Shown here piece by piece: positions 1-59,539 of a DNA stretch of 59,539 bases. The notes under the pieces are model-generated. The model searched no databases. It was not told the origin of the DNA and was given only the letters and a program-made list of their open reading frames with translations. Location: IMG/VR virus record IMGVR_UViG_3300042431_000893, positions 1 through 59,539 of that record; one strand, written 5' to 3'. Every line of letters starts with the position of its first letter. The first letter of the stretch is position 1. This stretch comes from a virus (taxonomy: Duplodnaviria > Caudoviricetes). Both the position numbers and the translations under genes were made by a program.

Positions 1-769
1 GTAAAAAAAATGGAATGGCTCGTTTGGCTGGTAAATGTTTTGCGTGTGATTTCCATTTAGATTTATAAAAATCACCAATAATTAAACGTCTAAAACCACT
101 GCAGTCAAATACAAAATCAACAGGAATTATTATATCGTTTACTACGAGTGACGTAATGTAATTGTCATCATTATTTTTAATTTCTTTCACCACGCCCTCA
201 ACTCTTTTAATCCCTCTTGATTCTCCAACTTGTCTTAAAAATTTGGCGAGAACTCGTGCATCAAAATGTAAAGACCACAGACCGTAGTTATCAAATTTTT
301 CTAGTGGATTACTCACATTAATTTTATCGTTTTCAATAAAAGGCACGCAAAAATTGTCTGACATTTGTTGATAAAATACGTGTTCATTAAATTTATGTTT
401 TAATTGTGCTGAATATATTAATGAAAAACATGTGTCTTTTTCTATAAATGGATTTAATCTATAAGAGTGTGTTTCAGATGCAGACGAATACGAAGCAAAT
501 GGATGGTAATAATATTGTGTGTTTGCTGACCAATTTGTAAATTTAATACCGTTTTTTATGGTTGCATTACAATTTTTAACTAAATCAGAAAATGGTATTC
601 CTAAAAAATCAAAAAACCCAACAAGGTGAGGAGTTGTTCCTTCGCCAGCACCCAATATGCCAATCTCGTCACTTTCAATTAAAACTATATTTGTATCTGG
701 ATAGATTATTTGCGCGTAAAGAGCAGTCATCCAACCCGCAGTCCCGCCACCGACAATAACTACATTCAT
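1..769 (-). CDS. Tryptophan 7-halogenase-like flavin-dependent enzyme (runs off the window edge)
   Basis: Not in the ORF track. My translation from ATG at 769 reads MNVVIVGGGTAGWMTAL...GILGAGEGTTP...ATIKNGIKFTNW...LHFDA...FVFDCSGFRRLII, i.e. the GxGxxG FAD motif and PrnA-family motifs. Confidence 0.9.
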   Translation of the reverse strand, partial: MNVVIVGGGTAGWMTALYAQIIYPDTNIVLIESDEIGILGAGEGTTPHLVGFFDFLGIPFSDLVKNCNATIKNGIKFTNWSANTQYYYHPFASYSSASETHSYRLNPFIEKDTCFSLIYSAQLKHKFNEHVFYQQMSDNFCVPFIENDKINVSNPLEKFDNYGLWSLHFDARVLAKFLRQVGESRGIKRVEGVVKEIKNNDDNYITSLVVNDIIIPVDFVFDCSGFRRLIIGDFYKSKWKSHAKHLPAKRAIPFFL

Positions 770-770
770 A

Positions 771-1061
771 CTATAGGTAGTGTTTAATTATTGCCGTAAT
801 TGCCAAAATTGACCACAATATATTAAACCATATTAGCGTTGGAATAGTTTTTACGGTTGATGACCATATTAGTCCAACACTAGAGATTAAAGCAAATATG
901 TATAACCACCATATTTCAATATCAAACAACAAACCAGGAATAATAATACAAGCCTTGATAACAAATGCTAAAAATTCTATGGTGTTTGCTTTATTCCAAT
1001 AAGCTTTTACCCTCATTGTTCTGAGGGCTTTTAACCATTCAGTACCTTGTTTATTTTTCAT
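771..1061 (-). CDS. Small multi-pass membrane protein, unknown function
   Basis: 96 aa with three hydrophobic segments; stop abuts the halogenase start; preceded by TGA-TACTAT 6 nt before ATG. Confidence 0.7.
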   Translation of the reverse strand: MKNKQGTEWLKALRTMRVKAYWNKANTIEFLAFVIKACIIIPGLLFDIEIWWLYIFALISSVGLIWSSTVKTIPTLIWFNILWSILAITAIIKHYL

Positions 1062-1171
1062 TGCACTATAGTATCATATTGCGTAGTGAAACAGCAGCTT
1101 CTCGTATCGCCTTTAAAGGTAAAAGTGTTTTTTATTTATCCTAAAAACAACTATTAAGTTATAATATAGGC
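1062..1171. promoter_or_regulatory. Divergent promoter region with leaderless starts
   Basis: Minus strand TG-A-TACTAT (1076-1068) lies 6 nt before ATG 1061; plus strand TATAAT (1160-1165) lies 6 nt before ATG 1172; no Shine-Dalgarno for either. Confidence 0.6.
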
Positions 1172-1357
1172 ATGAATAAACCGGCCCGAATTTTTGTATT
1201 TATAGCTATATTTATAGCCGTGTTTGCTCTAAGCGGATGTTCTCGTTATCGCTATGAATGTCAAGATTATGCAAACTGGGAAAAACCAGAATGCAATCCG
1301 CCGATCTGTGTTCCGGATGGGATATGCACAAAAGATGTGCTCAAGGAGGCTCCATAA
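1172..1357 (+). CDS. Small Cys-rich lipoprotein
   Basis: Signal peptide with lipobox ALSG-C, followed by four further Cys. Confidence 0.75.
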   Translation: MNKPARIFVFIAIFIAVFALSGCSRYRYECQDYANWEKPECNPPICVPDGICTKDVLKEAP

Positions 1358-1665
1358 TGAGTTATGATAAAAAGCGTTATACAGGGGATGAACTTCACGC
1401 CCGAATGATTTTTACTGTAGCCATTATTTTGGCAGCAGTTTTTGCCATAACAGTCATTGGCTTTGTTTATGCTTTGATGTTTGTTACCCAGCCACTCGGA
1501 CAACAATCACCTAACGACTCTGCGTTTATTGACTTGCTCAAAACATTGACCGTATTCCTTACCGGTTCGCTTGGTGGTCTGGTCATGTCAAACGGAATGA
1601 AATCAAAAAAATCACAAGAAGACAAGGATGGTAACGGTATTCCTGATCACCTGGAAGGCGGCTGA
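1357..1665 (+). CDS. Two-TM membrane protein
   Basis: Start moved to ATG 1357 (TAATG overlap, GGAGG upstream); two hydrophobic helices; C-terminal DKDGNGIPD calcium-loop-like motif. Confidence 0.7.
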   Translation: MSYDKKRYTGDELHARMIFTVAIILAAVFAITVIGFVYALMFVTQPLGQQSPNDSAFIDLLKTLTVFLTGSLGGLVMSNGMKSKKSQEDKDGNGIPDHLEGG

Positions 1666-2069
1666 TGTACGAATACCGTGTAAAGAAAGTTCTTAAAGTT
1701 GTTGATGGGGACACTATTGATGTTGACATTGATTTGGGATTCAGTATTTCTTATACCCAGCGTGTTCGTCTTGCCGGTATTGATACACCTGAATCTCGTA
1801 CAACAGATAAAGCCGAAAAAGTTTTGGGGTTGGAAGTAAAAGACAGATTAAAAAAAGCAATTGATGCTGCAACAAATATTGTTATCAAAACCGAAAAGCC
1901 AGACAGTTCAGAAAAGTATGGTCGTATTTTGGGTTGGGTATTTCTTGATGACAACAAAGTGTCTATCAATCAAACATTGATTGATGAAGGCTATGCGTGG
2001 GGTTATATGGGCGAAACAAAAGTTAAAGACTTTGATGCGCTTTTAAAGAAGAGAAATGGCAAAAAGTAA
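1665..2069 (+). CDS. Thermonuclease (SNase-like) family nuclease
   Basis: VVDGDTID, RVRLAGIDTPE and KYGRILG motifs. Confidence 0.9.
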   Translation: MYEYRVKKVLKVVDGDTIDVDIDLGFSISYTQRVRLAGIDTPESRTTDKAEKVLGLEVKDRLKKAIDAATNIVIKTEKPDSSEKYGRILGWVFLDDNKVSINQTLIDEGYAWGYMGETKVKDFDALLKKRNGKK

Positions 2070-2314
2070 TGAAGGTTTGGATTGATCAAGACTTATGTAC
2101 TGGCGATGGACTGTGTGCAGAAATAGCTCCGGATGTGTTCATCATGCTGGAGGATGGGTTGGCGTATGTTCAAGAGAATGGGAAAGTATATTCAAAGTTG
2201 CGAGGGAACCCAGAAGGCGCAAGTGGGTTGGCTTCTTTCGCAGACGATAGGCTAGCCGATGTTATTGATGCGGCTGAAGATTGCCCAGGTGAATGTATTT
2301 TCATAGAGGAATAA
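2069..2314 (+). CDS. fdx: Single-cluster ferredoxin, actinobacterial type
   Basis: IDQDLCTGDGLC...APDVF...AAEDCPGECI (CxxDxxC...CP). Confidence 0.9.
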   Translation: MKVWIDQDLCTGDGLCAEIAPDVFIMLEDGLAYVQENGKVYSKLRGNPEGASGLASFADDRLADVIDAAEDCPGECIFIEE

Positions 2315-2315
2315 A

Positions 2316-5300
2316 ATGAATACCCCTCGTAAGGTTAGTTTGGCTTTCCGAAATAAAATATCATGGTTGCCATTCGCATTGGCATTCATGGGACTTATTG
2401 CCCCGATACAGCAAGTCAGAGCAGACGAAGATCCAACTCCAATATCTGATGCTGGCTTTGAAAGTAATTCTTTTTCTGGTTGGTCAAAAGGTAATCAAAC
2501 CGGAAACTTAAATGCTACAACTATTGGCGGTAACGGCACTGGCGTAACTATTTTTAGCGGGTTAAGAACATTTACGCACTCCTCTCATCCGGCTATCGGA
2601 AATCCTCTTAAGAACGGTCAACCAAATCCTTATTATGCCCCATCTGTTCCAGCGGGTAGTTGGGCATTTCAGCCAAGCGCTGGCGGATACGCTGTTGCTT
2701 TGCAACCCAAAGGTGAGCAAACATTTACTCAAGCAAGAACTGCTCTTGGTCTTTCAAGTGGTGATGAAACAGCAATAAAAGCAATTCTTACAGCAGACTC
2801 TCAAGCCGGTCTTGGAGGAGGTTCCAATCCGACAGACGCTGCGTGGATTACAAGAGAAGTTGAATTAACAGCTGGCACTACATACACAATGTCTTGGAAT
2901 TATTTGGGGACAGACTATGTACCTTTTAATGACGGTTCAATAACATCATTAATTTTTGTTTCAGCTACCGCTCCAACAACTACTACCACAAGTAGTACAA
3001 CCACTATTGAATCAACAACAACCCTTGCGTCAACAACTACTATTGCCCCAACTACAACAGTTGAATCAACAACTACAATTGCATCTACAACCACAATTGC
3101 TCCAACCACAACTGTTGAGTCAACAACAACAGTTGCCCCAGCAACAACTGTTGCTCCAACAACTACGGTTGAGTCAACAACAACCGTTGCTCCACCGACT
3201 ACTGTTGAATCAACAACAACAATTCCAGTATCTTCTATGGCTAATGAAGAGCCAATTATTACTGTTAACAATTATGTTAGATCATATGCGTTGCTTGGGT
3301 TTACAAATCCGGGAACAGGAGATTATTCAACAAACTCATATGGCGCAACTGGCTGGCAAACATCAACATATGAAGTTTCAGTTACCGGTATTTATAAATT
3401 AGGATTTGCTGTTTTCAATCTTGGCGATACCGCATTGTCTCCAATATTGATTATTGATAACACAAATGGTTCAACAGAAAAATGTGTATCTGGAGCTTGC
3501 TCGTCATTTGGCGGAGTGCCATCCAATAATTCAACAGCCCCAACCGTTGCACCAACGACTACCGCTGACGCTTCTACAACTTCCACATCTACCACCACAA
3601 CAAGCAGCACAACCACCACTGTTTTTATAAATACAACAAACCAGCCAGTAACCCAAACAACTGTAGAAAATGACCCAGAAGAGCCTATAGACCCCTCTGA
3701 GACCGATCCAGGGCTAGTAGGTACCACACTCCCACAAGTAATAGTGATAGACCCTGAAACAGAATCCACAACGGTGACGCTTCCAACAGAAACATTGCCT
3801 GAAACCGGACAAACAGTAGCGACCATTCCAGAAGATGGGGAACCAACCGAAACAACCATCCCAGAAGAGTGGGAACCAACAGACACAACTTTGCCCCTAA
3901 TAGTAATAGACCCAACAAAACCCGGAACGGTAGTAGTAATAATTCCACCAGATGATTATACCGTCACCGATGTAGAAGACAACGAGCCAATCACGACAGC
4001 AATACTGGATAACATTCTTGAAGATACATTCACGCCTGGCGTTGAAATTACTGCTGATGAAGTTGGTGCTGTTCTTGACACACTTCTTGGGGCGGAGCTT
4101 ACTGATACTCAGCTTGACAATGTTTTAGAAGCCGTGTTTACCGAAGATGTTTCGGCAGATGTATTTACTGAAGCACTGACAACAATGCTAGATGCAGACA
4201 TAACTAGCGAACAACTTATAGCAGTTTTGGATTCTGCTTTCTCTGAAGATACTTCTGCTGAGAATATGGTGGCGGCTTTGGATTCAATTTTTGATGGCCC
4301 AATTAGTTCTGGCGATTTAGATAAAGTTATGGAAGCTGTGTTTGATGAGGACATTTCTGTTGAGGACACTATGGAAGTGCTTGGCGACTTGCTTGAAACA
4401 AATCTCAGTCAAGCAGAAACAGAAGCAGTATTTGACAGCGTGTTTGATGCAGATCTTTCCGATGCAGAAACCATTGACCTCATCGTTGATGTATTGAAAG
4501 ACGGTCTTACCGCAGACAATTTAGGTGCTGCTCTTGGTGCAGTCTTTGACGAAGAAGTAAGTACTGAGGTTTTGATTGAAACTTTTACTGCCGTCTTGGG
4601 CAACGAACTTAACGAAGAATCACTTGGGGTCATCGTTGATGTTTTGGAATCAGAATCAATTACAAGCGAGCAAGTTGGACAAGTTGTTACGTTGGTAATT
4701 GAACAGGAAGGTGGTATTCCTAGTGACCAAGCAACAGAGCTGGCAACGAGTCCTAAAGTTCTTGAAAGCATTGACGGTGAACAAGCAACAGAAGTTTTTG
4801 CTGCAGTTGTTGTTTCCGAAGTTTCGGCAGAAGATGGAGCGGCTATATCTGAAGCACTTATAGAAGCATCTGTTGAAGTTAAGGAATCATTTGAAGAAGA
4901 AATAAATGTTTTTACTGGAGTATTTGATACTTATATTGCTGTTGGTTCAGTAGTTGACACTGGTGATCGTAGGTCTTTAATTGCAGCAGCGGCAGCAGTT
5001 GCTACTGTTGCTGCAAACGCTGTAGCTGGTGGTGCTGGTTCAAATGGTTCTGGGGGAAATTCTGGTGGGGGAAGTCCTAGCGGAGATTCTAATCGTGCTG
5101 CAAGAAAAGAAGAAGAGCAAGAAATGGCTGGAGAAATATCTGGCGGAGAAGATGATGATACAGATTATGCTAAAAATAGCATTTTCAGGTATTATATTGA
5201 GGAGGGTATAGAGATGAAAAAATTTGATTTGTTAGGTTTTGTTAAAAAACTTTGGGATATAACAGCTGGTTTGGCTTTTACAATTGCCGGAAGCGTTGTT

Positions 5301-5408
5301 GTTTATTACACACTTTCTGGTATGACGCAAAAGATTGCTTTATTTTCTACGATAATGGCTTGTGTAGTTCATTATGTGCATCAAATATTTAAAAACGATA
5401 CCGATTAA
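2316..5408 (+). CDS. Large exported, membrane-anchored Thr-rich (mucin-like) surface protein
   Basis: N-terminal signal peptide, TTT(V/I)(ES/AP/AS) repeats, acidic 17-aa repeats, Gly/Ser linker, two C-terminal TM helices. Confidence 0.8.
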   Translation: MNTPRKVSLAFRNKISWLPFALAFMGLIAPIQQVRADEDPTPISDAGFESNSFSGWSKGNQTGNLNATTIGGNGTGVTIFSGLRTFTHSSHPAIGNPLKNGQPNPYYAPSVPAGSWAFQPSAGGYAVALQPKGEQTFTQARTALGLSSGDETAIKAILTADSQAGLGGGSNPTDAAWITREVELTAGTTYTMSWNYLGTDYVPFNDGSITSLIFVSATAPTTTTTSSTTTIESTTTLASTTTIAPTTTVESTTTIASTTTIAPTTTVESTTTVAPATTVAPTTTVESTTTVAPPTTVESTTTIPVSSMANEEPIITVNNYVRSYALLGFTNPGTGDYSTNSYGATGWQTSTYEVSVTGIYKLGFAVFNLGDTALSPILIIDNTNGSTEKCVSGACSSFGGVPSNNSTAPTVAPTTTADASTTSTSTTTTSSTTTTVFINTTNQPVTQTTVENDPEEPIDPSETDPGLVGTTLPQVIVIDPETESTTVTLPTETLPETGQTVATIPEDGEPTETTIPEEWEPTDTTLPLIVIDPTKPGTVVVIIPPDDYTVTDVEDNEPITTAILDNILEDTFTPGVEITADEVGAVLDTLLGAELTDTQLDNVLEAVFTEDVSADVFTEALTTMLDADITSEQLIAVLDSAFSEDTSAENMVAALDSIFDGPISSGDLDKVMEAVFDEDISVEDTMEVLGDLLETNLSQAETEAVFDSVFDADLSDAETIDLIVDVLKDGLTADNLGAALGAVFDEEVSTEVLIETFTAVLGNELNEESLGVIVDVLESESITSEQVGQVVTLVIEQEGGIPSDQATELATSPKVLESIDGEQATEVFAAVVVSEVSAEDGAAISEALIEASVEVKESFEEEINVFTGVFDTYIAVGSVVDTGDRRSLIAAAAAVATVAANAVAGGAGSNGSGGNSGGGSPSGDSNRAARKEEEQEMAGEISGGEDDDTDYAKNSIFRYYIEEGIEMKKFDLLGFVKKLWDITAGLAFTIAGSVVVYYTLSGMTQKIALFSTIMACVVHYVHQIFKNDTD
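2998..3228 (+). repeat. Degenerate 18-bp (6-aa) coding tandem repeat, about 13 units
   Basis: TTTIES TTTLAS TTTIAP TTTVES TTTIAS TTTIAP TTTVES TTTVAP ATTVAP TTTVES TTTVAP PTTVES TTTIP. Confidence 0.85.
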
Positions 5409-5473
5409 TTTACCTTTAATAGCCAATGTTGTATAATGGTAGTCGGCACCAATGGGTGCTAGGAGGATGATCA

Positions 5474-5671
5474 ATGTCTAGTTTGTTGAATGAGAATAAT
5501 AAGAAAATGTTAGCGTCTTATGCTAGGTCTTGTGTTGGAGCAGGTCTTGCAGTCTATATGACGGGAAACACAAGTCCAAAAGATATCGCAACGGCAGCAT
5601 TTGCTGGTTTAGTTCCAGTTATTATGCGTTGGTTGAATCCAAACGATCCAGCTTTTGGTCGCGGTAAATAA
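5474..5671 (+). CDS. Holin
   Basis: 65 aa, two hydrophobic segments, ASYARS...RWLNPND pattern, AGGAGG RBS, directly upstream of the endolysin. Confidence 0.75.
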   Translation: MSSLLNENNKKMLASYARSCVGAGLAVYMTGNTSPKDIATAAFAGLVPVIMRWLNPNDPAFGRGK

Positions 5672-5690
5672 TTTAAATTAAGGAGTCTAC

Positions 5691-6545
5691 ATGAATAAAA
5701 AAGTTGAATGGGACATCATTGTTCCGGTTAAATTACCAATTAGTTTAAAAAATGTAGAACCTGGCAAACTCCACCCATCGCTACTCCGTGACATTCCGCA
5801 GGGAGGTAAGTTACATTACCTTGCTGCTGATGCATGGAATGCGATGGTGGATGCTGCTAAAAAAGATGGTGTTGAATTGAAGCCGACTAGTTCGGGAGAT
5901 ACTTATAGAAGTTATGACGCTCAGAAAGCTGGGTTTTTACAAAGATATCAATTACAACCAATTCCTGGCCAGAGTACAAAAACTTTTGAAGGTAAGACTT
6001 GGTATCTTAAAAAAGGTATGGCTATGCTGGCTACACCAGGCAAGAGTCAACATAATTTAGGTTTGGCTGTAGATATTCATACTGCCGGAGAGCCAAAGCG
6101 TTTGAAATGGCTTATCGCTAATGTTTTAAAATTTGGATTTAGTTGGGAAGTTGTTCCAAGCGAACCATGGCATATACGCTACACAGAGGGTGATGCTGTT
6201 CCTCAAGCTGTTAAGGATTGGCTTACTCTTAACCCCAAACCAGCAGGTATGTTTGGCACACCAGCAGAGCAGAAAGCTGTTGCTGAAACTGTTGTCGCTA
6301 AAGCACAAGAGCCAAAAACAATAGATACATCTATTGCAAATGGCAAACCAAAAATTATTAAAGATTATAAAGGCAAAGCCGTAAAAGAAGCACAAGATTT
6401 ACTTACTAAGCATGGTTTTCAATGCCGCCCTGATGGTGATTTTGGTCCAAAAACTCAAGAAGTTGTTAAGCAATTTCAAAAATCAAAATCTATTCCTATC
6501 ACTGGAGAAGTTGACGAATTAACATGGGCGGCTTTGCTCTCTTAA
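5691..6545 (+). CDS. Endolysin: M15 (VanY-like) Zn peptidase plus C-terminal peptidoglycan-binding domain
   Basis: YRSYDAQ, PGKSQHNLGLAVD, EPWH; C-terminal DGDFGPKT..VKQFQ...TGEVDELTW. Confidence 0.9.
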   Translation: MNKKVEWDIIVPVKLPISLKNVEPGKLHPSLLRDIPQGGKLHYLAADAWNAMVDAAKKDGVELKPTSSGDTYRSYDAQKAGFLQRYQLQPIPGQSTKTFEGKTWYLKKGMAMLATPGKSQHNLGLAVDIHTAGEPKRLKWLIANVLKFGFSWEVVPSEPWHIRYTEGDAVPQAVKDWLTLNPKPAGMFGTPAEQKAVAETVVAKAQEPKTIDTSIANGKPKIIKDYKGKAVKEAQDLLTKHGFQCRPDGDFGPKTQEVVKQFQKSKSIPITGEVDELTWAALLS

Positions 6546-6577
6546 GTGATTTGATATAAAATTACATAGGAGTAATT

Positions 6578-6910
6578 ATGGCTGCAACTAGAAATATTAC
6601 TATATATCAAGGCGATACTTACGCTCATGAATTGCGTATAAGAGATAGCGCTAACGCTAATGTTAATATTACTAGTCGGACATACACTGGTCAAATCAGA
6701 AAAAAAAGAAATTCAGAAACTGCAGCCGCTACTTTTTCATCAGAAATAACCAGCGCTGCCAATGGCGTTGTTGTTATGTCTCTGTCTTCAGCTAATACGG
6801 CAAATATTGCGGCTGGAGTTTATGTGTATGATTTTCAAGAAACAAACGGTAATGCTGTTACAACACTTATAACCGGAGTTTGCACAGTCACTGGTGAGGT
6901 CAGCCGATAA
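6578..6910 (+). CDS. Putative virion structural protein (BppU-N-like beta fold)
   Basis: IYQGDT...GQIRK...GVYVYD pattern; first gene of the structural run; AGGAG RBS. Confidence 0.6.
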   Translation: MAATRNITIYQGDTYAHELRIRDSANANVNITSRTYTGQIRKKRNSETAAATFSSEITSAANGVVVMSLSSANTANIAAGVYVYDFQETNGNAVTTLITGVCTVTGEVSR

Positions 6911-7209
6911 TGGCTGCTGATATAACTACCGTTCAGATAACTAGTGGCGATATAACCTCTCTTTCCGTTACGAATGATATTTCAAATGTTACTGTTGCTA
7001 GTGAAATTACAGCAATTACTGTGCAAACAAATGACACAACTGTTTTGACACAATCGGCAGGGACAATTAATTTAGCAAGTTTAAGTTTAAGTAATACGGC
7101 TCCAGCAGATATCGCAAGAACTGCTAGTGCTGGGTCAAGCAATGTGGCGGCTAGAGCCGACCATGTTCATAACGCAGCAAATCTGCTTATGGATGGAGGA
7201 AACTATTAA
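6910..7209 (+). CDS. Putative fibre/structural protein
   Basis: Thr/Ser/Val-rich, AARADHVH motif, ends DGGNY; coupled by TAATG overlaps. Confidence 0.55.
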   Translation: MAADITTVQITSGDITSLSVTNDISNVTVASEITAITVQTNDTTVLTQSAGTINLASLSLSNTAPADIARTASAGSSNVAARADHVHNAANLLMDGGNY

Positions 7210-8210
7210 TGGCAAATACACTAAGGATTAAAAGAAGGTCATCAGCTGGATCAGCTGGCGCACCAACAAGTCTAGAAAATGCAGAATTAGCTTTTAACGA
7301 AGCGGATAATATTCTTTATTACGGAACAGGCAGTGGTGGCGCTGGAGGCTCGGCAACTTCTGTTATTGCCATTGCTGGTTATGGTGCTTACCTTACTCTT
7401 GGAACATCCCAAACGGTTACTGGAGATAAAACATTTTCTGGAACTGTTTCTGTCGCAACACCATCAGCTAACGCGCACGCAGCAACTAAACTTTATGTTG
7501 ACAATGCAATTAGCAATGTAGCAACATCGTTTACAGCAGCTGGTGATAGCGGCACGGTTTCTATTTCCAGTGGCACTGATACTCTCACAATTGCTGGCGG
7601 TACGGGACTGACATCATCGGCTGGTGCTACAGATACTGTTACAATTAATCTTGATAACACAGCTGTTACGGCCGCAAGTTATGGTGCTGCCGGTACTGTT
7701 GGAACATTTACAGTAGATGCGCAAGGTCGTTTGACAGCAGCATCTAATTCAACAATCTCAATTACCTCATCACAAATTAGCGATAGGGCAACAACCCTTG
7801 TAACTGGTTTGACAGGAACAGCAAATGAAATTGCAGTATCAAACTCTGGTGTTGGTGCAGTAACACTTAGTCTCCCAGCTAATGTTACCATTTCAAACAA
7901 TCTTACTGTAACTGGCGATTTGACCGTACAAGGCAATACAACAACTCTTAACACAGCAACTTTGGTTGTTGAAGATAAAAATATTGTTTTAGCAAATGTT
8001 GCAACTCCAACAGACACAACAGCAGATGGTGCTGGTTTTACCATTAAAGGCGCAAGCGATAAAACTCTTAACTGGGTTGATGCAACAGATGCTTGGACTT
8101 CATCAGAGCATTTCAATTTGCTTAGCGGGAAAGTGTTTAAAATAAACGGCACAACTGTATTAAGCGGAACAAACTTAGACAATGTTACTGTAGACGGTGG
8201 TACTTTTTAG
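7209..8210 (+). CDS. Fibre-like virion protein
   Basis: ANTLRIKRR...ELAFN N-terminus, QTVTGDKTF, AATKLYVD, TVDAQGRLTAAS and GDLTVQG fibre motifs. Confidence 0.7.
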   Translation: MANTLRIKRRSSAGSAGAPTSLENAELAFNEADNILYYGTGSGGAGGSATSVIAIAGYGAYLTLGTSQTVTGDKTFSGTVSVATPSANAHAATKLYVDNAISNVATSFTAAGDSGTVSISSGTDTLTIAGGTGLTSSAGATDTVTINLDNTAVTAASYGAAGTVGTFTVDAQGRLTAASNSTISITSSQISDRATTLVTGLTGTANEIAVSNSGVGAVTLSLPANVTISNNLTVTGDLTVQGNTTTLNTATLVVEDKNIVLANVATPTDTTADGAGFTIKGASDKTLNWVDATDAWTSSEHFNLLSGKVFKINGTTVLSGTNLDNVTVDGGTF

Positions 8211-8222
8211 TTAGGAGAGCCA

Positions 8223-8444
8223 ATGGCTAATGTAATTAAAATTAAAAATTCTGGAACGACAACGCATGCTCCAGCGTCTTTGGAATATGGGGAAATTGCC
8301 ATTAACTATGCTGATGGTATCTTATTTTACAAAGATGCTAGTAATACAATTGTTTCTTTTAACATATCAGACGCGATAGGTAATGCAAATCTTGATACTA
8401 ATCTTGCTGATTTAGAAGTATCAGTTGCTATGCAAACCTTCTAG
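8223..8444 (+). CDS. Small fibre-associated protein
   Basis: N-terminus (VIKIKNS...LEYGEIAINYADGILFY) resembles that of the upstream fibre gene. Confidence 0.55.
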   Translation: MANVIKIKNSGTTTHAPASLEYGEIAINYADGILFYKDASNTIVSFNISDAIGNANLDTNLADLEVSVAMQTF

Positions 8445-8479
8445 GGGTTGGAACAGCTTTTCTGTTATAATTGAATATT

Positions 8480-9412
8480 ATGGATGATGTAAAAATAAAC
8501 ACAAGTAAGACATTAACTATTACTTTACCGAGCGACCCTACATCTAATATTGTATCTGTAAGTCTTTATCATGAATTTGGTTCATTGGTAAGTGGGCCAA
8601 CTAATGCGACAAGAACAGGGACTGGCATTTATACGATCACATATGGTCAGCAAGCTTCTGGTATTTATATTTTAAATTCAGCGGGGAAGTATAGAGCCGA
8701 TTTTACCTACACTGTAAGTGGAACATCATATGCGCAATCTCAATACATAAATGTTTACACTCCGTATATTAATAGTGATACATTTTTTGAAGACCACCCA
8801 GAACTAGAAACAGATTGGTCGGATAAATTTGATAAAATGGAAAAGAAAGTAAGAAATATTATTAATACTTTTTGTGGTCAATCTTTTGATTATTTTCCAA
8901 ATAAATATATAGAAATTCAAGGCTCTGGTAAAAAAGTAATTCACCTCCCTATTCCAATTTCTACTTTGAGAAAAGTAACAGTCAATGTTGGGGATTCAGA
9001 CCAGGCTGTTGTACATGATTACACTGATGCAACTTTAAATAATATTGAAAAAACTAAAGAGCCTCATAATTTTGGTAGCACATATTATCTACAATATAAG
9101 AAATCATTATTAGATAGTATCCAGACTCTTATTGCAACTGCCAAGTTTGATGCTGAAGATGATTATAAAATTGAAGGTGATTTTGGCTGGCAATTTGTTC
9201 CAAATAATATTGAGCAAGCCGCTGACCTACTTTTAGAAGATATGATGAACGATGATTCTGAATACAGAAGGCATGGAATTTATCGTGTTGACATGGACAC
9301 TATTGAATACGAAACTAAGAAAGATGTGTCATTCTACGAATCCACCGGAAATATTGATGCCGATGTTTTATTGATGGACTATACATTGTTTGTAATGGAC
9401 TATGTGGTTTAA
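8480..9412 (+). CDS. Head-tail adaptor-like protein with N-terminal Ig-like extension
   Basis: INTFCGQSF...GDFGW..VPNNIEQAA..L pattern and position; start moved to ATG 8480 after TGTTATAAT (8463-8471). Confidence 0.7.
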   Translation: MDDVKINTSKTLTITLPSDPTSNIVSVSLYHEFGSLVSGPTNATRTGTGIYTITYGQQASGIYILNSAGKYRADFTYTVSGTSYAQSQYINVYTPYINSDTFFEDHPELETDWSDKFDKMEKKVRNIINTFCGQSFDYFPNKYIEIQGSGKKVIHLPIPISTLRKVTVNVGDSDQAVVHDYTDATLNNIEKTKEPHNFGSTYYLQYKKSLLDSIQTLIATAKFDAEDDYKIEGDFGWQFVPNNIEQAADLLLEDMMNDDSEYRRHGIYRVDMDTIEYETKKDVSFYESTGNIDADVLLMDYTLFVMDYVV

Positions 9413-9787
9413 ATGTCTAACGGAACTTTTTTAAAACTTCCGCATGAGATTGATGTTTATACAAAAACAACAACTGTAAATGCAGCAGGGCAAAGGGCGA
9501 CAACATACGCTTTAGCTGGGACAATTAAAGCCTTATATCAGGCGATGTCTTCGGAAAGAAGAACATACCCATATACGGACAATATTGATGAAATAGAATT
9601 TTATATTTCTTACAAAGATGCAGCTTATGCTTCGTATAGCAATCGCATCAGAAATGTGGTTGATAAGTATGGCAATGTTATTGAAGTTGGACCTGTGGAG
9701 ATTGTAAATATCCATAAACAAATTGGATTTAATGGTAAAGTCAGACAAGTCCTTTTGACTTGCAGGAAGGTTGTAGAGAATGCTTAA
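9413..9787 (+). CDS. Putative head closure (stopper) protein
   Basis: Size, beta-rich sequence and position after the adaptor. Confidence 0.55.
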   Translation: MSNGTFLKLPHEIDVYTKTTTVNAAGQRATTYALAGTIKALYQAMSSERRTYPYTDNIDEIEFYISYKDAAYASYSNRIRNVVDKYGNVIEVGPVEIVNIHKQIGFNGKVRQVLLTCRKVVENA

Positions 9788-10322
9788 AATTTCAATTAAT
9801 AAAACAGCAAGTGCTCAAATGGAATACGCCGCTCTTAATACACAAATTTTACCATTAAGATTACAAGCTGCTCAGATGAGAGCGATAAATGCTGCTGAAG
9901 AGAAGTTAAAAAATAGACTTCCTGAAATATCAAGAGCGGCTAGGTATTTAGAAGTAAAAGCTATGCAGTTTGGACCTGTTGGAGCAAAACTGGTGATCTC
10001 TCCAGCTAAGAGTTCTAAATCAGGGAGGAATGGAAGAAATGTTCAGATTGCTTCATCAATAGTTTTAACCGGCAAAAAAGGCGGCGGATATATTTATCCT
10101 AAGAAAAAAGATGCTATGAAATTACGTTCAGAAAGTATCGCTGAAGGTTATGGCCAATTCTATAAGCGTGTTAAGAAAGCTAGAATTAAAAGTAAGAGAC
10201 CAGAGGTTAGAGAACTTGCTAGACAAGTAGTTGTTGATTTAATTAGTCAATCACTGACAAAAGAAGGATTCGGGAAGAGAGGTGGGGTTTCAAGACCATC
10301 TACTGATATCCCAAGAGGGTAA
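9780..10322 (+). CDS. Putative tail completion/neck protein
   Basis: Basic protein in the canonical neck position; IYPKKKDAM motif. Confidence 0.5.
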   Translation: MLKISINKTASAQMEYAALNTQILPLRLQAAQMRAINAAEEKLKNRLPEISRAARYLEVKAMQFGPVGAKLVISPAKSSKSGRNGRNVQIASSIVLTGKKGGGYIYPKKKDAMKLRSESIAEGYGQFYKRVKKARIKSKRPEVRELARQVVVDLISQSLTKEGFGKRGGVSRPSTDIPRG

Positions 10323-10324
10323 TC

Positions 10325-10735
10325 ATGCCAATAAGTGTCTACGATGTAAATACATTTTTAAGAGCCGATGCTACATTAACAAGCATTGCTGGGAAAGTGA
10401 TGAACTTTTTCCCAGTAGTTGGTTATGGTTCAGAAGCCGCTCCGTTTGTGGTATATTACTACGAGCCAGGTACTCCTTCAATTGAATCTTATTGGATAAG
10501 AAGAGATGCTGTTAGGTATTCAATTTATGATTCGGATGTCGCTCGCTTGTTCAGTATATCTGAAAGATTTATTGCGCTGCTTGGGCAATCAGATGAGGTT
10601 CAAGGTACAATCCCTAGTTCTAATGTCAGGATTTTAAATTCATTTTTATATTCTACAAATCTAACCGAGCCTATAGAAAAAGAGGGTTGGTATTTAATGG
10701 ATATGGATTTTTACTTAATATCAGTAAGCCTTTGA
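10325..10735 (+). CDS. Putative tail terminator
   Basis: L..D..L....G....FP......APFVVY pattern, upstream of the tail tube gene. Confidence 0.6.
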   Translation: MPISVYDVNTFLRADATLTSIAGKVMNFFPVVGYGSEAAPFVVYYYEPGTPSIESYWIRRDAVRYSIYDSDVARLFSISERFIALLGQSDEVQGTIPSSNVRILNSFLYSTNLTEPIEKEGWYLMDMDFYLISVSL

Positions 10736-10760
10736 TGGATTTGTGGTAGAATAAATATAT

Positions 10761-10955
10761 ATGAAGTATAATGTAATTACATATATCGGCAAGACCCCAG
10801 GGTTTGTCGTTAAATTAGGTTCTAAGGTTTATGATTTTGAATGGCAGAAAGGCGTTGGTGTCGGAACCCGTTCGGATGAGATAAACCCAGATCACGCTAA
10901 GAAGATATCTTCCTGGCGGGACCGCAAGGGTAAAAAAATATTTATCCTTGAATAA
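10761..10955 (+). CDS. Hypothetical protein
   Basis: 64-aa ORF; TGGTAGAAT (10744-10752) lies 8 nt before ATG. Confidence 0.6.
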   Translation: MKYNVITYIGKTPGFVVKLGSKVYDFEWQKGVGVGTRSDEINPDHAKKISSWRDRKGKKIFILE

Positions 10956-10973
10956 ATTTTATGGAGGAATAAA

Positions 10974-11552
10974 ATGGCAGTAACAGTTTCAAATATTGTT
11001 GTTGGAGAAGCCGAGGTAAAAACCGGAGAATCAAACGTAGCAATGAATCTTGCAGGCTTTGATGCACTTACAAGCGTAGGCGCAACAACAGGTGGTGTTG
11101 AAATTTCATGGGAACCAGATATGGTTGACATTGAGATTGATCAATACGGAGATGCCGCAAAAGTAATTCAATCAAAAGTTAAGGTAATGGTTAAGACAAC
11201 TCTCGCTGAGGGTACATTAAATAACCTTGCAACAGCATGGAGTTATGACAACTCTACTGGTGGAGCAGATATTAAAGCAAACCAAGATGGAGCAAACACT
11301 AAAACACTTATGTTTGGTTCGCAAGGAGTATATCCTTTTGAATATGCTTTGCAAATTGTTGGAAACGCACCGGGCTCAACAGCTTCGGTAACTAAGACAC
11401 GTAAGTTTAATACAAAACGAGCAGTGTCTTTTGCATCTTCAATGATTTCAATGAAGCGTTCAGAAGCTACAGTGTTTGAAGTATCGTTTAGAGTACTTCC
11501 AGTAACTGATGATACCGGATACGAATACGGCAAAATCATTGACCAAATCTAA
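10974..11552 (+). CDS. Major tail tube protein
   Basis: NIVVGEA...VGATTGGVEISWEP...IDQ...TTLAEGTLNNL; GGAGG RBS; upstream of chaperone and tape measure. Confidence 0.85.
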   Translation: MAVTVSNIVVGEAEVKTGESNVAMNLAGFDALTSVGATTGGVEISWEPDMVDIEIDQYGDAAKVIQSKVKVMVKTTLAEGTLNNLATAWSYDNSTGGADIKANQDGANTKTLMFGSQGVYPFEYALQIVGNAPGSTASVTKTRKFNTKRAVSFASSMISMKRSEATVFEVSFRVLPVTDDTGYEYGKIIDQI

Positions 11553-11588
11553 TATCTTTAATTAGATATACAATTTGTACCAAATTGA

Positions 11589-11634
11589 GAAAATCCCTTG
11601 GGCAGGTATGCTATACTTTGTCCAAGGGATTTTC
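11589..11634 (+). terminator. Long hairpin after the tail tube gene, with an extended -10 at its apex
   Basis: GAAAATCCCTTGGGCA pairs with TGTCCAAGGGATTTTC; TGCTATACT at 11609-11617. Confidence 0.6.
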
Positions 11635-11661
11635 CCTATTATCAACAAGGATGGTATGTAA

Positions 11662-11973
11662 ATGAGTGATAAGAATGTAGACCTTTTTAAAGGTACTGAA
11701 ATTACTTTTGCGGATGGGGTTAAGCGTGTTGTTAAGCCTCTTACGATTAAACATTTGCGTGAATTTATGAAAGTTGCAAATGAAATGAAAACCAATGATG
11801 AAGCAGGCATGACTGACGAGGACATTGATAAAATGATTTCCGCAGCATCAATTGCCTTGCGTAAAGCAGACCCAGTTTTAGCTGCAGATAGAGAATTGCT
11901 TGAAGATGTTCTTGACCTTAGAACATTCGGTGAAGTAATGGCTGCCGCAATGGGATCAGACCCAAACCAGTAA
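11662..11973 (+). CDS. Tail assembly chaperone (gpG-like)
   Basis: Lies between tail tube and tape measure; ends just after a slippery heptamer. Confidence 0.8.
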   Translation: MSDKNVDLFKGTEITFADGVKRVVKPLTIKHLREFMKVANEMKTNDEAGMTDEDIDKMISAASIALRKADPVLAADRELLEDVLDLRTFGEVMAAAMGSDPNQ

Positions 11974-12305
11974 ATAGGGTTGGGGGTGGAGATAATTCAC
12001 CCCTTGTTTGGGAAGATATACCCTTAGTAAAATACGAATCAGAAATATTTGTTCAGACAGGTGCTTGGCATAGTCTTGAGCAATTAGAAGAGTCATTAAT
12101 TTTGCATGAGATGTTTTTGCTTTATCGTGCATGCACTAACGAGTTTAGTAAAAACATGAAAGCTCTTGCTGCCTCTCAAGGGGCCGATGTTGACTTTGAA
12201 GATGATTGGTACGATCAATCGGATAATATAAGAGATCATGCTATTACTCAAACTGAAGTAAGAATGCTCCCACAAGGGTTTGGCTTGGGTTATAGCACAG
12301 AATGA
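11662..12305 (+). CDS. Extended tail chaperone (gpGT-like) via -1 frameshift
   Basis: C CCA AAC at 11961-11967; the -1 frame is open (PVNRVGGGDNSPLVWEDIPL...) and joins ORF 12102-12305; downstream hairpin GGGGTG/CACCCC. Confidence 0.8.
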
Positions 12306-12353
12306 CAATTGCTTTTTTGTCAATAAAATGCGATAATTTACATTGGTACAACT

Positions 12354-15300
12354 ATGTCTGATGTAGATATTATAATTAATGTTGCAACGCAGGGCGCAAA
12401 ATCAATCACTGATTTAAGCGCTTCTTTGCGTTCATTAAACAAAGGTTTAGTTGACTTAAATATACCGCTTAAGAAATTAGATGCTCACAGCCAAGCTGTA
12501 GCTAAAGCTTTGGGTATGGGCGCAAGAAGCGCCAACGATCACGCTAAAACACTTAAAGGGTTAATCACTAATCAAAAAGCTCTTGGTGCTGAAACTAGAA
12601 GAATAAGAACAGAAATTGGAGCATATCGCGCAGCAATTGGTTTTGCTGGGTCAAGCAACAAATCTTTTGCAGATTCTGCCCGTAGATCAGTAACCGAACT
12701 TAAGGCAATGGATAGAGCATTGCGAGGAATGCGAATTAGAGCATTCGGTTCAGACCTGCGAGCAACATCTACCAGAATTCAAAAAATTGGTAAAGATGCA
12801 CAGTTTGTAGGTAGAAGCTTAATGATTAACTTAACAGCTCCTTTAACGCTGTTTGCAAGAGCTGGGTTCCAACAACTTATTGCTGTTGATAAAGAACTTG
12901 TTCGTTTAACTAAAGTTCTTGACAACGTTGCACTCTCTGCTGAGCAAGCTAATAGAAAACTTGGTCCAGGTGCTACTCCTAAACAAGTTCAAGGTTTAAC
13001 TAATGCTTTTAATAATTTAAATATTGAATTAACAAAAATTAGTTCCAACTATGGTGTGTCAAAACAACTTGTTGTTGGTCTTGCATCAGATTTTGCAGAA
13101 TTGGGTATTACTGGTCATGAAAGCATTTTGGCTTTAACCGAATTGACTGCTCAAATTGAAAAACTTGGTGCAATGGATATCAGTGGAGCTCAAGATTTAA
13201 CTCAAGCATTATATTTCCAATCAGTTAGAGCTTATGAAAATACCGGTGCTTTCAAAGGCATGACGAGTGCAATTGATAGAGAGGCTCTCGCTGTTAAAGC
13301 CGCTACTACTCAAATGCAATTGTTTAACGCCATTGAAAACGTAACAGCATTAACGCTAAAAGATTTAGGTCAGGCATTCCCAGAAGTTGCATCAATGGCT
13401 GTCTCATTTGGTTTGTCTATGACAGAAGCAGCCGCTTTGCTTGCTCCGATGAAAGCCGCTGGTTTAGATGTTGGAGCATCAGCTAACTCAATTAAAGTAT
13501 CTTTGCAGAGAGCATTAAGCCCTACTACTAAAAATATAAAAATTTTACAAGGGCTTGCTGAATCTTTTGGAGAAGCTGGTAATGCTTCAAGCGCATTTGC
13601 GACTGCAAATAAAACTGGTTTAACAGGTCTGCAATCTATCACTGAAATTTTTGACAAGGTTATGGCTTCTGAGGCAGGCATGGAAGGAGCAATGAAGTTG
13701 ATGTCAAACTTGTTTGAGAAACGACAGGGGCCGCGTATGTTTCTTGCTATTGAACAACTTTCTCTATTTAACAAAGAATTAAATATAGCGACTAGGGGAT
13801 CGCAAACTGCTGAGGGTTTACTAGCCGGTGTTGCTGAAAACGCATTAAGACAATTTAATATTTTAAATAAAACAGCTTTGCCAGAAACTGTTAATAACTT
13901 TAAAGATATTGGTATCATTGCAAGAATCGCAACTGCTCATAGTGGGCAGATGGTTGAAGGTTTTGGAAAAGTTAATACTGCTCAAATTAAAACAGCTAAA
14001 GAAGCAAGAAAAGCCGTTGCTGACAGAATTCTATTAGAAAAACAATCTAAAGGAAGAGATGTTGTTTCTGAAGTAAAAACAGAAACAGGTCGAGCAATGA
14101 TCGTTGAGCTTGCTGGTGCGTCTAACGCTGCGGAAGTTGCAAATGCTGAATTAGGAGAATCTCTTAAGGCATTGTCGGTTGTTACAGAAAGACTAAAAAA
14201 TAATTTTAAACTTTTTGCTGCTGACATTATGAGAGCAGTAGTGCCTACCTTGCAAAAATTAAGTGACAAAGTTCAAGAGTTGATGGATAAATGGAATAAC
14301 TCTACTCAAGAATTTAGAGATCGGGTTTCTAAAGTAATTACAATTATCGTAGCCTTCCTTGCAGCGCTTGGTCCTGTAGTTCTTGCTATCGGAACCATGC
14401 AGGCTGTTACCGGAGTTTTAGGTAGAGCGGTTGCTGTATTCATTCCTAAACTGAGGACTGAAACAGGAGCGTTTATTGGATTAGGAAGAGCTATTCAAGG
14501 GGCAACTGCTTCATTAGCTGCGCATAACGCTGTTCAAAATAAAACATTTTTAGGTGCAATTAAAAATAAATTGCTTGGTAAAGCGGATGTTCGGAAACCG
14601 CAAGTTGCGATAGATCAAATAACAGCAAAACAAAGAGGGTTGTTTAAGGGTGTTTATGACCCAATCTCAAAACCAAAAATGACCAACAAGGCAATGATTG
14701 CTGAAGAGCAATTAAGCGCATTTAAAAAACGAACAGGACTTCCTGCTCGTGAGTTTAAAAGAACACAAAGATTTGCTGATGCCGCGGCAACGGGCGCAAA
14801 ACTTTCTAAAAAAGATGCATTGTATCTTTCGGATTTACAATTTAATAAACCTCTTGCGGCTTTTCAAGCTCATAGTGCCGCTGTACAGTCAATGCCTTCA
14901 ATTTTGGCAGAAGGTCAAACGGCAGCGGCTCCAAGAATTGCAGACGCAAAAAGACAAAGAAAAATTTTTAAACAAGCTCCGGGTTTTGCTAAAGCTGGAG
15001 TTACCACTGATCGTTTAGGAACTCAATTCTTTTCGGGAGGCGGCACAGCAATTAGCGAAAAACGAGCTGGGCAGCTTGCAACAGGTCAACTCCGTGGTCG
15101 TGTTGGTCTTGCTAAAGATGCAGCTATGTCAGGCATTAAGGATGTTGGTGTTAAAGGAAAAAATCTAGGAAAAGGTTTTGTTGATGCAGTAAACCCAGTA
15201 AAGCAATATAGATCAGCAATTAATGGGGCAAGGGTATCTATGGCAGCTCTTGATGCCCAAAATAAATTATACCCTTTAGCCGCGCAAGGTGGATTTGCCA

Positions 15301-18206
15301 AAGCTCGTGTTGCAGTAATGGGATTTGTAAAAGGAATTAAATTTGCAAATACTGCAATGAAGATTTTAAGAATGACAATGATTGCGTCTGGTATTGGGGC
15401 AATACTTCTAGTAATTGCAGTGGCTGTTATGGCTGTAATGAAAAATATGGACAAATTTAAAGCCGGAGCAAAACCTGCGCTTGATGCAATATCTACTGCT
15501 TTTGGAAAAATTAAATATGCAATAGGTGAAGTGATTAGGCCTATTCTTGATTTGTTTGGAATGTTCGGCAAAGGCGAAGATGCTGGCGAAAGTGCCGCAA
15601 ATGGTATTGGTTCAATATTTGCAAAACTAGCACCTGTTATAACATTCTTGGGAGACCTGATATCAGATTTACTCTACAATGTTGTTCGCCCAATATTCCA
15701 GGCAATTGCAAATGCTGTTATGGCTGTGGTTAGTATATTTCAAGGAAAATGGAAAGCTGCGTTTGGGTTCTTAGTTGCGGCTTTAGCGAATATTGGGAAG
15801 ATGTTTGTTAATGTTTGGATGATGGTCGCTAATGCAAGTATTTCTATTATTACTGGTATGGCAAAAGCTGTTGTAAACATATTTTTCCTTATGTTAAATA
15901 AAGTAATTGACATGTATCTAAGTGCCATAACTTCACTTGCTAACGGCGCTGCAAATCTTCTTGATAAAGTCGGTCTTGACGGTCTTGCTAAAAAAATAAG
16001 AAGCGGTGTTTCTTCTATAAGCAGTTCTGTTAAAGGCGCTAGTAAGGCTATTCAAGGTGGAATTATTGGGGGTATTGACGCTGCTGGTGATTTTGCTAAG
16101 AAAGCTGTAACTAAAATAGGAACAACTCTTAAGAGTGGATTAGAAAAAGGTACATCTAAAGGAATGAAGTCAAGTACCGGAGCAATTTTTGGCGCTAAGG
16201 ATAATATCGTAGATGCTGGTAAAGAAGTAGGCGAAGCCGGTGGAGAAGCGATTGCTAACGCTATGGGTGATGCTGCTGGAGAAGCTGGTGACAAAGCCGG
16301 TAAAGCAATTAAAGATGGCATAAAAGAAGCTGCTCAAAAGTTGCAAGATTATGTTCGTGATGCATTTAAATCGGCATTAGACAAGATGATTGACGCAACT
16401 GTTGCGGCAATGAAAAAACAAAAAGAAGCTGGTCTTAAAGTATTTGATGTTCAACTTAAGACTCTTGAGAAGTTAGAAAAAGCAGAAGAGTCATTAACAA
16501 AGACAAAAGAATATCAACAGAATCTAAGAAAGATTCTTGATGACAGAGATTTAAATCGTGCTAATTACATTCGTAACCGTGCTCTTGCTATCTACGAAGG
16601 TCGTGTTGATGATGCTCGTATGCTTGACCTTGAGCAACAAGGAACAGAGAAAAGCTCTGTTGCGGATGAAGTTTCTCTTGTTGATAGCCGAAGAAAAGAT
16701 TTAGCAGCAGAAAATCTTGCTGCGCTTAGAGAAGCAATTGCTGAGGCTAAGGAAAAAGCTGGAGAGCTTTTTGACCTTCAAATTGAAGCATTCCAGAAAG
16801 CTGCTGCTGACATAATCAAGATTGGTCCAGTAACAATTGAGCAATATACTGTAATGCAAAAAGAGTTAGAGACTCTTGCGAATACTTCTTCAACAAAAAT
16901 GAATGAAGATTTTGGAACCATGTTTGAAAATTTTGTTACAACAATTGGTGATAAAATGCCGAACAAGGTTGTTGGGGCATTCTCTACAAGTCTTGATCTA
17001 TTGGTAGCTGAAGCGCAATCCAAATATGGTCTTGGTTCTGATCCATCAGAGAATACTATTATTGGCGTTACTCTTGGAATGCTCACAAGCATTGGCGACA
17101 AGATGGGTGAGGGTGGTCCGGCTGTTGTGGAAGCGTTTGGTGCAATCACAACTGATTTGCATGGTAATTTCACAACGGCAAAAGATGCAATTTTAGTAGA
17201 TGTTCAAGAAGCATTCTTAGCTCCATTTAAGAAAGCATTTGATGAAGCTGACCCAACGGCAGTGTTCAATCAAGCAATCAAAGATGGCAACCTTGCTATG
17301 TTAAGGGATTTTGAAAATACTCTTGAATTGAATAAAGCATTGATGGACAAAATGGCTGCGAATCTTGATCCAGCAATTTTAAAATACATACAGCTTAAAG
17401 CCGCTATTGATGCTGCAAATGATGCCGCTGCGGGTGGCGGTGGAGGCGGTGCTGCTGCTGGGTATACAGGAAATGTTAAAAATATGGTTAACCCGATGGG
17501 TAGTAAAACAGCGGATTCATATTTAGCAAATCTGGCATTACAAAAACAAATTACACCAATTGTAAACGCTGGTCAAAAATTAATTGCTCAAAATTTAGAT
17601 CGTGGTCGTGTTCCAGAAAATAAATATAATTTAAATCAACCTAATTATAGTATCTTTATACCTAAAGCTACTCAGGTAAAACCAGGTTTTAAAGAAGGTG
17701 GATACATTCCAGCTCCAGAAACTCAAGGAGTGCCTGCGTTACTGCATGGCGGAGAATATGTCCTTAACGCTAAAGCTGTTAAGAGGATAGGCGTTTTTGC
17801 TTTGGAAAAAATCAATAACAACATGATGCCTAAATTTAAAAAAGGTGGATATGTTTCTGAAAAAGGAAGTGTAAATAACACTCCATCATTTAAAAAAGGC
17901 GGGTATGTTCCAAAAATGAATTCAATGCCTGTTCCATTAATTTTTAATGGTGGTATTAGCGCAATCCGAAATATTAATAATGCAAAATTTACTGCTCCAT
18001 CTGGCTCCCCATCGTATTCTGGTTCTGGTCAAACATCTAGCGTTTCAACTGTCAATATTAATGTTGATACATTTATTGGAGAAGAAGAATGGTTTAAGGG
18101 AATGATGAAAGACTATAACATCAACATCCTTCCTCGCATGCAAAAAAATGCTGGAAATGAAACAAGATCATTTACCACATATAACGGAATCAACCAGGGA
18201 ATGTAA
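12354..18206 (+). CDS. Tape measure protein
   Basis: 1950 aa, Ala/Gly-rich and helical, TP901-like core, C-terminal FKEGG...LHGGEYVLN. Confidence 0.95.
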   Translation: MSDVDIIINVATQGAKSITDLSASLRSLNKGLVDLNIPLKKLDAHSQAVAKALGMGARSANDHAKTLKGLITNQKALGAETRRIRTEIGAYRAAIGFAGSSNKSFADSARRSVTELKAMDRALRGMRIRAFGSDLRATSTRIQKIGKDAQFVGRSLMINLTAPLTLFARAGFQQLIAVDKELVRLTKVLDNVALSAEQANRKLGPGATPKQVQGLTNAFNNLNIELTKISSNYGVSKQLVVGLASDFAELGITGHESILALTELTAQIEKLGAMDISGAQDLTQALYFQSVRAYENTGAFKGMTSAIDREALAVKAATTQMQLFNAIENVTALTLKDLGQAFPEVASMAVSFGLSMTEAAALLAPMKAAGLDVGASANSIKVSLQRALSPTTKNIKILQGLAESFGEAGNASSAFATANKTGLTGLQSITEIFDKVMASEAGMEGAMKLMSNLFEKRQGPRMFLAIEQLSLFNKELNIATRGSQTAEGLLAGVAENALRQFNILNKTALPETVNNFKDIGIIARIATAHSGQMVEGFGKVNTAQIKTAKEARKAVADRILLEKQSKGRDVVSEVKTETGRAMIVELAGASNAAEVANAELGESLKALSVVTERLKNNFKLFAADIMRAVVPTLQKLSDKVQELMDKWNNSTQEFRDRVSKVITIIVAFLAALGPVVLAIGTMQAVTGVLGRAVAVFIPKLRTETGAFIGLGRAIQGATASLAAHNAVQNKTFLGAIKNKLLGKADVRKPQVAIDQITAKQRGLFKGVYDPISKPKMTNKAMIAEEQLSAFKKRTGLPAREFKRTQRFADAAATGAKLSKKDALYLSDLQFNKPLAAFQAHSAAVQSMPSILAEGQTAAAPRIADAKRQRKIFKQAPGFAKAGVTTDRLGTQFFSGGGTAISEKRAGQLATGQLRGRVGLAKDAAMSGIKDVGVKGKNLGKGFVDAVNPVKQYRSAINGARVSMAALDAQNKLYPLAAQGGFAKARVAVMGFVKGIKFANTAMKILRMTMIASGIGAILLVIAVAVMAVMKNMDKFKAGAKPALDAISTAFGKIKYAIGEVIRPILDLFGMFGKGEDAGESAANGIGSIFAKLAPVITFLGDLISDLLYNVVRPIFQAIANAVMAVVSIFQGKWKAAFGFLVAALANIGKMFVNVWMMVANASISIITGMAKAVVNIFFLMLNKVIDMYLSAITSLANGAANLLDKVGLDGLAKKIRSGVSSISSSVKGASKAIQGGIIGGIDAAGDFAKKAVTKIGTTLKSGLEKGTSKGMKSSTGAIFGAKDNIVDAGKEVGEAGGEAIANAMGDAAGEAGDKAGKAIKDGIKEAAQKLQDYVRDAFKSALDKMIDATVAAMKKQKEAGLKVFDVQLKTLEKLEKAEESLTKTKEYQQNLRKILDDRDLNRANYIRNRALAIYEGRVDDARMLDLEQQGTEKSSVADEVSLVDSRRKDLAAENLAALREAIAEAKEKAGELFDLQIEAFQKAAADIIKIGPVTIEQYTVMQKELETLANTSSTKMNEDFGTMFENFVTTIGDKMPNKVVGAFSTSLDLLVAEAQSKYGLGSDPSENTIIGVTLGMLTSIGDKMGEGGPAVVEAFGAITTDLHGNFTTAKDAILVDVQEAFLAPFKKAFDEADPTAVFNQAIKDGNLAMLRDFENTLELNKALMDKMAANLDPAILKYIQLKAAIDAANDAAAGGGGGGAAAGYTGNVKNMVNPMGSKTADSYLANLALQKQITPIVNAGQKLIAQNLDRGRVPENKYNLNQPNYSIFIPKATQVKPGFKEGGYIPAPETQGVPALLHGGEYVLNAKAVKRIGVFALEKINNNMMPKFKKGGYVSEKGSVNNTPSFKKGGYVPKMNSMPVPLIFNGGISAIRNINNAKFTAPSGSPSYSGSGQTSSVSTVNINVDTFIGEEEWFKGMMKDYNINILPRMQKNAGNETRSFTTYNGINQGM

Positions 18207-18622
18207 TGAGTATTCAAAATCAACAAACCACAATAACTCATCTTGTAAAATTAAACGGGTTTGAGATTACAGAGCATAATAGAAAATTTGATGGCGGTAC
18301 AGCTATTAGTGCTAATGATATTGAATTAATCAACGGGGATAAAAAAAGGTATATCAGGAATAATAAAAATTTATATAATTTTAATTTTACATATCTTCCA
18401 TCTTTACAGACACATACCGTAGATGGCAGAAGAGGGCGTGATTATTTATATTCTATCGCTATGACCCCAGCAAGTGTTTCGTTATCAATCAAACTTGATC
18501 CGGAAGAAAATTTTTATACAACTACAGTATATGTGGAGTCTTATAGCGAAACTCTGATAAGAAGGGATTTAACATCTCAGTGTTCTTATTATGATGTGAC
18601 TATAAGTTTTAAAGAGGCTTAA
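18206..18622 (+). CDS. Distal tail (Dit-like) protein
   Basis: Immediately after the tape measure gene; 138-aa beta-rich protein. Confidence 0.55.
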   Translation: MSIQNQQTTITHLVKLNGFEITEHNRKFDGGTAISANDIELINGDKKRYIRNNKNLYNFNFTYLPSLQTHTVDGRRGRDYLYSIAMTPASVSLSIKLDPEENFYTTTVYVESYSETLIRRDLTSQCSYYDVTISFKEA

Positions 18623-19948
18623 ATGGAAAGCTATTTTAGTTTTTCTGAACCACTTAATTCTGGTATAGATTTTTATAGAGCAGATGATTATGTCATCATT
18701 GATGCATCCATAGATATCACTAGCAATGTAAGTGCCATTTTTATTAAAACAGCTTTTGCTCAAATTAGCATTTCTGGCGCTCTTGATACAACACTTAATG
18801 CAGTCTTTGAAAGACAAGATGCGTTGTCAAATATTAATATTTCTTCTGATGTTGTTGTCTCAATAACAAAATTTGCACGCTCTGCAAGTAATATTGCCGG
18901 CTCTACGGTTGTGTCCACAGATATAGAGAAGATAGCCCTAGCTTCATCTGTTCAAAGTGGTGATGTTGTAGCGTCATTTGATTCAGAAAAAATTGCGTTT
19001 AGCGTTTCTGCGATAAACGATAGCTCAGTTAATGTAACAACAAGTATTGTCAAAACAGCACAAGCCGTTGTGAATATTTCTGGATTGCTAGATGTTGAAT
19101 TATTAGCTGTCTTTGAAAGACAAGATGGAACTGTAGCTATTTCTAGTAATGTTAGCGTTACTGTTGAAATGCAAAAAATTGCATTTGGTGAACTTGATGA
19201 AACCGCTGGAGCTGCAGCATCAGATATCACTATTAATGTTACAAAAATTGCTATCTCTAACTCCACTGTTAGTGGCGATGTGACTCTAGCTAATACATCA
19301 ATTATAAAACAAGCTCGTGCAGTGTCTGCTTTGTCGGTTCAATCTAATGCTGTAAGTACAATTGGCAAGATTTCATTCCTGAACGCAGCGCTATCTGGAA
19401 CAGTAAACCTTACAACTGCTGGAAGAATATTCTTAGCTACAATTAGAATTAATGTTCTAAACAACACTAATATTGTAGTTAAGCCAATTAGATTTAGCGC
19501 CAATGTTGTTTCCGATAACACTATTATAAGAAATCTATTATTACTTGATAATAAGTCATTGACTAATCAAACAAGAACTTTTGCTATTAACGCAACACCT
19601 AAATTTATTGAAAATGAAAACTGGCAGGGCAATGTATCCCGATACTACAAAAATACATCTGCATCAAAAGGTGCAAAAAGAACATTTAATCTTGATTGGT
19701 CTTTTATCCCCAACGAAGCAAGTTTTACAGTTGATTTAAGAGAATCTAGAAATTTCTTAAAACAAATTGCCCAGGATTCAGATGTGCATAGTTTGACAAT
19801 CATCAATCAAGATGTTAATGGCGTTACTCCATATACAGAAGATGATATTGATGTTTTTATAACAAGTTATAGTGAAACTTTAATTAGAAGAGATTTATCA
19901 AGCGAATCATACTATTTTTCGTGTAATATGGTATTAGAGGAAGCTTAA
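18623..19948 (+). CDS. Minor tail protein: repeat region plus Dit-like C-terminal domain
   Basis: AVFERQD twice and recurring KIA units; C-terminus paralogous to 18206-18622 (SYSETLIRRDL). Confidence 0.6.
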   Translation: MESYFSFSEPLNSGIDFYRADDYVIIDASIDITSNVSAIFIKTAFAQISISGALDTTLNAVFERQDALSNINISSDVVVSITKFARSASNIAGSTVVSTDIEKIALASSVQSGDVVASFDSEKIAFSVSAINDSSVNVTTSIVKTAQAVVNISGLLDVELLAVFERQDGTVAISSNVSVTVEMQKIAFGELDETAGAAASDITINVTKIAISNSTVSGDVTLANTSIIKQARAVSALSVQSNAVSTIGKISFLNAALSGTVNLTTAGRIFLATIRINVLNNTNIVVKPIRFSANVVSDNTIIRNLLLLDNKSLTNQTRTFAINATPKFIENENWQGNVSRYYKNTSASKGAKRTFNLDWSFIPNEASFTVDLRESRNFLKQIAQDSDVHSLTIINQDVNGVTPYTEDDIDVFITSYSETLIRRDLSSESYYFSCNMVLEEA

Positions 19949-22900
19949 TGTTAACAACAGGATATTACGGTAATACTATTTCATCTGACTTTAACAATTC
20001 TATTGTTGCAAAGGGTCAGAAAGTTAAACCAAAAATTATTGTAAATTGGCTTGACAGTAGACACTTAAGTAATTTAGTAGTAACTACTAACGATGATTAT
20101 TCTAACACATCTTACCCCAATCGCGGGTTTTATTTTAGTAAGTCAGAAGCTTTTAATGGCATAGAGAGACAGTCTTTTACATGGGGTGTAGCTGGGGCTA
20201 AGGATGAGGATGGCGATGTTATAAGAGCAGATGGTAGCTATTATGCTATGCCTTCTTTAACAACCAGCGATCTATCAAATACTCATATCGGAAGCTCTTT
20301 GGAGTTCGGGTGGTGGTCAAACACTGCAAGCACAGCCAATACTTCCAATACATACTCTGGTTATACATTCACTACAGCCCCTTATGTTCAAGCGGTTTTT
20401 GATGAAAGAAAAGTTAACAAAGTTAGAATCATTACTTCGGAGTTGTATGGCCAGATATCTGATTATACCCTAGAGGCTTACAATGCCAATACCCTTGTCC
20501 TTTCAGAAACTGGCCGGATTGCAAATGGCTCGTATTATCAAGACCATTTTATCTCGACTGCTTTATCTACACAGAATATAACTAAAATTAAAGTTACTGT
20601 GCATAGCACAAAAAACCCAACTGATTACGCAAGGATTCAAGAAATTGTTCCTCTGTACCAGCTTGATATGAGCGACTATGTGCAAGATTACTCAATCGCT
20701 AGAGCAAGAGATGTTCATTCCACCAGTATGCCTATTGGCGGATCGGAAATTGCATCTGCTGATATTAGTTTTGATAACACAGGTAAGAAGTTTAATGTAT
20801 TTGATTCCACTTCTGATTTTGGCAAATATATACAAAAAGATTTAAAAGTAGAAATATATACAGGTTGGAGAATTAAAAAACCAACTACTGATTATATCAA
20901 TAGCCAATATCTTGAAACTTTCTTAAAAGCCAATATGAACACAACTACAACTACAGCTACAGTGAATGATGTTAGCGTGTTTTCTTCTGGCGGTGCTGGG
21001 AATTATTTTGTTGTTGTTATTGATGAAAATACTCAAAATGAAGAGTATGTATTGTGCTCCGGCACATCTGGTAGTTCCACGCTTAATATTGTTTCTAGAG
21101 GATATGGCGGGTCTGTTGCCAAATCGCATTCCATAAATGCAGTTGTTAAATTTGATATTTATGAATATGTTAAAAATGGAACTTTCTATGTTGATGAGTG
21201 GAATTCAAAATCTGGGGATATGTCTGTGTCAGCTAGTTTACAAGATTGGTCAAAATATCTTGCTGAAAGAACTGTCAGCTATGGTTTCTTTATTCAAAAT
21301 ATTACTGTTGGAGAAGCAGTTGAAAATTTATTGATGAGGGCTAACTTCCCTAAGAAAGATATTAAAAAACTTAGTCCATACAGAAAGGGGGCAATATCTC
21401 GTAACGCCATTGCAATGTATTCTTTTAATGAAGATACAGTTGATCGTAGCGGTAATGATATTGTGTCATCTTCTGGGTTACGAGCAAGATTCTGGGGAAT
21501 GCCAGAAAATCAAAGAGATATCTCTGTAAAAGATATCAAAGCGGATGCAATTGATAAAGAGCTTACTGAGTTAGATAAAGCTCTTGGCGAACTAGCTTTT
21601 GTATCTCCATCTTATATTGCTTTATCAAAAGATATTTCATCCAACTCAGCATACGCAGTTCAACTAGATGATTACTCTTTTACCGGTTTGAATTCAACTG
21701 TGTATACCGATTATTACAATGGAGTTTTTGATGGATTTTATATTCCAAAAGATAATGGTTCTCAAACAATTGTTGTGTATGTAAGAAGTGGTGGTGTAAG
21801 GGTTTTCTTGGATGACCATTTAATTTTAAATCAGTGGAAAACCAGTGCTTCTTTTACTCGCTATGAATCAAGCACACTTAATCTTATTGCTGGTGTTCCT
21901 AGAAAAATTCGTATTGAATTCTTCCATAACTGGAACAATACAGCCGGAACTCCAAGTTTTAAAATATATTTGTATAAATCAGTAAATGGAGCGGCGGATG
22001 TTTTAGTCCCTGCATCTGAATGCTGCACTATTGCGGCTATTGACTCTATTGGTTCAAGAAATCCTTCAGGGGTTATTACTGATAATGATGCGGTAAACCA
22101 TAGAAGTTCTGGTGTGTATATTGCTTCTCCAAAACTAAGTCAAGCGACAGGTCTTGTTTCAGACCCTAACAATAAAGCGGTTTTGCTTGAATCAAATGCA
22201 TATATCAGAACAGCTTTGCATACATCAATTAATTTAACAAACTCATCATCTCCGTTGTATACGGGTAAATGGTCAATTGAATTTTTTGCTAAGTTTAATA
22301 ATGGAGTTTTTTCTAGCAATGGAGAATACATTAGTAATTGGGCTAATGCATCTCCAACAACAGGATTTGAATTTTTTAACAATTCATCTTCAAATGGATT
22401 TAAGATAAGAACGCTTTCTAATTCTGTCGTAACTACAGAAACGGTATCATCAAACACAGCTTTATCAACAAGTGATTTTTCTCATATCATTACAACTTTT
22501 GATGGTACAACAATGTACTATTATGTAAATGGAGTATTAAAAGCAAACACTACTCTTGTCGGTACTCCTATTTCTTGGGCTAATACAAATATTACTATTG
22601 GAGGAAGAGGGGCTTCTTATACTGCTGGGACTGGGGAAGTCGCCCCCTCCACTATTAGAAGTTTTATTATTGATGAATTTGCTATCTATAATCAGTATCT
22701 TCCACTAATTGATGTTCAGGAAAGATACTCTGAGGCTTCAATACAGCCATTGACTACTTTTGGATATCTTTACGGCAATGATAATTCTATTCAAGAAATT
22801 ATAAATGACATTACATTTGCGGATTTAGGTAGAACATATGTTGATGAAGAGGGTAAGGCAAGATACGAACACTTCTACAGATTCTTTGAATCCTCAATTC

Positions 22901-23883
22901 CTCAACATGCAAATATTCAAGCAAATATTTCAGACAGTAGCCATATTATTTCAGCAGATTATGCTGTCCAATTACAATGCAACAAGGTTACAATTGCAAT
23001 CTCTTCATTGCAAAAAAATGCCTCTAAGGTGCAACCTCTTTGGCATGCTGAAGCAAATTCAAGCTTAATTTCAACAACGCTAACAGCAAATTTAACCTCA
23101 ACAGCAAATGTCGTGTTTGTTACATCAACAATTAGTCCTGATTTTTTGAAGTCTGGGTATATCAAAATTCAAGATGAGATTATTGAATACACTTCAAAAA
23201 CAAAAACTTCTTTTACTGGATTAAAGAGAGGTCAATTTCAAACTACAGCAGCGGCTCATATTATTAATGACGGTAATAATTCTAAAGTCAGAGAAGCTAG
23301 ATATTATAATATCAAATACGATAATTCTCCGGCTTTTAATATCAGAAAGCCTTTTATAACATCAATAGACATAGATGATCCACCACAAGCTGAAATTGTA
23401 AGATTCCTTCATCATGCTTATGGGGCTGAATTGATATTAGCTACTGCAAACACAGTGCCAGCAGGCGAAGTTGTTGTTCTTGAGGGTGAAAATCCTAAAA
23501 CTAAATATCAAAACTCAACATCCCTTGCCGGTGTTGTTGTTGAGATATCAGAAAAAAATGGTCAAATTAAAGAACAATCTTCTGTAAATAGTGAAAGCAT
23601 AAAAAAATATGGGTTAAAAGATATTGATATTTCTAGCCCATTTATTAATGACACTGTTCATGCTCAAAGATTAGCAGAATTAATTATTTCAAAAACACAA
23701 ATACCTGTTCCTATTTTAAATATAAACACTATAGCAATGCCAAAGGTTCAATTGGGTGATAGAATTAGAATATCCAATGTGACAGCTTTAGGTATATCTA
23801 ATACTGATTATTGGGTAATTTCGCATCAATTGAGTGTAGGCAGTACTGTAACTCAAACTATGGTGCTAAGGCAGGTCAGTTAA
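19948..23883 (+). CDS. Tail tip/baseplate hub protein with PA14-like and LamG/ConA-like domains
   Basis: GGVRVFLDDHLILNQW...KIRIEF (PA14-like); WSIEFF...HIITTFDGTTMYYYVNG...IDEFAIYN (LamG); ESIKKYG and QLGDRI hub motifs. Confidence 0.8.
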   Translation: MLTTGYYGNTISSDFNNSIVAKGQKVKPKIIVNWLDSRHLSNLVVTTNDDYSNTSYPNRGFYFSKSEAFNGIERQSFTWGVAGAKDEDGDVIRADGSYYAMPSLTTSDLSNTHIGSSLEFGWWSNTASTANTSNTYSGYTFTTAPYVQAVFDERKVNKVRIITSELYGQISDYTLEAYNANTLVLSETGRIANGSYYQDHFISTALSTQNITKIKVTVHSTKNPTDYARIQEIVPLYQLDMSDYVQDYSIARARDVHSTSMPIGGSEIASADISFDNTGKKFNVFDSTSDFGKYIQKDLKVEIYTGWRIKKPTTDYINSQYLETFLKANMNTTTTTATVNDVSVFSSGGAGNYFVVVIDENTQNEEYVLCSGTSGSSTLNIVSRGYGGSVAKSHSINAVVKFDIYEYVKNGTFYVDEWNSKSGDMSVSASLQDWSKYLAERTVSYGFFIQNITVGEAVENLLMRANFPKKDIKKLSPYRKGAISRNAIAMYSFNEDTVDRSGNDIVSSSGLRARFWGMPENQRDISVKDIKADAIDKELTELDKALGELAFVSPSYIALSKDISSNSAYAVQLDDYSFTGLNSTVYTDYYNGVFDGFYIPKDNGSQTIVVYVRSGGVRVFLDDHLILNQWKTSASFTRYESSTLNLIAGVPRKIRIEFFHNWNNTAGTPSFKIYLYKSVNGAADVLVPASECCTIAAIDSIGSRNPSGVITDNDAVNHRSSGVYIASPKLSQATGLVSDPNNKAVLLESNAYIRTALHTSINLTNSSSPLYTGKWSIEFFAKFNNGVFSSNGEYISNWANASPTTGFEFFNNSSSNGFKIRTLSNSVVTTETVSSNTALSTSDFSHIITTFDGTTMYYYVNGVLKANTTLVGTPISWANTNITIGGRGASYTAGTGEVAPSTIRSFIIDEFAIYNQYLPLIDVQERYSEASIQPLTTFGYLYGNDNSIQEIINDITFADLGRTYVDEEGKARYEHFYRFFESSIPQHANIQANISDSSHIISADYAVQLQCNKVTIAISSLQKNASKVQPLWHAEANSSLISTTLTANLTSTANVVFVTSTISPDFLKSGYIKIQDEIIEYTSKTKTSFTGLKRGQFQTTAAAHIINDGNNSKVREARYYNIKYDNSPAFNIRKPFITSIDIDDPPQAEIVRFLHHAYGAELILATANTVPAGEVVVLEGENPKTKYQNSTSLAGVVVEISEKNGQIKEQSSVNSESIKKYGLKDIDISSPFINDTVHAQRLAELIISKTQIPVPILNINTIAMPKVQLGDRIRISNVTALGISNTDYWVISHQLSVGSTVTQTMVLRQVS

Positions 23884-25139
23884 TGATAAATGAAAGCGGG
23901 GTGTCTTTTTATCCAGGTGGTGGTCATAACCATGACGGTGAGAACTCTACTTTAATTAATACATCTGTTTATTCTGTATACGACTTTCCTGTTCAAATTA
24001 TAGGAGATCCAAGTAGAACAGCTGACCAAATACGAAATTTAGACAGCTTTAAACAATTAATCATTGACACTGTAAATCAATCTATTATTGCTCCGTCAGG
24101 AATTGTATTTCAACAAGGAATGATTAATGGTTCAGCGCATATTATATCAAGATCAATTGAAGCTCAATCTATTGTGGCAGGTACACTTACAGCAAATGAA
24201 ATTGCAGCTGGAACAATTACTGCTAATTTATTAGCGGCAAACATTGTTTTAGTCAATAATGTAATTAGTAGTAATAACTATGTCCCTGGTGTTTCTGGTT
24301 GGGTTATTAATAGTGATGGAAGTGCTGAATTTGATTTTGCTGTAATTAGAGGCACGGTTGTAGCTGATTCTATATATATCAATGCTCTTAATTATTGGAA
24401 TTCTAATGGAACATTTTCTGTTGGCTCTGCTAATAATGTCATGTTTTATAACGGCACAAATCTGGAATTAACCGGAACAGTGACTGCAACAGCCGGTCAA
24501 ATTGCTGGATGGCAAATTGTTGGCGACAATCTTGAGACTGGTGGTAATTTTTCTGGCTCAATGCAATTAGGTGAGTTTACGCAAACAAACGGAGCAGCCG
24601 GTGTTTTTATTGAGGGTGCAGCCTTTGGAAGTCTTTATGGTGAAACAATATTAGTTGGCGGGGGATTAGATTTATCCTTGAAAGATCAATCAAATACAAT
24701 TACGACTTCTTATACTTATGCTGGGTCGGCATACAGGTACGGACCTGAGTATTTTGAATTTTATTACGATGCAAATGACGATCAGCTTTACGCATATATA
24801 GATGGATATCAGTATTGCATACAGAAATGTGGCGCAAGCCCTACCCCAACACCTACTCCGACTCCAACAGCTCCCACTCCAACTCCGGTAGCTCCGACTC
24901 CGGTAGCTCCGACTCCGGTAGCTCCGACTCCGGTAGCTCCGACTCCAACAGCTCCAACTCCAGTTCCTTACGGTGGCCCTGGACCTGGGCCAACGCCAGT
25001 ATCAGAGCCAACACCTGTTGCACCAACTCCAGTTCCGGTAGCCCCAACACCGGTAGCCCCAACACCGGTATTTGTACCAGGCTGCTCTCCCCCATGTCCA
25101 CAAGACTTTATTTGCGTAGATGGATTCTGCATTGGTTAA
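23883..25139 (+). CDS. Tail fibre/receptor-binding protein with Pro/Thr-repeat, Cys-rich C-terminus
   Basis: Start moved to ATG 23883 (TAATG overlap); AGTLTANEIAAGTITA, SNNYVPGVSGWVINSDGSAEF and GQIAGW fibre motifs. Confidence 0.75.
   Translation: MINESGVSFYPGGGHNHDGENSTLINTSVYSVYDFPVQIIGDPSRTADQIRNLDSFKQLIIDTVNQSIIAPSGIVFQQGMINGSAHIISRSIEAQSIVAGTLTANEIAAGTITANLLAANIVLVNNVISSNNYVPGVSGWVINSDGSAEFDFAVIRGTVVADSIYINALNYWNSNGTFSVGSANNVMFYNGTNLELTGTVTATAGQIAGWQIVGDNLETGGNFSGSMQLGEFTQTNGAAGVFIEGAAFGSLYGETILVGGGLDLSLKDQSNTITTSYTYAGSAYRYGPEYFEFYYDANDDQLYAYIDGYQYCIQKCGASPTPTPTPTPTAPTPTPVAPTPVAPTPVAPTPVAPTPTAPTPVPYGGPGPGPTPVSEPTPVAPTPVPVAPTPVAPTPVFVPGCSPPCPQDFICVDGFCIG
24882..24946 (+). repeat. Perfect 15-bp tandem repeat ACTCCGGTAGCTCCG x4 (TPVAP)
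   Basis: Read directly; lies inside a degenerate Pro/Thr tract at about 24840-25070. Confidence 0.9.
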
Positions 25140-25164
25140 TGGTATACTTTAATAAAGGAGAAAT

Positions 25165-25365
25165 ATGGCTACTAGAAGATTTGTTTTAATTGCAGAAGGT
25201 GATGTGTTTATGCAAGTTCAATTTGATGATGAAATTTCTTCGCCCAGCGCTGCTGCGTGGGCTGCTGGTTTAGCGAGCAATCCTACGGTGATTGAAGTAA
25301 CGGATCAACCAAATGTTGTCCCTGGCTGGGCTTGGAATGGGGATTCTTTTACACCACCACAATGA
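25165..25365 (+). CDS. Small hypothetical, possible fibre-assembly protein
   Basis: AAGGAG RBS, TGGTATACT upstream; C-terminal GWAWNGDSFTPP motif. Confidence 0.6.
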   Translation: MATRRFVLIAEGDVFMQVQFDDEISSPSAAAWAAGLASNPTVIEVTDQPNVVPGWAWNGDSFTPPQ

Positions 25366-26399
25366 ATTCTCCTTGGAGAGAACATAATATAAATTTAAAT
25401 TCTCACAATGCATTTCGTTTATGGAATGGTGGATTATTTAATCAATTAATAACTTTAGAAATAGCGATTGGTATATCATATTTTCTCAAAACTCCAATAT
25501 ATATACATGACATGAGAAAGCTACCGAGCCTGTCAGAATCTTTTGAAAATAAAATTAATTACATTACAGATTTTATAGATACATCGTCTTTTGATAACAT
25601 ATTTTTTTCAAAAAAAATTATTGAACATCCATCAAGTAAGCAATACCATATAAAAAACTTAATGAACGCTTTTATCCCGGTTTCTGACGGAGATGAGAAA
25701 ATACAAGAATTTGCTGAAGGTCGAGATAAACTGATAATTGATAAAGATAAATTTTATTATTTTAATAATAATTTATCATATTATTCTATTATGTTTTATA
25801 ACAGAACAAGTTCTTTTGATGAATATTTAAAAAAGTTAAAATTTAAACAAGAATATATTGATTTGGCAAATACAATTTCATCTTCAATAGGTGAATTTTC
25901 TGGTATACATTTAAGACAGACCGATTTTGCACAAACAATTTATTCAGTTACAGAACAAGAATATAATGATGCAATTAATTTTTTAAAAATAAACAACAGT
26001 TTAATTATTACATGCACTGATAATCTTAAATCATCAATTGCTATTGATGATGGTCGTGTTTTATATATAGACAATTTAATTAAAGATAATTTTTTAAATG
26101 AATTTAAACAACTATCAATAACAAGTAAAATATCTTTTGATTTAATTTGTATGCTAGTAATGTGTAATGCAAAAGATTTTATTGGAACAATAGGTAGCAC
26201 TTATTCTGGTTTAATACATAGAGCAATAAATCAAAAAAATAATAATATTCATCATTGGAAAAACATGGGTGATAGTAGTTCAGTGAATAGTTTGCCATTT
26301 TCTTGGAATTCTTATGATACAATATCAATAGGTAAAAAATTATGGTGGCGAGAATGGAAGGAAAGTTATATGGGAGGCTGTGATGTCAGCTTGGTCTGA
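25362..26399 (+). CDS. O-fucosyltransferase-like glycosyltransferase
   Basis: GGLFNQ, GIHLRQTDF, CTD and DFIGTIGSTYS motifs of the GDP-fucose transferase superfamily; ATGA overlap start. Confidence 0.75.
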   Translation: MNSPWREHNINLNSHNAFRLWNGGLFNQLITLEIAIGISYFLKTPIYIHDMRKLPSLSESFENKINYITDFIDTSSFDNIFFSKKIIEHPSSKQYHIKNLMNAFIPVSDGDEKIQEFAEGRDKLIIDKDKFYYFNNNLSYYSIMFYNRTSSFDEYLKKLKFKQEYIDLANTISSSIGEFSGIHLRQTDFAQTIYSVTEQEYNDAINFLKINNSLIITCTDNLKSSIAIDDGRVLYIDNLIKDNFLNEFKQLSITSKISFDLICMLVMCNAKDFIGTIGSTYSGLIHRAINQKNNNIHHWKNMGDSSSVNSLPFSWNSYDTISIGKKLWWREWKESYMGGCDVSLV

Positions 26400-26610
26400 A
26401 TATAAAAAGAAAATAGGAGAATCAAGACCTTGGCATTTGCTGGATTCAAGTACACAAAAAGCTAGCGCAGAAGAAGCCAATAGAAGATACGATATTTGTT
26501 TATCTTGTGATAGGTTAATTAAATTAACAAAACAATGTAAAGAATGTGGTTGTATTATGCTAGCTAAAACTAAATTACAAAATGCAACATGTCCACTTAA
26601 TAAATGGTAA
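26383..26610 (+). CDS. Small Cys-rich protein (DUF6171-like)
   Basis: RYDICLSC...QCKECGC...KTKL..ATCPLNKW. Confidence 0.7.
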   Translation: MSAWSEYKKKIGESRPWHLLDSSTQKASAEEANRRYDICLSCDRLIKLTKQCKECGCIMLAKTKLQNATCPLNKW

Positions 26611-27158
26611 ATATGGTTTTACAAGACCCTTTTGTAATTTCAAATATATTTGATAATATTTACTTTAATGCACTACAAAAATATGCAATGGACCTTTGGG
26701 CTAATGATGATGGGTCAGCTTTTTCTGAGGGGTTTGGAAGATATCAATGGGCTAATACTGAAATTTTAAATGAAGGTTCAGAGTTGCTTTTGCCTATGGC
26801 TAAAGAAAAATTTAAAAGTAATACACTAAAACCATCATGGAATTTACTAGTTACTTATCAAACAGAAAAAGCAAAATTATGGAAACATAAAGACGATAAT
26901 GCTTGTACATACACTATTGATTATTGTTTATTTCAAAAAACACCATGGGATCTATGGGTTGAAAATAAACCATATTCTTTAAATGAAAACCAAGCCCTTT
27001 TTATGTATGGATGCGATCAGGAGCATTGGAGGGAAGATTTCCCATCGCCAGAAAATAACTTGACTTCATATGTGTTTTATTTCTTTTGTGAACCAGACCA
27101 TTGGTATTTTACAAAAGGTCCATCTTATTTGGATAGAGTTATTAGAGCAAAGAAATAA
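26604..27158 (+). CDS. 2OG-Fe(II) oxygenase superfamily protein
   Basis: Y.....L.KHKD (HxD) and distal H in GCDQEHWRE. Confidence 0.75.
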   Translation: MVNMVLQDPFVISNIFDNIYFNALQKYAMDLWANDDGSAFSEGFGRYQWANTEILNEGSELLLPMAKEKFKSNTLKPSWNLLVTYQTEKAKLWKHKDDNACTYTIDYCLFQKTPWDLWVENKPYSLNENQALFMYGCDQEHWREDFPSPENNLTSYVFYFFCEPDHWYFTKGPSYLDRVIRAKK

Positions 27159-27175
27159 TGAGGTATAATAGATAA

Positions 27176-27859
27176 ATGGCATATGAGAACTACTCCCAGG
27201 TCTCCTGGACAGACGGAACCCCGATCACTGGTGACAGATTGCAACAGATGTCAACCAATACTCAGCAAGTAAAAGAAGCTACTGATGATGCCCCACAAGG
27301 CGTAAAGAAAATTAAATCAGTTGCTTCTGCGAGTAGTGCTTTCTCAAACTTTGCAACTTATAATGAAATTATCTCTCTTAAAGACGATACCGGTACTGGC
27401 GGTACTGATAACAGAGTAAGCCTTGGGGCTTCTCGTTATTACCGAGTAACTTTAAATTTTACTGGCTTTGTTGTTGAAGCCAAAGGTGCTGAAGATGCGA
27501 CATATTCAGTAGCCGTTTATAACGGGTTGTTTGCATCCATCGGAGCGGCATCACAAATTTTGACTGCTGATTTCACTCCTCCAATTTTTGCTTTTATTAA
27601 CACAGCATCTCTTGGCGGGTCTGCGACTATTGCCAACATTGCATTAAGAAATGATGCATATGATAGTAAATTCGGTGCTTCTACATTATCAATTGTTCTA
27701 TCAACATCTTCTTCTGGCTTAACTAACCAATCTTTTTTTGCAGCAGTTAAGAGAGAACAAGGCGCTAGCTCAGCTAATGCGCCTAACTACTATGTTCCTG
27801 CTAGCTCCAGCGTAAAGCTTTTACAACTATATGTTGAAGATATTGGAGGCATTGCTTAA
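27176..27859 (+). CDS. Putative minor virion protein
   Basis: Y.QVSWTDGTPITGDRLQQM N-terminus, ends LYVEDIG; TATAAT 6 nt before ATG. Confidence 0.6.
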   Translation: MAYENYSQVSWTDGTPITGDRLQQMSTNTQQVKEATDDAPQGVKKIKSVASASSAFSNFATYNEIISLKDDTGTGGTDNRVSLGASRYYRVTLNFTGFVVEAKGAEDATYSVAVYNGLFASIGAASQILTADFTPPIFAFINTASLGGSATIANIALRNDAYDSKFGASTLSIVLSTSSSGLTNQSFFAAVKREQGASSANAPNYYVPASSSVKLLQLYVEDIGGIA

Positions 27860-27869
27860 CGCAAATTAA

Positions 27870-28283
27870 ATGGCTCTTGCTTCTCAAAGAAAAGATATAA
27901 GTTGGTCATCCAAAGCTGCTTCTGGAGAAGATAGTCCAAATTTTACTGGCGGTAAGTATATTGACGATAAAGGCTATGTGAGAGTCTTACGCCCAGAACA
28001 CCCAAAAAACATTCGGGGCTATGCTTATGAGCATAGGCTGGTTGTTGAAAAATACCTTGGTAGATTTCTTCAGGCATGGGAGACTGTACACCATATAAAC
28101 GAAGTAAAGCAAGATAATAGGCTGGATAATTTATTTTTGTGTTCTCATAAAGAACATAGCGCTTTGCATAAAGAAGGAACTGTAATGTCAATGGAACATC
28201 GTGAAAAAATGAGACAAACAGCTTATAATAATAAGCCTCATACTAAGAAAAAGAATTACGCAAAAAATATTAATTTTAGATAA
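27870..28283 (+). CDS. HNH endonuclease
   Basis: YEHRLVVEKYLGR...VHHINEVKQDNRLDNL. Confidence 0.9.
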   Translation: MALASQRKDISWSSKAASGEDSPNFTGGKYIDDKGYVRVLRPEHPKNIRGYAYEHRLVVEKYLGRFLQAWETVHHINEVKQDNRLDNLFLCSHKEHSALHKEGTVMSMEHREKMRQTAYNNKPHTKKKNYAKNINFR

Positions 28284-28343
28284 TAAAAGCGTTGGAATGC
28301 CTTTTCCATATGATAATATGTATTCCTACCCTATAGGAGATAC

Positions 28344-29414
28344 ATGAAACAATGCGAAGGTACTGATTGTACTTATAAGTTTGAGCCAAAAACAGCAAAT
28401 CAAAGATATGCCGATAACAGTTGTCGCAAGACGCTAGACAAAGATGGTATATGCAGAGTGAGAAGAGAAAGCCGTGGTCCTCAATGGCCTGTGGTTAAGC
28501 AAGGTCCTGCTATTAGATTGCCAAAACCAAGAACTGTTGCAAAGAAAACTGCAAAATATAAAAAATGCGTAGTTGTCCCAGATGCTCAAATTGGTTATTA
28601 CAGAGGTCGTGATGGAAAGCTAGAGCCGACTCATGATGAAAAAGCAATTGAGATTATGCTTGCAATCGTTCGTGATGTAAAGCCGGATTCGGTAGTTTGC
28701 GTTGGTGATAACTTGGATTTTCCAACTTTAGGAAAATACATAACAACACCTGCGTATCAACAGACTATGCAGGCTTCAATTGATCGGGCAACAACATTCT
28801 GTGCTCAACTAAGAGAGGCTGCCCCATCAGCAAAAATAGTTTGGCTTGCTGGTAATCACGAAGAGCGAATGCCGAAATATTTGTTAGTGAATGCTGTTGC
28901 AGCATATGGAATTCGCAAAGGAAATACCCCCGATTCTTGGCCGGTATTAACTGTTCCATACCTTGCTCGCATGGATGATTTTGGCGTGGAGTACAGACCA
29001 GGTTATCCGGCTTCTGATTTTTGGATTAATGAAAAATTAAGAATTATTCACGGAGATAGAGTTAAATCTTCAGGCTCAACAGCTCATATTTATTTAAATA
29101 GCGAAAAGACTAGTGTGATCTACGGACACATTCATCGTATTGAAACCGCATTTAAAACTCGTGAGGACTTTGATGGCTCTCGCACAACTATGGCAGCGTC
29201 TCCTGGGTGCTTGGCAAGAATTGATGGCGCAGTGCCTTCAGTTAAAGGCGGTGTTGACCTTGATGGTAGACCGCTTGTTAGATACGAGAATTGGCAACAA
29301 GGTGTTGGTATCGTTACATACGAAACAACAGGACAGCATAAATTCTTTTATGAGGTTACGCCAATATATAACGGATGGGCAATCTACAAAGACAAGGAGT
29401 ATTTTGCAAAATGA
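28344..29414 (+). CDS. Calcineurin-like metallophosphoesterase
   Basis: VPDAQ, GDNLD, GNHE, HGD and GHIHR motifs. Confidence 0.85.
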   Translation: MKQCEGTDCTYKFEPKTANQRYADNSCRKTLDKDGICRVRRESRGPQWPVVKQGPAIRLPKPRTVAKKTAKYKKCVVVPDAQIGYYRGRDGKLEPTHDEKAIEIMLAIVRDVKPDSVVCVGDNLDFPTLGKYITTPAYQQTMQASIDRATTFCAQLREAAPSAKIVWLAGNHEERMPKYLLVNAVAAYGIRKGNTPDSWPVLTVPYLARMDDFGVEYRPGYPASDFWINEKLRIIHGDRVKSSGSTAHIYLNSEKTSVIYGHIHRIETAFKTREDFDGSRTTMAASPGCLARIDGAVPSVKGGVDLDGRPLVRYENWQQGVGIVTYETTGQHKFFYEVTPIYNGWAIYKDKEYFAK

Positions 29415-29635
29415 AAGTTAGACTTTTAAAAAATTTTAGATGCTCTAAATGTGGTGGATTGAAAATGGTTGGATCGCAATATTACGCTATGCAAAGAAAT
29501 TGGATAGATGTTACTTGCGTTAACTGTTCTGATTCAAAAGATATTGAAGTAAAGAAATTAAATGTCCTTTTGCGTAAACTTGGGTTTAAACAAATTGAGG
29601 AATTCCATGTTTCAAAACAAAATACTGCCAAATAA
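29411..29635 (+). CDS. Zinc-ribbon protein
   Basis: CSKCGG...CVNC; ATGA overlap start. Confidence 0.6.
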   Translation: MKVRLLKNFRCSKCGGLKMVGSQYYAMQRNWIDVTCVNCSDSKDIEVKKLNVLLRKLGFKQIEEFHVSKQNTAK

Positions 29636-30035
29636 ATTTTACAAATATTCTGACACTTTTGTAAAAATTAAAAAAATAACAAAATACAATAACACTATTG
29701 TATGTGTAAACATTAAAAATAATGAAGAGATTAACATTCCAATAGTTGGGAGTGATATCTTGCTTAAAAGAATTTACACAGTTGGTGAAGTTGCTAAGAT
29801 CGTAGGCAGAGAGCCAAACACGCTTCGTAAATATGAAAAGAAAAATTTAATTGTTCTTTCAAAAAAATTTGACGAAGATTGTGGAAATTATAAAAATTGG
29901 CGCTATTATGACGAAGCAGACATTTACGGTATGGTAGAATTTTTTAATACTCGTAAAAGCGGAAGACCGGCTACTAATAAAACAGTAGTTAATAAAATAA
30001 AAGAAATTAATCAAAAAGTAAAACTACACAAATAG
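29607..30035 (+). CDS. MerR-type HTH DNA-binding protein
   Basis: YTVGEVAKIVGREPNTLRKYEKKNLI...WRYYDEADI; GAGG RBS before ATG 29607. Confidence 0.8.
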   Translation: MFQNKILPNKFYKYSDTFVKIKKITKYNNTIVCVNIKNNEEINIPIVGSDILLKRIYTVGEVAKIVGREPNTLRKYEKKNLIVLSKKFDEDCGNYKNWRYYDEADIYGMVEFFNTRKSGRPATNKTVVNKIKEINQKVKLHK

Positions 30036-30043
30036 GAGAAATT

Positions 30044-30256
30044 ATGGCAGACAAAACAAAACCGGAAACAGAAATTTGGGCATCAATTGGTATTACCAAG
30101 AATTTAGGTAACTACGAATCATTGAGACTTGACGCTGGTGCTCGCACCTCATGCACCTCGCTAGAGAGCGAAGAGGCTTGGAAAAGCTTGTGGGATGTTG
30201 TTGATTCACAAATTGAAGCAAAACTTCAAGAACTAGATGCAGAGAAAACCAAATAA
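30044..30256 (+). CDS. Phage hypothetical protein
   Basis: AGGAG RBS; GITKNLGNYESLRLDAG motif. Confidence 0.65.
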   Translation: MADKTKPETEIWASIGITKNLGNYESLRLDAGARTSCTSLESEEAWKSLWDVVDSQIEAKLQELDAEKTK

Positions 30257-30539
30257 CTGGCGGCTTGAAGCCGTATGTTTAAGTGATAAAAACTCTGGGT
30301 ATTGGCTGTCATATAAGCACTCTGAAGTGTTATACGCTAAAGAGGGTTGTGCGAGATGCACAGTCAAAACCCCGTGTTTTTTATCGGCAATACAAAATGA
30401 TGAATTTGTCGGTGTTAATGCCGGTATTTCAGAATATGATTTTTTAATGTCAACATGGAAAAAGGCAACTAAAAACAATGGAACAACAAGAGATAGATCC
30501 GATAAGTCAATTAAAAAATTGCTGCAAAAAATATCATAA
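30237..30539 (+). CDS. whiB: WhiB-family Fe-S transcription regulator
   Basis: WRLEAVC...AKEGCARCTVKTPC...GVNAG. Confidence 0.8.
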   Translation: MQRKPNNWRLEAVCLSDKNSGYWLSYKHSEVLYAKEGCARCTVKTPCFLSAIQNDEFVGVNAGISEYDFLMSTWKKATKNNGTTRDRSDKSIKKLLQKIS

Positions 30540-30783
30540 ATTATTCATACCAGATTCACCACGGCAAGAAGCGGTTGCTGAATCTTTGTTATCTTTTTAT
30601 GATAAAGAACTTTTGTTTACAGCAATAGAGCTTTTTGTGAAGTCTAACCCAGGACCGTTTTTGGTATTTGATTTTGCTGTTCAGTCAAAAGTGTATACTG
30701 ACAGGGTTAAATTTGAGAGCAAGTCTGTTAATAAATTTAAAGAAATAGTCAATCAAACCAAAAAAAGAATGGAGACCGAGTGA
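30478..30783 (+). CDS. Hypothetical protein upstream of the helicase (start uncertain)
   Basis: GTGA overlap with the helicase start. Confidence 0.55.
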   Translation: MEQQEIDPISQLKNCCKKYHKLFIPDSPRQEAVAESLLSFYDKELLFTAIELFVKSNPGPFLVFDFAVQSKVYTDRVKFESKSVNKFKEIVNQTKKRMETE

Positions 30784-31997
30784 ATTACGAAATAAGATTA
30801 TTGAATTCAATTATTGATAACAATTCTTATACTGAGGCTGTCAATGGCGGTGCAGAAAATGTATTCATGGAATACCGTGATATTTGGAATTTCATATCCA
30901 AACATCATGATGAATTTAAAAAGACTCCATCAAAAGACACAGTTAAGCATCATTATGCGGATTTTGATTTTGTTGCAACTCCGGAGCCAACAAGGTATTA
31001 TTTAGACGAAGCCAAGAGGGAGTCTCTTGCTTATCAGACAAGAGTAATTGTATCTAAGGCCAACAATGTTTTAAACGAACTTGGTCCGAAAGAGTCTCTA
31101 TCTTATTTGATGGATGAAACAAGTAAGTTGTATAAGTTCTCTAGCAGTTTAAAAGATACTGACTTATCTGGTGAATGGAAAGACCGTGCTGATGATTTAA
31201 GAGCAAGGTCGCTAACAGACAATCGTGAAATGATTGGTATTCCATCTGGAATTTCTGTCATTGATAAAACTTTCGGTGGTTGGCAAAAAGGAGATTTCGT
31301 TGTTCTTCTTGGCTGGACAGGCGTTGGTAAATCTTTTATTGCAAGATTGTTTGCTGCGAATGCTTGGAGGGCTGGGTATAGACCACTAATTATTTCTCTG
31401 GAGATGAACAAGCAACAAGAATCACAGCGACTAGATACTTTATTGAATAATGGCGAAGGTAATTTTACAAATACTGATTTGGTAAAAGCCAACCCTGCAA
31501 TTGTTGATCAATACGAAAAATGGGCTGAAAAAACTTTTGCTGGTAAACAGCCTATTTACTTGGTTACATCAGAGGGTCTTGAGACAGCAGACCAGCAAAT
31601 GGTTCAAGCCAAGATAGACCAGTACCATCCAGATATGGTTATTTTGGATTATCACGGTTTGTTTGATGACTCAAGTGGGGCTAAAACAGAAACTGAAAAA
31701 GCTAAAAATCTTTCTAAAGCTTTTAAAAGAATGGCTGTTAAAAATGCTGTGCCAATTATTGATGTTGCTGCGGTAACAATGGCAGAAGGGCACTCAGAGC
31801 GCCCACCAGAACTTGAAGAGGTTGCCTGGAGTAAGCAATTAGCTTATGATGCTGACTTGGTTTTGGCAATCCATAGAGATGCCGGTTCCGATATGTTCCA
31901 AATTGTTTCTAGAAAAGTAAGAAGAGCTTCTCATTTTGGATTCTATCTAAGATGGAATTTAGATACTGGTAAATGGGTAGAAGAGTGGGATTTGTAA
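30780..31997 (+). CDS. dnaB: DnaB-like replicative helicase
   Basis: GWTGVGKS Walker A, ISLEM, VILDY, LAYDADLVL. Confidence 0.9.
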   Translation: MNYEIRLLNSIIDNNSYTEAVNGGAENVFMEYRDIWNFISKHHDEFKKTPSKDTVKHHYADFDFVATPEPTRYYLDEAKRESLAYQTRVIVSKANNVLNELGPKESLSYLMDETSKLYKFSSSLKDTDLSGEWKDRADDLRARSLTDNREMIGIPSGISVIDKTFGGWQKGDFVVLLGWTGVGKSFIARLFAANAWRAGYRPLIISLEMNKQQESQRLDTLLNNGEGNFTNTDLVKANPAIVDQYEKWAEKTFAGKQPIYLVTSEGLETADQQMVQAKIDQYHPDMVILDYHGLFDDSSGAKTETEKAKNLSKAFKRMAVKNAVPIIDVAAVTMAEGHSERPPELEEVAWSKQLAYDADLVLAIHRDAGSDMFQIVSRKVRRASHFGFYLRWNLDTGKWVEEWDL

Positions 31998-31998
31998 T

Positions 31999-32178
31999 AT
32001 GGAAACTGCGCTCAAAGGCACAGCCAAAGATATTGAGACTATTATCAAATTACGACCATGGCTTGAGGATGAGGCTAGGCAGAAATATAAATATACTGGA
32101 AATACTAAATTAGTAACATCTTATGATGATAAGTTGCAAATTTTTTCTTTTGAGATAATTTTTGATGATAAATCTTGA
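31999..32178 (+). CDS. Hypothetical 59-aa protein
   Basis: Below the ORF-track cutoff; METALKGTAKDIETIIKLRPW...; fills the helicase-primase gap. Confidence 0.6.
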   Translation: METALKGTAKDIETIIKLRPWLEDEARQKYKYTGNTKLVTSYDDKLQIFSFEIIFDDKS

Positions 32179-33067
32179 AAAACAAATTGAAGACCTCTTT
32201 GATAAATACAATATCCAGGTTCAAGCGTCTACCGGCCAAGAATTTACGATCTATTGTTTATTCCATAAAAATCTTCATACACCATCATTTTATATAAACT
32301 ATAAGACTGGGTTATGGCAATGCTTCAACCCGTCTTGCGGCAAGAAAGGTAACTTCAGGCAGCTCTATCGCCAAATTACTGGTAAGGCGCTTGCAACAAA
32401 CTCTAGGATTGATGCGGTATCATTAAAGAATCAATTAGAAAGAAGTCTCTCATACAGAGATAAAGATGATGATATTGTTCTTGATACAATTCAAATTGAC
32501 TATGATGACGATGAACAAAAATCTTATCTTATGCCATTGCACGAAAGAGGTTTGTCATACGATACATTGATGAGATTTGAAATTGGGTTTTCAAAAACTA
32601 AAAGCAGAATAGTTATTCCGGTTAGAAATCAACAATATAAAGTTGTTGGGTTAATTGGCAGAGCAATAGAGTCATCGCAAGAGCCTAGGTATCTTTACAA
32701 CAAAGGGTTTAAGAGAGCAGATGTCTTGTTTAACATACAAAATGCTAAAAACTATTCAGAAGTTATTGTTGTTGAAGGAAGCGTGGATGCTATGAAGGTT
32801 CACGAAGCAGGCTTCCCGAATGTGGTCGCTACACTTGGCGCTCAGGTTTCAAAAAATCAGATTACATTGATGAAAAAATATTTTGATAAAATAATTATTT
32901 TTTCTGACAACGATGATGCTGGAAATGCAATGAGGGATGCTATAATAGATTTATGCCGCGGTAAAGAAATTTACACGGCTAAAATTTCTGATGGGTTGAA
33001 AGATCCAGCAGAAATGCAAGTGCAAGAGATAGTTGATAGTATAAACAGCAAAACACATAACATATAG
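32165..33067 (+). CDS. dnaG: DNA primase (Zn finger plus TOPRIM)
   Basis: CLFH...C...C, VVEGSVDA, DND, KDP. Confidence 0.9.
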   Translation: MINLEKQIEDLFDKYNIQVQASTGQEFTIYCLFHKNLHTPSFYINYKTGLWQCFNPSCGKKGNFRQLYRQITGKALATNSRIDAVSLKNQLERSLSYRDKDDDIVLDTIQIDYDDDEQKSYLMPLHERGLSYDTLMRFEIGFSKTKSRIVIPVRNQQYKVVGLIGRAIESSQEPRYLYNKGFKRADVLFNIQNAKNYSEVIVVEGSVDAMKVHEAGFPNVVATLGAQVSKNQITLMKKYFDKIIIFSDNDDAGNAMRDAIIDLCRGKEIYTAKISDGLKDPAEMQVQEIVDSINSKTHNI

Positions 33068-33075
33068 GAGAACAA

Positions 33076-33708
33076 ATGAAAACATTAAAAGACCTTGAAA
33101 AGGCAGTAGTAAAACCCGAAGGCGGAGCCAAGGGTGTAAAGAAATTTTTTACACTTCAAAATGGCGATTCCTTCAAGATTAGATTCAGACAAGAATTGAC
33201 AGAAGATGCTAAGTATTTTGATGAAAAAATTGGGACAGGTATTAATGTTCCGGTTGTAACATCACCAGTTAACTGGAAGTGGAGAGTTGCTTCCACATCA
33301 AATATTGAGAAATTCAATTACCGTTGCTGGGCTACAGAGCAATCAGTAGCAGATAAAGGATGGAGGCCAAAGCCTCACATGCTAATTAACATTGCAGTTG
33401 AGACAGAGCCAGGTGTTTGGGAGCCAAGAATCCTTGATACCACTTTTAATCAACGCCATGTCGGTCTTGTATTGATTGAATACGCAAGAGAATTTGGAAC
33501 AATTACGGACCGTTATTACAAGTACTCCAGGACTGGCTCTGGTGCTTCAGATACAAATTATAGTCTTATTCCATTAGACACATCTGAAACTCCAAAATCA
33601 ATTAATGATTTGCCAATGCACGATTTAACATCTGTGTATATGACATTGCCATATGAAAAACAACAAATCTATCTAACTACTGGTGAGTTGGGTAAGGATA
33701 ATTGGTAA
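33076..33708 (+). CDS. Putative single-stranded DNA-binding protein
   Basis: FFTLQNGDSFKIRF...SRTGSGASDTNY pattern; within the replication module; strong RBS. Confidence 0.65.
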   Translation: MKTLKDLEKAVVKPEGGAKGVKKFFTLQNGDSFKIRFRQELTEDAKYFDEKIGTGINVPVVTSPVNWKWRVASTSNIEKFNYRCWATEQSVADKGWRPKPHMLINIAVETEPGVWEPRILDTTFNQRHVGLVLIEYAREFGTITDRYYKYSRTGSGASDTNYSLIPLDTSETPKSINDLPMHDLTSVYMTLPYEKQQIYLTTGELGKDNW

Positions 33709-33721
33709 AAAATTTTGTAAG

Positions 33722-33745
33722 GCTGGGGGTAGAAATACCCTCAGC
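33722..33745 (+). terminator. GNRA-loop hairpin after the SSB gene
   Basis: GCTGGGGGTA-GAAA-TACCCTCAGC; no U-tract, so it may instead be an mRNA stabiliser. Confidence 0.5.
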
Positions 33746-33762
33746 ATTACAGAAAGGCATTT

Positions 33763-34281
33763 GTGAATAATAAAATAATTCTTGATCTTGATGGCGTAAT
33801 AACAGACATAGACTCTTTAATTGATGAAACACTAGAATCTTATGGTGTTTCTGAAGACTACAGCTCTTGGTTAACAACAGATACAAAAGACCCAGAAGCT
33901 CTAAAATTATTTTCTAATCCTGTATTTTGGAAAAATCTAAAACCATTTGAAGATGCTTGGTATCAAGTTAATTACTGGTTTGGTAGAGGGTTTGATGTGC
34001 ATATTCTTACGGCAAGAAGAAGCGAGGCTTCTGTGAACGCAACTGCCGCCTGGCTTGATGATTGGAAGATTAACACTATGACTCCACAATTTAGTGCATT
34101 CAATGAAAAATACAAAATTGCTCAAGAGATTAATCCGGTCTATATGGTTGAGGATAATCCATCTGAAGTTAAAATATTATTAGAACACGGTGTAAATTGT
34201 TTTCTTAGGAAAGCATGGTATAACAAATCGTATTGGGAAGAGTTGCCAACCATTGACAACTTGTATGATATTGATTTATAA
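33763..34281 (+). CDS. HAD-family 5'(3')-deoxyribonucleotidase-like protein
   Basis: LDLDGVI, ILTAR, VEDNP. Confidence 0.8.
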   Translation: MNNKIILDLDGVITDIDSLIDETLESYGVSEDYSSWLTTDTKDPEALKLFSNPVFWKNLKPFEDAWYQVNYWFGRGFDVHILTARRSEASVNATAAWLDDWKINTMTPQFSAFNEKYKIAQEINPVYMVEDNPSEVKILLEHGVNCFLRKAWYNKSYWEELPTIDNLYDIDL

Positions 34282-37200
34282 ATGACAGATTTCGTTCACC
34301 TTCATTGCCATTCTGAATACTCGTTACTTGATGGTATGTCAACGCCATCAGAGATTGCTCAGATTACAAGCACCAATGGTCAAACTGCATGCGCTATAAC
34401 TGATCACGGCTCAATGGCTGGGGTTTTAAAGTTTCAAGATGCTTGTAAGAAGCACAATGTTAAACCACTGTTTGGTGTTGAGTCTTATTTTGTTCCATCA
34501 ATTCAAGATGATTCGGACAGCAAGGCTGAAAGATTTCACTTAATTCTTCTTGCCAAAAATAATACGGGGCTTGAGAAACTATTTAAACTTTCTAAAATTT
34601 CTTGGCAAAACAATTTTTATTACAAGCCAAGAATTGAATTTTCACTACTTGAAGATATTGTTGATAATGACATTATTGCTCTTTCCGGATGCAGAGGTAG
34701 TGCGATATCAAAAGCGTTAGAGGCTGGCGATTACGCCAGAGCCGAAGAATTGTCGGAAAGATTTGTAAAGATATTCAAGGATGATTTCTATTTTGAGATG
34801 CAGGCTTGGAACCCTCAAGTTATTAATGACGGTGTTCTCTCACTAGCGAACGCTATGGGAAGAAAGGTTGTTGCAACAGCAGATTGCCATTTCCCTCAGA
34901 GAGAAGATAAAGGCTGCGAAGAAATTCTTTTGATGATTTCACAACACACTGGCTTATCGCCATCTGATATTAGATATGCGGTGGAAAAGTCAAAGACACT
35001 AGACGATTTCGGCAAAGACATTGTTGGCAAAATTAATCATATGTACCCCGAAAGGTATCTGCGATTTGATGATATCAACCCGTATGTTGCTAAGGCTGAT
35101 GAGATTCATCAATGGTTTAAAGAAGTTGGTTATGATCGTACTGATATTTTAGAAAACACTTTAGAAGTTGCTGGCAAATGCGATGCCGAGATTACTAAGA
35201 AAAGAAACTTGTTGCCTAAGTATTCAAAGATGTTTGATTCCAATAAGTATCTTAAAGAAATTGCGGAGCTAAAGATGAAATCTTTAAAGCTCGGTCCAGA
35301 GTATCAACAAAGACTTGATGAGGAATTAAGTGTAATTGAAAAACTTGGCTTTTCTGATTACTTCTTGATTGTATGGGATTTGATTAAATGGGCAGATAAC
35401 AACAGCATCGGTAGAGGCACAGGTCGTGGTTCTGTCGGTGGAAGTATTTTGGCTTACTTACTAGATATCACATCTGTTGATGCCATCAAATACAATCTGC
35501 TATTTGCACGATTTATCAACCAAGAGCGCAATGACTACCCTGACATTGACCTTGACTTTGAAGATAAAAGAAGAAAAGAAGTCCAATCTTATTTGCGACA
35601 AAGATGGGGCGAAGATCATGTGGCAGCAATTACTACATTCGGTGAATTCAAACCTAAGTCTGCTATTAAAGATGTTGCTAGGGTCTACCAAGTCCCATTT
35701 GAAGAAGTAAATGGTATTACTCCATTCTTTGAAACAATTGAGGAGTTAGAAGGCTCAACTAAAGGCCGGGTCTTTTGTTCTAAATACCCAGATGTGGCGA
35801 AAGTGGCAAAACGACTAGAAGGGCGTATACGAAATTCAGGGGTGCATGCTGCTGGTATGGTTGTTTCTTCGTTGCCTTTGACTGATGTGTGTCCGATTGA
35901 GACTCGTAAAGATACTGACGGGGAAGGTAGGGCGCTCGTTACTGCTTTTGATATGGAGGATGCTGAGGCTGTCGGGCTTATTAAAATTGACATTTTGGGT
36001 CTAAAGACCGTATCTGTGATTAAAGATTGCTTAAACAAGATTAGGGAGCGTACAGGGCTGGATGTGAAGGGGCAGTCGCTGGCTTTGGATGATGTAGCGG
36101 TGTTTGAGAACTTTAATAAAGGTAACACGGTTGGGGTGTTTCAGACTGATGCTGCTGCCTACCGGAATTTGATTGAGCGGATGGGTATTGATAATTTCAA
36201 TGATTTGGTGGTTTCTAATGCGCTTGTGCGACCTGGTGCGTTGTTGTCGCAGGGGCAAAAATATATTGATTGTAAGAAGGGTTATGTATCGCCACATTAT
36301 CCTGATGAGTCAGTGCGAGAAATTCTGAGCGAGACTTTCGGTACTGTTATTTTTCAAGAGCAGTTGATGTTGATGTCGGTTAAGTTGTCGGGTTTTACTT
36401 GGGCTGAGGCTGATAAGTTGCGCAAAATTATTGGTAAGAAACGCGATGCTAACGAGTTTGATTTGTACAAGGATAAGTTTGTTAATAATTCTATTATTTC
36501 TAAAAACGAAGCCAAGAAGATGTGGGCTGAGTTTGAAATGTCGGCTTTGTATATGTTCAACAAGTCTCATGCTGTTGCTTATTCAATGTTGTCGTATCAA
36601 ACTATGTGGTTGAAAGTTAATTACCCACTTGAATTTATTTGGTCACTGTTGTTTAACGAAAATTCAACCGAAAAGATTACTGCTTATTTGATGGAAGCTC
36701 AAAGACTTGGTGTGCCAATTCTGCCTCCGGATGTAAACATCTCGGAAGAATACTTTATAACAGATAATTCCACTGGGGTTGATTGCATTCGTTTTGGTTT
36801 GGCTAATGTGTTGTCTTGCGGTAAGTCGGCTATCAAAGAGATTATGACCAAACGACCTTTTACTTGTTTTGATGAGTTCAATAACAAATGCACAAAATCT
36901 GCTGTTAAAGCTCCGTTGCGTGAGAATCTGGACAAAGTTGGGGCGTTTGAATCCATGGGTCATGTTTCTCAGTATGACCATAAACGGTACTATCTGCCGA
37001 TTCTTGGTTTTTCTATTAAAGACGAAGATAAAAACGAGATGGATGAGTTTGTTGGTCAGTTGGCTGATTTCCACGAAATTAATTCTCCGTTGACTTTGGT
37101 TAAAGCTGTTGTTCGTTCAACCAAAAAAACTCCACAATACCTGCGTATTGAATTTGAAGATCATTCCGGTTCAGCTACCGTGTTTGCCGATAGGAATACA

Positions 37201-37677
37201 GAAATCGCTACCAGAGACCATCTTTATGCCTTGATTGGCGATAGAACAATGCATTCGTTTTGTGATGTTTATAATTTTGTTGGGACTGGGTTGCATGATG
37301 TTATTAATTTATGGAGAAAAGGCAAAGACCATGAGTACTCCTGGCTGTACGAAACAGGGCTGGGGTCTGCTTCAGATGAAAAGACACTGATGTATATCAT
37401 GCATTCCAGAGTTTTCATTACATCTAAAGGCAAAACTATGGCAAATGTTTACTGCTGGGATGGGCAAAATGTATTTAAGGTTGTAATCTTTCCACGACCT
37501 TATGTGAAGCTAAAAAATGTTTTGAAACAGGGTAAATGGTTTGCTGCTAAATTATCTAAGATTGAAGAGAAGCAAACGATTACAAGAATTGACTCTTACA
37601 AGGTGGAGTCTGATTCTTCAATTATCGCAATAGAAAATTACATAGAGCGCAAAAACTTAGTCAAAAATATTGTATAA
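34282..37677 (+). CDS. dnaE: DNA polymerase III alpha subunit (family C)
   Basis: FVHLHCHSEYSLLDG (PHP), GRGS, PDIDLDF, HAAG, KIDILGL, FNKSHA. Confidence 0.97.
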   Translation: MTDFVHLHCHSEYSLLDGMSTPSEIAQITSTNGQTACAITDHGSMAGVLKFQDACKKHNVKPLFGVESYFVPSIQDDSDSKAERFHLILLAKNNTGLEKLFKLSKISWQNNFYYKPRIEFSLLEDIVDNDIIALSGCRGSAISKALEAGDYARAEELSERFVKIFKDDFYFEMQAWNPQVINDGVLSLANAMGRKVVATADCHFPQREDKGCEEILLMISQHTGLSPSDIRYAVEKSKTLDDFGKDIVGKINHMYPERYLRFDDINPYVAKADEIHQWFKEVGYDRTDILENTLEVAGKCDAEITKKRNLLPKYSKMFDSNKYLKEIAELKMKSLKLGPEYQQRLDEELSVIEKLGFSDYFLIVWDLIKWADNNSIGRGTGRGSVGGSILAYLLDITSVDAIKYNLLFARFINQERNDYPDIDLDFEDKRRKEVQSYLRQRWGEDHVAAITTFGEFKPKSAIKDVARVYQVPFEEVNGITPFFETIEELEGSTKGRVFCSKYPDVAKVAKRLEGRIRNSGVHAAGMVVSSLPLTDVCPIETRKDTDGEGRALVTAFDMEDAEAVGLIKIDILGLKTVSVIKDCLNKIRERTGLDVKGQSLALDDVAVFENFNKGNTVGVFQTDAAAYRNLIERMGIDNFNDLVVSNALVRPGALLSQGQKYIDCKKGYVSPHYPDESVREILSETFGTVIFQEQLMLMSVKLSGFTWAEADKLRKIIGKKRDANEFDLYKDKFVNNSIISKNEAKKMWAEFEMSALYMFNKSHAVAYSMLSYQTMWLKVNYPLEFIWSLLFNENSTEKITAYLMEAQRLGVPILPPDVNISEEYFITDNSTGVDCIRFGLANVLSCGKSAIKEIMTKRPFTCFDEFNNKCTKSAVKAPLRENLDKVGAFESMGHVSQYDHKRYYLPILGFSIKDEDKNEMDEFVGQLADFHEINSPLTLVKAVVRSTKKTPQYLRIEFEDHSGSATVFADRNTEIATRDHLYALIGDRTMHSFCDVYNFVGTGLHDVINLWRKGKDHEYSWLYETGLGSASDEKTLMYIMHSRVFITSKGKTMANVYCWDGQNVFKVVIFPRPYVKLKNVLKQGKWFAAKLSKIEEKQTITRIDSYKVESDSSIIAIENYIERKNLVKNIV

Positions 37678-37694
37678 TATTTAACAGAAAACTT

Positions 37695-38756
37695 ATGCTT
37701 GTATGGTCTGATAATCAAATCCCAAAATTTAGTGAAGGTTACGGCTATACACCAGATTGCCTATGGGAATATATCGGCTCAAGCGGTTTACCAATTAGAC
37801 GAAATAAACCATCTATGCCAGAAGAAATTGGCAGATTGCAAGCAAATGTTCCAGGAATTGGCTATTTTCAAAGAGGGCATTTTGCGGATGAAATTGTTAT
37901 CAACCATTCAGTGCCGGATATGTTTGTTAAATCCAAGTTATACACAATTGGTTATACTTTTTGGGAAACAAATAAGCTACCAAATGACTGGGTTGAGAGA
38001 TGTAATGAGATGGATGAGGTTTGGACAACTACTCATGCCATGAGGGATGTCTTTATAAATTCCGGTATTACTAAACCAGTTTATGAATTTAAATTGGGGG
38101 TTGACCCTAAAATATATTTTCCAAAAAAGAGAACTCCGCACGATCAATTCACCTTTCTTTCTGTTGGCTCACCAGCAACTCGTAAGAACTCGCAGTTATC
38201 CGTAGATGCGTTTTTAAAAGTGTTTGAAGGTAATCATAATTATAGACTTATTTATAAATCCAATGGTCCTCCAGATGCCAGGATTTGGACAAGCGGCATG
38301 ATTGGTCCAGTTCAACATCCGCAAATTCAAGTGATTGATGATGAAGTATCTCACGAAGAATTGGGTGCAATTTATGATAAAGCAGATTGTTTGTTATTTC
38401 CTACTAGTGGTGAGGGTTGGGGAAATATTCCGTTCCAAGGGATTGCAAAAGGAATCCCTACAATTTGCACAAATGTTTTAGCATGTTCTGATTTTGCTCA
38501 TATGTCTGTACCTCTTGATTTCACATGGGGGACTAAAAATATGACCGGAAGATACGCTAATGCTGGACAGTGGGGTGAGCCAGACTTTGATGATCTATGT
38601 GATAAGATGCTGTATGTAGCAAATAATTACGAAGAAGTTTCTAATAAAACATATCAGAGTGCTGAATTTATTAATCAGAACATGACTTGGGAGAAAGTTT
38701 CTCAAAAATATATTGCTAGATGCTGGGAAGTTCTAAAGGAAACGGGAAGTCTATGA
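37695..38756 (+). CDS. GT4-like glycosyltransferase
   Basis: YTFWET, RKN, FPTSGEGWGNIPFQGIAKGIPTIC. Confidence 0.85.
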   Translation: MLVWSDNQIPKFSEGYGYTPDCLWEYIGSSGLPIRRNKPSMPEEIGRLQANVPGIGYFQRGHFADEIVINHSVPDMFVKSKLYTIGYTFWETNKLPNDWVERCNEMDEVWTTTHAMRDVFINSGITKPVYEFKLGVDPKIYFPKKRTPHDQFTFLSVGSPATRKNSQLSVDAFLKVFEGNHNYRLIYKSNGPPDARIWTSGMIGPVQHPQIQVIDDEVSHEELGAIYDKADCLLFPTSGEGWGNIPFQGIAKGIPTICTNVLACSDFAHMSVPLDFTWGTKNMTGRYANAGQWGEPDFDDLCDKMLYVANNYEEVSNKTYQSAEFINQNMTWEKVSQKYIARCWEVLKETGSL

Positions 38757-39748
38757 AAATACATTATATAAGTTGTCATTCAATTCTTGAGTATGACGAA
38801 GTGCAGCTTTTAACAGATTTAGGGCATGATGTATTTTCTAACGGAGCATACATAGATCCAAGAGGGCATATTACTTTACCAAGACCTCCAATCTCTGGGG
38901 CTATCTATCACGAAGATTATGCGAAGTTGTCCATTGATTCTCCTAAAACAAATCTCCCTCCAGAGTTAATTGAACCATTTGATGTGATAATCGTTATGCA
39001 TTCTCCAGATGTGATTATTCAAAACTGGGATAAGATAAAACACAAGACAGTTATCTGGAGAACCATTGGACAATCAACAAATGGTGTTGAAGCATCGCTA
39101 GAGCCAATGCGCAAAGAGGGATTGAAAATTATTAGATATTCTCCAAAAGAAAGAAATCTTTCTAACTATATTGGCGAAGATGCTTTGATTAGATTTTATA
39201 AAGATGAGGATGCGTATAGTGGATGGGTTGGTTCTGGTGGGGTTGTAACTTTTGCGCAAAGCCTCAAGGGTCGCAGAACACATTGTCATTACGAAGAAGT
39301 TACTCGTGTAATAACAAAATATAACGGTCTTGTGTATGGTCCCGGCAATGATGATCTAGGTGAATTAAATGGCGGGTCCATTTCTTATTCTAGTCAAATC
39401 CAAAAAATGCAGGAAGCTAGGGTTATGATTTATGGAGGCACAGCCCCAGCCTCATACACATTATCTTTCATTGAAGCATTGATGATGGGTTTACCAATTG
39501 TTGCAATAAGCAAAGAGTTGGCTCATATTATTTATGATTTTGACTTTTATGAAGTTGATGAGATATTGGCTCAAATCGGTGGTTTAGTTTGTGATAATGT
39601 AGACCAAATGTTTCATAAAACAGAAATGATGTTAAATGATATTGATTTTGCAAAAGAAATGAGCAAAAAACAAAGAGCTCTGGCAATTGAAATGTTTGGC
39701 AAAAAGAAAATAATTAAACAATGGGAGGAATTTTTAAATGGAAATTAA
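38753..39748 (+). CDS. GT-B (GT4-like) glycosyltransferase
   Basis: SFIEALMMGLPIV...A.EMFG...I..QW; ATGA overlap start. Confidence 0.75.
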   Translation: MKIHYISCHSILEYDEVQLLTDLGHDVFSNGAYIDPRGHITLPRPPISGAIYHEDYAKLSIDSPKTNLPPELIEPFDVIIVMHSPDVIIQNWDKIKHKTVIWRTIGQSTNGVEASLEPMRKEGLKIIRYSPKERNLSNYIGEDALIRFYKDEDAYSGWVGSGGVVTFAQSLKGRRTHCHYEEVTRVITKYNGLVYGPGNDDLGELNGGSISYSSQIQKMQEARVMIYGGTAPASYTLSFIEALMMGLPIVAISKELAHIIYDFDFYEVDEILAQIGGLVCDNVDQMFHKTEMMLNDIDFAKEMSKKQRALAIEMFGKKKIIKQWEEFLNGN

Positions 39749-40412
39749 AACAATAACTGAGCAGCTTCGTGATCTTGATGGTCAGCTAGTAATACATAAT
39801 GAAGGTGAATGGGGCGGTGGTGATGCAAATTCTAGCGAATACAGTGCTTTTAATGATGCCGGAGTAGAGTGTGAGGTTGGTGAGTTTCTCTATAGCTTTA
39901 TGCGGTTGATTAAACCAAATTTTGTTCTTGAAACAGGGACTCATCAAGGTGTAAGTTCATCGTACATTGGATTTGCGTTAAAAAATAATGGGTTTGGTGT
40001 TTTAGATACTCATGAATTCGCTAAAGAAACATATGACATTGCTAACGCTAGATTTAGTAGATTAGGTTTAACAGAACAAATTTTCTCGCATCTCGGTGAT
40101 GTTGGTGATTTAATTTTAACTAAGCATTATGATTTTATATTTCTAGATACTGAACCTCAAACCAGATTTGCAGAGATGGTTAAGTTCTACCCGAATTTAA
40201 AGGATGGCGGGTATTTATTTATTCACGATCTTCATAGAAATATGCATCAAATTCCTAATGAAGAACATGGCTTTGCTTGGCCTTATGGGAAAATCCCTAA
40301 GGAAATGACTAATTTAGTTTTAAATAAAAAACTTGTTCCATTTCATTTTGAAACTCCAAGAGGTTTGACAATGTTTTATAAGCCTAGGGTTGATGACTAC
40401 GAGTGGACATGA
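39738..40412 (+). CDS. Class I SAM-dependent (O-)methyltransferase
   Basis: VLETGTHQGVSS, DFIFLD, LKDGGYLFIHD. Confidence 0.85.
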   Translation: MEIKTITEQLRDLDGQLVIHNEGEWGGGDANSSEYSAFNDAGVECEVGEFLYSFMRLIKPNFVLETGTHQGVSSSYIGFALKNNGFGVLDTHEFAKETYDIANARFSRLGLTEQIFSHLGDVGDLILTKHYDFIFLDTEPQTRFAEMVKFYPNLKDGGYLFIHDLHRNMHQIPNEEHGFAWPYGKIPKEMTNLVLNKKLVPFHFETPRGLTMFYKPRVDDYEWT

Positions 40413-40413
40413 T

Positions 40414-41436
40414 ATGTCTAGAGCTGCTCTGCTACCCACCCCAGGGGACCCGTTTCTTTTAACTCTTTGGAGTTATTTTTTTAAAAATGTTTGGGGAAAA
40501 GAAATTGATAAATTATATATTTGTATAAATAATATTTTTTTACCTGAATCTACTGAATACATAAAATCTTTATTTAAAGATTGCAGTAATGTAGAAATTG
40601 AATTTATAGATTTAATATCTCATCCTAATGTAGTCGGTGATCATGGAAAAATAATTGCACATATGCTTAACCAAGTTGAAGAAGATTATATACTTCTTAT
40701 TGAGGATGATGGGTTTATTTTTAAACCAGGATATGTTAATGATTATTTTTTAAAACTTGAAAATTATGAATATGATTTAATAGGAAGTAGACGAGGATCT
40801 TGTTCTGATGTTATTATAGAACAATCAAAAATTAAATATAATATAGTTGAGCAAAATGGACACGACAATGGCCCTAATTTTTGGCCATGTTTTTTCTTTA
40901 TAAGAAAAAATATATTTGAATTAACAGACAAAAATTTTTCTGCTAAACTATGGGATAAAAACAGTATTCTTCCTATATTTGAGAAAACTCTTGATACTGA
41001 TTGCGCTGGCGATACTATGGTCTGGATGAGTATGCAATTAAGAAATCTTAATTTAAAAATTGGTGATTGCCCTCAATTTCACGGAAATTTAAGCGATGTG
41101 CTGGATTACGAACTTGGGCTGAACAATTTTAACGGGACTTCATATTGGCTACACGCAGGCAGTCTATCAAGCGGAATTGGTGGGTTTTTAAGCGATAAAG
41201 ATCTAATTAATTATTGTAATACAGATGAAGAAAAAATGGAAATTGAGAGAAGAATTTGTTTTTGGTCTTTAGGTTTAGATTCATATTTTAAAGAATCATC
41301 AAGCCAAAATAAAATTGATAAAATTGCATTTCAATACCAAAGTTGGCTACAAAGATTAGTTAAGCATTATCAATTATCAGACAGTAGAATTGATTATTCT
41401 AAAAAAATGTATGCGGAGCTACTTGAATGGACGTAA
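40414..41436 (+). CDS. GT-A-like glycosyltransferase
   Basis: DHG...YILLIEDDGFI (DxD-like); operon context. Confidence 0.55.
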   Translation: MSRAALLPTPGDPFLLTLWSYFFKNVWGKEIDKLYICINNIFLPESTEYIKSLFKDCSNVEIEFIDLISHPNVVGDHGKIIAHMLNQVEEDYILLIEDDGFIFKPGYVNDYFLKLENYEYDLIGSRRGSCSDVIIEQSKIKYNIVEQNGHDNGPNFWPCFFFIRKNIFELTDKNFSAKLWDKNSILPIFEKTLDTDCAGDTMVWMSMQLRNLNLKIGDCPQFHGNLSDVLDYELGLNNFNGTSYWLHAGSLSSGIGGFLSDKDLINYCNTDEEKMEIERRICFWSLGLDSYFKESSSQNKIDKIAFQYQSWLQRLVKHYQLSDSRIDYSKKMYAELLEWT

Positions 41437-42164
41437 TCATTTCATGGCCTGATTCTGTTGATTACCCAAATTGGCGGTCATTCATTAAAAAAAATAGACA
41501 AAGGTTTAACAATGTATTTGTTGCTTTTACAGTAACCAACTCTGGGACAGATTATACTAATTTTATATCTTCATCAATGAGTGATGACAATATAACATTC
41601 TTATATCCACCACACAATTCGCCATTGACTAGTAGCCATTTTGAAGACTGGAGAAATAGATCGGTCAATCAAGCGCTTGATTTAAGCAAATCAGAGTGGG
41701 TGTGGTTTACTGAGCAAGATTTTATTATAAAAGACGATGATGAATTCTGGTTAAATATTTATTCTTTAATGAAAGAATTTGATGCAATCGGTTATCGTGA
41801 AGGTCAAGGTAGTGGATTAGACATGTCAAGGTATCACCCCGCTTGTCTTTTTGTCAAAAGACAAATTATTGACAAAACTAATAGGTATTTCGGAATAGTT
41901 CCTGATGTCTCAGACCATTTTGCTGTTTTTTCTCAACAAATTAATTTGCAAAATTGTAAAGTATCATTGCTTGATAAAAATAATTTTACTCATATGAATG
42001 GCCTCTCTCATAATTTTAATTTAATGCAACGCGGCGAAAAGATTGTATATTACCCATTGGATTTTCAATTATATTTAAAAGATTGTCTTTTGCTAAATGA
42101 TGTAGAAATAAATGATGATTACAAAAAGATAATTATTGAGCGATATCCGGATTTAATGCAATGA
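41427..42164 (+). CDS. GT-A-like glycosyltransferase
   Basis: NQAL...SEWVWFTEQDFII...HPACLFVKR. Confidence 0.55.
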   Translation: MDVIISWPDSVDYPNWRSFIKKNRQRFNNVFVAFTVTNSGTDYTNFISSSMSDDNITFLYPPHNSPLTSSHFEDWRNRSVNQALDLSKSEWVWFTEQDFIIKDDDEFWLNIYSLMKEFDAIGYREGQGSGLDMSRYHPACLFVKRQIIDKTNRYFGIVPDVSDHFAVFSQQINLQNCKVSLLDKNNFTHMNGLSHNFNLMQRGEKIVYYPLDFQLYLKDCLLLNDVEINDDYKKIIIERYPDLMQ

Positions 42165-43210
42165 GTGAAATTAATGTTTTTTGTGACTTTCATCATCAAA
42201 GTTTATTGAGATCATTTGTGCTTTTGTTTGAAAATCGCTTGGGGATGAATCTTTATAGACCAATAGGTATGGATTGGTATTATAATAAATATTGGGATTT
42301 AAATGGTCTTGAAGTTACTGCTCATCAATTTCTTAATACTTCCTATCTTGAAAATATAGATGGAAGTCGTTATGTAAATGATTCTATTAGTTTAGAAAAT
42401 GGTGTACATATAATTCTAGACCCCGGCAATACCACTACCCATAAGGCAATTGAGTTTAATACTTTTATTGAAAAAAAATTTGATTTCATTATTGCGTCAG
42501 TCCCATCCAATATTCCATTATTTCAAAATCTTATTCGGGAATACCAGCCTAATGCTAAATTAATAGTTCAGATGGGAAATAATTGGGGAGAATCTTTTGC
42601 GGATGGCCATAATCTTTTAGCGTCAATAAAAGACACTGGTTGGAAAAATACTAATGCTGTATATTATCATCAAGAATTTGATATTAATATTTATAAACCA
42701 ATTGATGAATTTGGTTTTAATAAAATAAGTTCATATATAAATGTTATAGAAAATAATAGAGGTTGGGAAGACTTTGTTCATTTAGAAAAATTATTAAAAC
42801 CACATGGAATTGATTTTAAAAGTTACGGTGGCCAATGTCGTGATGGCGGATTTAATTCTGGGACAACGGCATTGTCGGAATCAATGCAAAAAAATGATTT
42901 TATTTTTCATGTTAAACACGGTGGCGATGGTTATGGTCATGTATTATATAACGCATATGCCTGCGGTAAGCCAACAATAATTCGCAGCTCTTACTATAAA
43001 GATTGCCTTGGTGAAGAATTGTTTAATGATGATAACTGTATTGATTTAGACAAGATGGACTTTGATGACGCTATGAATAAAATTGTAGATGTAATCAATG
43101 ATATTGATCAATTAAAAACTATGTCGGGTAATGCTTACAGAGCTTTTACTAATGCAGTTAATTTTGAGCAAGACGCAGAAAAGGTAAAAAATTGGCTTGC
43201 AAATTTGTAG
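42161..43210 (+). CDS. GT-B-like glycosyltransferase
   Basis: HVKHGGDGYGHVLYNAYACGKPTI. Confidence 0.65.
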   Translation: MSEINVFCDFHHQSLLRSFVLLFENRLGMNLYRPIGMDWYYNKYWDLNGLEVTAHQFLNTSYLENIDGSRYVNDSISLENGVHIILDPGNTTTHKAIEFNTFIEKKFDFIIASVPSNIPLFQNLIREYQPNAKLIVQMGNNWGESFADGHNLLASIKDTGWKNTNAVYYHQEFDINIYKPIDEFGFNKISSYINVIENNRGWEDFVHLEKLLKPHGIDFKSYGGQCRDGGFNSGTTALSESMQKNDFIFHVKHGGDGYGHVLYNAYACGKPTIIRSSYYKDCLGEELFNDDNCIDLDKMDFDDAMNKIVDVINDIDQLKTMSGNAYRAFTNAVNFEQDAEKVKNWLANL

Positions 43211-43280
43211 TTTTTAGTGCAAAACTTGCAACACAAGTGTGTTATGATTGTATCAAATATTTAACAGAGCAGGAGAATAA

Positions 43281-44195
43281 ATGCTAATTGTAGATAAACG
43301 CAAGGGCGATACGATGCCAGTTCATGAAGTAATACCTACGCCGAGTGTGGGGTTGAACAGAGCTTTGAACGGAGGTCTTAATTCTGGTGCTACTCATTTA
43401 TTTTGGGGGACACCTTCTGTTGGTAAAACAACAATGTGTTTTAGAATTATTGCTGAGGCTCAAAAGATGGGATACCGGCCAGTTATTGTGGATTCAGAAT
43501 CATCGTACAATGATGAATACGCAAAAAAATGCGGTATTAATATTGACGATGTAGTAATTGTTCAATCAACAGTTGTTGAAGACATTATGAAAAATATTAT
43601 TGGATATCTTAGTGATGATAAAGAAAAACATATTTTCTTGTTTGATTCACTATCTAATATTGTTAAAGAAGAATTTTATGATAAGCCGGAAAGCGGTAAA
43701 GCAATGGGTTTATCTGCTCGCTCTCAAGGTTATTTCTTGCAGAAGTTAGTGAACTACCTACACAAAGAGCGTAACATTATGTTATTTGTTGCCCATCAAA
43801 CAGTTGACTTGAGTGGTATGTATGCAATCACTAAAGCAAAGATGGGTAATACAGTTCACCACAATATGTCTAATATTGTTAAACTCTTTTTGTCCATGTC
43901 TAAAGGCGAGATGGAGAGAGAAGAAAATAATATGATCACAAGTCAAAAAGCAACATGGACTGTTGAAAAAACAAAACAATGCCCTACTATCGGTAGCACT
44001 GGTTACTATTATGTTTTGCCGCAGGAAGGTCAGATTGATACAAAACGAGAGCTAATTGATATTGCTATTGGGATGGATATTATTCAGCGTAAAGGTGCAT
44101 GGTATACTTACAAAGAAAGTAAGTGGAATGGTCTTTCAAGTATTGAATTGTCAGCAAAAGAAATAGCCGAGCTGGAGAAAGCGATTCGGGCATAA
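43281..44195 (+). CDS. recA: RecA/UvsX-like recombinase
   Basis: TPSVGLNRALNGG, GTPSVGKTT, DSE, FDSL, IQRKGAWY. Confidence 0.9.
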   Translation: MLIVDKRKGDTMPVHEVIPTPSVGLNRALNGGLNSGATHLFWGTPSVGKTTMCFRIIAEAQKMGYRPVIVDSESSYNDEYAKKCGINIDDVVIVQSTVVEDIMKNIIGYLSDDKEKHIFLFDSLSNIVKEEFYDKPESGKAMGLSARSQGYFLQKLVNYLHKERNIMLFVAHQTVDLSGMYAITKAKMGNTVHHNMSNIVKLFLSMSKGEMEREENNMITSQKATWTVEKTKQCPTIGSTGYYYVLPQEGQIDTKRELIDIAIGMDIIQRKGAWYTYKESKWNGLSSIELSAKEIAELEKAIRA

Positions 44196-44495
44196 GTGAA
44201 AAGAACTGAGAAAGAAGAAATCAAGAAAGACAAAGCCAAGGCGGTCAAAAACTCTGGTCGTGGTCTTAAAAAAGGCGATGCTTCTTTGAACAAATTCTTA
44301 GTTGACTACAAGCATAACGAAAAAAGTTTTACTCTAAATCTTATAAATTGGAAAAAGATGCGTAAAGATGCTTGGAATTCTAATTATAAATATCCATGCA
44401 TTTCTGTAGTTTTAGGTAGCGATTCAGAATCTAAAGTTGCTATCATTGACTGGGAAGTATTTAGAGAGCTAGTGAAAGGCACTGAGTATGAGTAA
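44196..44495 (+). CDS. Small PD-(D/E)xK nuclease/Holliday junction resolvase-like protein
   Basis: NSGRG..KGD...VDYK. Confidence 0.6.
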   Translation: MKRTEKEEIKKDKAKAVKNSGRGLKKGDASLNKFLVDYKHNEKSFTLNLINWKKMRKDAWNSNYKYPCISVVLGSDSESKVAIIDWEVFRELVKGTEYE

Positions 44496-45858
44496 TACAT
44501 TTGGTTCACTTTTTGCAGGAGTTGGTGGTTTTGATTTAGGCATGGAGAGTGCCGGTTGGAATTGCGAATGGCAAGTGGAGTGGGATAAACATTGTCAATC
44601 AGTATTGCGAAAGCATTGGCCAACTGTTCCTAAGTATTTTGATATTAGAGATGTTGATGGTTCTAAATTAACCCCAGTTGACTGTATTGTTTTTGGCAGC
44701 CCATGCCAAGATTTATCAGTAGCAGGTAAAGGTGGAGGTTTAGAAGGTTCAAGATCAGGGTTATTTCACGAAGCAATTAGAATTATCAAGGAGATGAGAG
44801 ATGCAACTAGAAATGAATTTCCAAAATGGACAATCTGGGAAAATGTCCCAGGAGCCCTCAGCAGTAATAAAGGAAACGACTTCGCAAAAGTCATTGACGA
44901 AATGGCAAACATCGGGGCATTGGCGATTGAATGGCACATCTTGGATGCACAATGGTACGGAGTCGCCCAAAGAAGAAGGCGTATCTATATGCTTGCTTGC
45001 TACGATCCTGGAACCGTTGCAAGATGTCCCGAGCAAATATTACCTGTCCCCAAAGACAGCAAGGGGTATATTAAACAGAGCAGGAAAAAAGGGAAACGAG
45101 CTTCCGAAGCGGTTGCGTCAATCCTTGGAAAACCTAGCGTCTATGGTGAAACCGGACACGGAAAGTGGACAGAAGGCGGAGTAAGTATTCGGGCTACAGA
45201 CTACAAGCGCCCTGAGGCAAATATTGTCGCAGAAGACCCAATATCTTTTCATGCAAAACAAGACCCAATTTCTTCTGAAAATGTTTCTCAAACATTGTAT
45301 GGTCAAAACGGAATTGCAGTAGCAGTTCCTGGTCCAATCATTGTTGATGGCACAAGAACAAATGATATTCGTATTTACGAAGACCAAATCACCCCAACTT
45401 TAAAACACAGAATGGGGACAGGTGGTGGACAAGTACCTTTGGTGGGATTAGAAAATCCTGTATTGGCTTATGACGGATACAATAATGCCATAAGCGAAGA
45501 TGTATACAGAACATTGAGAATTGGTATTGATTCAGCAGACCATATTGCTATTCCAATTCAAGGAACAATTATTGGTCGCTCAGATAAAGCCGGCCCGCAA
45601 GGCAAAGGATTTGGTAATGAAAATGACCCATCTTATACTCTTGATACGATTTCGCAGCATGGTGTAATGACTTCTGATTTACTTTTAAGAAAATTAACTC
45701 CGATGGAGTGCGAAAGATTAATGGGGTTTCCTGACAATCACACTAAGTATGATGATGAAGGTAAAATAATTGCAGATACAAATAGATACAAGATGTGCGG
45801 GAACGCAGTTGCATCACCTGTTGCTAAATGGATTGGAGAAATAATTAAAAATGTTTAA
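44488..45858 (+). CDS. dcm: C5-cytosine DNA methyltransferase
   Basis: LFAGVGG, GSPCQD, ENV, QRRRR, RKLTPMECERLMGFPD, GNAV. Confidence 0.95.
   Translation: MSNTFGSLFAGVGGFDLGMESAGWNCEWQVEWDKHCQSVLRKHWPTVPKYFDIRDVDGSKLTPVDCIVFGSPCQDLSVAGKGGGLEGSRSGLFHEAIRIIKEMRDATRNEFPKWTIWENVPGALSSNKGNDFAKVIDEMANIGALAIEWHILDAQWYGVAQRRRRIYMLACYDPGTVARCPEQILPVPKDSKGYIKQSRKKGKRASEAVASILGKPSVYGETGHGKWTEGGVSIRATDYKRPEANIVAEDPISFHAKQDPISSENVSQTLYGQNGIAVAVPGPIIVDGTRTNDIRIYEDQITPTLKHRMGTGGGQVPLVGLENPVLAYDGYNNAISEDVYRTLRIGIDSADHIAIPIQGTIIGRSDKAGPQGKGFGNENDPSYTLDTISQHGVMTSDLLLRKLTPMECERLMGFPDNHTKYDDEGKIIADTNRYKMCGNAVASPVAKWIGEIIKNV
44801..45184 (+). CDS. Overlapping alternative-frame methyltransferase beta subunit (M.EcoHK31I-beta-like)
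   Basis: Fully nested ORF with AGGAG upstream; LATILE...VPSKYYLSPKTARGILNRAGKKGNELPKRL. Confidence 0.75.
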   Translation: MQLEMNFQNGQSGKMSQEPSAVIKETTSQKSLTKWQTSGHWRLNGTSWMHNGTESPKEEGVSICLLATILEPLQDVPSKYYLSPKTARGILNRAGKKGNELPKRLRQSLENLASMVKPDTESGQKAE

Positions 45859-46036
45859 AGGAAAATATCGTTTTTTTTGTGATAAACTATCTCATTGGAG
45901 AGCTTTTGGTGTTAGTTACAACTGGGATGATGGATATTATTTTGGTATTTATGTTTATAAATATCTTGTTGGAATCCAAAAACCATGCATTAAACAAGCA
46001 GTTGTTAAGACAGAAGATTTAAGAAAGGATCTGTAA
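45851..46036 (+). CDS. Hypothetical protein
   Basis: 61 aa; overlaps both neighbours. Confidence 0.55.
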   Translation: MFKGKYRFFCDKLSHWRAFGVSYNWDDGYYFGIYVYKYLVGIQKPCIKQAVVKTEDLRKDL

Positions 46037-46353
46037 TGGCAGATATTATTGTAAGTAAAGAAATGATTACATCAATGATGGGGGATAAAGCACAGGAGTT
46101 CCTAGAGTGCTTGCGTATTGTAGAAGATATTGTCCAAAACCCAGAACACTATGTTGGCATGCAAGCAATTAAATCAGCAAATCTTCTTGCTGGCTACAGA
46201 ACACTAATGATTGTGAAATCACAAGTTTTTAAAAGAAAATCAGCCGTTATGGGCGATCAAGACAAGTTTGTTAATGATATATGGAAAACTATGTATGAAG
46301 CATTGGCAGAGAATATAAACACACTCAAATTAGCAGCAAAGGTAATTCAATGA
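46036..46353 (+). CDS. Hypothetical helical protein
   Basis: 105 aa; AAGGA RBS; TAATG overlap. Confidence 0.65.
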   Translation: MADIIVSKEMITSMMGDKAQEFLECLRIVEDIVQNPEHYVGMQAIKSANLLAGYRTLMIVKSQVFKRKSAVMGDQDKFVNDIWKTMYEALAENINTLKLAAKVIQ

Positions 46354-47090
46354 AATCATTAAGACAGCTTCAGACCCCTAAAAAAACTTTTGAAGAAACT
46401 CCGGTTCAACTTCGCAAAAGTATAGTTGAAGAAATTGATAATCACTTGTCATTAAGAAATGTTTCAAAATTCAAGCAGGTGCAGGGTTTTCACCCTAGTT
46501 ATACCAATCAATGCGCTAGATATTGGTATTACCTATTCAATGGAGTAGATGTAACAACATCGTTTTCTTCTCAGACTTATCGTATATTTGATAATGGTCA
46601 TGCGGTCCATGATCGTCTTTATAGTTATTTTAGGGAAATGGGTGTGCTTGTCGCAGAAGAAATCCCAGTAAAATACGATTCTCCACCAATTGAGGGCACA
46701 GCAGATGGTATTATAGATTGGGATGGAAATAAACTTATTGAACTAAAATCAATTAGTTCAGAAGGTTTTCATTACCGACAGCTGCATAACAAACCCAAAG
46801 ACGAACATTACCGGCAAGCCCAAATTTACATGGAATGCTTAAACCTAGATTCTGGTTATGTTATTTATGAAAATAAAAACAACCAAGAAATCTTACCTAT
46901 TTATATTGAAAAAGATTCTAAATTTATTGAAAAATTATTTAAGAAATATACCAGGATTTACCATGATTATGTAAATGGTGATATACCTGAACAGCCATAC
47001 AAGAGAACATCAGCTAACTGTAATTCTTGCGATTTGGTTGAATTATGTTGGTCCAACAATGAAAAAGTACGAAAAGAAGATATGTTCTAA
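46350..47090 (+). CDS. Cas4-like PD-(D/E)xK exonuclease
   Basis: HPS....CAR, G..VH, GTADG, ELKS, QAQIYM, CNSC....C. Confidence 0.85.
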   Translation: MKSLRQLQTPKKTFEETPVQLRKSIVEEIDNHLSLRNVSKFKQVQGFHPSYTNQCARYWYYLFNGVDVTTSFSSQTYRIFDNGHAVHDRLYSYFREMGVLVAEEIPVKYDSPPIEGTADGIIDWDGNKLIELKSISSEGFHYRQLHNKPKDEHYRQAQIYMECLNLDSGYVIYENKNNQEILPIYIEKDSKFIEKLFKKYTRIYHDYVNGDIPEQPYKRTSANCNSCDLVELCWSNNEKVRKEDMF

Positions 47091-47367
47091 TATAGAATGT
47101 AAAAAAAAATTTGAGGCAAAGGTTTATAATGCTATTTACTGTTCACAAGAATGTAGAAGAACAGTAACCAATAAAAATTTATTAAACAATTATTATGAGA
47201 AAAAAAGAAACAAACATAAAAAAAGAATTTGTGCTGTTAAAATTTGCACTACAGTTTTATCTTCTTATAATAAAGAAAACATTTGCGAATTATGTAAACA
47301 AAAAAGATTTGCAGAAAGATTAATTTCCTGGGGTTGGGAAGAATCTGACGCTAAAAGAAATTTATGA
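47059..47367 (+). CDS. Cys-rich zinc-finger protein
   Basis: C....C...YCSQEC...C....C...CELC. Confidence 0.6.
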   Translation: MKKYEKKICSNIECKKKFEAKVYNAIYCSQECRRTVTNKNLLNNYYEKKRNKHKKRICAVKICTTVLSSYNKENICELCKQKRFAERLISWGWEESDAKRNL

Positions 47368-47954
47368 GCGTCAAAAAAATTGTGAATGCAATCAAAGTAA
47401 AAAGGGTTCTTTCAATGGACCCTTCATCAAATTCTTTAGCTTGGGTTATTTTTGATCATACTGCAAATGGTATATCAATGGTTGCTTGCGGTAAAATTAA
47501 CTTTAGAGAAACAAAAGAAATTTCTTTAAAGTTTAAAACTATAAACAAAGAACTTAAAGAAATACACAAGCAGTATGGTGCAGAAATTGCAGTTATTGAA
47601 CAATCAATATATGTTCAAAATTTTGAATCAAGCAGAATTATTTCTTATATCATAGGATACTCGTGGGGCGTGTTAAGTAGTTTTGGTGTTGAAATGATGG
47701 ATATAAACCCTTTAATTTGGAAAAACAAAATTGGTTATAAGAATATAAGCGCAACTGATAAGAACAACATTGACAAAAACGGGGAAAAAGGCTCTTTGCA
47801 AGCTAAATTAAAGAAAGAAAGAAAGAGTAGAGTTCGTGAAATTGTTAAAACATATTTTACAAATCACGCAGATTCACTTGAAGATGATGATATCATAGAC
47901 GCAGCGGGTATCGGAGTCTGGTATTCGTTAAAACTTCAAAAGGATTATTCATGA
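47364..47954 (+). CDS. ruvC: RuvC-like resolvase
   Basis: LSMDPSS, AVIEQ, WK..IG, DDIIDA. Confidence 0.8.
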   Translation: MSVKKIVNAIKVKRVLSMDPSSNSLAWVIFDHTANGISMVACGKINFRETKEISLKFKTINKELKEIHKQYGAEIAVIEQSIYVQNFESSRIISYIIGYSWGVLSSFGVEMMDINPLIWKNKIGYKNISATDKNNIDKNGEKGSLQAKLKKERKSRVREIVKTYFTNHADSLEDDDIIDAAGIGVWYSLKLQKDYS

Positions 47955-48247
47955 CATCTGAGCCGTATAAAGATAAAGCTTTTTTGTACGAAATGTATGT
48001 TAAAAGAAGGATGAATCTTACTGACATCTGTAAGCATTTAGAAAATAGTTTTAATATAAAAGTTACTCCACAAGCTGTTTATAACTGGGTTAAGAAATAC
48101 GATCTTTTAAAATTTAGAGGAAAAGGTCGCAACTTGTCTACCGGAGGCTCAACAAGAGCAAAGCCGCCTGCGTTAATTGCGGCAGAAAAACGAAATAGAG
48201 AAATCAAAAAAAGAAATACTCAACGAATTAGAAAGAAGGGTCCATGA
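47951..48247 (+). CDS. HTH DNA-binding protein
   Basis: DKAFLYEMYV...DIC...VTPQAVYNWVKKY; basic tail. Confidence 0.65.
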   Translation: MTSEPYKDKAFLYEMYVKRRMNLTDICKHLENSFNIKVTPQAVYNWVKKYDLLKFRGKGRNLSTGGSTRAKPPALIAAEKRNREIKKRNTQRIRKKGP

Positions 48248-49011
48248 GAAGAACAGTCAGTTTAAAAGATATCAATAGTTTTAGCAAGCTGGATATGATT
48301 TATAATCAAATCAGAATTATTGAAGCAAAACAAAATCAAACAGAATTCAAATGTCTTGGCTCTGGTGAATGCTGCCGAGTTGGTTTAGTAATTCATATGG
48401 GAGAATGCGCGAACATTGCATTCAGGCTAAGGCAAGAATACTACTTGAAGCTTGAAGACAAAGGGCAGGAGTTTGCTGATAGCTGGATGAATGGAGTGGT
48501 TGAAGATTTGAAATTAGCCATGCATGATGAGACATGGCAAAACGGTGGGGAGACAGAAAGGCATTGTGCATTTTACAAAGGCGGTTGTACCGTTTATGGG
48601 TATCGGCCAATGGTGTGTCGTTCTTTTGGAACTATAACTCATGTTGATGATTTTTGTCCCAGAATTAGAAATTCAATGGGAAATATTGATTACTTTGCCG
48701 GTGATGGGGTAAAAAGAGTAATTCAACAATTTCAAGACTACCTGAAGGAATACTCTAGTGATAAAGATTCTGGGTATGACATGGTTGTGTATATGCCGTT
48801 AGGTGTCTTAAGTTTCCTACTGGAGAATAACGAATTGGTTGAATTACAAAAGACTACTCCTGCTCATTTCTGGCTGGCTGTTGATGGCTGGTTTAATTAC
48901 AGAGTGCAATACACAAAATTGCATGGATATTCAGATGAAGTTTTGCAGAAAGAAGCCGTTGCTGTTGGTTCAAGTATTAAATTTATTAAAAAAGAAGATC
49001 GTGTTGTGTGA
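48244..49011 (+). CDS. YkgJ/FliB-like cysteine-cluster protein
   Basis: CLGSGECC...CAFY..GCTVYGYRPMVCRSF. Confidence 0.75.
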   Translation: MRRTVSLKDINSFSKLDMIYNQIRIIEAKQNQTEFKCLGSGECCRVGLVIHMGECANIAFRLRQEYYLKLEDKGQEFADSWMNGVVEDLKLAMHDETWQNGGETERHCAFYKGGCTVYGYRPMVCRSFGTITHVDDFCPRIRNSMGNIDYFAGDGVKRVIQQFQDYLKEYSSDKDSGYDMVVYMPLGVLSFLLENNELVELQKTTPAHFWLAVDGWFNYRVQYTKLHGYSDEVLQKEAVAVGSSIKFIKKEDRVV

Positions 49012-49040
49012 TAAACTATATTATAGGTAATTTATAAATT

Positions 49041-49595
49041 ATGACCGATATAGAAAAATATGATGACCACCAAGAAAAAACATTAATTGATGTTTTAAAA
49101 GATGTTGAAGAAGTTGGCTTGCTGTATGTAAAGGGATACAACATGCACGAAATTGCTTCCTTGATGAGCAGCACTCCCGATAAGGTCAGAGATCAGATAG
49201 ATGAATATAAAAAGATTCTAAACCGGCAAGCAGATGAAGACCCTTATTTTTTAGAGAAAATTCAATTCAATACGATTAAAGCGTTAAATGAGTTTGACCA
49301 GTTAAGCAAAGAAGCCTGGGAAACAGTAAATATCGCTACCGATCATGGCATGATCCCTGCAAGAATTCAAGCAATTAAACTGGCCGGTGAGATTGCGACC
49401 AAAAAAGCTCAATTGCATAAGCTTATGGGAGCTACACAATCAGATGGGCAATTTATTGCCAGAATGCAAAAGGCAGAAAATGTAAACCAAATTTTGTCCA
49501 GAATTCTAAGAGATGTTATTTCTAAATATCCAAATATTGCCGAAGAGGTCAGAAAAGAATTGCAAATTGCTTTTGACATTATGAATGAGGGATAA
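49041..49595 (+). CDS. terS: Putative terminase small subunit
   Basis: N-terminal HTH plus helical body, upstream of the large subunit. Confidence 0.6.
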   Translation: MTDIEKYDDHQEKTLIDVLKDVEEVGLLYVKGYNMHEIASLMSSTPDKVRDQIDEYKKILNRQADEDPYFLEKIQFNTIKALNEFDQLSKEAWETVNIATDHGMIPARIQAIKLAGEIATKKAQLHKLMGATQSDGQFIARMQKAENVNQILSRILRDVISKYPNIAEEVRKELQIAFDIMNEG

Positions 49596-49596
49596 C

Positions 49597-49667
49597 GAAA
49601 TGAGTCCAGCAAAGTCTCTCATAAAGGTCGGTAATGAAATGAGTCCAGCATATGCTCTCATAAAGGT
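49597..49667 (+). repeat. Two 32-bp direct repeats with a 39-bp period
   Basis: GAAATGAGTCCAGCA-NNNN-CTCTCATAAAGGT at 49597 and 49636. Confidence 0.9.
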
Positions 49668-49749
49668 TCAAACAAGGCACTCAGAGATAGCCTCAGGCTT
49701 CTCCAAATCAATTCTAAGCACCTTAAACTATCATTTAGGTAATCTATGA
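49600..49749 (+). CDS. Possible 49-aa peptide between terS and terL
   Basis: MSPAKSLIKVGNEMSPAYALIKVQ...; GAGGG upstream; stop overlaps the terL start (ATGA). Confidence 0.35.
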   Translation: MSPAKSLIKVGNEMSPAYALIKVQTRHSEIASGFSKSILSTLNYHLGNL

Positions 49750-51476
49750 CAGATTATCTAAATTTAAATCTAGAGATTGATGATTTTGATAGATTATTGC
49801 GTTCAGATGATCTTATCGCAACTCCTGTGCCAATTCAAACATTTGTGCAAGAAAAAAGATATTTAGGTTTGCCCCCACTTTCACCTATTCAAGAAGAAAT
49901 TGTAAAACATAATACTCAGATATTTAAAGAAAAAACATTAATAGCTTTAATGGGTCAAGAAGCCGGCTCAAAGTATTATCATGAATATACAGTTAATGAA
50001 GTAATATGTATGCTTGGTAAAGGTAGTGGTAAAGATCATTGTAGTCGTATATCTATGGCTTATATAGTTTATTTGCTGCATTGCTTAAGAGATCCTTTAA
50101 ATTATTTTGGTAAAGCTCACGGTGTTTATATAGATTTGCTAAACCTTGCTGTAAACGCTCAACAAGCACAAAGAGTATTTTTTGAACCATTTAAAAACTT
50201 ATTATTAAACTCTCCTTATTTTAATGAAGTTGGATTTGAACCAAGAGTATCAGAAGTATTTTTCTTTTCTCGGCCTGTGAGATGTTTTTCTGGTCATTCT
50301 GAAAGTGAAGGCTGGGAAGGTTATGAAGTATTGACTGTTGTTTTGGATGAAATTGCAGCTTTTAAAACAGATGCGGAATTAAAAGGTGTAACTCGTTCTA
50401 AAGGTTCTGCATCTGCAATTTATAATATGAGTAAATTATCTGTTATGTCCCGGTTTCCAGAAGTAGGTAAAGTTATTCTTTTGTCATTCCCTAGATATAA
50501 GGGAGACTTTATTGAACAAAGATATTATGGGGCAAGGCAAAAGCAAGAACCAAAAACTTGGACAATTAAAGCGGCAACTTGGGAAGTTAATCCTACAATT
50601 AAAAGAGAGCAATTAGAATCAGAATATATTAGGAATCCAGTCGAGGCTGCTGCTCGTTTTGAATGTAATCCACCGAATATGGAAGATGCTTATTTTAGAG
50701 ATCCGGATTTGGTAAGAAAAGCATTTATGCTTGAAGATAATCCAATGGATGAAGAAGGACAATTTTTAAATTGGTTTAATGGAACAGATAATCAAGTAAG
50801 GTTTATTCATGTGGACTTGGCTCTTAAAAGAGATAGAGCGGCGCTTAGCCTTGTTCATTGTTTAGGGTTTAGAGAAGTCAAAACACTAAATGGCGTAGAA
50901 AGTCTTCCAATTATTAAAGTAGATTTAGTTCACGCTTGGGAAGCAAGTATAAATCAAGAAATTAATTTTGCATCAATCCGGCAAATGATCGTAGAATTGT
51001 GTAGAAAATTTGAGGTTGCTAAAGTTACTTTTGACAGATGGCAATCTATTGAAATGATTCAAAGCCTTAGGTCATTAGGTATCAATGCTGATTTTCATAG
51101 CGTTAAGAAAACAGATTACGATACTTTAATGACTGCGATTTATGATGGCCGGTTGCGCGGCTATTGGGATGAGTTATTAGTTGAAGAAGAATTATTAAAA
51201 TTAAGATTATTTTCTAATAATAGAATAGATCACCCAAATTCTGGGTCTAAAGATTTAGCTGACGCTGTAGCTGGCGCTGTGTTTGTATGTGTTGAAAATA
51301 TGGCTGTAAATGCTGAGGTTAGTATTGAGATTCTTTCACCGGATAAATATTACGAAATGGATGAAGAAATGCCTGAATACGGCACTGTACAGGTGTATAA
51401 TAGTGATCTTGGACAATTTGTTCCGGGTTATAATAAAACAAAGGAAGATACTGAAAAATGGCTGGATTCCCTATAG
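49746..51476 (+). CDS. terL: Terminase large subunit
   Basis: GKGSGKD Walker A, VVLDE Walker B, IHVDLA, TFDRWQS, DHP..GSKDLADA. Confidence 0.92.
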   Translation: MTDYLNLNLEIDDFDRLLRSDDLIATPVPIQTFVQEKRYLGLPPLSPIQEEIVKHNTQIFKEKTLIALMGQEAGSKYYHEYTVNEVICMLGKGSGKDHCSRISMAYIVYLLHCLRDPLNYFGKAHGVYIDLLNLAVNAQQAQRVFFEPFKNLLLNSPYFNEVGFEPRVSEVFFFSRPVRCFSGHSESEGWEGYEVLTVVLDEIAAFKTDAELKGVTRSKGSASAIYNMSKLSVMSRFPEVGKVILLSFPRYKGDFIEQRYYGARQKQEPKTWTIKAATWEVNPTIKREQLESEYIRNPVEAAARFECNPPNMEDAYFRDPDLVRKAFMLEDNPMDEEGQFLNWFNGTDNQVRFIHVDLALKRDRAALSLVHCLGFREVKTLNGVESLPIIKVDLVHAWEASINQEINFASIRQMIVELCRKFEVAKVTFDRWQSIEMIQSLRSLGINADFHSVKKTDYDTLMTAIYDGRLRGYWDELLVEEELLKLRLFSNNRIDHPNSGSKDLADAVAGAVFVCVENMAVNAEVSIEILSPDKYYEMDEEMPEYGTVQVYNSDLGQFVPGYNKTKEDTEKWLDSL

Positions 51477-51628
51477 AACAAGTTAAAATAACACATGAAG
51501 ATTTGGTAAATCAATTGGTAAAGCAATTGTCTACAATGACTCTTGAAATGTCTGTTGTTAGAGCAGAGAATGAAAAGTTAAGAAAATATGTTGGCGATTT
51601 ACTTGCTGCTCAGACAGTTAATGAATAA
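51458..51628 (+). CDS. Hypothetical 56-aa coiled-coil protein
   Basis: Below the ORF-track cutoff; MAGFPIEQVKITHEDLVNQL...RAENEKLRKY. Confidence 0.55.
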   Translation: MAGFPIEQVKITHEDLVNQLVKQLSTMTLEMSVVRAENEKLRKYVGDLLAAQTVNE

Positions 51629-51759
51629 AAGTAATTATTTTCTTATATAGAGGTTGTGAGTGCCTACTCTCGGCAGTAGCCTGACATTATTCAAATAGAT
51701 GAGCCTTGCTTAGATGTTTGAAACATAAAAACCAAAATAAACAAATAGGAGAAAGTAAA

Positions 51760-52086
51760 ATGACACTTAAAATTAACAAAGTAGATAGACTACCTGATAT
51801 TGCACGATCTGGGCGAACATCGCCTGAATTGGCAATGATTATTGAAACGCTAAATAATTCGGTAAAAAATAACCAAACTTTTAGCCTTGTAGGTATTAAG
51901 CCAGGTAATGCATTTAATTCAATGCAACAAAGAATTCGCGCTCAAGCTAAAAAATTGGGCTACAAAATTGTTATTAGATTTGATGCTGCCGAAGAGACTT
52001 TGTACTTTAAGGCAACTAAGAATAATGTATCCGTTTCGGCAAAAGAAACTCCTAATGTTTCTAGCAAGACAACAACTAAAAAATAA
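51760..52086 (+). CDS. Hypothetical basic protein, possibly DNA-binding
   Basis: AGGAGA RBS before ATG 51760; candidate promoter TTGTGA-17 nt-TAGCCT (51654-51682); followed by a terminator. Confidence 0.65.
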   Translation: MTLKINKVDRLPDIARSGRTSPELAMIIETLNNSVKNNQTFSLVGIKPGNAFNSMQQRIRAQAKKLGYKIVIRFDAAEETLYFKATKNNVSVSAKETPNVSSKTTTKK

Positions 52087-52098
52087 TTAATAATCTTT

Positions 52099-52137
52099 AA
52101 AAAGGCGTAGCGTTTTCACACGCTACGCCTTTTTTTT
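52099..52137 (+). terminator. Intrinsic, potentially bidirectional terminator
   Basis: AAAAAGGCGTAGCGT-TTTCAC-ACGCTACGCC-TTTTTTTT. Confidence 0.9.
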
Positions 52138-52153
52138 GTGTATACTGATATTT

Positions 52154-52981
52154 ATGATAAATATAGAAAAACAAAATATTGAAGTTGAAGCAAGTGATAT
52201 AAATAAATGGTGTCCAATGTTTGGGCTGCCTTGTTATGATCGGCAATTAACTGAACCATTTTTTATGTCTTTTATGAAAACAGTAATGTACAATAAAGAT
52301 ATTGGTTTAAAATTTGCTGTTAGCACAATCACCGATTCATTAATTAATCGTGCAAGAAATAACCTTGTTGCTAAATTTTTAGCTAATCCAAAGTTCACTC
52401 ATTTAATTTTTATTGATGTTGACTTAGAGTTTGAAGCTCAGGATATTTTAAAAATGCTATGGCACGACAAAGAAATTATTACCGGCAGCTATCCAATTAA
52501 AGAAATCAATTGGGAAAAAGTAGTTAAGATGTCTAAAGATGGCACTCTAGCAAAAGATTTGTTAAAAAAATCTACTAGGTTTGTTGTTAATCCAAGACCA
52601 AGCCCTGAAGGTAAAATAGAAGTACAAGATGGGGCTTTGTCTATTCATGATGCCGGAACTGGATTTATGTGTATTAAAAGAGAAGTGTTTGAAAAGATGA
52701 TTGAAGCTTACCCTGAGCTAAAGTTTAAAGACGATACGGGTTCTTTAAATGAAGAAGAAAAAAACTGGACATATGCTTTTTTTAATTCTTACATTGATGA
52801 TGATGGTAGGTTCTTATCTGAAGATTATGGTTTTGGTCGTTATTGGCAAAAGATTGGCGGCAAGATTTGGGTTGACCCAGGTATTAACATTAAGCATCTT
52901 GGCCGGCTTAGTTTTGAAGGTTCAATGATTGATCAACTTGTAGATATGTCTAAGGAAATGAGTGCAAAACAATTACCATAA
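52154..52981 (+). CDS. GT2-like (GT-A) glycosyltransferase
   Basis: PCY, DSLINRARN, FIDVD, GTGFMCIKREVF, SEDY, GGKIWVDP...H. Confidence 0.8.
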   Translation: MINIEKQNIEVEASDINKWCPMFGLPCYDRQLTEPFFMSFMKTVMYNKDIGLKFAVSTITDSLINRARNNLVAKFLANPKFTHLIFIDVDLEFEAQDILKMLWHDKEIITGSYPIKEINWEKVVKMSKDGTLAKDLLKKSTRFVVNPRPSPEGKIEVQDGALSIHDAGTGFMCIKREVFEKMIEAYPELKFKDDTGSLNEEEKNWTYAFFNSYIDDDGRFLSEDYGFGRYWQKIGGKIWVDPGINIKHLGRLSFEGSMIDQLVDMSKEMSAKQLP

Positions 52982-53451
52982 GAGACAAAATCTTGCCCCA
53001 TAAAGGTTGTCAAAAAAATGTATTAAAAATTAGCTAAAATATTGGCTAAAACACCACCCGTAATATTACACGATAGTAATATTACTATGCCGTAATATTA
53101 CATGATCCCCTGCGCGGCTAAAAAATTATATTAATCATTATATAATATATCAGCTCCGGGCTAACTTTGGGCCGGCCTAATAAATTAACTAATAAATTAT
53201 ATTCTCCGACACACGGCTTCGCCGCTATTTTCTGATCAAATCTCTGACCCAAAAGAAATATAAAAGAAATATATTCTCTGAGGTTTTTTTCTCACTAATT
53301 CCCCGATAGCATTTATCAGACAAATGACAACTATTTATTTGACTAATATATTTAGTTATAAGCAAAACTATACTTTTGCGTATAACTTCATAAATTGGTT
53401 TTATTTGTATATTGTTCAGGGTAATTATTCAGATAAAAAAAGGGGTAATGT
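52982..53451. other. Largest non-coding gap; repeat-rich; candidate genome end, packaging or origin region
   Basis: GTAATATTAC x3, GCTAAAA x3, AAAAGAAATAT x2, inverted repeat 53354-53387; base composition shifts downstream. Confidence 0.6.
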
Positions 53452-53850
53452 ATGAGTAACGAAATTGATCGTAGTTTAATTGGGTTATCCGTTAAAGGTA
53501 AAAATACTGATTTTGGTCAGATTACAGAATTAGTAGAAGTAAAGCACGACAATGAATTTGTTATTATTGCGATTATGTCTACAGGTAAAAATTTGTCTTT
53601 AGACAGTATTCGCAAATTATTTGTATCGCAAAAACTTACACTTAAGCGTGATGAAAAAGGTAATTGTATTCCTATTGTTTATCCTGACGGTTCGGCATTT
53701 TCTAAATATGCTGTTGGAACTAAAAGTAAACAAACTGCTTATCCTGTATGTGTTGCTAATATTAACAATACAGCAATAATTGGTGATGAGAAAATTAATA
53801 TTACTAAACTTGTTAATTCAAATGACCCTATCAAATACGAAAGGATATAA
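53452..53850 (+). CDS. Hypothetical protein
   Basis: 132-aa ORF with AGGGG RBS. Confidence 0.7.
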   Translation: MSNEIDRSLIGLSVKGKNTDFGQITELVEVKHDNEFVIIAIMSTGKNLSLDSIRKLFVSQKLTLKRDEKGNCIPIVYPDGSAFSKYAVGTKSKQTAYPVCVANINNTAIIGDEKINITKLVNSNDPIKYERI

Positions 53851-53852
53851 AT

Positions 53853-54302
53853 ATGAATAACCAAGATGATAACAATTTTGTTTTTGAAATTGTTGAAGAA
53901 GAGATTACAGAGCCTGTAAAAGTTAAGAGAAATAAAAAAACAGGTGTTGTACAAAATAATGATCAAGATTATGATTTGGTTATACCTGAAGTTATTGAAT
54001 TTGAAGAAGTTGATGAGTGTTTAATTCTTAATAATAAGAAAGCAAAACTTTATTTTGATAGCACAAATAATTATGCTAAAGATAGTAATCCAATTCGTTT
54101 TTATAATACAGAAGCAGATTGGGATTTACTTCGTGGTTTAGTTGTTATAAAGTGTATGCGAAAGAATAAGCGTAACCAAAAAATTGTTTTAGACGATATT
54201 GTTGAGTTTCGTCTATTGCCAAAAGATTGGGCTGAAGAATTGTGCGGCTATTTGTTTCGCAATAATATTAATTTTGTAGTTTACGATAACAATACGAGGT
54301 GA
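53853..54302 (+). CDS. Hypothetical protein
   Basis: 149-aa ORF with AAGGA RBS. Confidence 0.7.
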   Translation: MNNQDDNNFVFEIVEEEITEPVKVKRNKKTGVVQNNDQDYDLVIPEVIEFEEVDECLILNNKKAKLYFDSTNNYAKDSNPIRFYNTEADWDLLRGLVVIKCMRKNKRNQKIVLDDIVEFRLLPKDWAEELCGYLFRNNINFVVYDNNTR

Positions 54303-54308
54303 TTAAAA

Positions 54309-54494
54309 ATGGATAATTACACAAAACATTTGCTATTAAATGAACTTGATAAATTAGCAAGCACTATAAATATTCCAATAGCAAGAACAAAAGATCATAA
54401 TTGGATATTAAGAAATGTTTTAATCAATAATGAAAATAACAAAACAACACAAAAAATAATACAAATATGTCAATTACTTAAAAAGGAAGAATAA
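54309..54494 (+). CDS. Hypothetical protein
   Basis: 61 aa; GAGGTG RBS. Confidence 0.65.
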   Translation: MDNYTKHLLLNELDKLASTINIPIARTKDHNWILRNVLINNENNKTTQKIIQICQLLKKEE

Positions 54495-54728
54495 ATGGCT
54501 ATATGTGTTTATTGTTCATCTAACTATATAGATGAAAGATTAGAAGCCGGATATGATTATTGTTTAAGTGATAAATGCCAAAAAATTGGTGTTGATCTTC
54601 TACAAAGAGAATTCCGAAAAGAATACACCCCAGCATTATTACACAAATGTAATTATTTTTGGGTTAAGAAATCAGAATTAATGTCATTAAATGTTAGGGC
54701 AGATTTATTACAACAAAGGGAAAATTAA
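54495..54728 (+). CDS. Small zinc-finger protein
   Basis: CVYC....ERLEAGYDYC....C. Confidence 0.65.
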   Translation: MAICVYCSSNYIDERLEAGYDYCLSDKCQKIGVDLLQREFRKEYTPALLHKCNYFWVKKSELMSLNVRADLLQQREN

Positions 54729-54730
54729 AT

Positions 54731-54907
54731 ATGGATAAATATGTAAATGATCGTAATAATCACGAAAAAATTGAACCATTTGATTGGGCCTTGGATTTAG
54801 AAATGAATGAAGATTGGACTATTTGGGCAAATGAAATATCAACTGGGGCATTTCTAAAAGCAAAAGCTAATGTAATCAAAAAAAATAAAAAACAAAAAGG
54901 GGAGTAA
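54731..54907 (+). CDS. Hypothetical 58-aa protein
   Basis: Below the ORF-track cutoff; MDKYVNDRNNHEKIEPFDWALD...; TAATG overlap with the next gene. Confidence 0.55.
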   Translation: MDKYVNDRNNHEKIEPFDWALDLEMNEDWTIWANEISTGAFLKAKANVIKKNKKQKGE

Positions 54908-55179
54908 TGTTTAAAAATACTTTAATTGAAGGGTATGGTTTAGTAGTCGAGTATACAGAAAAAAATACTTTTAACAACAAAGCCGTTGAAGTTAGAGTAT
55001 ATGATTGTTTTAATTATGAAAGTGAAATTATTTGTTTTTATGCAACTATTTATAATTTAAAAAATCAAGAAAGAAAATCAAAATATTTTGATGATATGGG
55101 AGATGCTGAAAGATGGGCTTTTTCTGAATCTAAAAAAATAACTTCTAATCAAACACCACTATACAGTAAAGGAAAATAA
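54907..55179 (+). CDS. Hypothetical protein
   Basis: 90 aa; GGGGAG RBS. Confidence 0.65.
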   Translation: MFKNTLIEGYGLVVEYTEKNTFNNKAVEVRVYDCFNYESEIICFYATIYNLKNQERKSKYFDDMGDAERWAFSESKKITSNQTPLYSKGK

Positions 55180-55180
55180 A

Positions 55181-55927
55181 ATGGTTTACTCAGATTTTGA
55201 TTACAGTGAAAATATATTAAAATGTGCTAAAGATGGATTACAAAAACCAGAAGATTTTGGTTATTGGGGTTCTGAAGATATGTTTAAAACTTGGGGTTTT
55301 TGTGGAGTTGATAAAAATAGAGATTCTAATCTTCTTGAAATATCTAATTTTGAAGTTATTACAAAAGATTTGATGTCTAAATTTCCTCTTGATTTTAGAA
55401 TAGAAAATTATAGTCATTGGATGGTTGGTAATGTTGACAGATTAGTTTGTCGTATTCTAAAATACGAAATTCCATTTATTGATCAAGTAAAACAAGAAGA
55501 TATTACTGCTGCTTTTATATCAGCAATGGAATGGTTGGATCAATTAAGAGATTATCCAGTTGCTGATGAGGGTGATTATTCAGATAAAGAATATGAACAA
55601 TCAATTGCTGAGATTATAGAATGGGATAAAAATAACCCCGGAGTAATATATAAAGATAATCTTAATATAGAATATTGGGCAGATCGTATTTGTTATGAAT
55701 TAGGAAATGAAGGCTATTCGTATTCAGAAGATAGTTATTATCCTGATGAAGCTATTTATAAAGCTATTTATAAACTAGGTTTACAAAATGAAGAGCAGTA
55801 TGGCAAATGGGTTGAATTTTGTGAAAAAAATAATTTAGATATGCCGGCTTCTTTTGAAAATGAAATGTCTAAAAATAATCCAAATCAATTAAAACTATTT
55901 GAGGTTGAAGATGTTAATAGATATTAA
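55181..55927 (+). CDS. Hypothetical acidic protein
   Basis: 248-aa ORF with AAGGA RBS. Confidence 0.7.
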   Translation: MVYSDFDYSENILKCAKDGLQKPEDFGYWGSEDMFKTWGFCGVDKNRDSNLLEISNFEVITKDLMSKFPLDFRIENYSHWMVGNVDRLVCRILKYEIPFIDQVKQEDITAAFISAMEWLDQLRDYPVADEGDYSDKEYEQSIAEIIEWDKNNPGVIYKDNLNIEYWADRICYELGNEGYSYSEDSYYPDEAIYKAIYKLGLQNEEQYGKWVEFCEKNNLDMPASFENEMSKNNPNQLKLFEVEDVNRY

Positions 55928-56195
55928 ATCTGATGAATCATCATCGTTAAAACAAATTATTTACAATAGACCTATTCATCATATTACGGGACAACTAATT
56001 GTTGTATTTAAAAATAATGATGTTTACAAATATGAAAAAGTACATTTAAAAGATTTTTTACAATTAATAAGTAATACAGTTTCTATAGGTGCGCCTTTTA
56101 GTAATTGTATTAAAAATAAATATACAGGAATAAAAGTATACAAAAATAAAAATAACAAACAACAAGGAGAAAACAATGAAAACATTAACGGATAA
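55911..56195 (+). CDS. KTSC-domain-like protein
   Basis: SSSLKQIIY...LIVVFKNNDVYKY.KV...SIG..F...IK..Y; GAGGT RBS. Confidence 0.65.
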   Translation: MLIDIKSDESSSLKQIIYNRPIHHITGQLIVVFKNNDVYKYEKVHLKDFLQLISNTVSIGAPFSNCIKNKYTGIKVYKNKNNKQQGENNENING

Positions 56196-56646
56196 TCAAT
56201 TTAAAACTATCGTTCAAGAAATTCAAGATCAAATAGATTATGAATTTGATTCTAAATACGCAAAAGCATTTGGGGTTATGTTAAATGACAACTTAGATAT
56301 TCAATTTGAACCAATTAAAACTTGTGCTGATGTTTATGAATTGATCAATGATAGCCCAGAAGTATTTGCGGCTGTTAATGAATACGATTTGATTACAATA
56401 GCAACTTGTGGTTGGGCAGCACCTCTTAATAAAGATAATGATGAGAATAACGATATTGCTCCATCTCAGCACCCAGAACGAAGAAGAGTTCGTCTTTTAA
56501 CTACGGCTAATACTAATTCTCAATTTGGTAGTTCAATAGCGTTTAATGATAATCCTGATGAGCCAGTATTTGATTATGGTAATGCTAGAGGTGCTTTGGC
56601 AGATGCAGTTATGGAATTAATTAACACAGCAAAGAAAGAAGGATAA
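56176..56646 (+). CDS. Hypothetical protein
   Basis: 156 aa; AAGGAG RBS; GWAAP...PSQHPERRRVRL. Confidence 0.7.
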   Translation: MKTLTDNQFKTIVQEIQDQIDYEFDSKYAKAFGVMLNDNLDIQFEPIKTCADVYELINDSPEVFAAVNEYDLITIATCGWAAPLNKDNDENNDIAPSQHPERRRVRLLTTANTNSQFGSSIAFNDNPDEPVFDYGNARGALADAVMELINTAKKEG

Positions 56647-56650
56647 GACA

Positions 56651-57202
56651 ATGCCTAATGAATGTATGAATACATTATCAGTAATGGGTGAAAAAGAAAA
56701 TGTTGAGGAATTTGTTAAATTTGTAACTACAGGAATTGACAAAATTTCTTTATTTAATTCGTTAATACCTTTCCCTGAAGAATTAGATGATACAACTTCC
56801 CCAGTAAATCTTGCAGATAAAGGAAAAAACAAAGAATTAATTGAGAAATATGGATCAGATAATTGGTATGACTGGAGAGTGGATAATTGGGGAACTAAAT
56901 GGGGCGATTACGAATTAACTACAAGTGAAATTACTAAAGCATATAACGAAGAACAATGGTATATTAATTTTAATTATACTACTGCTTGGTCTCCGGGAGA
57001 AGATAAATTAGCAAATGCTATTTGCAAACATTTTCCTAAATTAAAAGCAATGATTCAATATGAAGAACCAGGTATGTGTTTTGCTGGAGAAACATTAGTA
57101 TTAAATGGAAAAATAGTAAGACAAGATAGTTGGGAATTAAACCAATTAAATGAAAGTATAACAGAAGTGTATTGGCCTCAATATGAACAAGAAAGTGAGT
57201 AA
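56651..57202 (+). CDS. DUF1281/YubB ferredoxin-like-fold protein
   Basis: MPNECMN...NWYDWRVDNWGTKW...TAWSP...YEEPGMCFAG. Confidence 0.8.
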   Translation: MPNECMNTLSVMGEKENVEEFVKFVTTGIDKISLFNSLIPFPEELDDTTSPVNLADKGKNKELIEKYGSDNWYDWRVDNWGTKWGDYELTTSEITKAYNEEQWYINFNYTTAWSPGEDKLANAICKHFPKLKAMIQYEEPGMCFAGETLVLNGKIVRQDSWELNQLNESITEVYWPQYEQESE

Positions 57203-57205
57203 TAT

Positions 57206-57691
57206 ATGGGATTAGATAATATTCCTAAAGAATATCCTTGTGCTGCAAAAGCAACAAGAGATTCTGATAATAGAATTGATTGTGCTAAAACACAAGAAGA
57301 AAATAATTGTTCTTGGAAAAATGAAAAAGAGAGTAATCCTATGGTCAACAATATAGATAAAGTTGCAAGTATGTTTGGAACTGATTGTTGGTATAGAGGT
57401 AAGTATGGCAATTTTCTTTTAGATATTTTGCACGATAAAGTTGATCAATTTGAAAATTATGAATATGATTTTTATGGAGAAGGTGATGATGGTTTAGACA
57501 CTGATTATTGTTTTGATATGGCAAAATGGATGAGAGATAATACAGAAAAATTTGCCTTTAATGCAAAAAAATATACAGAAGAAAATCAATCAAATGGAAA
57601 TGTAAAAGATTATATTGATGATTGGACTTACGCTATTTGGTGGTTAGAATTTGTTGGTAAAACTTCTAATGGCTCAGCAGTTTGGTGGTGA
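57206..57691 (+). CDS. Hypothetical protein
   Basis: 161 aa; MGLD start; CWYRGK. Confidence 0.7.
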   Translation: MGLDNIPKEYPCAAKATRDSDNRIDCAKTQEENNCSWKNEKESNPMVNNIDKVASMFGTDCWYRGKYGNFLLDILHDKVDQFENYEYDFYGEGDDGLDTDYCFDMAKWMRDNTEKFAFNAKKYTEENQSNGNVKDYIDDWTYAIWWLEFVGKTSNGSAVWW

Positions 57692-57695
57692 TTAA

Positions 57696-58082
57696 ATGTT
57701 TAATGAAGATGATATTAACAATATAGGTAAAGATCCAAATTCAATTCCAGATGGAGTAATGGATGCTACTGAGTTTTATGAAGACTTAGTGTTTCTATCT
57801 AAGCAATTAGAAGAAACTGATTATGAATCTATGGACAGCAAAATGAAAACTATGATGAATGTAATTAATTATTATCATAACAAAACTGAAGATAATTCAA
57901 TAGATATCAATACCGATAAGCTTTATGGTATTACAATCGGTCTTCTATTTCATATGGCAAATTTATTTGTCGGTATGGGAGATGAAGGTAAAGTTGAGTA
58001 TTGGGAGTATATTAATAATGAATTACTACCTACAATGAAAGAAGAAAAAACAATTCTACCGTATTGGGATAATGATGAGTGA
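57696..58082 (+). CDS. Hypothetical acidic protein
   Basis: 128-aa ORF in a tightly packed run. Confidence 0.65.
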   Translation: MFNEDDINNIGKDPNSIPDGVMDATEFYEDLVFLSKQLEETDYESMDSKMKTMMNVINYYHNKTEDNSIDINTDKLYGITIGLLFHMANLFVGMGDEGKVEYWEYINNELLPTMKEEKTILPYWDNDE

Positions 58083-58371
58083 TAGCAGCACAGATGATAG
58101 TTGGAGAAAAAATGCTTTATGTAAAAAATATAAAGACATTGATTTCTTTTCCGAAGATATTCTTAGTATAAGAAAATCATTAAATATCTGTAAGCAATGT
58201 GTAGTTGCTGTTGAGTGTTTAAAACATTCAATTGAGCAAAAAGAATCATACGGTATTTGGGGTTGTTCAACTCAAAGAGAAAGAAGAAAGATTATCAAAA
58301 ACAAAATTAACTTAAGTGATAGAGAACTAAAACAGATTGTGTTAAAAAATGGAAACAATGTATTGTCTTAA
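58072..58371 (+). CDS. whiB: Second WhiB-family regulator
   Basis: WRKNALC...FF...ICKQCVVAVEC...YGIWGCSTQRER. Confidence 0.85.
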   Translation: MMSDSSTDDSWRKNALCKKYKDIDFFSEDILSIRKSLNICKQCVVAVECLKHSIEQKESYGIWGCSTQRERRKIIKNKINLSDRELKQIVLKNGNNVLS

Positions 58372-58507
58372 AATAACTAAAGAAATTTATATTCCTGATG
58401 TAACTGAAAAGGAAGCAACAAAAATGCTTAATGATTTAGTTAATAAAGAATACAGAAATGCAAATAATAAAATACAAATTCATTCAGAAGTACAACTTTG
58501 TTTGTAA
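58358..58507 (+). CDS. Hypothetical 49-aa protein
   Basis: Below the ORF-track cutoff; fills the gap between neighbours. Confidence 0.45.
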   Translation: MYCLKITKEIYIPDVTEKEATKMLNDLVNKEYRNANNKIQIHSEVQLCL

Positions 58508-58521
58508 AAGGACAATTAACT

Positions 58522-59064
58522 ATGAAAAAAAATAAAATTCAAAAAGATATGAATTTAAACTTTAATGAAAAAGTTTCAGTTCAAGAAGTTGAAAATAATT
58601 TAGGTATTTACTTTGGTGAAATACCAAGTGATATAAATGTTAAGAAATATGTTCGCCAAGATAATTCATTAGCAATTAATGTTAAATGGTATCACCCTAA
58701 ATTTAATAATAAATTAATTTCTAATAAAGAACTATTTGAAGAGGTAAGTCAAACAATAATCAGTGTGTTTTGGTATAAAGCAAATCAAATTGCTATTAAT
58801 TACGGCTACACTACTTGTTTGCCAACAGGTCGGAGTGATGGTTGGGCTGAGCCTTTGGTGAAATCTAAAAATACTAATATATTAAACTCAATAGTATACT
58901 GGGGTAAAGAAAATAAAACATTAGAATATTTGATTCAACTTAAAATATTTTCTATGTTCGCTAATGATATAGAGAATCTTTTTAAATTAATTGATAAAGA
59001 AATTCAAACAGTAACAAATATGGAAGAATTTATTGTTCTTCAAAACAAGATTTACGATTTATAA
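58522..59064 (+). CDS. Hypothetical protein
   Basis: AAGGA RBS before ATG 58522; AINVK and GRSDGW motifs. Confidence 0.65.
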   Translation: MKKNKIQKDMNLNFNEKVSVQEVENNLGIYFGEIPSDINVKKYVRQDNSLAINVKWYHPKFNNKLISNKELFEEVSQTIISVFWYKANQIAINYGYTTCLPTGRSDGWAEPLVKSKNTNILNSIVYWGKENKTLEYLIQLKIFSMFANDIENLFKLIDKEIQTVTNMEEFIVLQNKIYDL

Positions 59065-59093
59065 AAAATATAAACAACAAAAAGGAAAAAACA

Positions 59094-59492
59094 ATGAGTA
59101 AGCAATTGAGTTGTGAACAAAGAATACAAGAAAGTATAGATTACACAGAACTTCATATTAAAGCTATGTTTGCAGTAGCGCATAATGAAATAGATGATCT
59201 TGATGATGAAGATTCAGATGATATGGAAGTATTAAAATATATCAATACAAATGATGTTAATGATACTGATATTTATGAATATTCATTAGGTACTGATATT
59301 CATAAACACTACAGAATACATTTGTCAACAGGTGGGCCTGCTTCTTTTATTGAAGTTATTACTGACCTTGAAGATGAAATTATAGATGTATATTATCATT
59401 TTCAAGATTGGTTTGATGGTGCTAAAAGAAAAGTTGATGAAACTTCACCAATTTATCGTTATGCAATGATGATGTTAGAAGTCAATAATTAA
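59094..59492 (+). CDS. Hypothetical acidic protein
   Basis: 132 aa; AAGGA RBS; LSTGGP...FQDWFD. Confidence 0.7.
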   Translation: MSKQLSCEQRIQESIDYTELHIKAMFAVAHNEIDDLDDEDSDDMEVLKYINTNDVNDTDIYEYSLGTDIHKHYRIHLSTGGPASFIEVITDLEDEIIDVYYHFQDWFDGAKRKVDETSPIYRYAMMMLEVNN

Positions 59493-59539
59493 TATATTAA
59501 AATTTTGTAATTCATTGGTTAAAAGATCGTGGGTGTTCT

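Follow-up and report, generated by a model that had tools for sequence, protein, structure and literature searches.

A recurrent gene cassette linked to Pro/Thr-rich tail-fibre ends in freshwater actinophages, with a candidate role in fibre modification

In an uncultured lake phage with actinobacteria as host group, analysed over a window of 59,539 nt (the whole stretch of DNA), we found a tail-fibre gene that ends in a Pro/Thr-rich linker plus Cys knot and is followed by a cassette of four genes. Across relatives, this type of cassette is linked to a fibre end with a Pro/Thr linker. Judging from the linkage and from the protein folds, the cassette probably serves to hydroxylate and/or O-glycosylate, in the cytoplasm, the linker or knob of the fibre. 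A literature search turned up no paper describing such a phage cassette; the author of the first-pass annotation likewise knew of no described phage system of this layout. The features discussed are:

19948..23883, + strand: large distal tail protein (1311 aa), 5' neighbour of the fibre gene (Pfam and PHROG matches)
23883..25139, + strand: tail fibre (418 aa), presumed substrate; fibre-J-like N-terminal part, then linker and Cys knot
24816..24830, + strand: CIQKC motif (aa 312-316), N-terminal border of the linker, conserved Cys
24840..25079, + strand: Pro/Thr/Val/Ala repeat linker (about aa 320-399) with PTPT, PTPVA and a central YGGPGPGP element
25083..25130, + strand: 4-Cys knot CSPPCPQDFICVDGFC (aa 401-416), fibre C-terminus, followed by IG and the stop
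25165..25365, + strand: small66 (66 aa), recurrent family between fibre and DUF6171
25362..26399, + strand: POFUT-like GT-B glycosyltransferase (GT, 345 aa; profile and fold matches)
26380..26610, + strand: DUF6171-type Cys-rich protein (76 aa; PF19668 and PHROG 13558 matches)
26604..27158, + strand: 2OG-Fe(II) oxygenase-fold protein (184 aa; fold and invariant HxD...H)
27176..27859, + strand: g227, conserved gene 3' of the cassette, used as comparison anchor (homologues 65-82% identical)

The fibre, small66, GT, DUF6171 and oxygenase genes lie in that order on a single strand. The ATG of the fibre gene overlaps the stop codon of the preceding gene, whose product matches Laminin_G_3 (4.4e-12) and PA14 (1.4e-8) in Pfam and a minor tail protein in PHROG (2.3e-17); the fibre itself matches PHROG tail-fibre families and, below the cutoff, Pfam Phage_Tail_Tip (3.3e-4). 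The four overlapping genes that had been proposed behind the fibre were indeed recovered as ORFs, with overlaps of 4 nt (ATGA) for small66/GT, 17-20 nt for GT/DUF6171 and 7 nt for DUF6171/oxygenase. The candidate promoter proposed in front of them was not: the 25-nt gap between fibre and small66 carries a Shine-Dalgarno-like AAGGAG and no promoter-like match, and the promoter-like matches in the region (20) show no excess over shuffles (22.1 +/- 4.5). The cassette had also been placed inside the tail module; it does belong to that module, but at its distal end, where g227 is followed by non-tail genes (HNH endonuclease, metallophosphoesterase, WhiB and replication genes). A sugar-nucleotide gene is absent from the window's cassette.

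The fibre is the sole real Pro-rich ORF of the window. Its N-terminal part is common to the relatives L003, L006, L213 and L214, and its end proved to be built as first described, with PTPVA/PTPT repeats (here measured at about 80 aa) between CIQKC and the 4-Cys motif. TRF detected 15-nt and 30-nt repeats in the fibre gene (24856-24962 and 25035-25070), and the GC content of 58% in the linker is explained by its codon make-up. C312 and C316 of the border and C401, C405, C411 and C416 of the knot are invariant across the window, L003 and L006, and a C-x3-C-G border is also found in L214, L217 and L228. Most cassette-linked fibres have Cys-rich ends resembling this knot; some cassette-linked Pro-rich proteins end in PFFPPFF-type repeats and have no knot.

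Seen from the enzyme side, the linkage is extensive. We found 122 relatives of the oxygenase in IMG/VR and kept 80 loci, in all of which a DUF6171 gene lies 5' of the oxygenase gene (adjacent in 77/80). In 72/80 loci a Pro-rich ORF on the same strand terminates 30-1256 bp 5', six of the eight others having at most 630 bp of upstream sequence, and after clustering at 90% identity such an ORF was present in 27 of 28 testable clusters. When compared outside their repeats, the 62 unique Pro-rich proteins form 23 groups; the repeats thus persist while the remainder changes. The oxygenase homologues belong to one fairly tight family (49-86% identity) and therefore the many loci are not independent; the linkage could reflect inheritance of one fibre-tip block. 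By themselves, PT repeats are frequent in viral contigs that lack the cassette: among 80 loci (with flanks) from a (PT)8-pattern search, DUF6171 was found in 5 loci on 4 contigs and this oxygenase in 1 contig.

Another line of evidence came from 23 loci chosen via the downstream gene g227, a selection on neither cassette nor fibre tail. A Pro/Thr-rich linker with a Cys-rich fibre end was found in 5/5 of the loci with a cassette and in 0/18 of those without, and the earlier expectation that Pro-rich fibre tails and cassette co-occur in related genomes was thus borne out from both sides. In the 18 cassette-less fibres, no stretch of 20 aa has more than 4 Pro, and the last 150 aa have 0-1 Cys. 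All seven cassette-less representatives tested have a Peptidase_S74 fibre end, with g227 4-210 bp farther on. L213 shows the same pattern: over aa 1-202 its fibre shares 60% identity, the fibre end is S74, and g227 comes 19 bp later. Homologues of g227 come after the cassette or directly after an S74-ended fibre, and therefore g227 is not the specific partner of the cassette. The S74 end takes the same fibre position before g227 and is therefore a functional alternative for finishing the tip. As cassette and S74 end alternate at one position, some of the cassette genes, if not all, probably take part in assembly.

This alternation also fits an unlikely alternative, in which cassette and fibre end are one recombination block and the fibre itself is not a substrate. 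Small66 and DUF6171 would then fold or assemble the S74-less tip, and oxygenase and GT would have a different target, be it some other protein of the virion, a glycan of the host envelope or the receptor. In line with this, all loci are of one family, so that the linkage may be inherited, and small66 and DUF6171 occur in 5/5 anchored cassettes, whichever enzyme is present, the enzymes being interchangeable or missing. In a paper on acI phage isolates (excerpt of PMC10202952), DNA protection or cell-wall modification is moreover proposed for actinophage GTs. What speaks against this alternative, apart from the repeat feature kept by all 23 groups of otherwise unrelated Pro-rich proteins and the presence of the anchor g227 with and without cassette, is that linker composition and enzyme type co-vary and that DUF6171 is fused to enzymes.

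Where the GT of a cassette is FucT-like, the repeats are rich in Val/Ala/Ile (median 0.31, n=31); where it is a PF11397 GT, they are plain (PT)n (0.09 Val/Ala/Ile, n=13). Three changes of GT class are seen on the oxygenase tree; the repeat type changes along with them in, on average, 2.4 of 3 independent pairs, with none in the opposite direction. In L214 an (EPPTVVVG)n linker goes with a PF13640 oxygenase, and in L218, which has no oxygenase, a poly-Thr linker goes with a PF11397 GT. Some relatives have the oxygenase without a recognised GT, and L217 and L218 have a GT without oxygenase; since either enzyme is carried alone, the two are not obligate partners. A search for four accessory gene types (two of GT, the epimerase and the P4H-type oxygenase) gave no match in 21 of 81 cassettes, some of them incomplete.

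The DUF6171 protein scored 22.8 bits against PF19668 (cutoff 27), with homologues passing at 27.9-33.3 bits, and matched PHROG 13558 at 2.7e-16; C40, C43, C53, C56, C58 and C71 are invariant in 53 sequences. It was found fused in frame to the oxygenase (P0078) and to a PF11397 GT (L139:930-2129), which ties it to the enzymes and not to folding alone. PF13640 oxygenases, the profile of which matches a Bacillus anthracis P4H at 1e-9, are also preceded by DUF6171, as in the cultured cyanophage Sf-FS3; in the cultured phages S-IOM18 and Moby, DUF6171 occurs without an annotated oxygenase alongside. For small66, Pfam and PHROG searches gave no match, and with an iterated HMM its family was found at the same position in 37/81 cassettes.

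By profile and fold, the GT is a GT-B enzyme of the fucosyltransferase superfamily. As a single sequence it stays below the PF10250 (O-FucT) cutoff (E 0.0036, 17.4 against 31.5 bits); the O-FucT-like assignment made at first sight became firmer with a profile match to POFUT2 in the PDB (E 8.6e-5) and with the model (pLDDT 73.5), of which the top Foldseek matches (POFUT2, POFUT1, AtFUT1, FUT8 and NodZ) are all fucosyltransferases. H183, R185 and D188 (an H-x-R-x-x-D stretch) are invariant in the phage family. The gene had been read as a swapped module for being AT-rich; its GC content is indeed low (25.5% against 35.6% for the whole window), but the 11 other GT-family loci examined are all AT-rich, which makes this a family trait and not a sign of a recent swap. 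Sister cassettes have added genes for GDP-sugar-type epimerases/dehydratases (Pfam), which are present in 33 of the 43 cassettes with a FucT-like GT.

The HxD...H oxygenase recognised earlier is modelled with the 2OG-Fe(II) oxygenase fold (pLDDT 90), and all 55 sequences compared share H95, D97 and H141. Its family is phage-only and without a Pfam model, and by sequence it is a member neither of the P4H family nor of any Pfam family. Prolyl hydroxylases, with PhyA among the top fold matches, tie with SnoN, amino-acid hydroxylases/halogenases and AlkB-like enzymes. It showed no profile similarity to the P4H-type oxygenases of cassettes (hhalign probability 0.1). In 8/80 loci it coexists with one of these, and it may therefore have a role other than prolyl 4-hydroxylation.

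These observations also fit a quite improbable variant, in which the fibre is modified and yet the oxygenase makes no hydroxyproline: it might target Thr, Val, Asp, Asn or the Cys-rich knot, or tailor the sugar, and the POFUT-like GT might modify Ser/Thr of a folded Cys-rich module. Among solved structures, POFUT1 and POFUT2 are nearest to the GT, and their targets are small disulfide-rich domains (EGF, TSR); Asp/Asn beta-hydroxylase acts on EGF domains. Cys is indeed frequent beside the linkers, with a median of 7.1% and at least 4 Cys in 92% of cassette-linked Pro-rich proteins; in PT proteins that lack a cassette the values are 0.5% and 17%. However, POFUT consensus sites are of C-x-x-S/T-C types, unlike the Cys motifs of the window; folded disulfide domains are unlikely in the cytoplasm, since it is reducing; and it is the linker, not the kind of knot, that all cassette-linked proteins have in common.

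That the oxygenase modifies or repairs bases in the manner of AlkB/TET, next to a DNA-glycosylating GT, or that both genes have an auxiliary metabolic role with no relation to the virion, is very improbable: AlkB and NMAD-1 are among the Foldseek matches, one homologue bears the name AlkB in its source record and a related PHROG and phage records bear the label 'ferrochelatase', but that label, borne by 2OG-oxygenase-fold proteins, is taken as an annotation error, the gene always lies behind a Pro-rich fibre-type gene and not amid DNA-metabolism genes, the GT belongs to a protein/glycan fucosyltransferase superfamily, and the window's DNA methylase and replication genes are 3-17 kb away.

We therefore favour modification of the fibre end. 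That the phage modifies its own fibre tail had been suggested before; enzyme classes and co-occurrence agree with this, whereas the oxygenase is no P4H-family member by sequence. The fibre is quite likely the substrate, a sugar O-linked to the linker has slightly better than even chances, and hydroxylation of Pro is a tentative assignment. The whole would be a swappable fibre-tip unit of freshwater actinophages, in which a flexible Pro/Thr(Val/Ala) linker at the fibre end bears the small Cys knot and the four genes, presumably co-translated, would mature the fibre end inside the host cytoplasm, either ahead of assembly or while it proceeds. The oxygenase would hydroxylate linker or knob residues, with proline as the likeliest target, and the GT would draw on a nucleotide sugar made by the host, probably a GDP-sugar, to glycosylate Thr or hydroxyproline in the same part of the fibre. 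DUF6171, with its six Cys probably metal-binding, could be a shared accessory subunit or docking domain for any enzyme present. Small66 would be an accessory as well, and may act in assembly in place of the intramolecular S74 chaperone of relatives. If so, one would expect a stiff stalk of mucin/extensin-like glycopeptide that resists proteases and displays the Cys knot.

Parts of this arrangement resemble known systems. In mycobacteriophages, capsid and tail-tube subunits are reportedly modified, not the fibre tip. As here, GTs of an actinobacteriophage lie beside structural genes and virion proteins are glycosylated in the cytoplasm (in our case a prediction), but an oxygenase, DUF6171 and a Pro/Thr-plus-Cys-knot substrate are not known to have a part there, and the GT of the present phage is POFUT-like. 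Virion glycosylation in mycobacteriophages is attributed to Freeman et al. 2023 (Cell Host Microbe), as cited in PMC12582341.

The best matches of the GT in profile and fold are POFUT1/POFUT2 (PDB 4ap5, 4ap6, 5foe and 5ky5), which also have the H-x-R-x-x-D stretch and of which the substrates are small Cys-rich modules, as accompany the phage linkers. In contrast to these ER enzymes, the phage GT is soluble and cytoplasmic (with the Pfam O-FucT score below the cutoff), and identity is only 9-12% and TM-scores only 0.41-0.48.

Sister cassettes carry PF11397 'Glycosyltransferase (GlcNAc)' enzymes, which we take to be the family of Gnt1. According to an excerpt of PMC3515798, in the Skp1 pathway of Dictyostelium/Toxoplasma PhyA is followed by Gnt1, PgtA and AgtA, so that, much as proposed here, a cytoplasmic 2OG prolyl hydroxylase precedes soluble glycosyltransferases and the glycan sits on hydroxyproline. 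As described there, the target is a single Pro of a regulatory protein, whereas here it would be the repeat linker of a virion protein; moreover, the window's GT is POFUT-like and not PF11397, and its oxygenase is outside the P4H family by sequence.

Chlorovirus PBCV-1 offers a weak precedent for viral prolyl hydroxylation, with a prolyl 4-hydroxylase for viral Pro-rich repeats (Eriksson et al. 1999, as cited in PMC7019647); a remark in the reference list of PMC7019647 has hydroxyproline not detected in PBCV-1 particles. There too, by that citation, a virus-encoded 2OG oxygenase is thought to act on the virus's own Pro-rich repeat proteins, but PBCV-1 is a eukaryotic giant virus and the enzyme a canonical P4H without linked GT or DUF6171.

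Finally, Peptidase_S74 ends take the same place as the fibre end described here, at the fibre C-terminus directly ahead of g227, in cassette-less anchored relatives and in L213. They are, however, self-cleaving folding domains inside the fibre, whereas here a linker and knot are accompanied by separate genes, enzymes included.

The fibre gene and the genes behind it form a compact arrangement in the window, and this arrangement is real and non-random. The first-pass annotation had described a Pro/Thr-repeat fibre tail between Cys motifs with four overlapping genes behind it, and the ORFs and their coordinates confirm that layout.

Fibre gene, cassette and anchor gene in the window
23883-25139, fibre gene; starts on the final stop-codon base of the gene for a 1311-aa LamG/PA14 tail protein
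25165-25365, small66, small protein without a database family
ATG at 25362, POFUT-like glycosyltransferase (GT), 345 aa; ATGA overlap with small66
26380-26610, Cys-rich (DUF6171) protein, 76 aa
26604-27158, oxygenase, 184 aa
27176-27859, g227, conserved gene after the cassette

The N-terminal ~310 residues of the fibre bear a weak likeness to tail-tip fibre J regions, and its final 107 residues consist of CIQKC, ~80 residues of PT/PTPVA repeats (the linker, with a YGGPGPGP element in its centre) and CSPPCPQDFICVDGFC-IG (the 4-Cys end is called the knot below). Fibre and small66 are separated by 25 nt that include a Shine-Dalgarno-like AAGGAG; the candidate promoter formerly placed ahead of the four genes had to be rejected, since this gap has no promoter-like site and promoter-like matches are not enriched above background. 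The cassette is a minimal version, lacking an epimerase and with the GT ahead of the DUF6171-oxygenase pair. No extra copy of any cassette gene was found in the window, and a blastn search of the cultured-phage collection with the 5-kb region gave no match.

We collected relatives of the oxygenase from IMG/VR (122 found, 80 loci kept); the relatives of the window are uncultured-virus contigs. A Pro-rich ORF on the same strand, ending 30-1256 bp upstream of DUF6171, was present in 72 of the 80 loci and, on a non-redundant count, in 27 of 28 testable clusters at 90% identity. Six of the eight remaining loci have at most 630 bp of upstream sequence; of the other two, the Pro-rich end of L046 is cut and fails the filter, and the PT ORF of L038 is on the opposite strand. 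The cassette-linked proteins combine PT/PTPVA/PV linkers with small Cys-rich modules and end in Cys knots or PFFPPFF-type repeats; outside the repeats they can be sorted into 23 groups. Within 60 aa of the linkers the Cys content had a median of 7.1% (92% with at least 4 Cys) versus 0.5% (17%) in control PT proteins without the cassette, the two sets being phylogenetically unmatched. Of 81 cassettes, 37 have a small66 relative situated after the Pro-rich ORF and before DUF6171. In the converse direction, a scan for eight Pro-Thr codons gave at least 126 stretches, and among 80 loci taken with flanks DUF6171 lay beside the PT protein in five (on four contigs), with this oxygenase on one contig. 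PT linkers are thus common without the cassette, whereas the cassette is nearly always preceded by such a protein.

Several relatives show further features of these proteins. Aromatic-proline repeats (PFFPPFF or PPxFF types) occur at or near the C-terminus in L017, L024, L031, L035, L044, L061, L062 and L064, and the PT protein of L075 (3224-5257) runs beyond its linker into a non-repeat domain of ~160 aa that, by eye, may be Hint-like. Many relatives encode collagen-like G-x-y repeat proteins a few kb ahead of the cassette (e.g. L017:404-1126), and in ~15 loci collagen-like repeats appear as shadow ORFs on the minus strand. Such repeats were considered as another substrate and discarded, being present upstream in some relatives and absent from the window.

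The gene g227 is conserved and was therefore chosen as an anchor that selects for neither trait. The anchored sample holds 23 loci (with only ~5 distinct positive and ~11 distinct negative sequences), 18 of which carry no cassette gene. In the fibres of these 18, no stretch of 20 aa contains more than 4 Pro and the final 150 residues contain 0-1 Cys; all seven representatives tested end in a Peptidase_S74 intramolecular chaperone, and g227 follows 4-210 bp later. The same was seen in L213, retrieved through its fibre N-terminus (60% identical across aa 1-202), which has an S74 end with the anchor gene 19 bp after it. In the remaining five loci small66 and DUF6171 are accompanied by an enzyme, and each of the five fibres has a Pro/Thr-type linker with a Cys-rich domain at its end.

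Linkers and enzymes of the five anchored loci with a cassette
L217, (PGPEPG)-type linker, PF11397 GT
L218, poly-Thr linker, PF11397 GT
L219 (on the contig of L214), (EPPTVVVG)n, PF13640 oxygenase
L228, short Pro-rich linker, PF13640 oxygenase
L234, (SPAV)n, PF13640 oxygenase and GNAT

A test of whether Pro-rich fibre tails co-occur with these enzymes across related genomes had been proposed, and its outcome is positive (5/5 with the cassette versus 0/18 without). Together with the window, L003 and L006, the anchored loci reveal three states at one genomic position: an S74 end without cassette, a linker and knot with a P4H-type cassette, and, in the window, L003 and L006, a linker and knot whose cassette has the POFUT-like GT and this oxygenase. 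In the cassette of the close relative L234, the GNAT acetyltransferase gene (4691-5158) lies amid small66 and DUF6171.

The oxygenase displays the double-stranded beta-helix fold of the 2OG-Fe(II) superfamily, and H95, D97 and H141 are invariant (n=55 sequences), matching the H-x-D/E...H pattern of the iron-binding triad and situated within or beside predicted strands 92-96 and 140-143. Candidates for binding the 2OG C5-carboxylate are R46 and R143 (invariant) and K94 and K96 (nearly invariant; n=55 sequences). The original assignment of an HxD...H oxygenase to this superfamily is in agreement with both fold and motif. We do not consider it a sequence member of the prolyl 4-hydroxylase/PHD family (PF13640), since a Pfam search gave no match of any kind with an E-value up to 0.1, comparison by hhalign with the PF13640 oxygenases from cassettes yielded a probability of 0.1, and its profile found nothing relevant among PDB sequences. 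No Pfam oxygenase domain was present in any of the 120 homologues listed, out of 307, all of metagenomic origin, in the large protein collection; the family is phage-only and has no Pfam model, and the cultured-phage collection contributed just three weak matches, labelled ferrochelatase. With regard to DNA hypermodification by a TET/JBP-type oxygenase and a GT, there are no TET/JBP entries among the fold matches listed, and 72 of 80 loci place the oxygenase in the context of a fibre gene. The oxygenase shares its locus with a P4H-type enzyme in 8 of 80 cases. L056 carries two paralogues of the family (6001-6567 and 7535-8095) on either side of a PF11397 GT, the second being 45% identical to the window oxygenase.

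The GT had been called O-FucT-like. Its match to PF10250 stays below the cutoff (17.4 versus 31.5 bits; E 0.0036) and covers residues 159-201 alone, whereas a profile of 25 sequences matches POFUT2 across 160 residues (E 8.6e-5), and the best 50 Foldseek matches of the model (pLDDT 73.5) are all fucosyltransferases (POFUT2, POFUT1, AtFUT1, FUT8 and NodZ), at E-values of 1e-6 to 4e-4 and low TM-scores (0.35-0.48). POFUT1 and POFUT2 are its nearest solved relatives. H183, R185 and D188 are invariant (n=25 sequences) within the PF10250-matched stretch (H-x-R-x-x-D), the Arg of which we take to be the residue contacting GDP-fucose. Relatives of the GT (30-36% identical) were found solely within oxygenase loci; tblastn against the cultured-phage collection gave no match and a single-sequence pattern scan of IMG/VR found none. 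As to the sugar-nucleotide route, sister cassettes have GDP-sugar-type epimerase/dehydratase genes and the window has none. The low GC of the GT gene (25.5%) had been taken to mark a swapped module. We rejected a recent swap particular to this genome, because the homologues in 11/11 other loci examined are likewise AT-rich (6-10 GC points under their own loci) and, of 1171 windows of equal size in this sequence, 46 fall under 27% GC too.

The accessory set varies across the window and the 80 loci (n=81), with DUF6171 present in every one, and the oxygenase and the GT are each found without the other.

Accessory genes in the cassettes
POFUT-like GT and GDP-sugar-type epimerase/dehydratase, 33 cassettes (8 also with PF13640 oxygenase, 2 also with PF11397 GT)
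POFUT-like GT alone, 10 (the clade of the window and three short-flanked loci)
PF11397 GT alone, 15
epimerase only, 2
none of the searched accessory genes, 21 (some truncated)

The class of GT shows some correspondence with the linker. The Val/Ala/Ile fraction of linker residues has a median of 0.31 in POFUT-like GT cassettes (n=31) and of 0.09 in PF11397 GT cassettes, which go with plain (PT)n (n=13); L003/L005 and L059 are exceptions. The GT class changes at least three times on the oxygenase tree, and repeat type tracks it, on average, in 2.4 of the 3 independent pairs with no case in reverse, three pairs being too few to reach significance.

On sequence evidence, the Cys-rich protein of the window is a DUF6171 member. 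It scores just under the cutoff of PF19668 (22.8 versus 27 bits), its 45-60% identical homologues score above it (27.9-33.3 bits), PHROG 13558 is matched at 2.7e-16 and six Cys are invariant in 53 sequences. DUF6171 lies upstream of the oxygenase in 80/80 loci and is adjacent in 77, an intervening gene or gap being found in L038, L065 and L073. The two are fused in frame in P0078, an oxygenase homologue from the protein collection, and in L139 DUF6171 is fused to a PF11397 GT. PF13640 oxygenases too have DUF6171 ahead (L042, L118, L127, L130 and L214), and the profile of those from the first four matches the prolyl 4-hydroxylase of Bacillus anthracis (1e-9) and PHD2 (1e-4 to 1e-5). In the cultured cyanomyovirus Synechococcus phage Sf-FS3 (L208, record 183681-187657) DUF6171 overlaps the start of an oxygenase annotated as P4H, which is followed by a second Fe2OG dioxygenase, an NAD-dependent dehydratase, a methyltransferase and an epimerase; in cultured phage S-CBS2 it lies within the fibre module, and in S-IOM18 and Stenotrophomonas phage Moby it occurs without an annotated oxygenase alongside. 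A full-text literature search returned no paper naming DUF6171. The predicted complex of oxygenase and DUF6171 (both as alignments) scored 0.01, which speaks neither for nor against binding. We read DUF6171 as a probable accessory domain of tailoring enzymes. In the sister cassette of L127, a radical SAM/SPASM enzyme (2795-3727, minus strand) is flanked by the DUF6171-led PF13640 oxygenase and a PF11397 GT and may perform further tailoring of Cys-rich modules.

We propose that the four genes would be co-translated with the fibre late in infection, after which the oxygenase would hydroxylate the fibre linker or knot, the GT would O-glycosylate Thr or Hyp using a host nucleotide sugar, DUF6171 would dock the enzymes and small66 would aid assembly in the absence of an S74 domain. 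Pro would be the likeliest target, given the Pro-rich context and the P4H-type enzymes in the same slot of relatives. This hydroxylation/glycosylation reading appears plausible and is well supported by the linkage. A functional tie of the cassette to the fibre end is very probable and covalent modification of the fibre fairly probable; we lean slightly towards the addition of sugar to the linker, while proline hydroxylation by this particular oxygenase is put forward tentatively. Points against the reading are the place of the oxygenase outside the P4H sequence family, its coexistence with P4H-type enzymes, the separate occurrence of oxygenase and GT, the kinship among the loci and the weak viral precedent. 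A more far-reaching version, which we regard as unlikely, would make DUF6171 a Zn-ribbon recognition subunit bringing interchangeable enzymes to the fibre linker and knot, as an evolutionary alternative to the S74 chaperone, with the oxygenase family as a new peptidyl hydroxylase class. The enzyme set would then comprise two unrelated 2OG oxygenase families and POFUT-like and Gnt1-like transferases, with GNAT or radical-SAM enzymes in some relatives; the model for such a recruiting subunit is the RiPP pathway recognition element. On this version, the receptor-binding tips of lake actinophages would be made in a modular 'mucin/extensin factory' in the cytoplasm.

The 59.5-kb record is of an uncultured virus and ~57% complete (CheckV). 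The phage looks like a siphovirus, as judged from its genes, which run from a 1950-aa tape-measure-type protein via distal tail proteins to replication genes; no tRNA genes were found in the window. In the description of the first isolated acI phages, whiB was taken as an actinophage marker (PMC10202952). Two WhiB-family genes (30237-30536 and 58072-58368; Pfam 4.4e-9 and 1.2e-15), a DnaE-type polymerase and a GC content of 35.6% point to low-GC actinobacteria, likely freshwater ones, as hosts. Other genes include an HNH endonuclease (HNH_3, 7.7e-12; 27870-28283) flanked by g227 and a metallophosphoesterase (28344-29414), with an HNH at the same position in L214 and L016; a C-5 cytosine DNA methylase (44488-45855; Pfam 5e-61); and, at 1665-2311 and 5691-6542, a staphylococcal-nuclease homologue, a 4Fe-4S ferredoxin and an endolysin-like VanY + PG_binding_1 gene. 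A second overlapping gene run (37695-43207), with recA on one side and the gene for DNA polymerase III alpha on the other, encodes a methyltransferase and a GT4 glycosyltransferase (PF20706/PF13692; PHROG glycosyltransferase 2.4e-34). Four further proteins encoded there, 245-349 aa long, resemble GT1/GT2 enzymes faintly if at all. The run could be a second glycosylation system (for DNA, cell wall or glycan extension).

Low-GC freshwater actinobacteria rank among the most abundant lake bacteria, and to our knowledge almost nothing is known of host recognition by their phages. If our proposal is true, receptor-binding tips are chemically tailored by hydroxylation and O-glycosylation, with enzyme sets swapped along with the tip, which adds an extra layer to host-range evolution and to virion stability in water. 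It would also assign functions to DUF6171 and to the oxygenase family with its 307 homologues, and provide a source of soluble bacterial-cytoplasm enzymes to hydroxylate and glycosylate Pro/Thr linkers. Our searches of the open-access literature gave no description of a phage fibre with a hydroxylase/GT cassette. We take the PF11397-type GT to belong to the Gnt1 family on account of its Pfam family; a PDB sequence search with the one from L044 gave no match. The published view of freshwater actinophage GTs is DNA protection or cell-wall modification (PMC10202952). The viral precedent from PBCV-1 is weak, a note on it stating that no Hyp was found in its particles (PMC7019647). The nearest mechanistic precedent is the Skp1 PhyA-Gnt1 pathway (PMC3515798). 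Virion glycosylation in mycobacteriophages is the nearest phage precedent, and what the two share is a phage GT beside structural genes, in this case directly behind the fibre.
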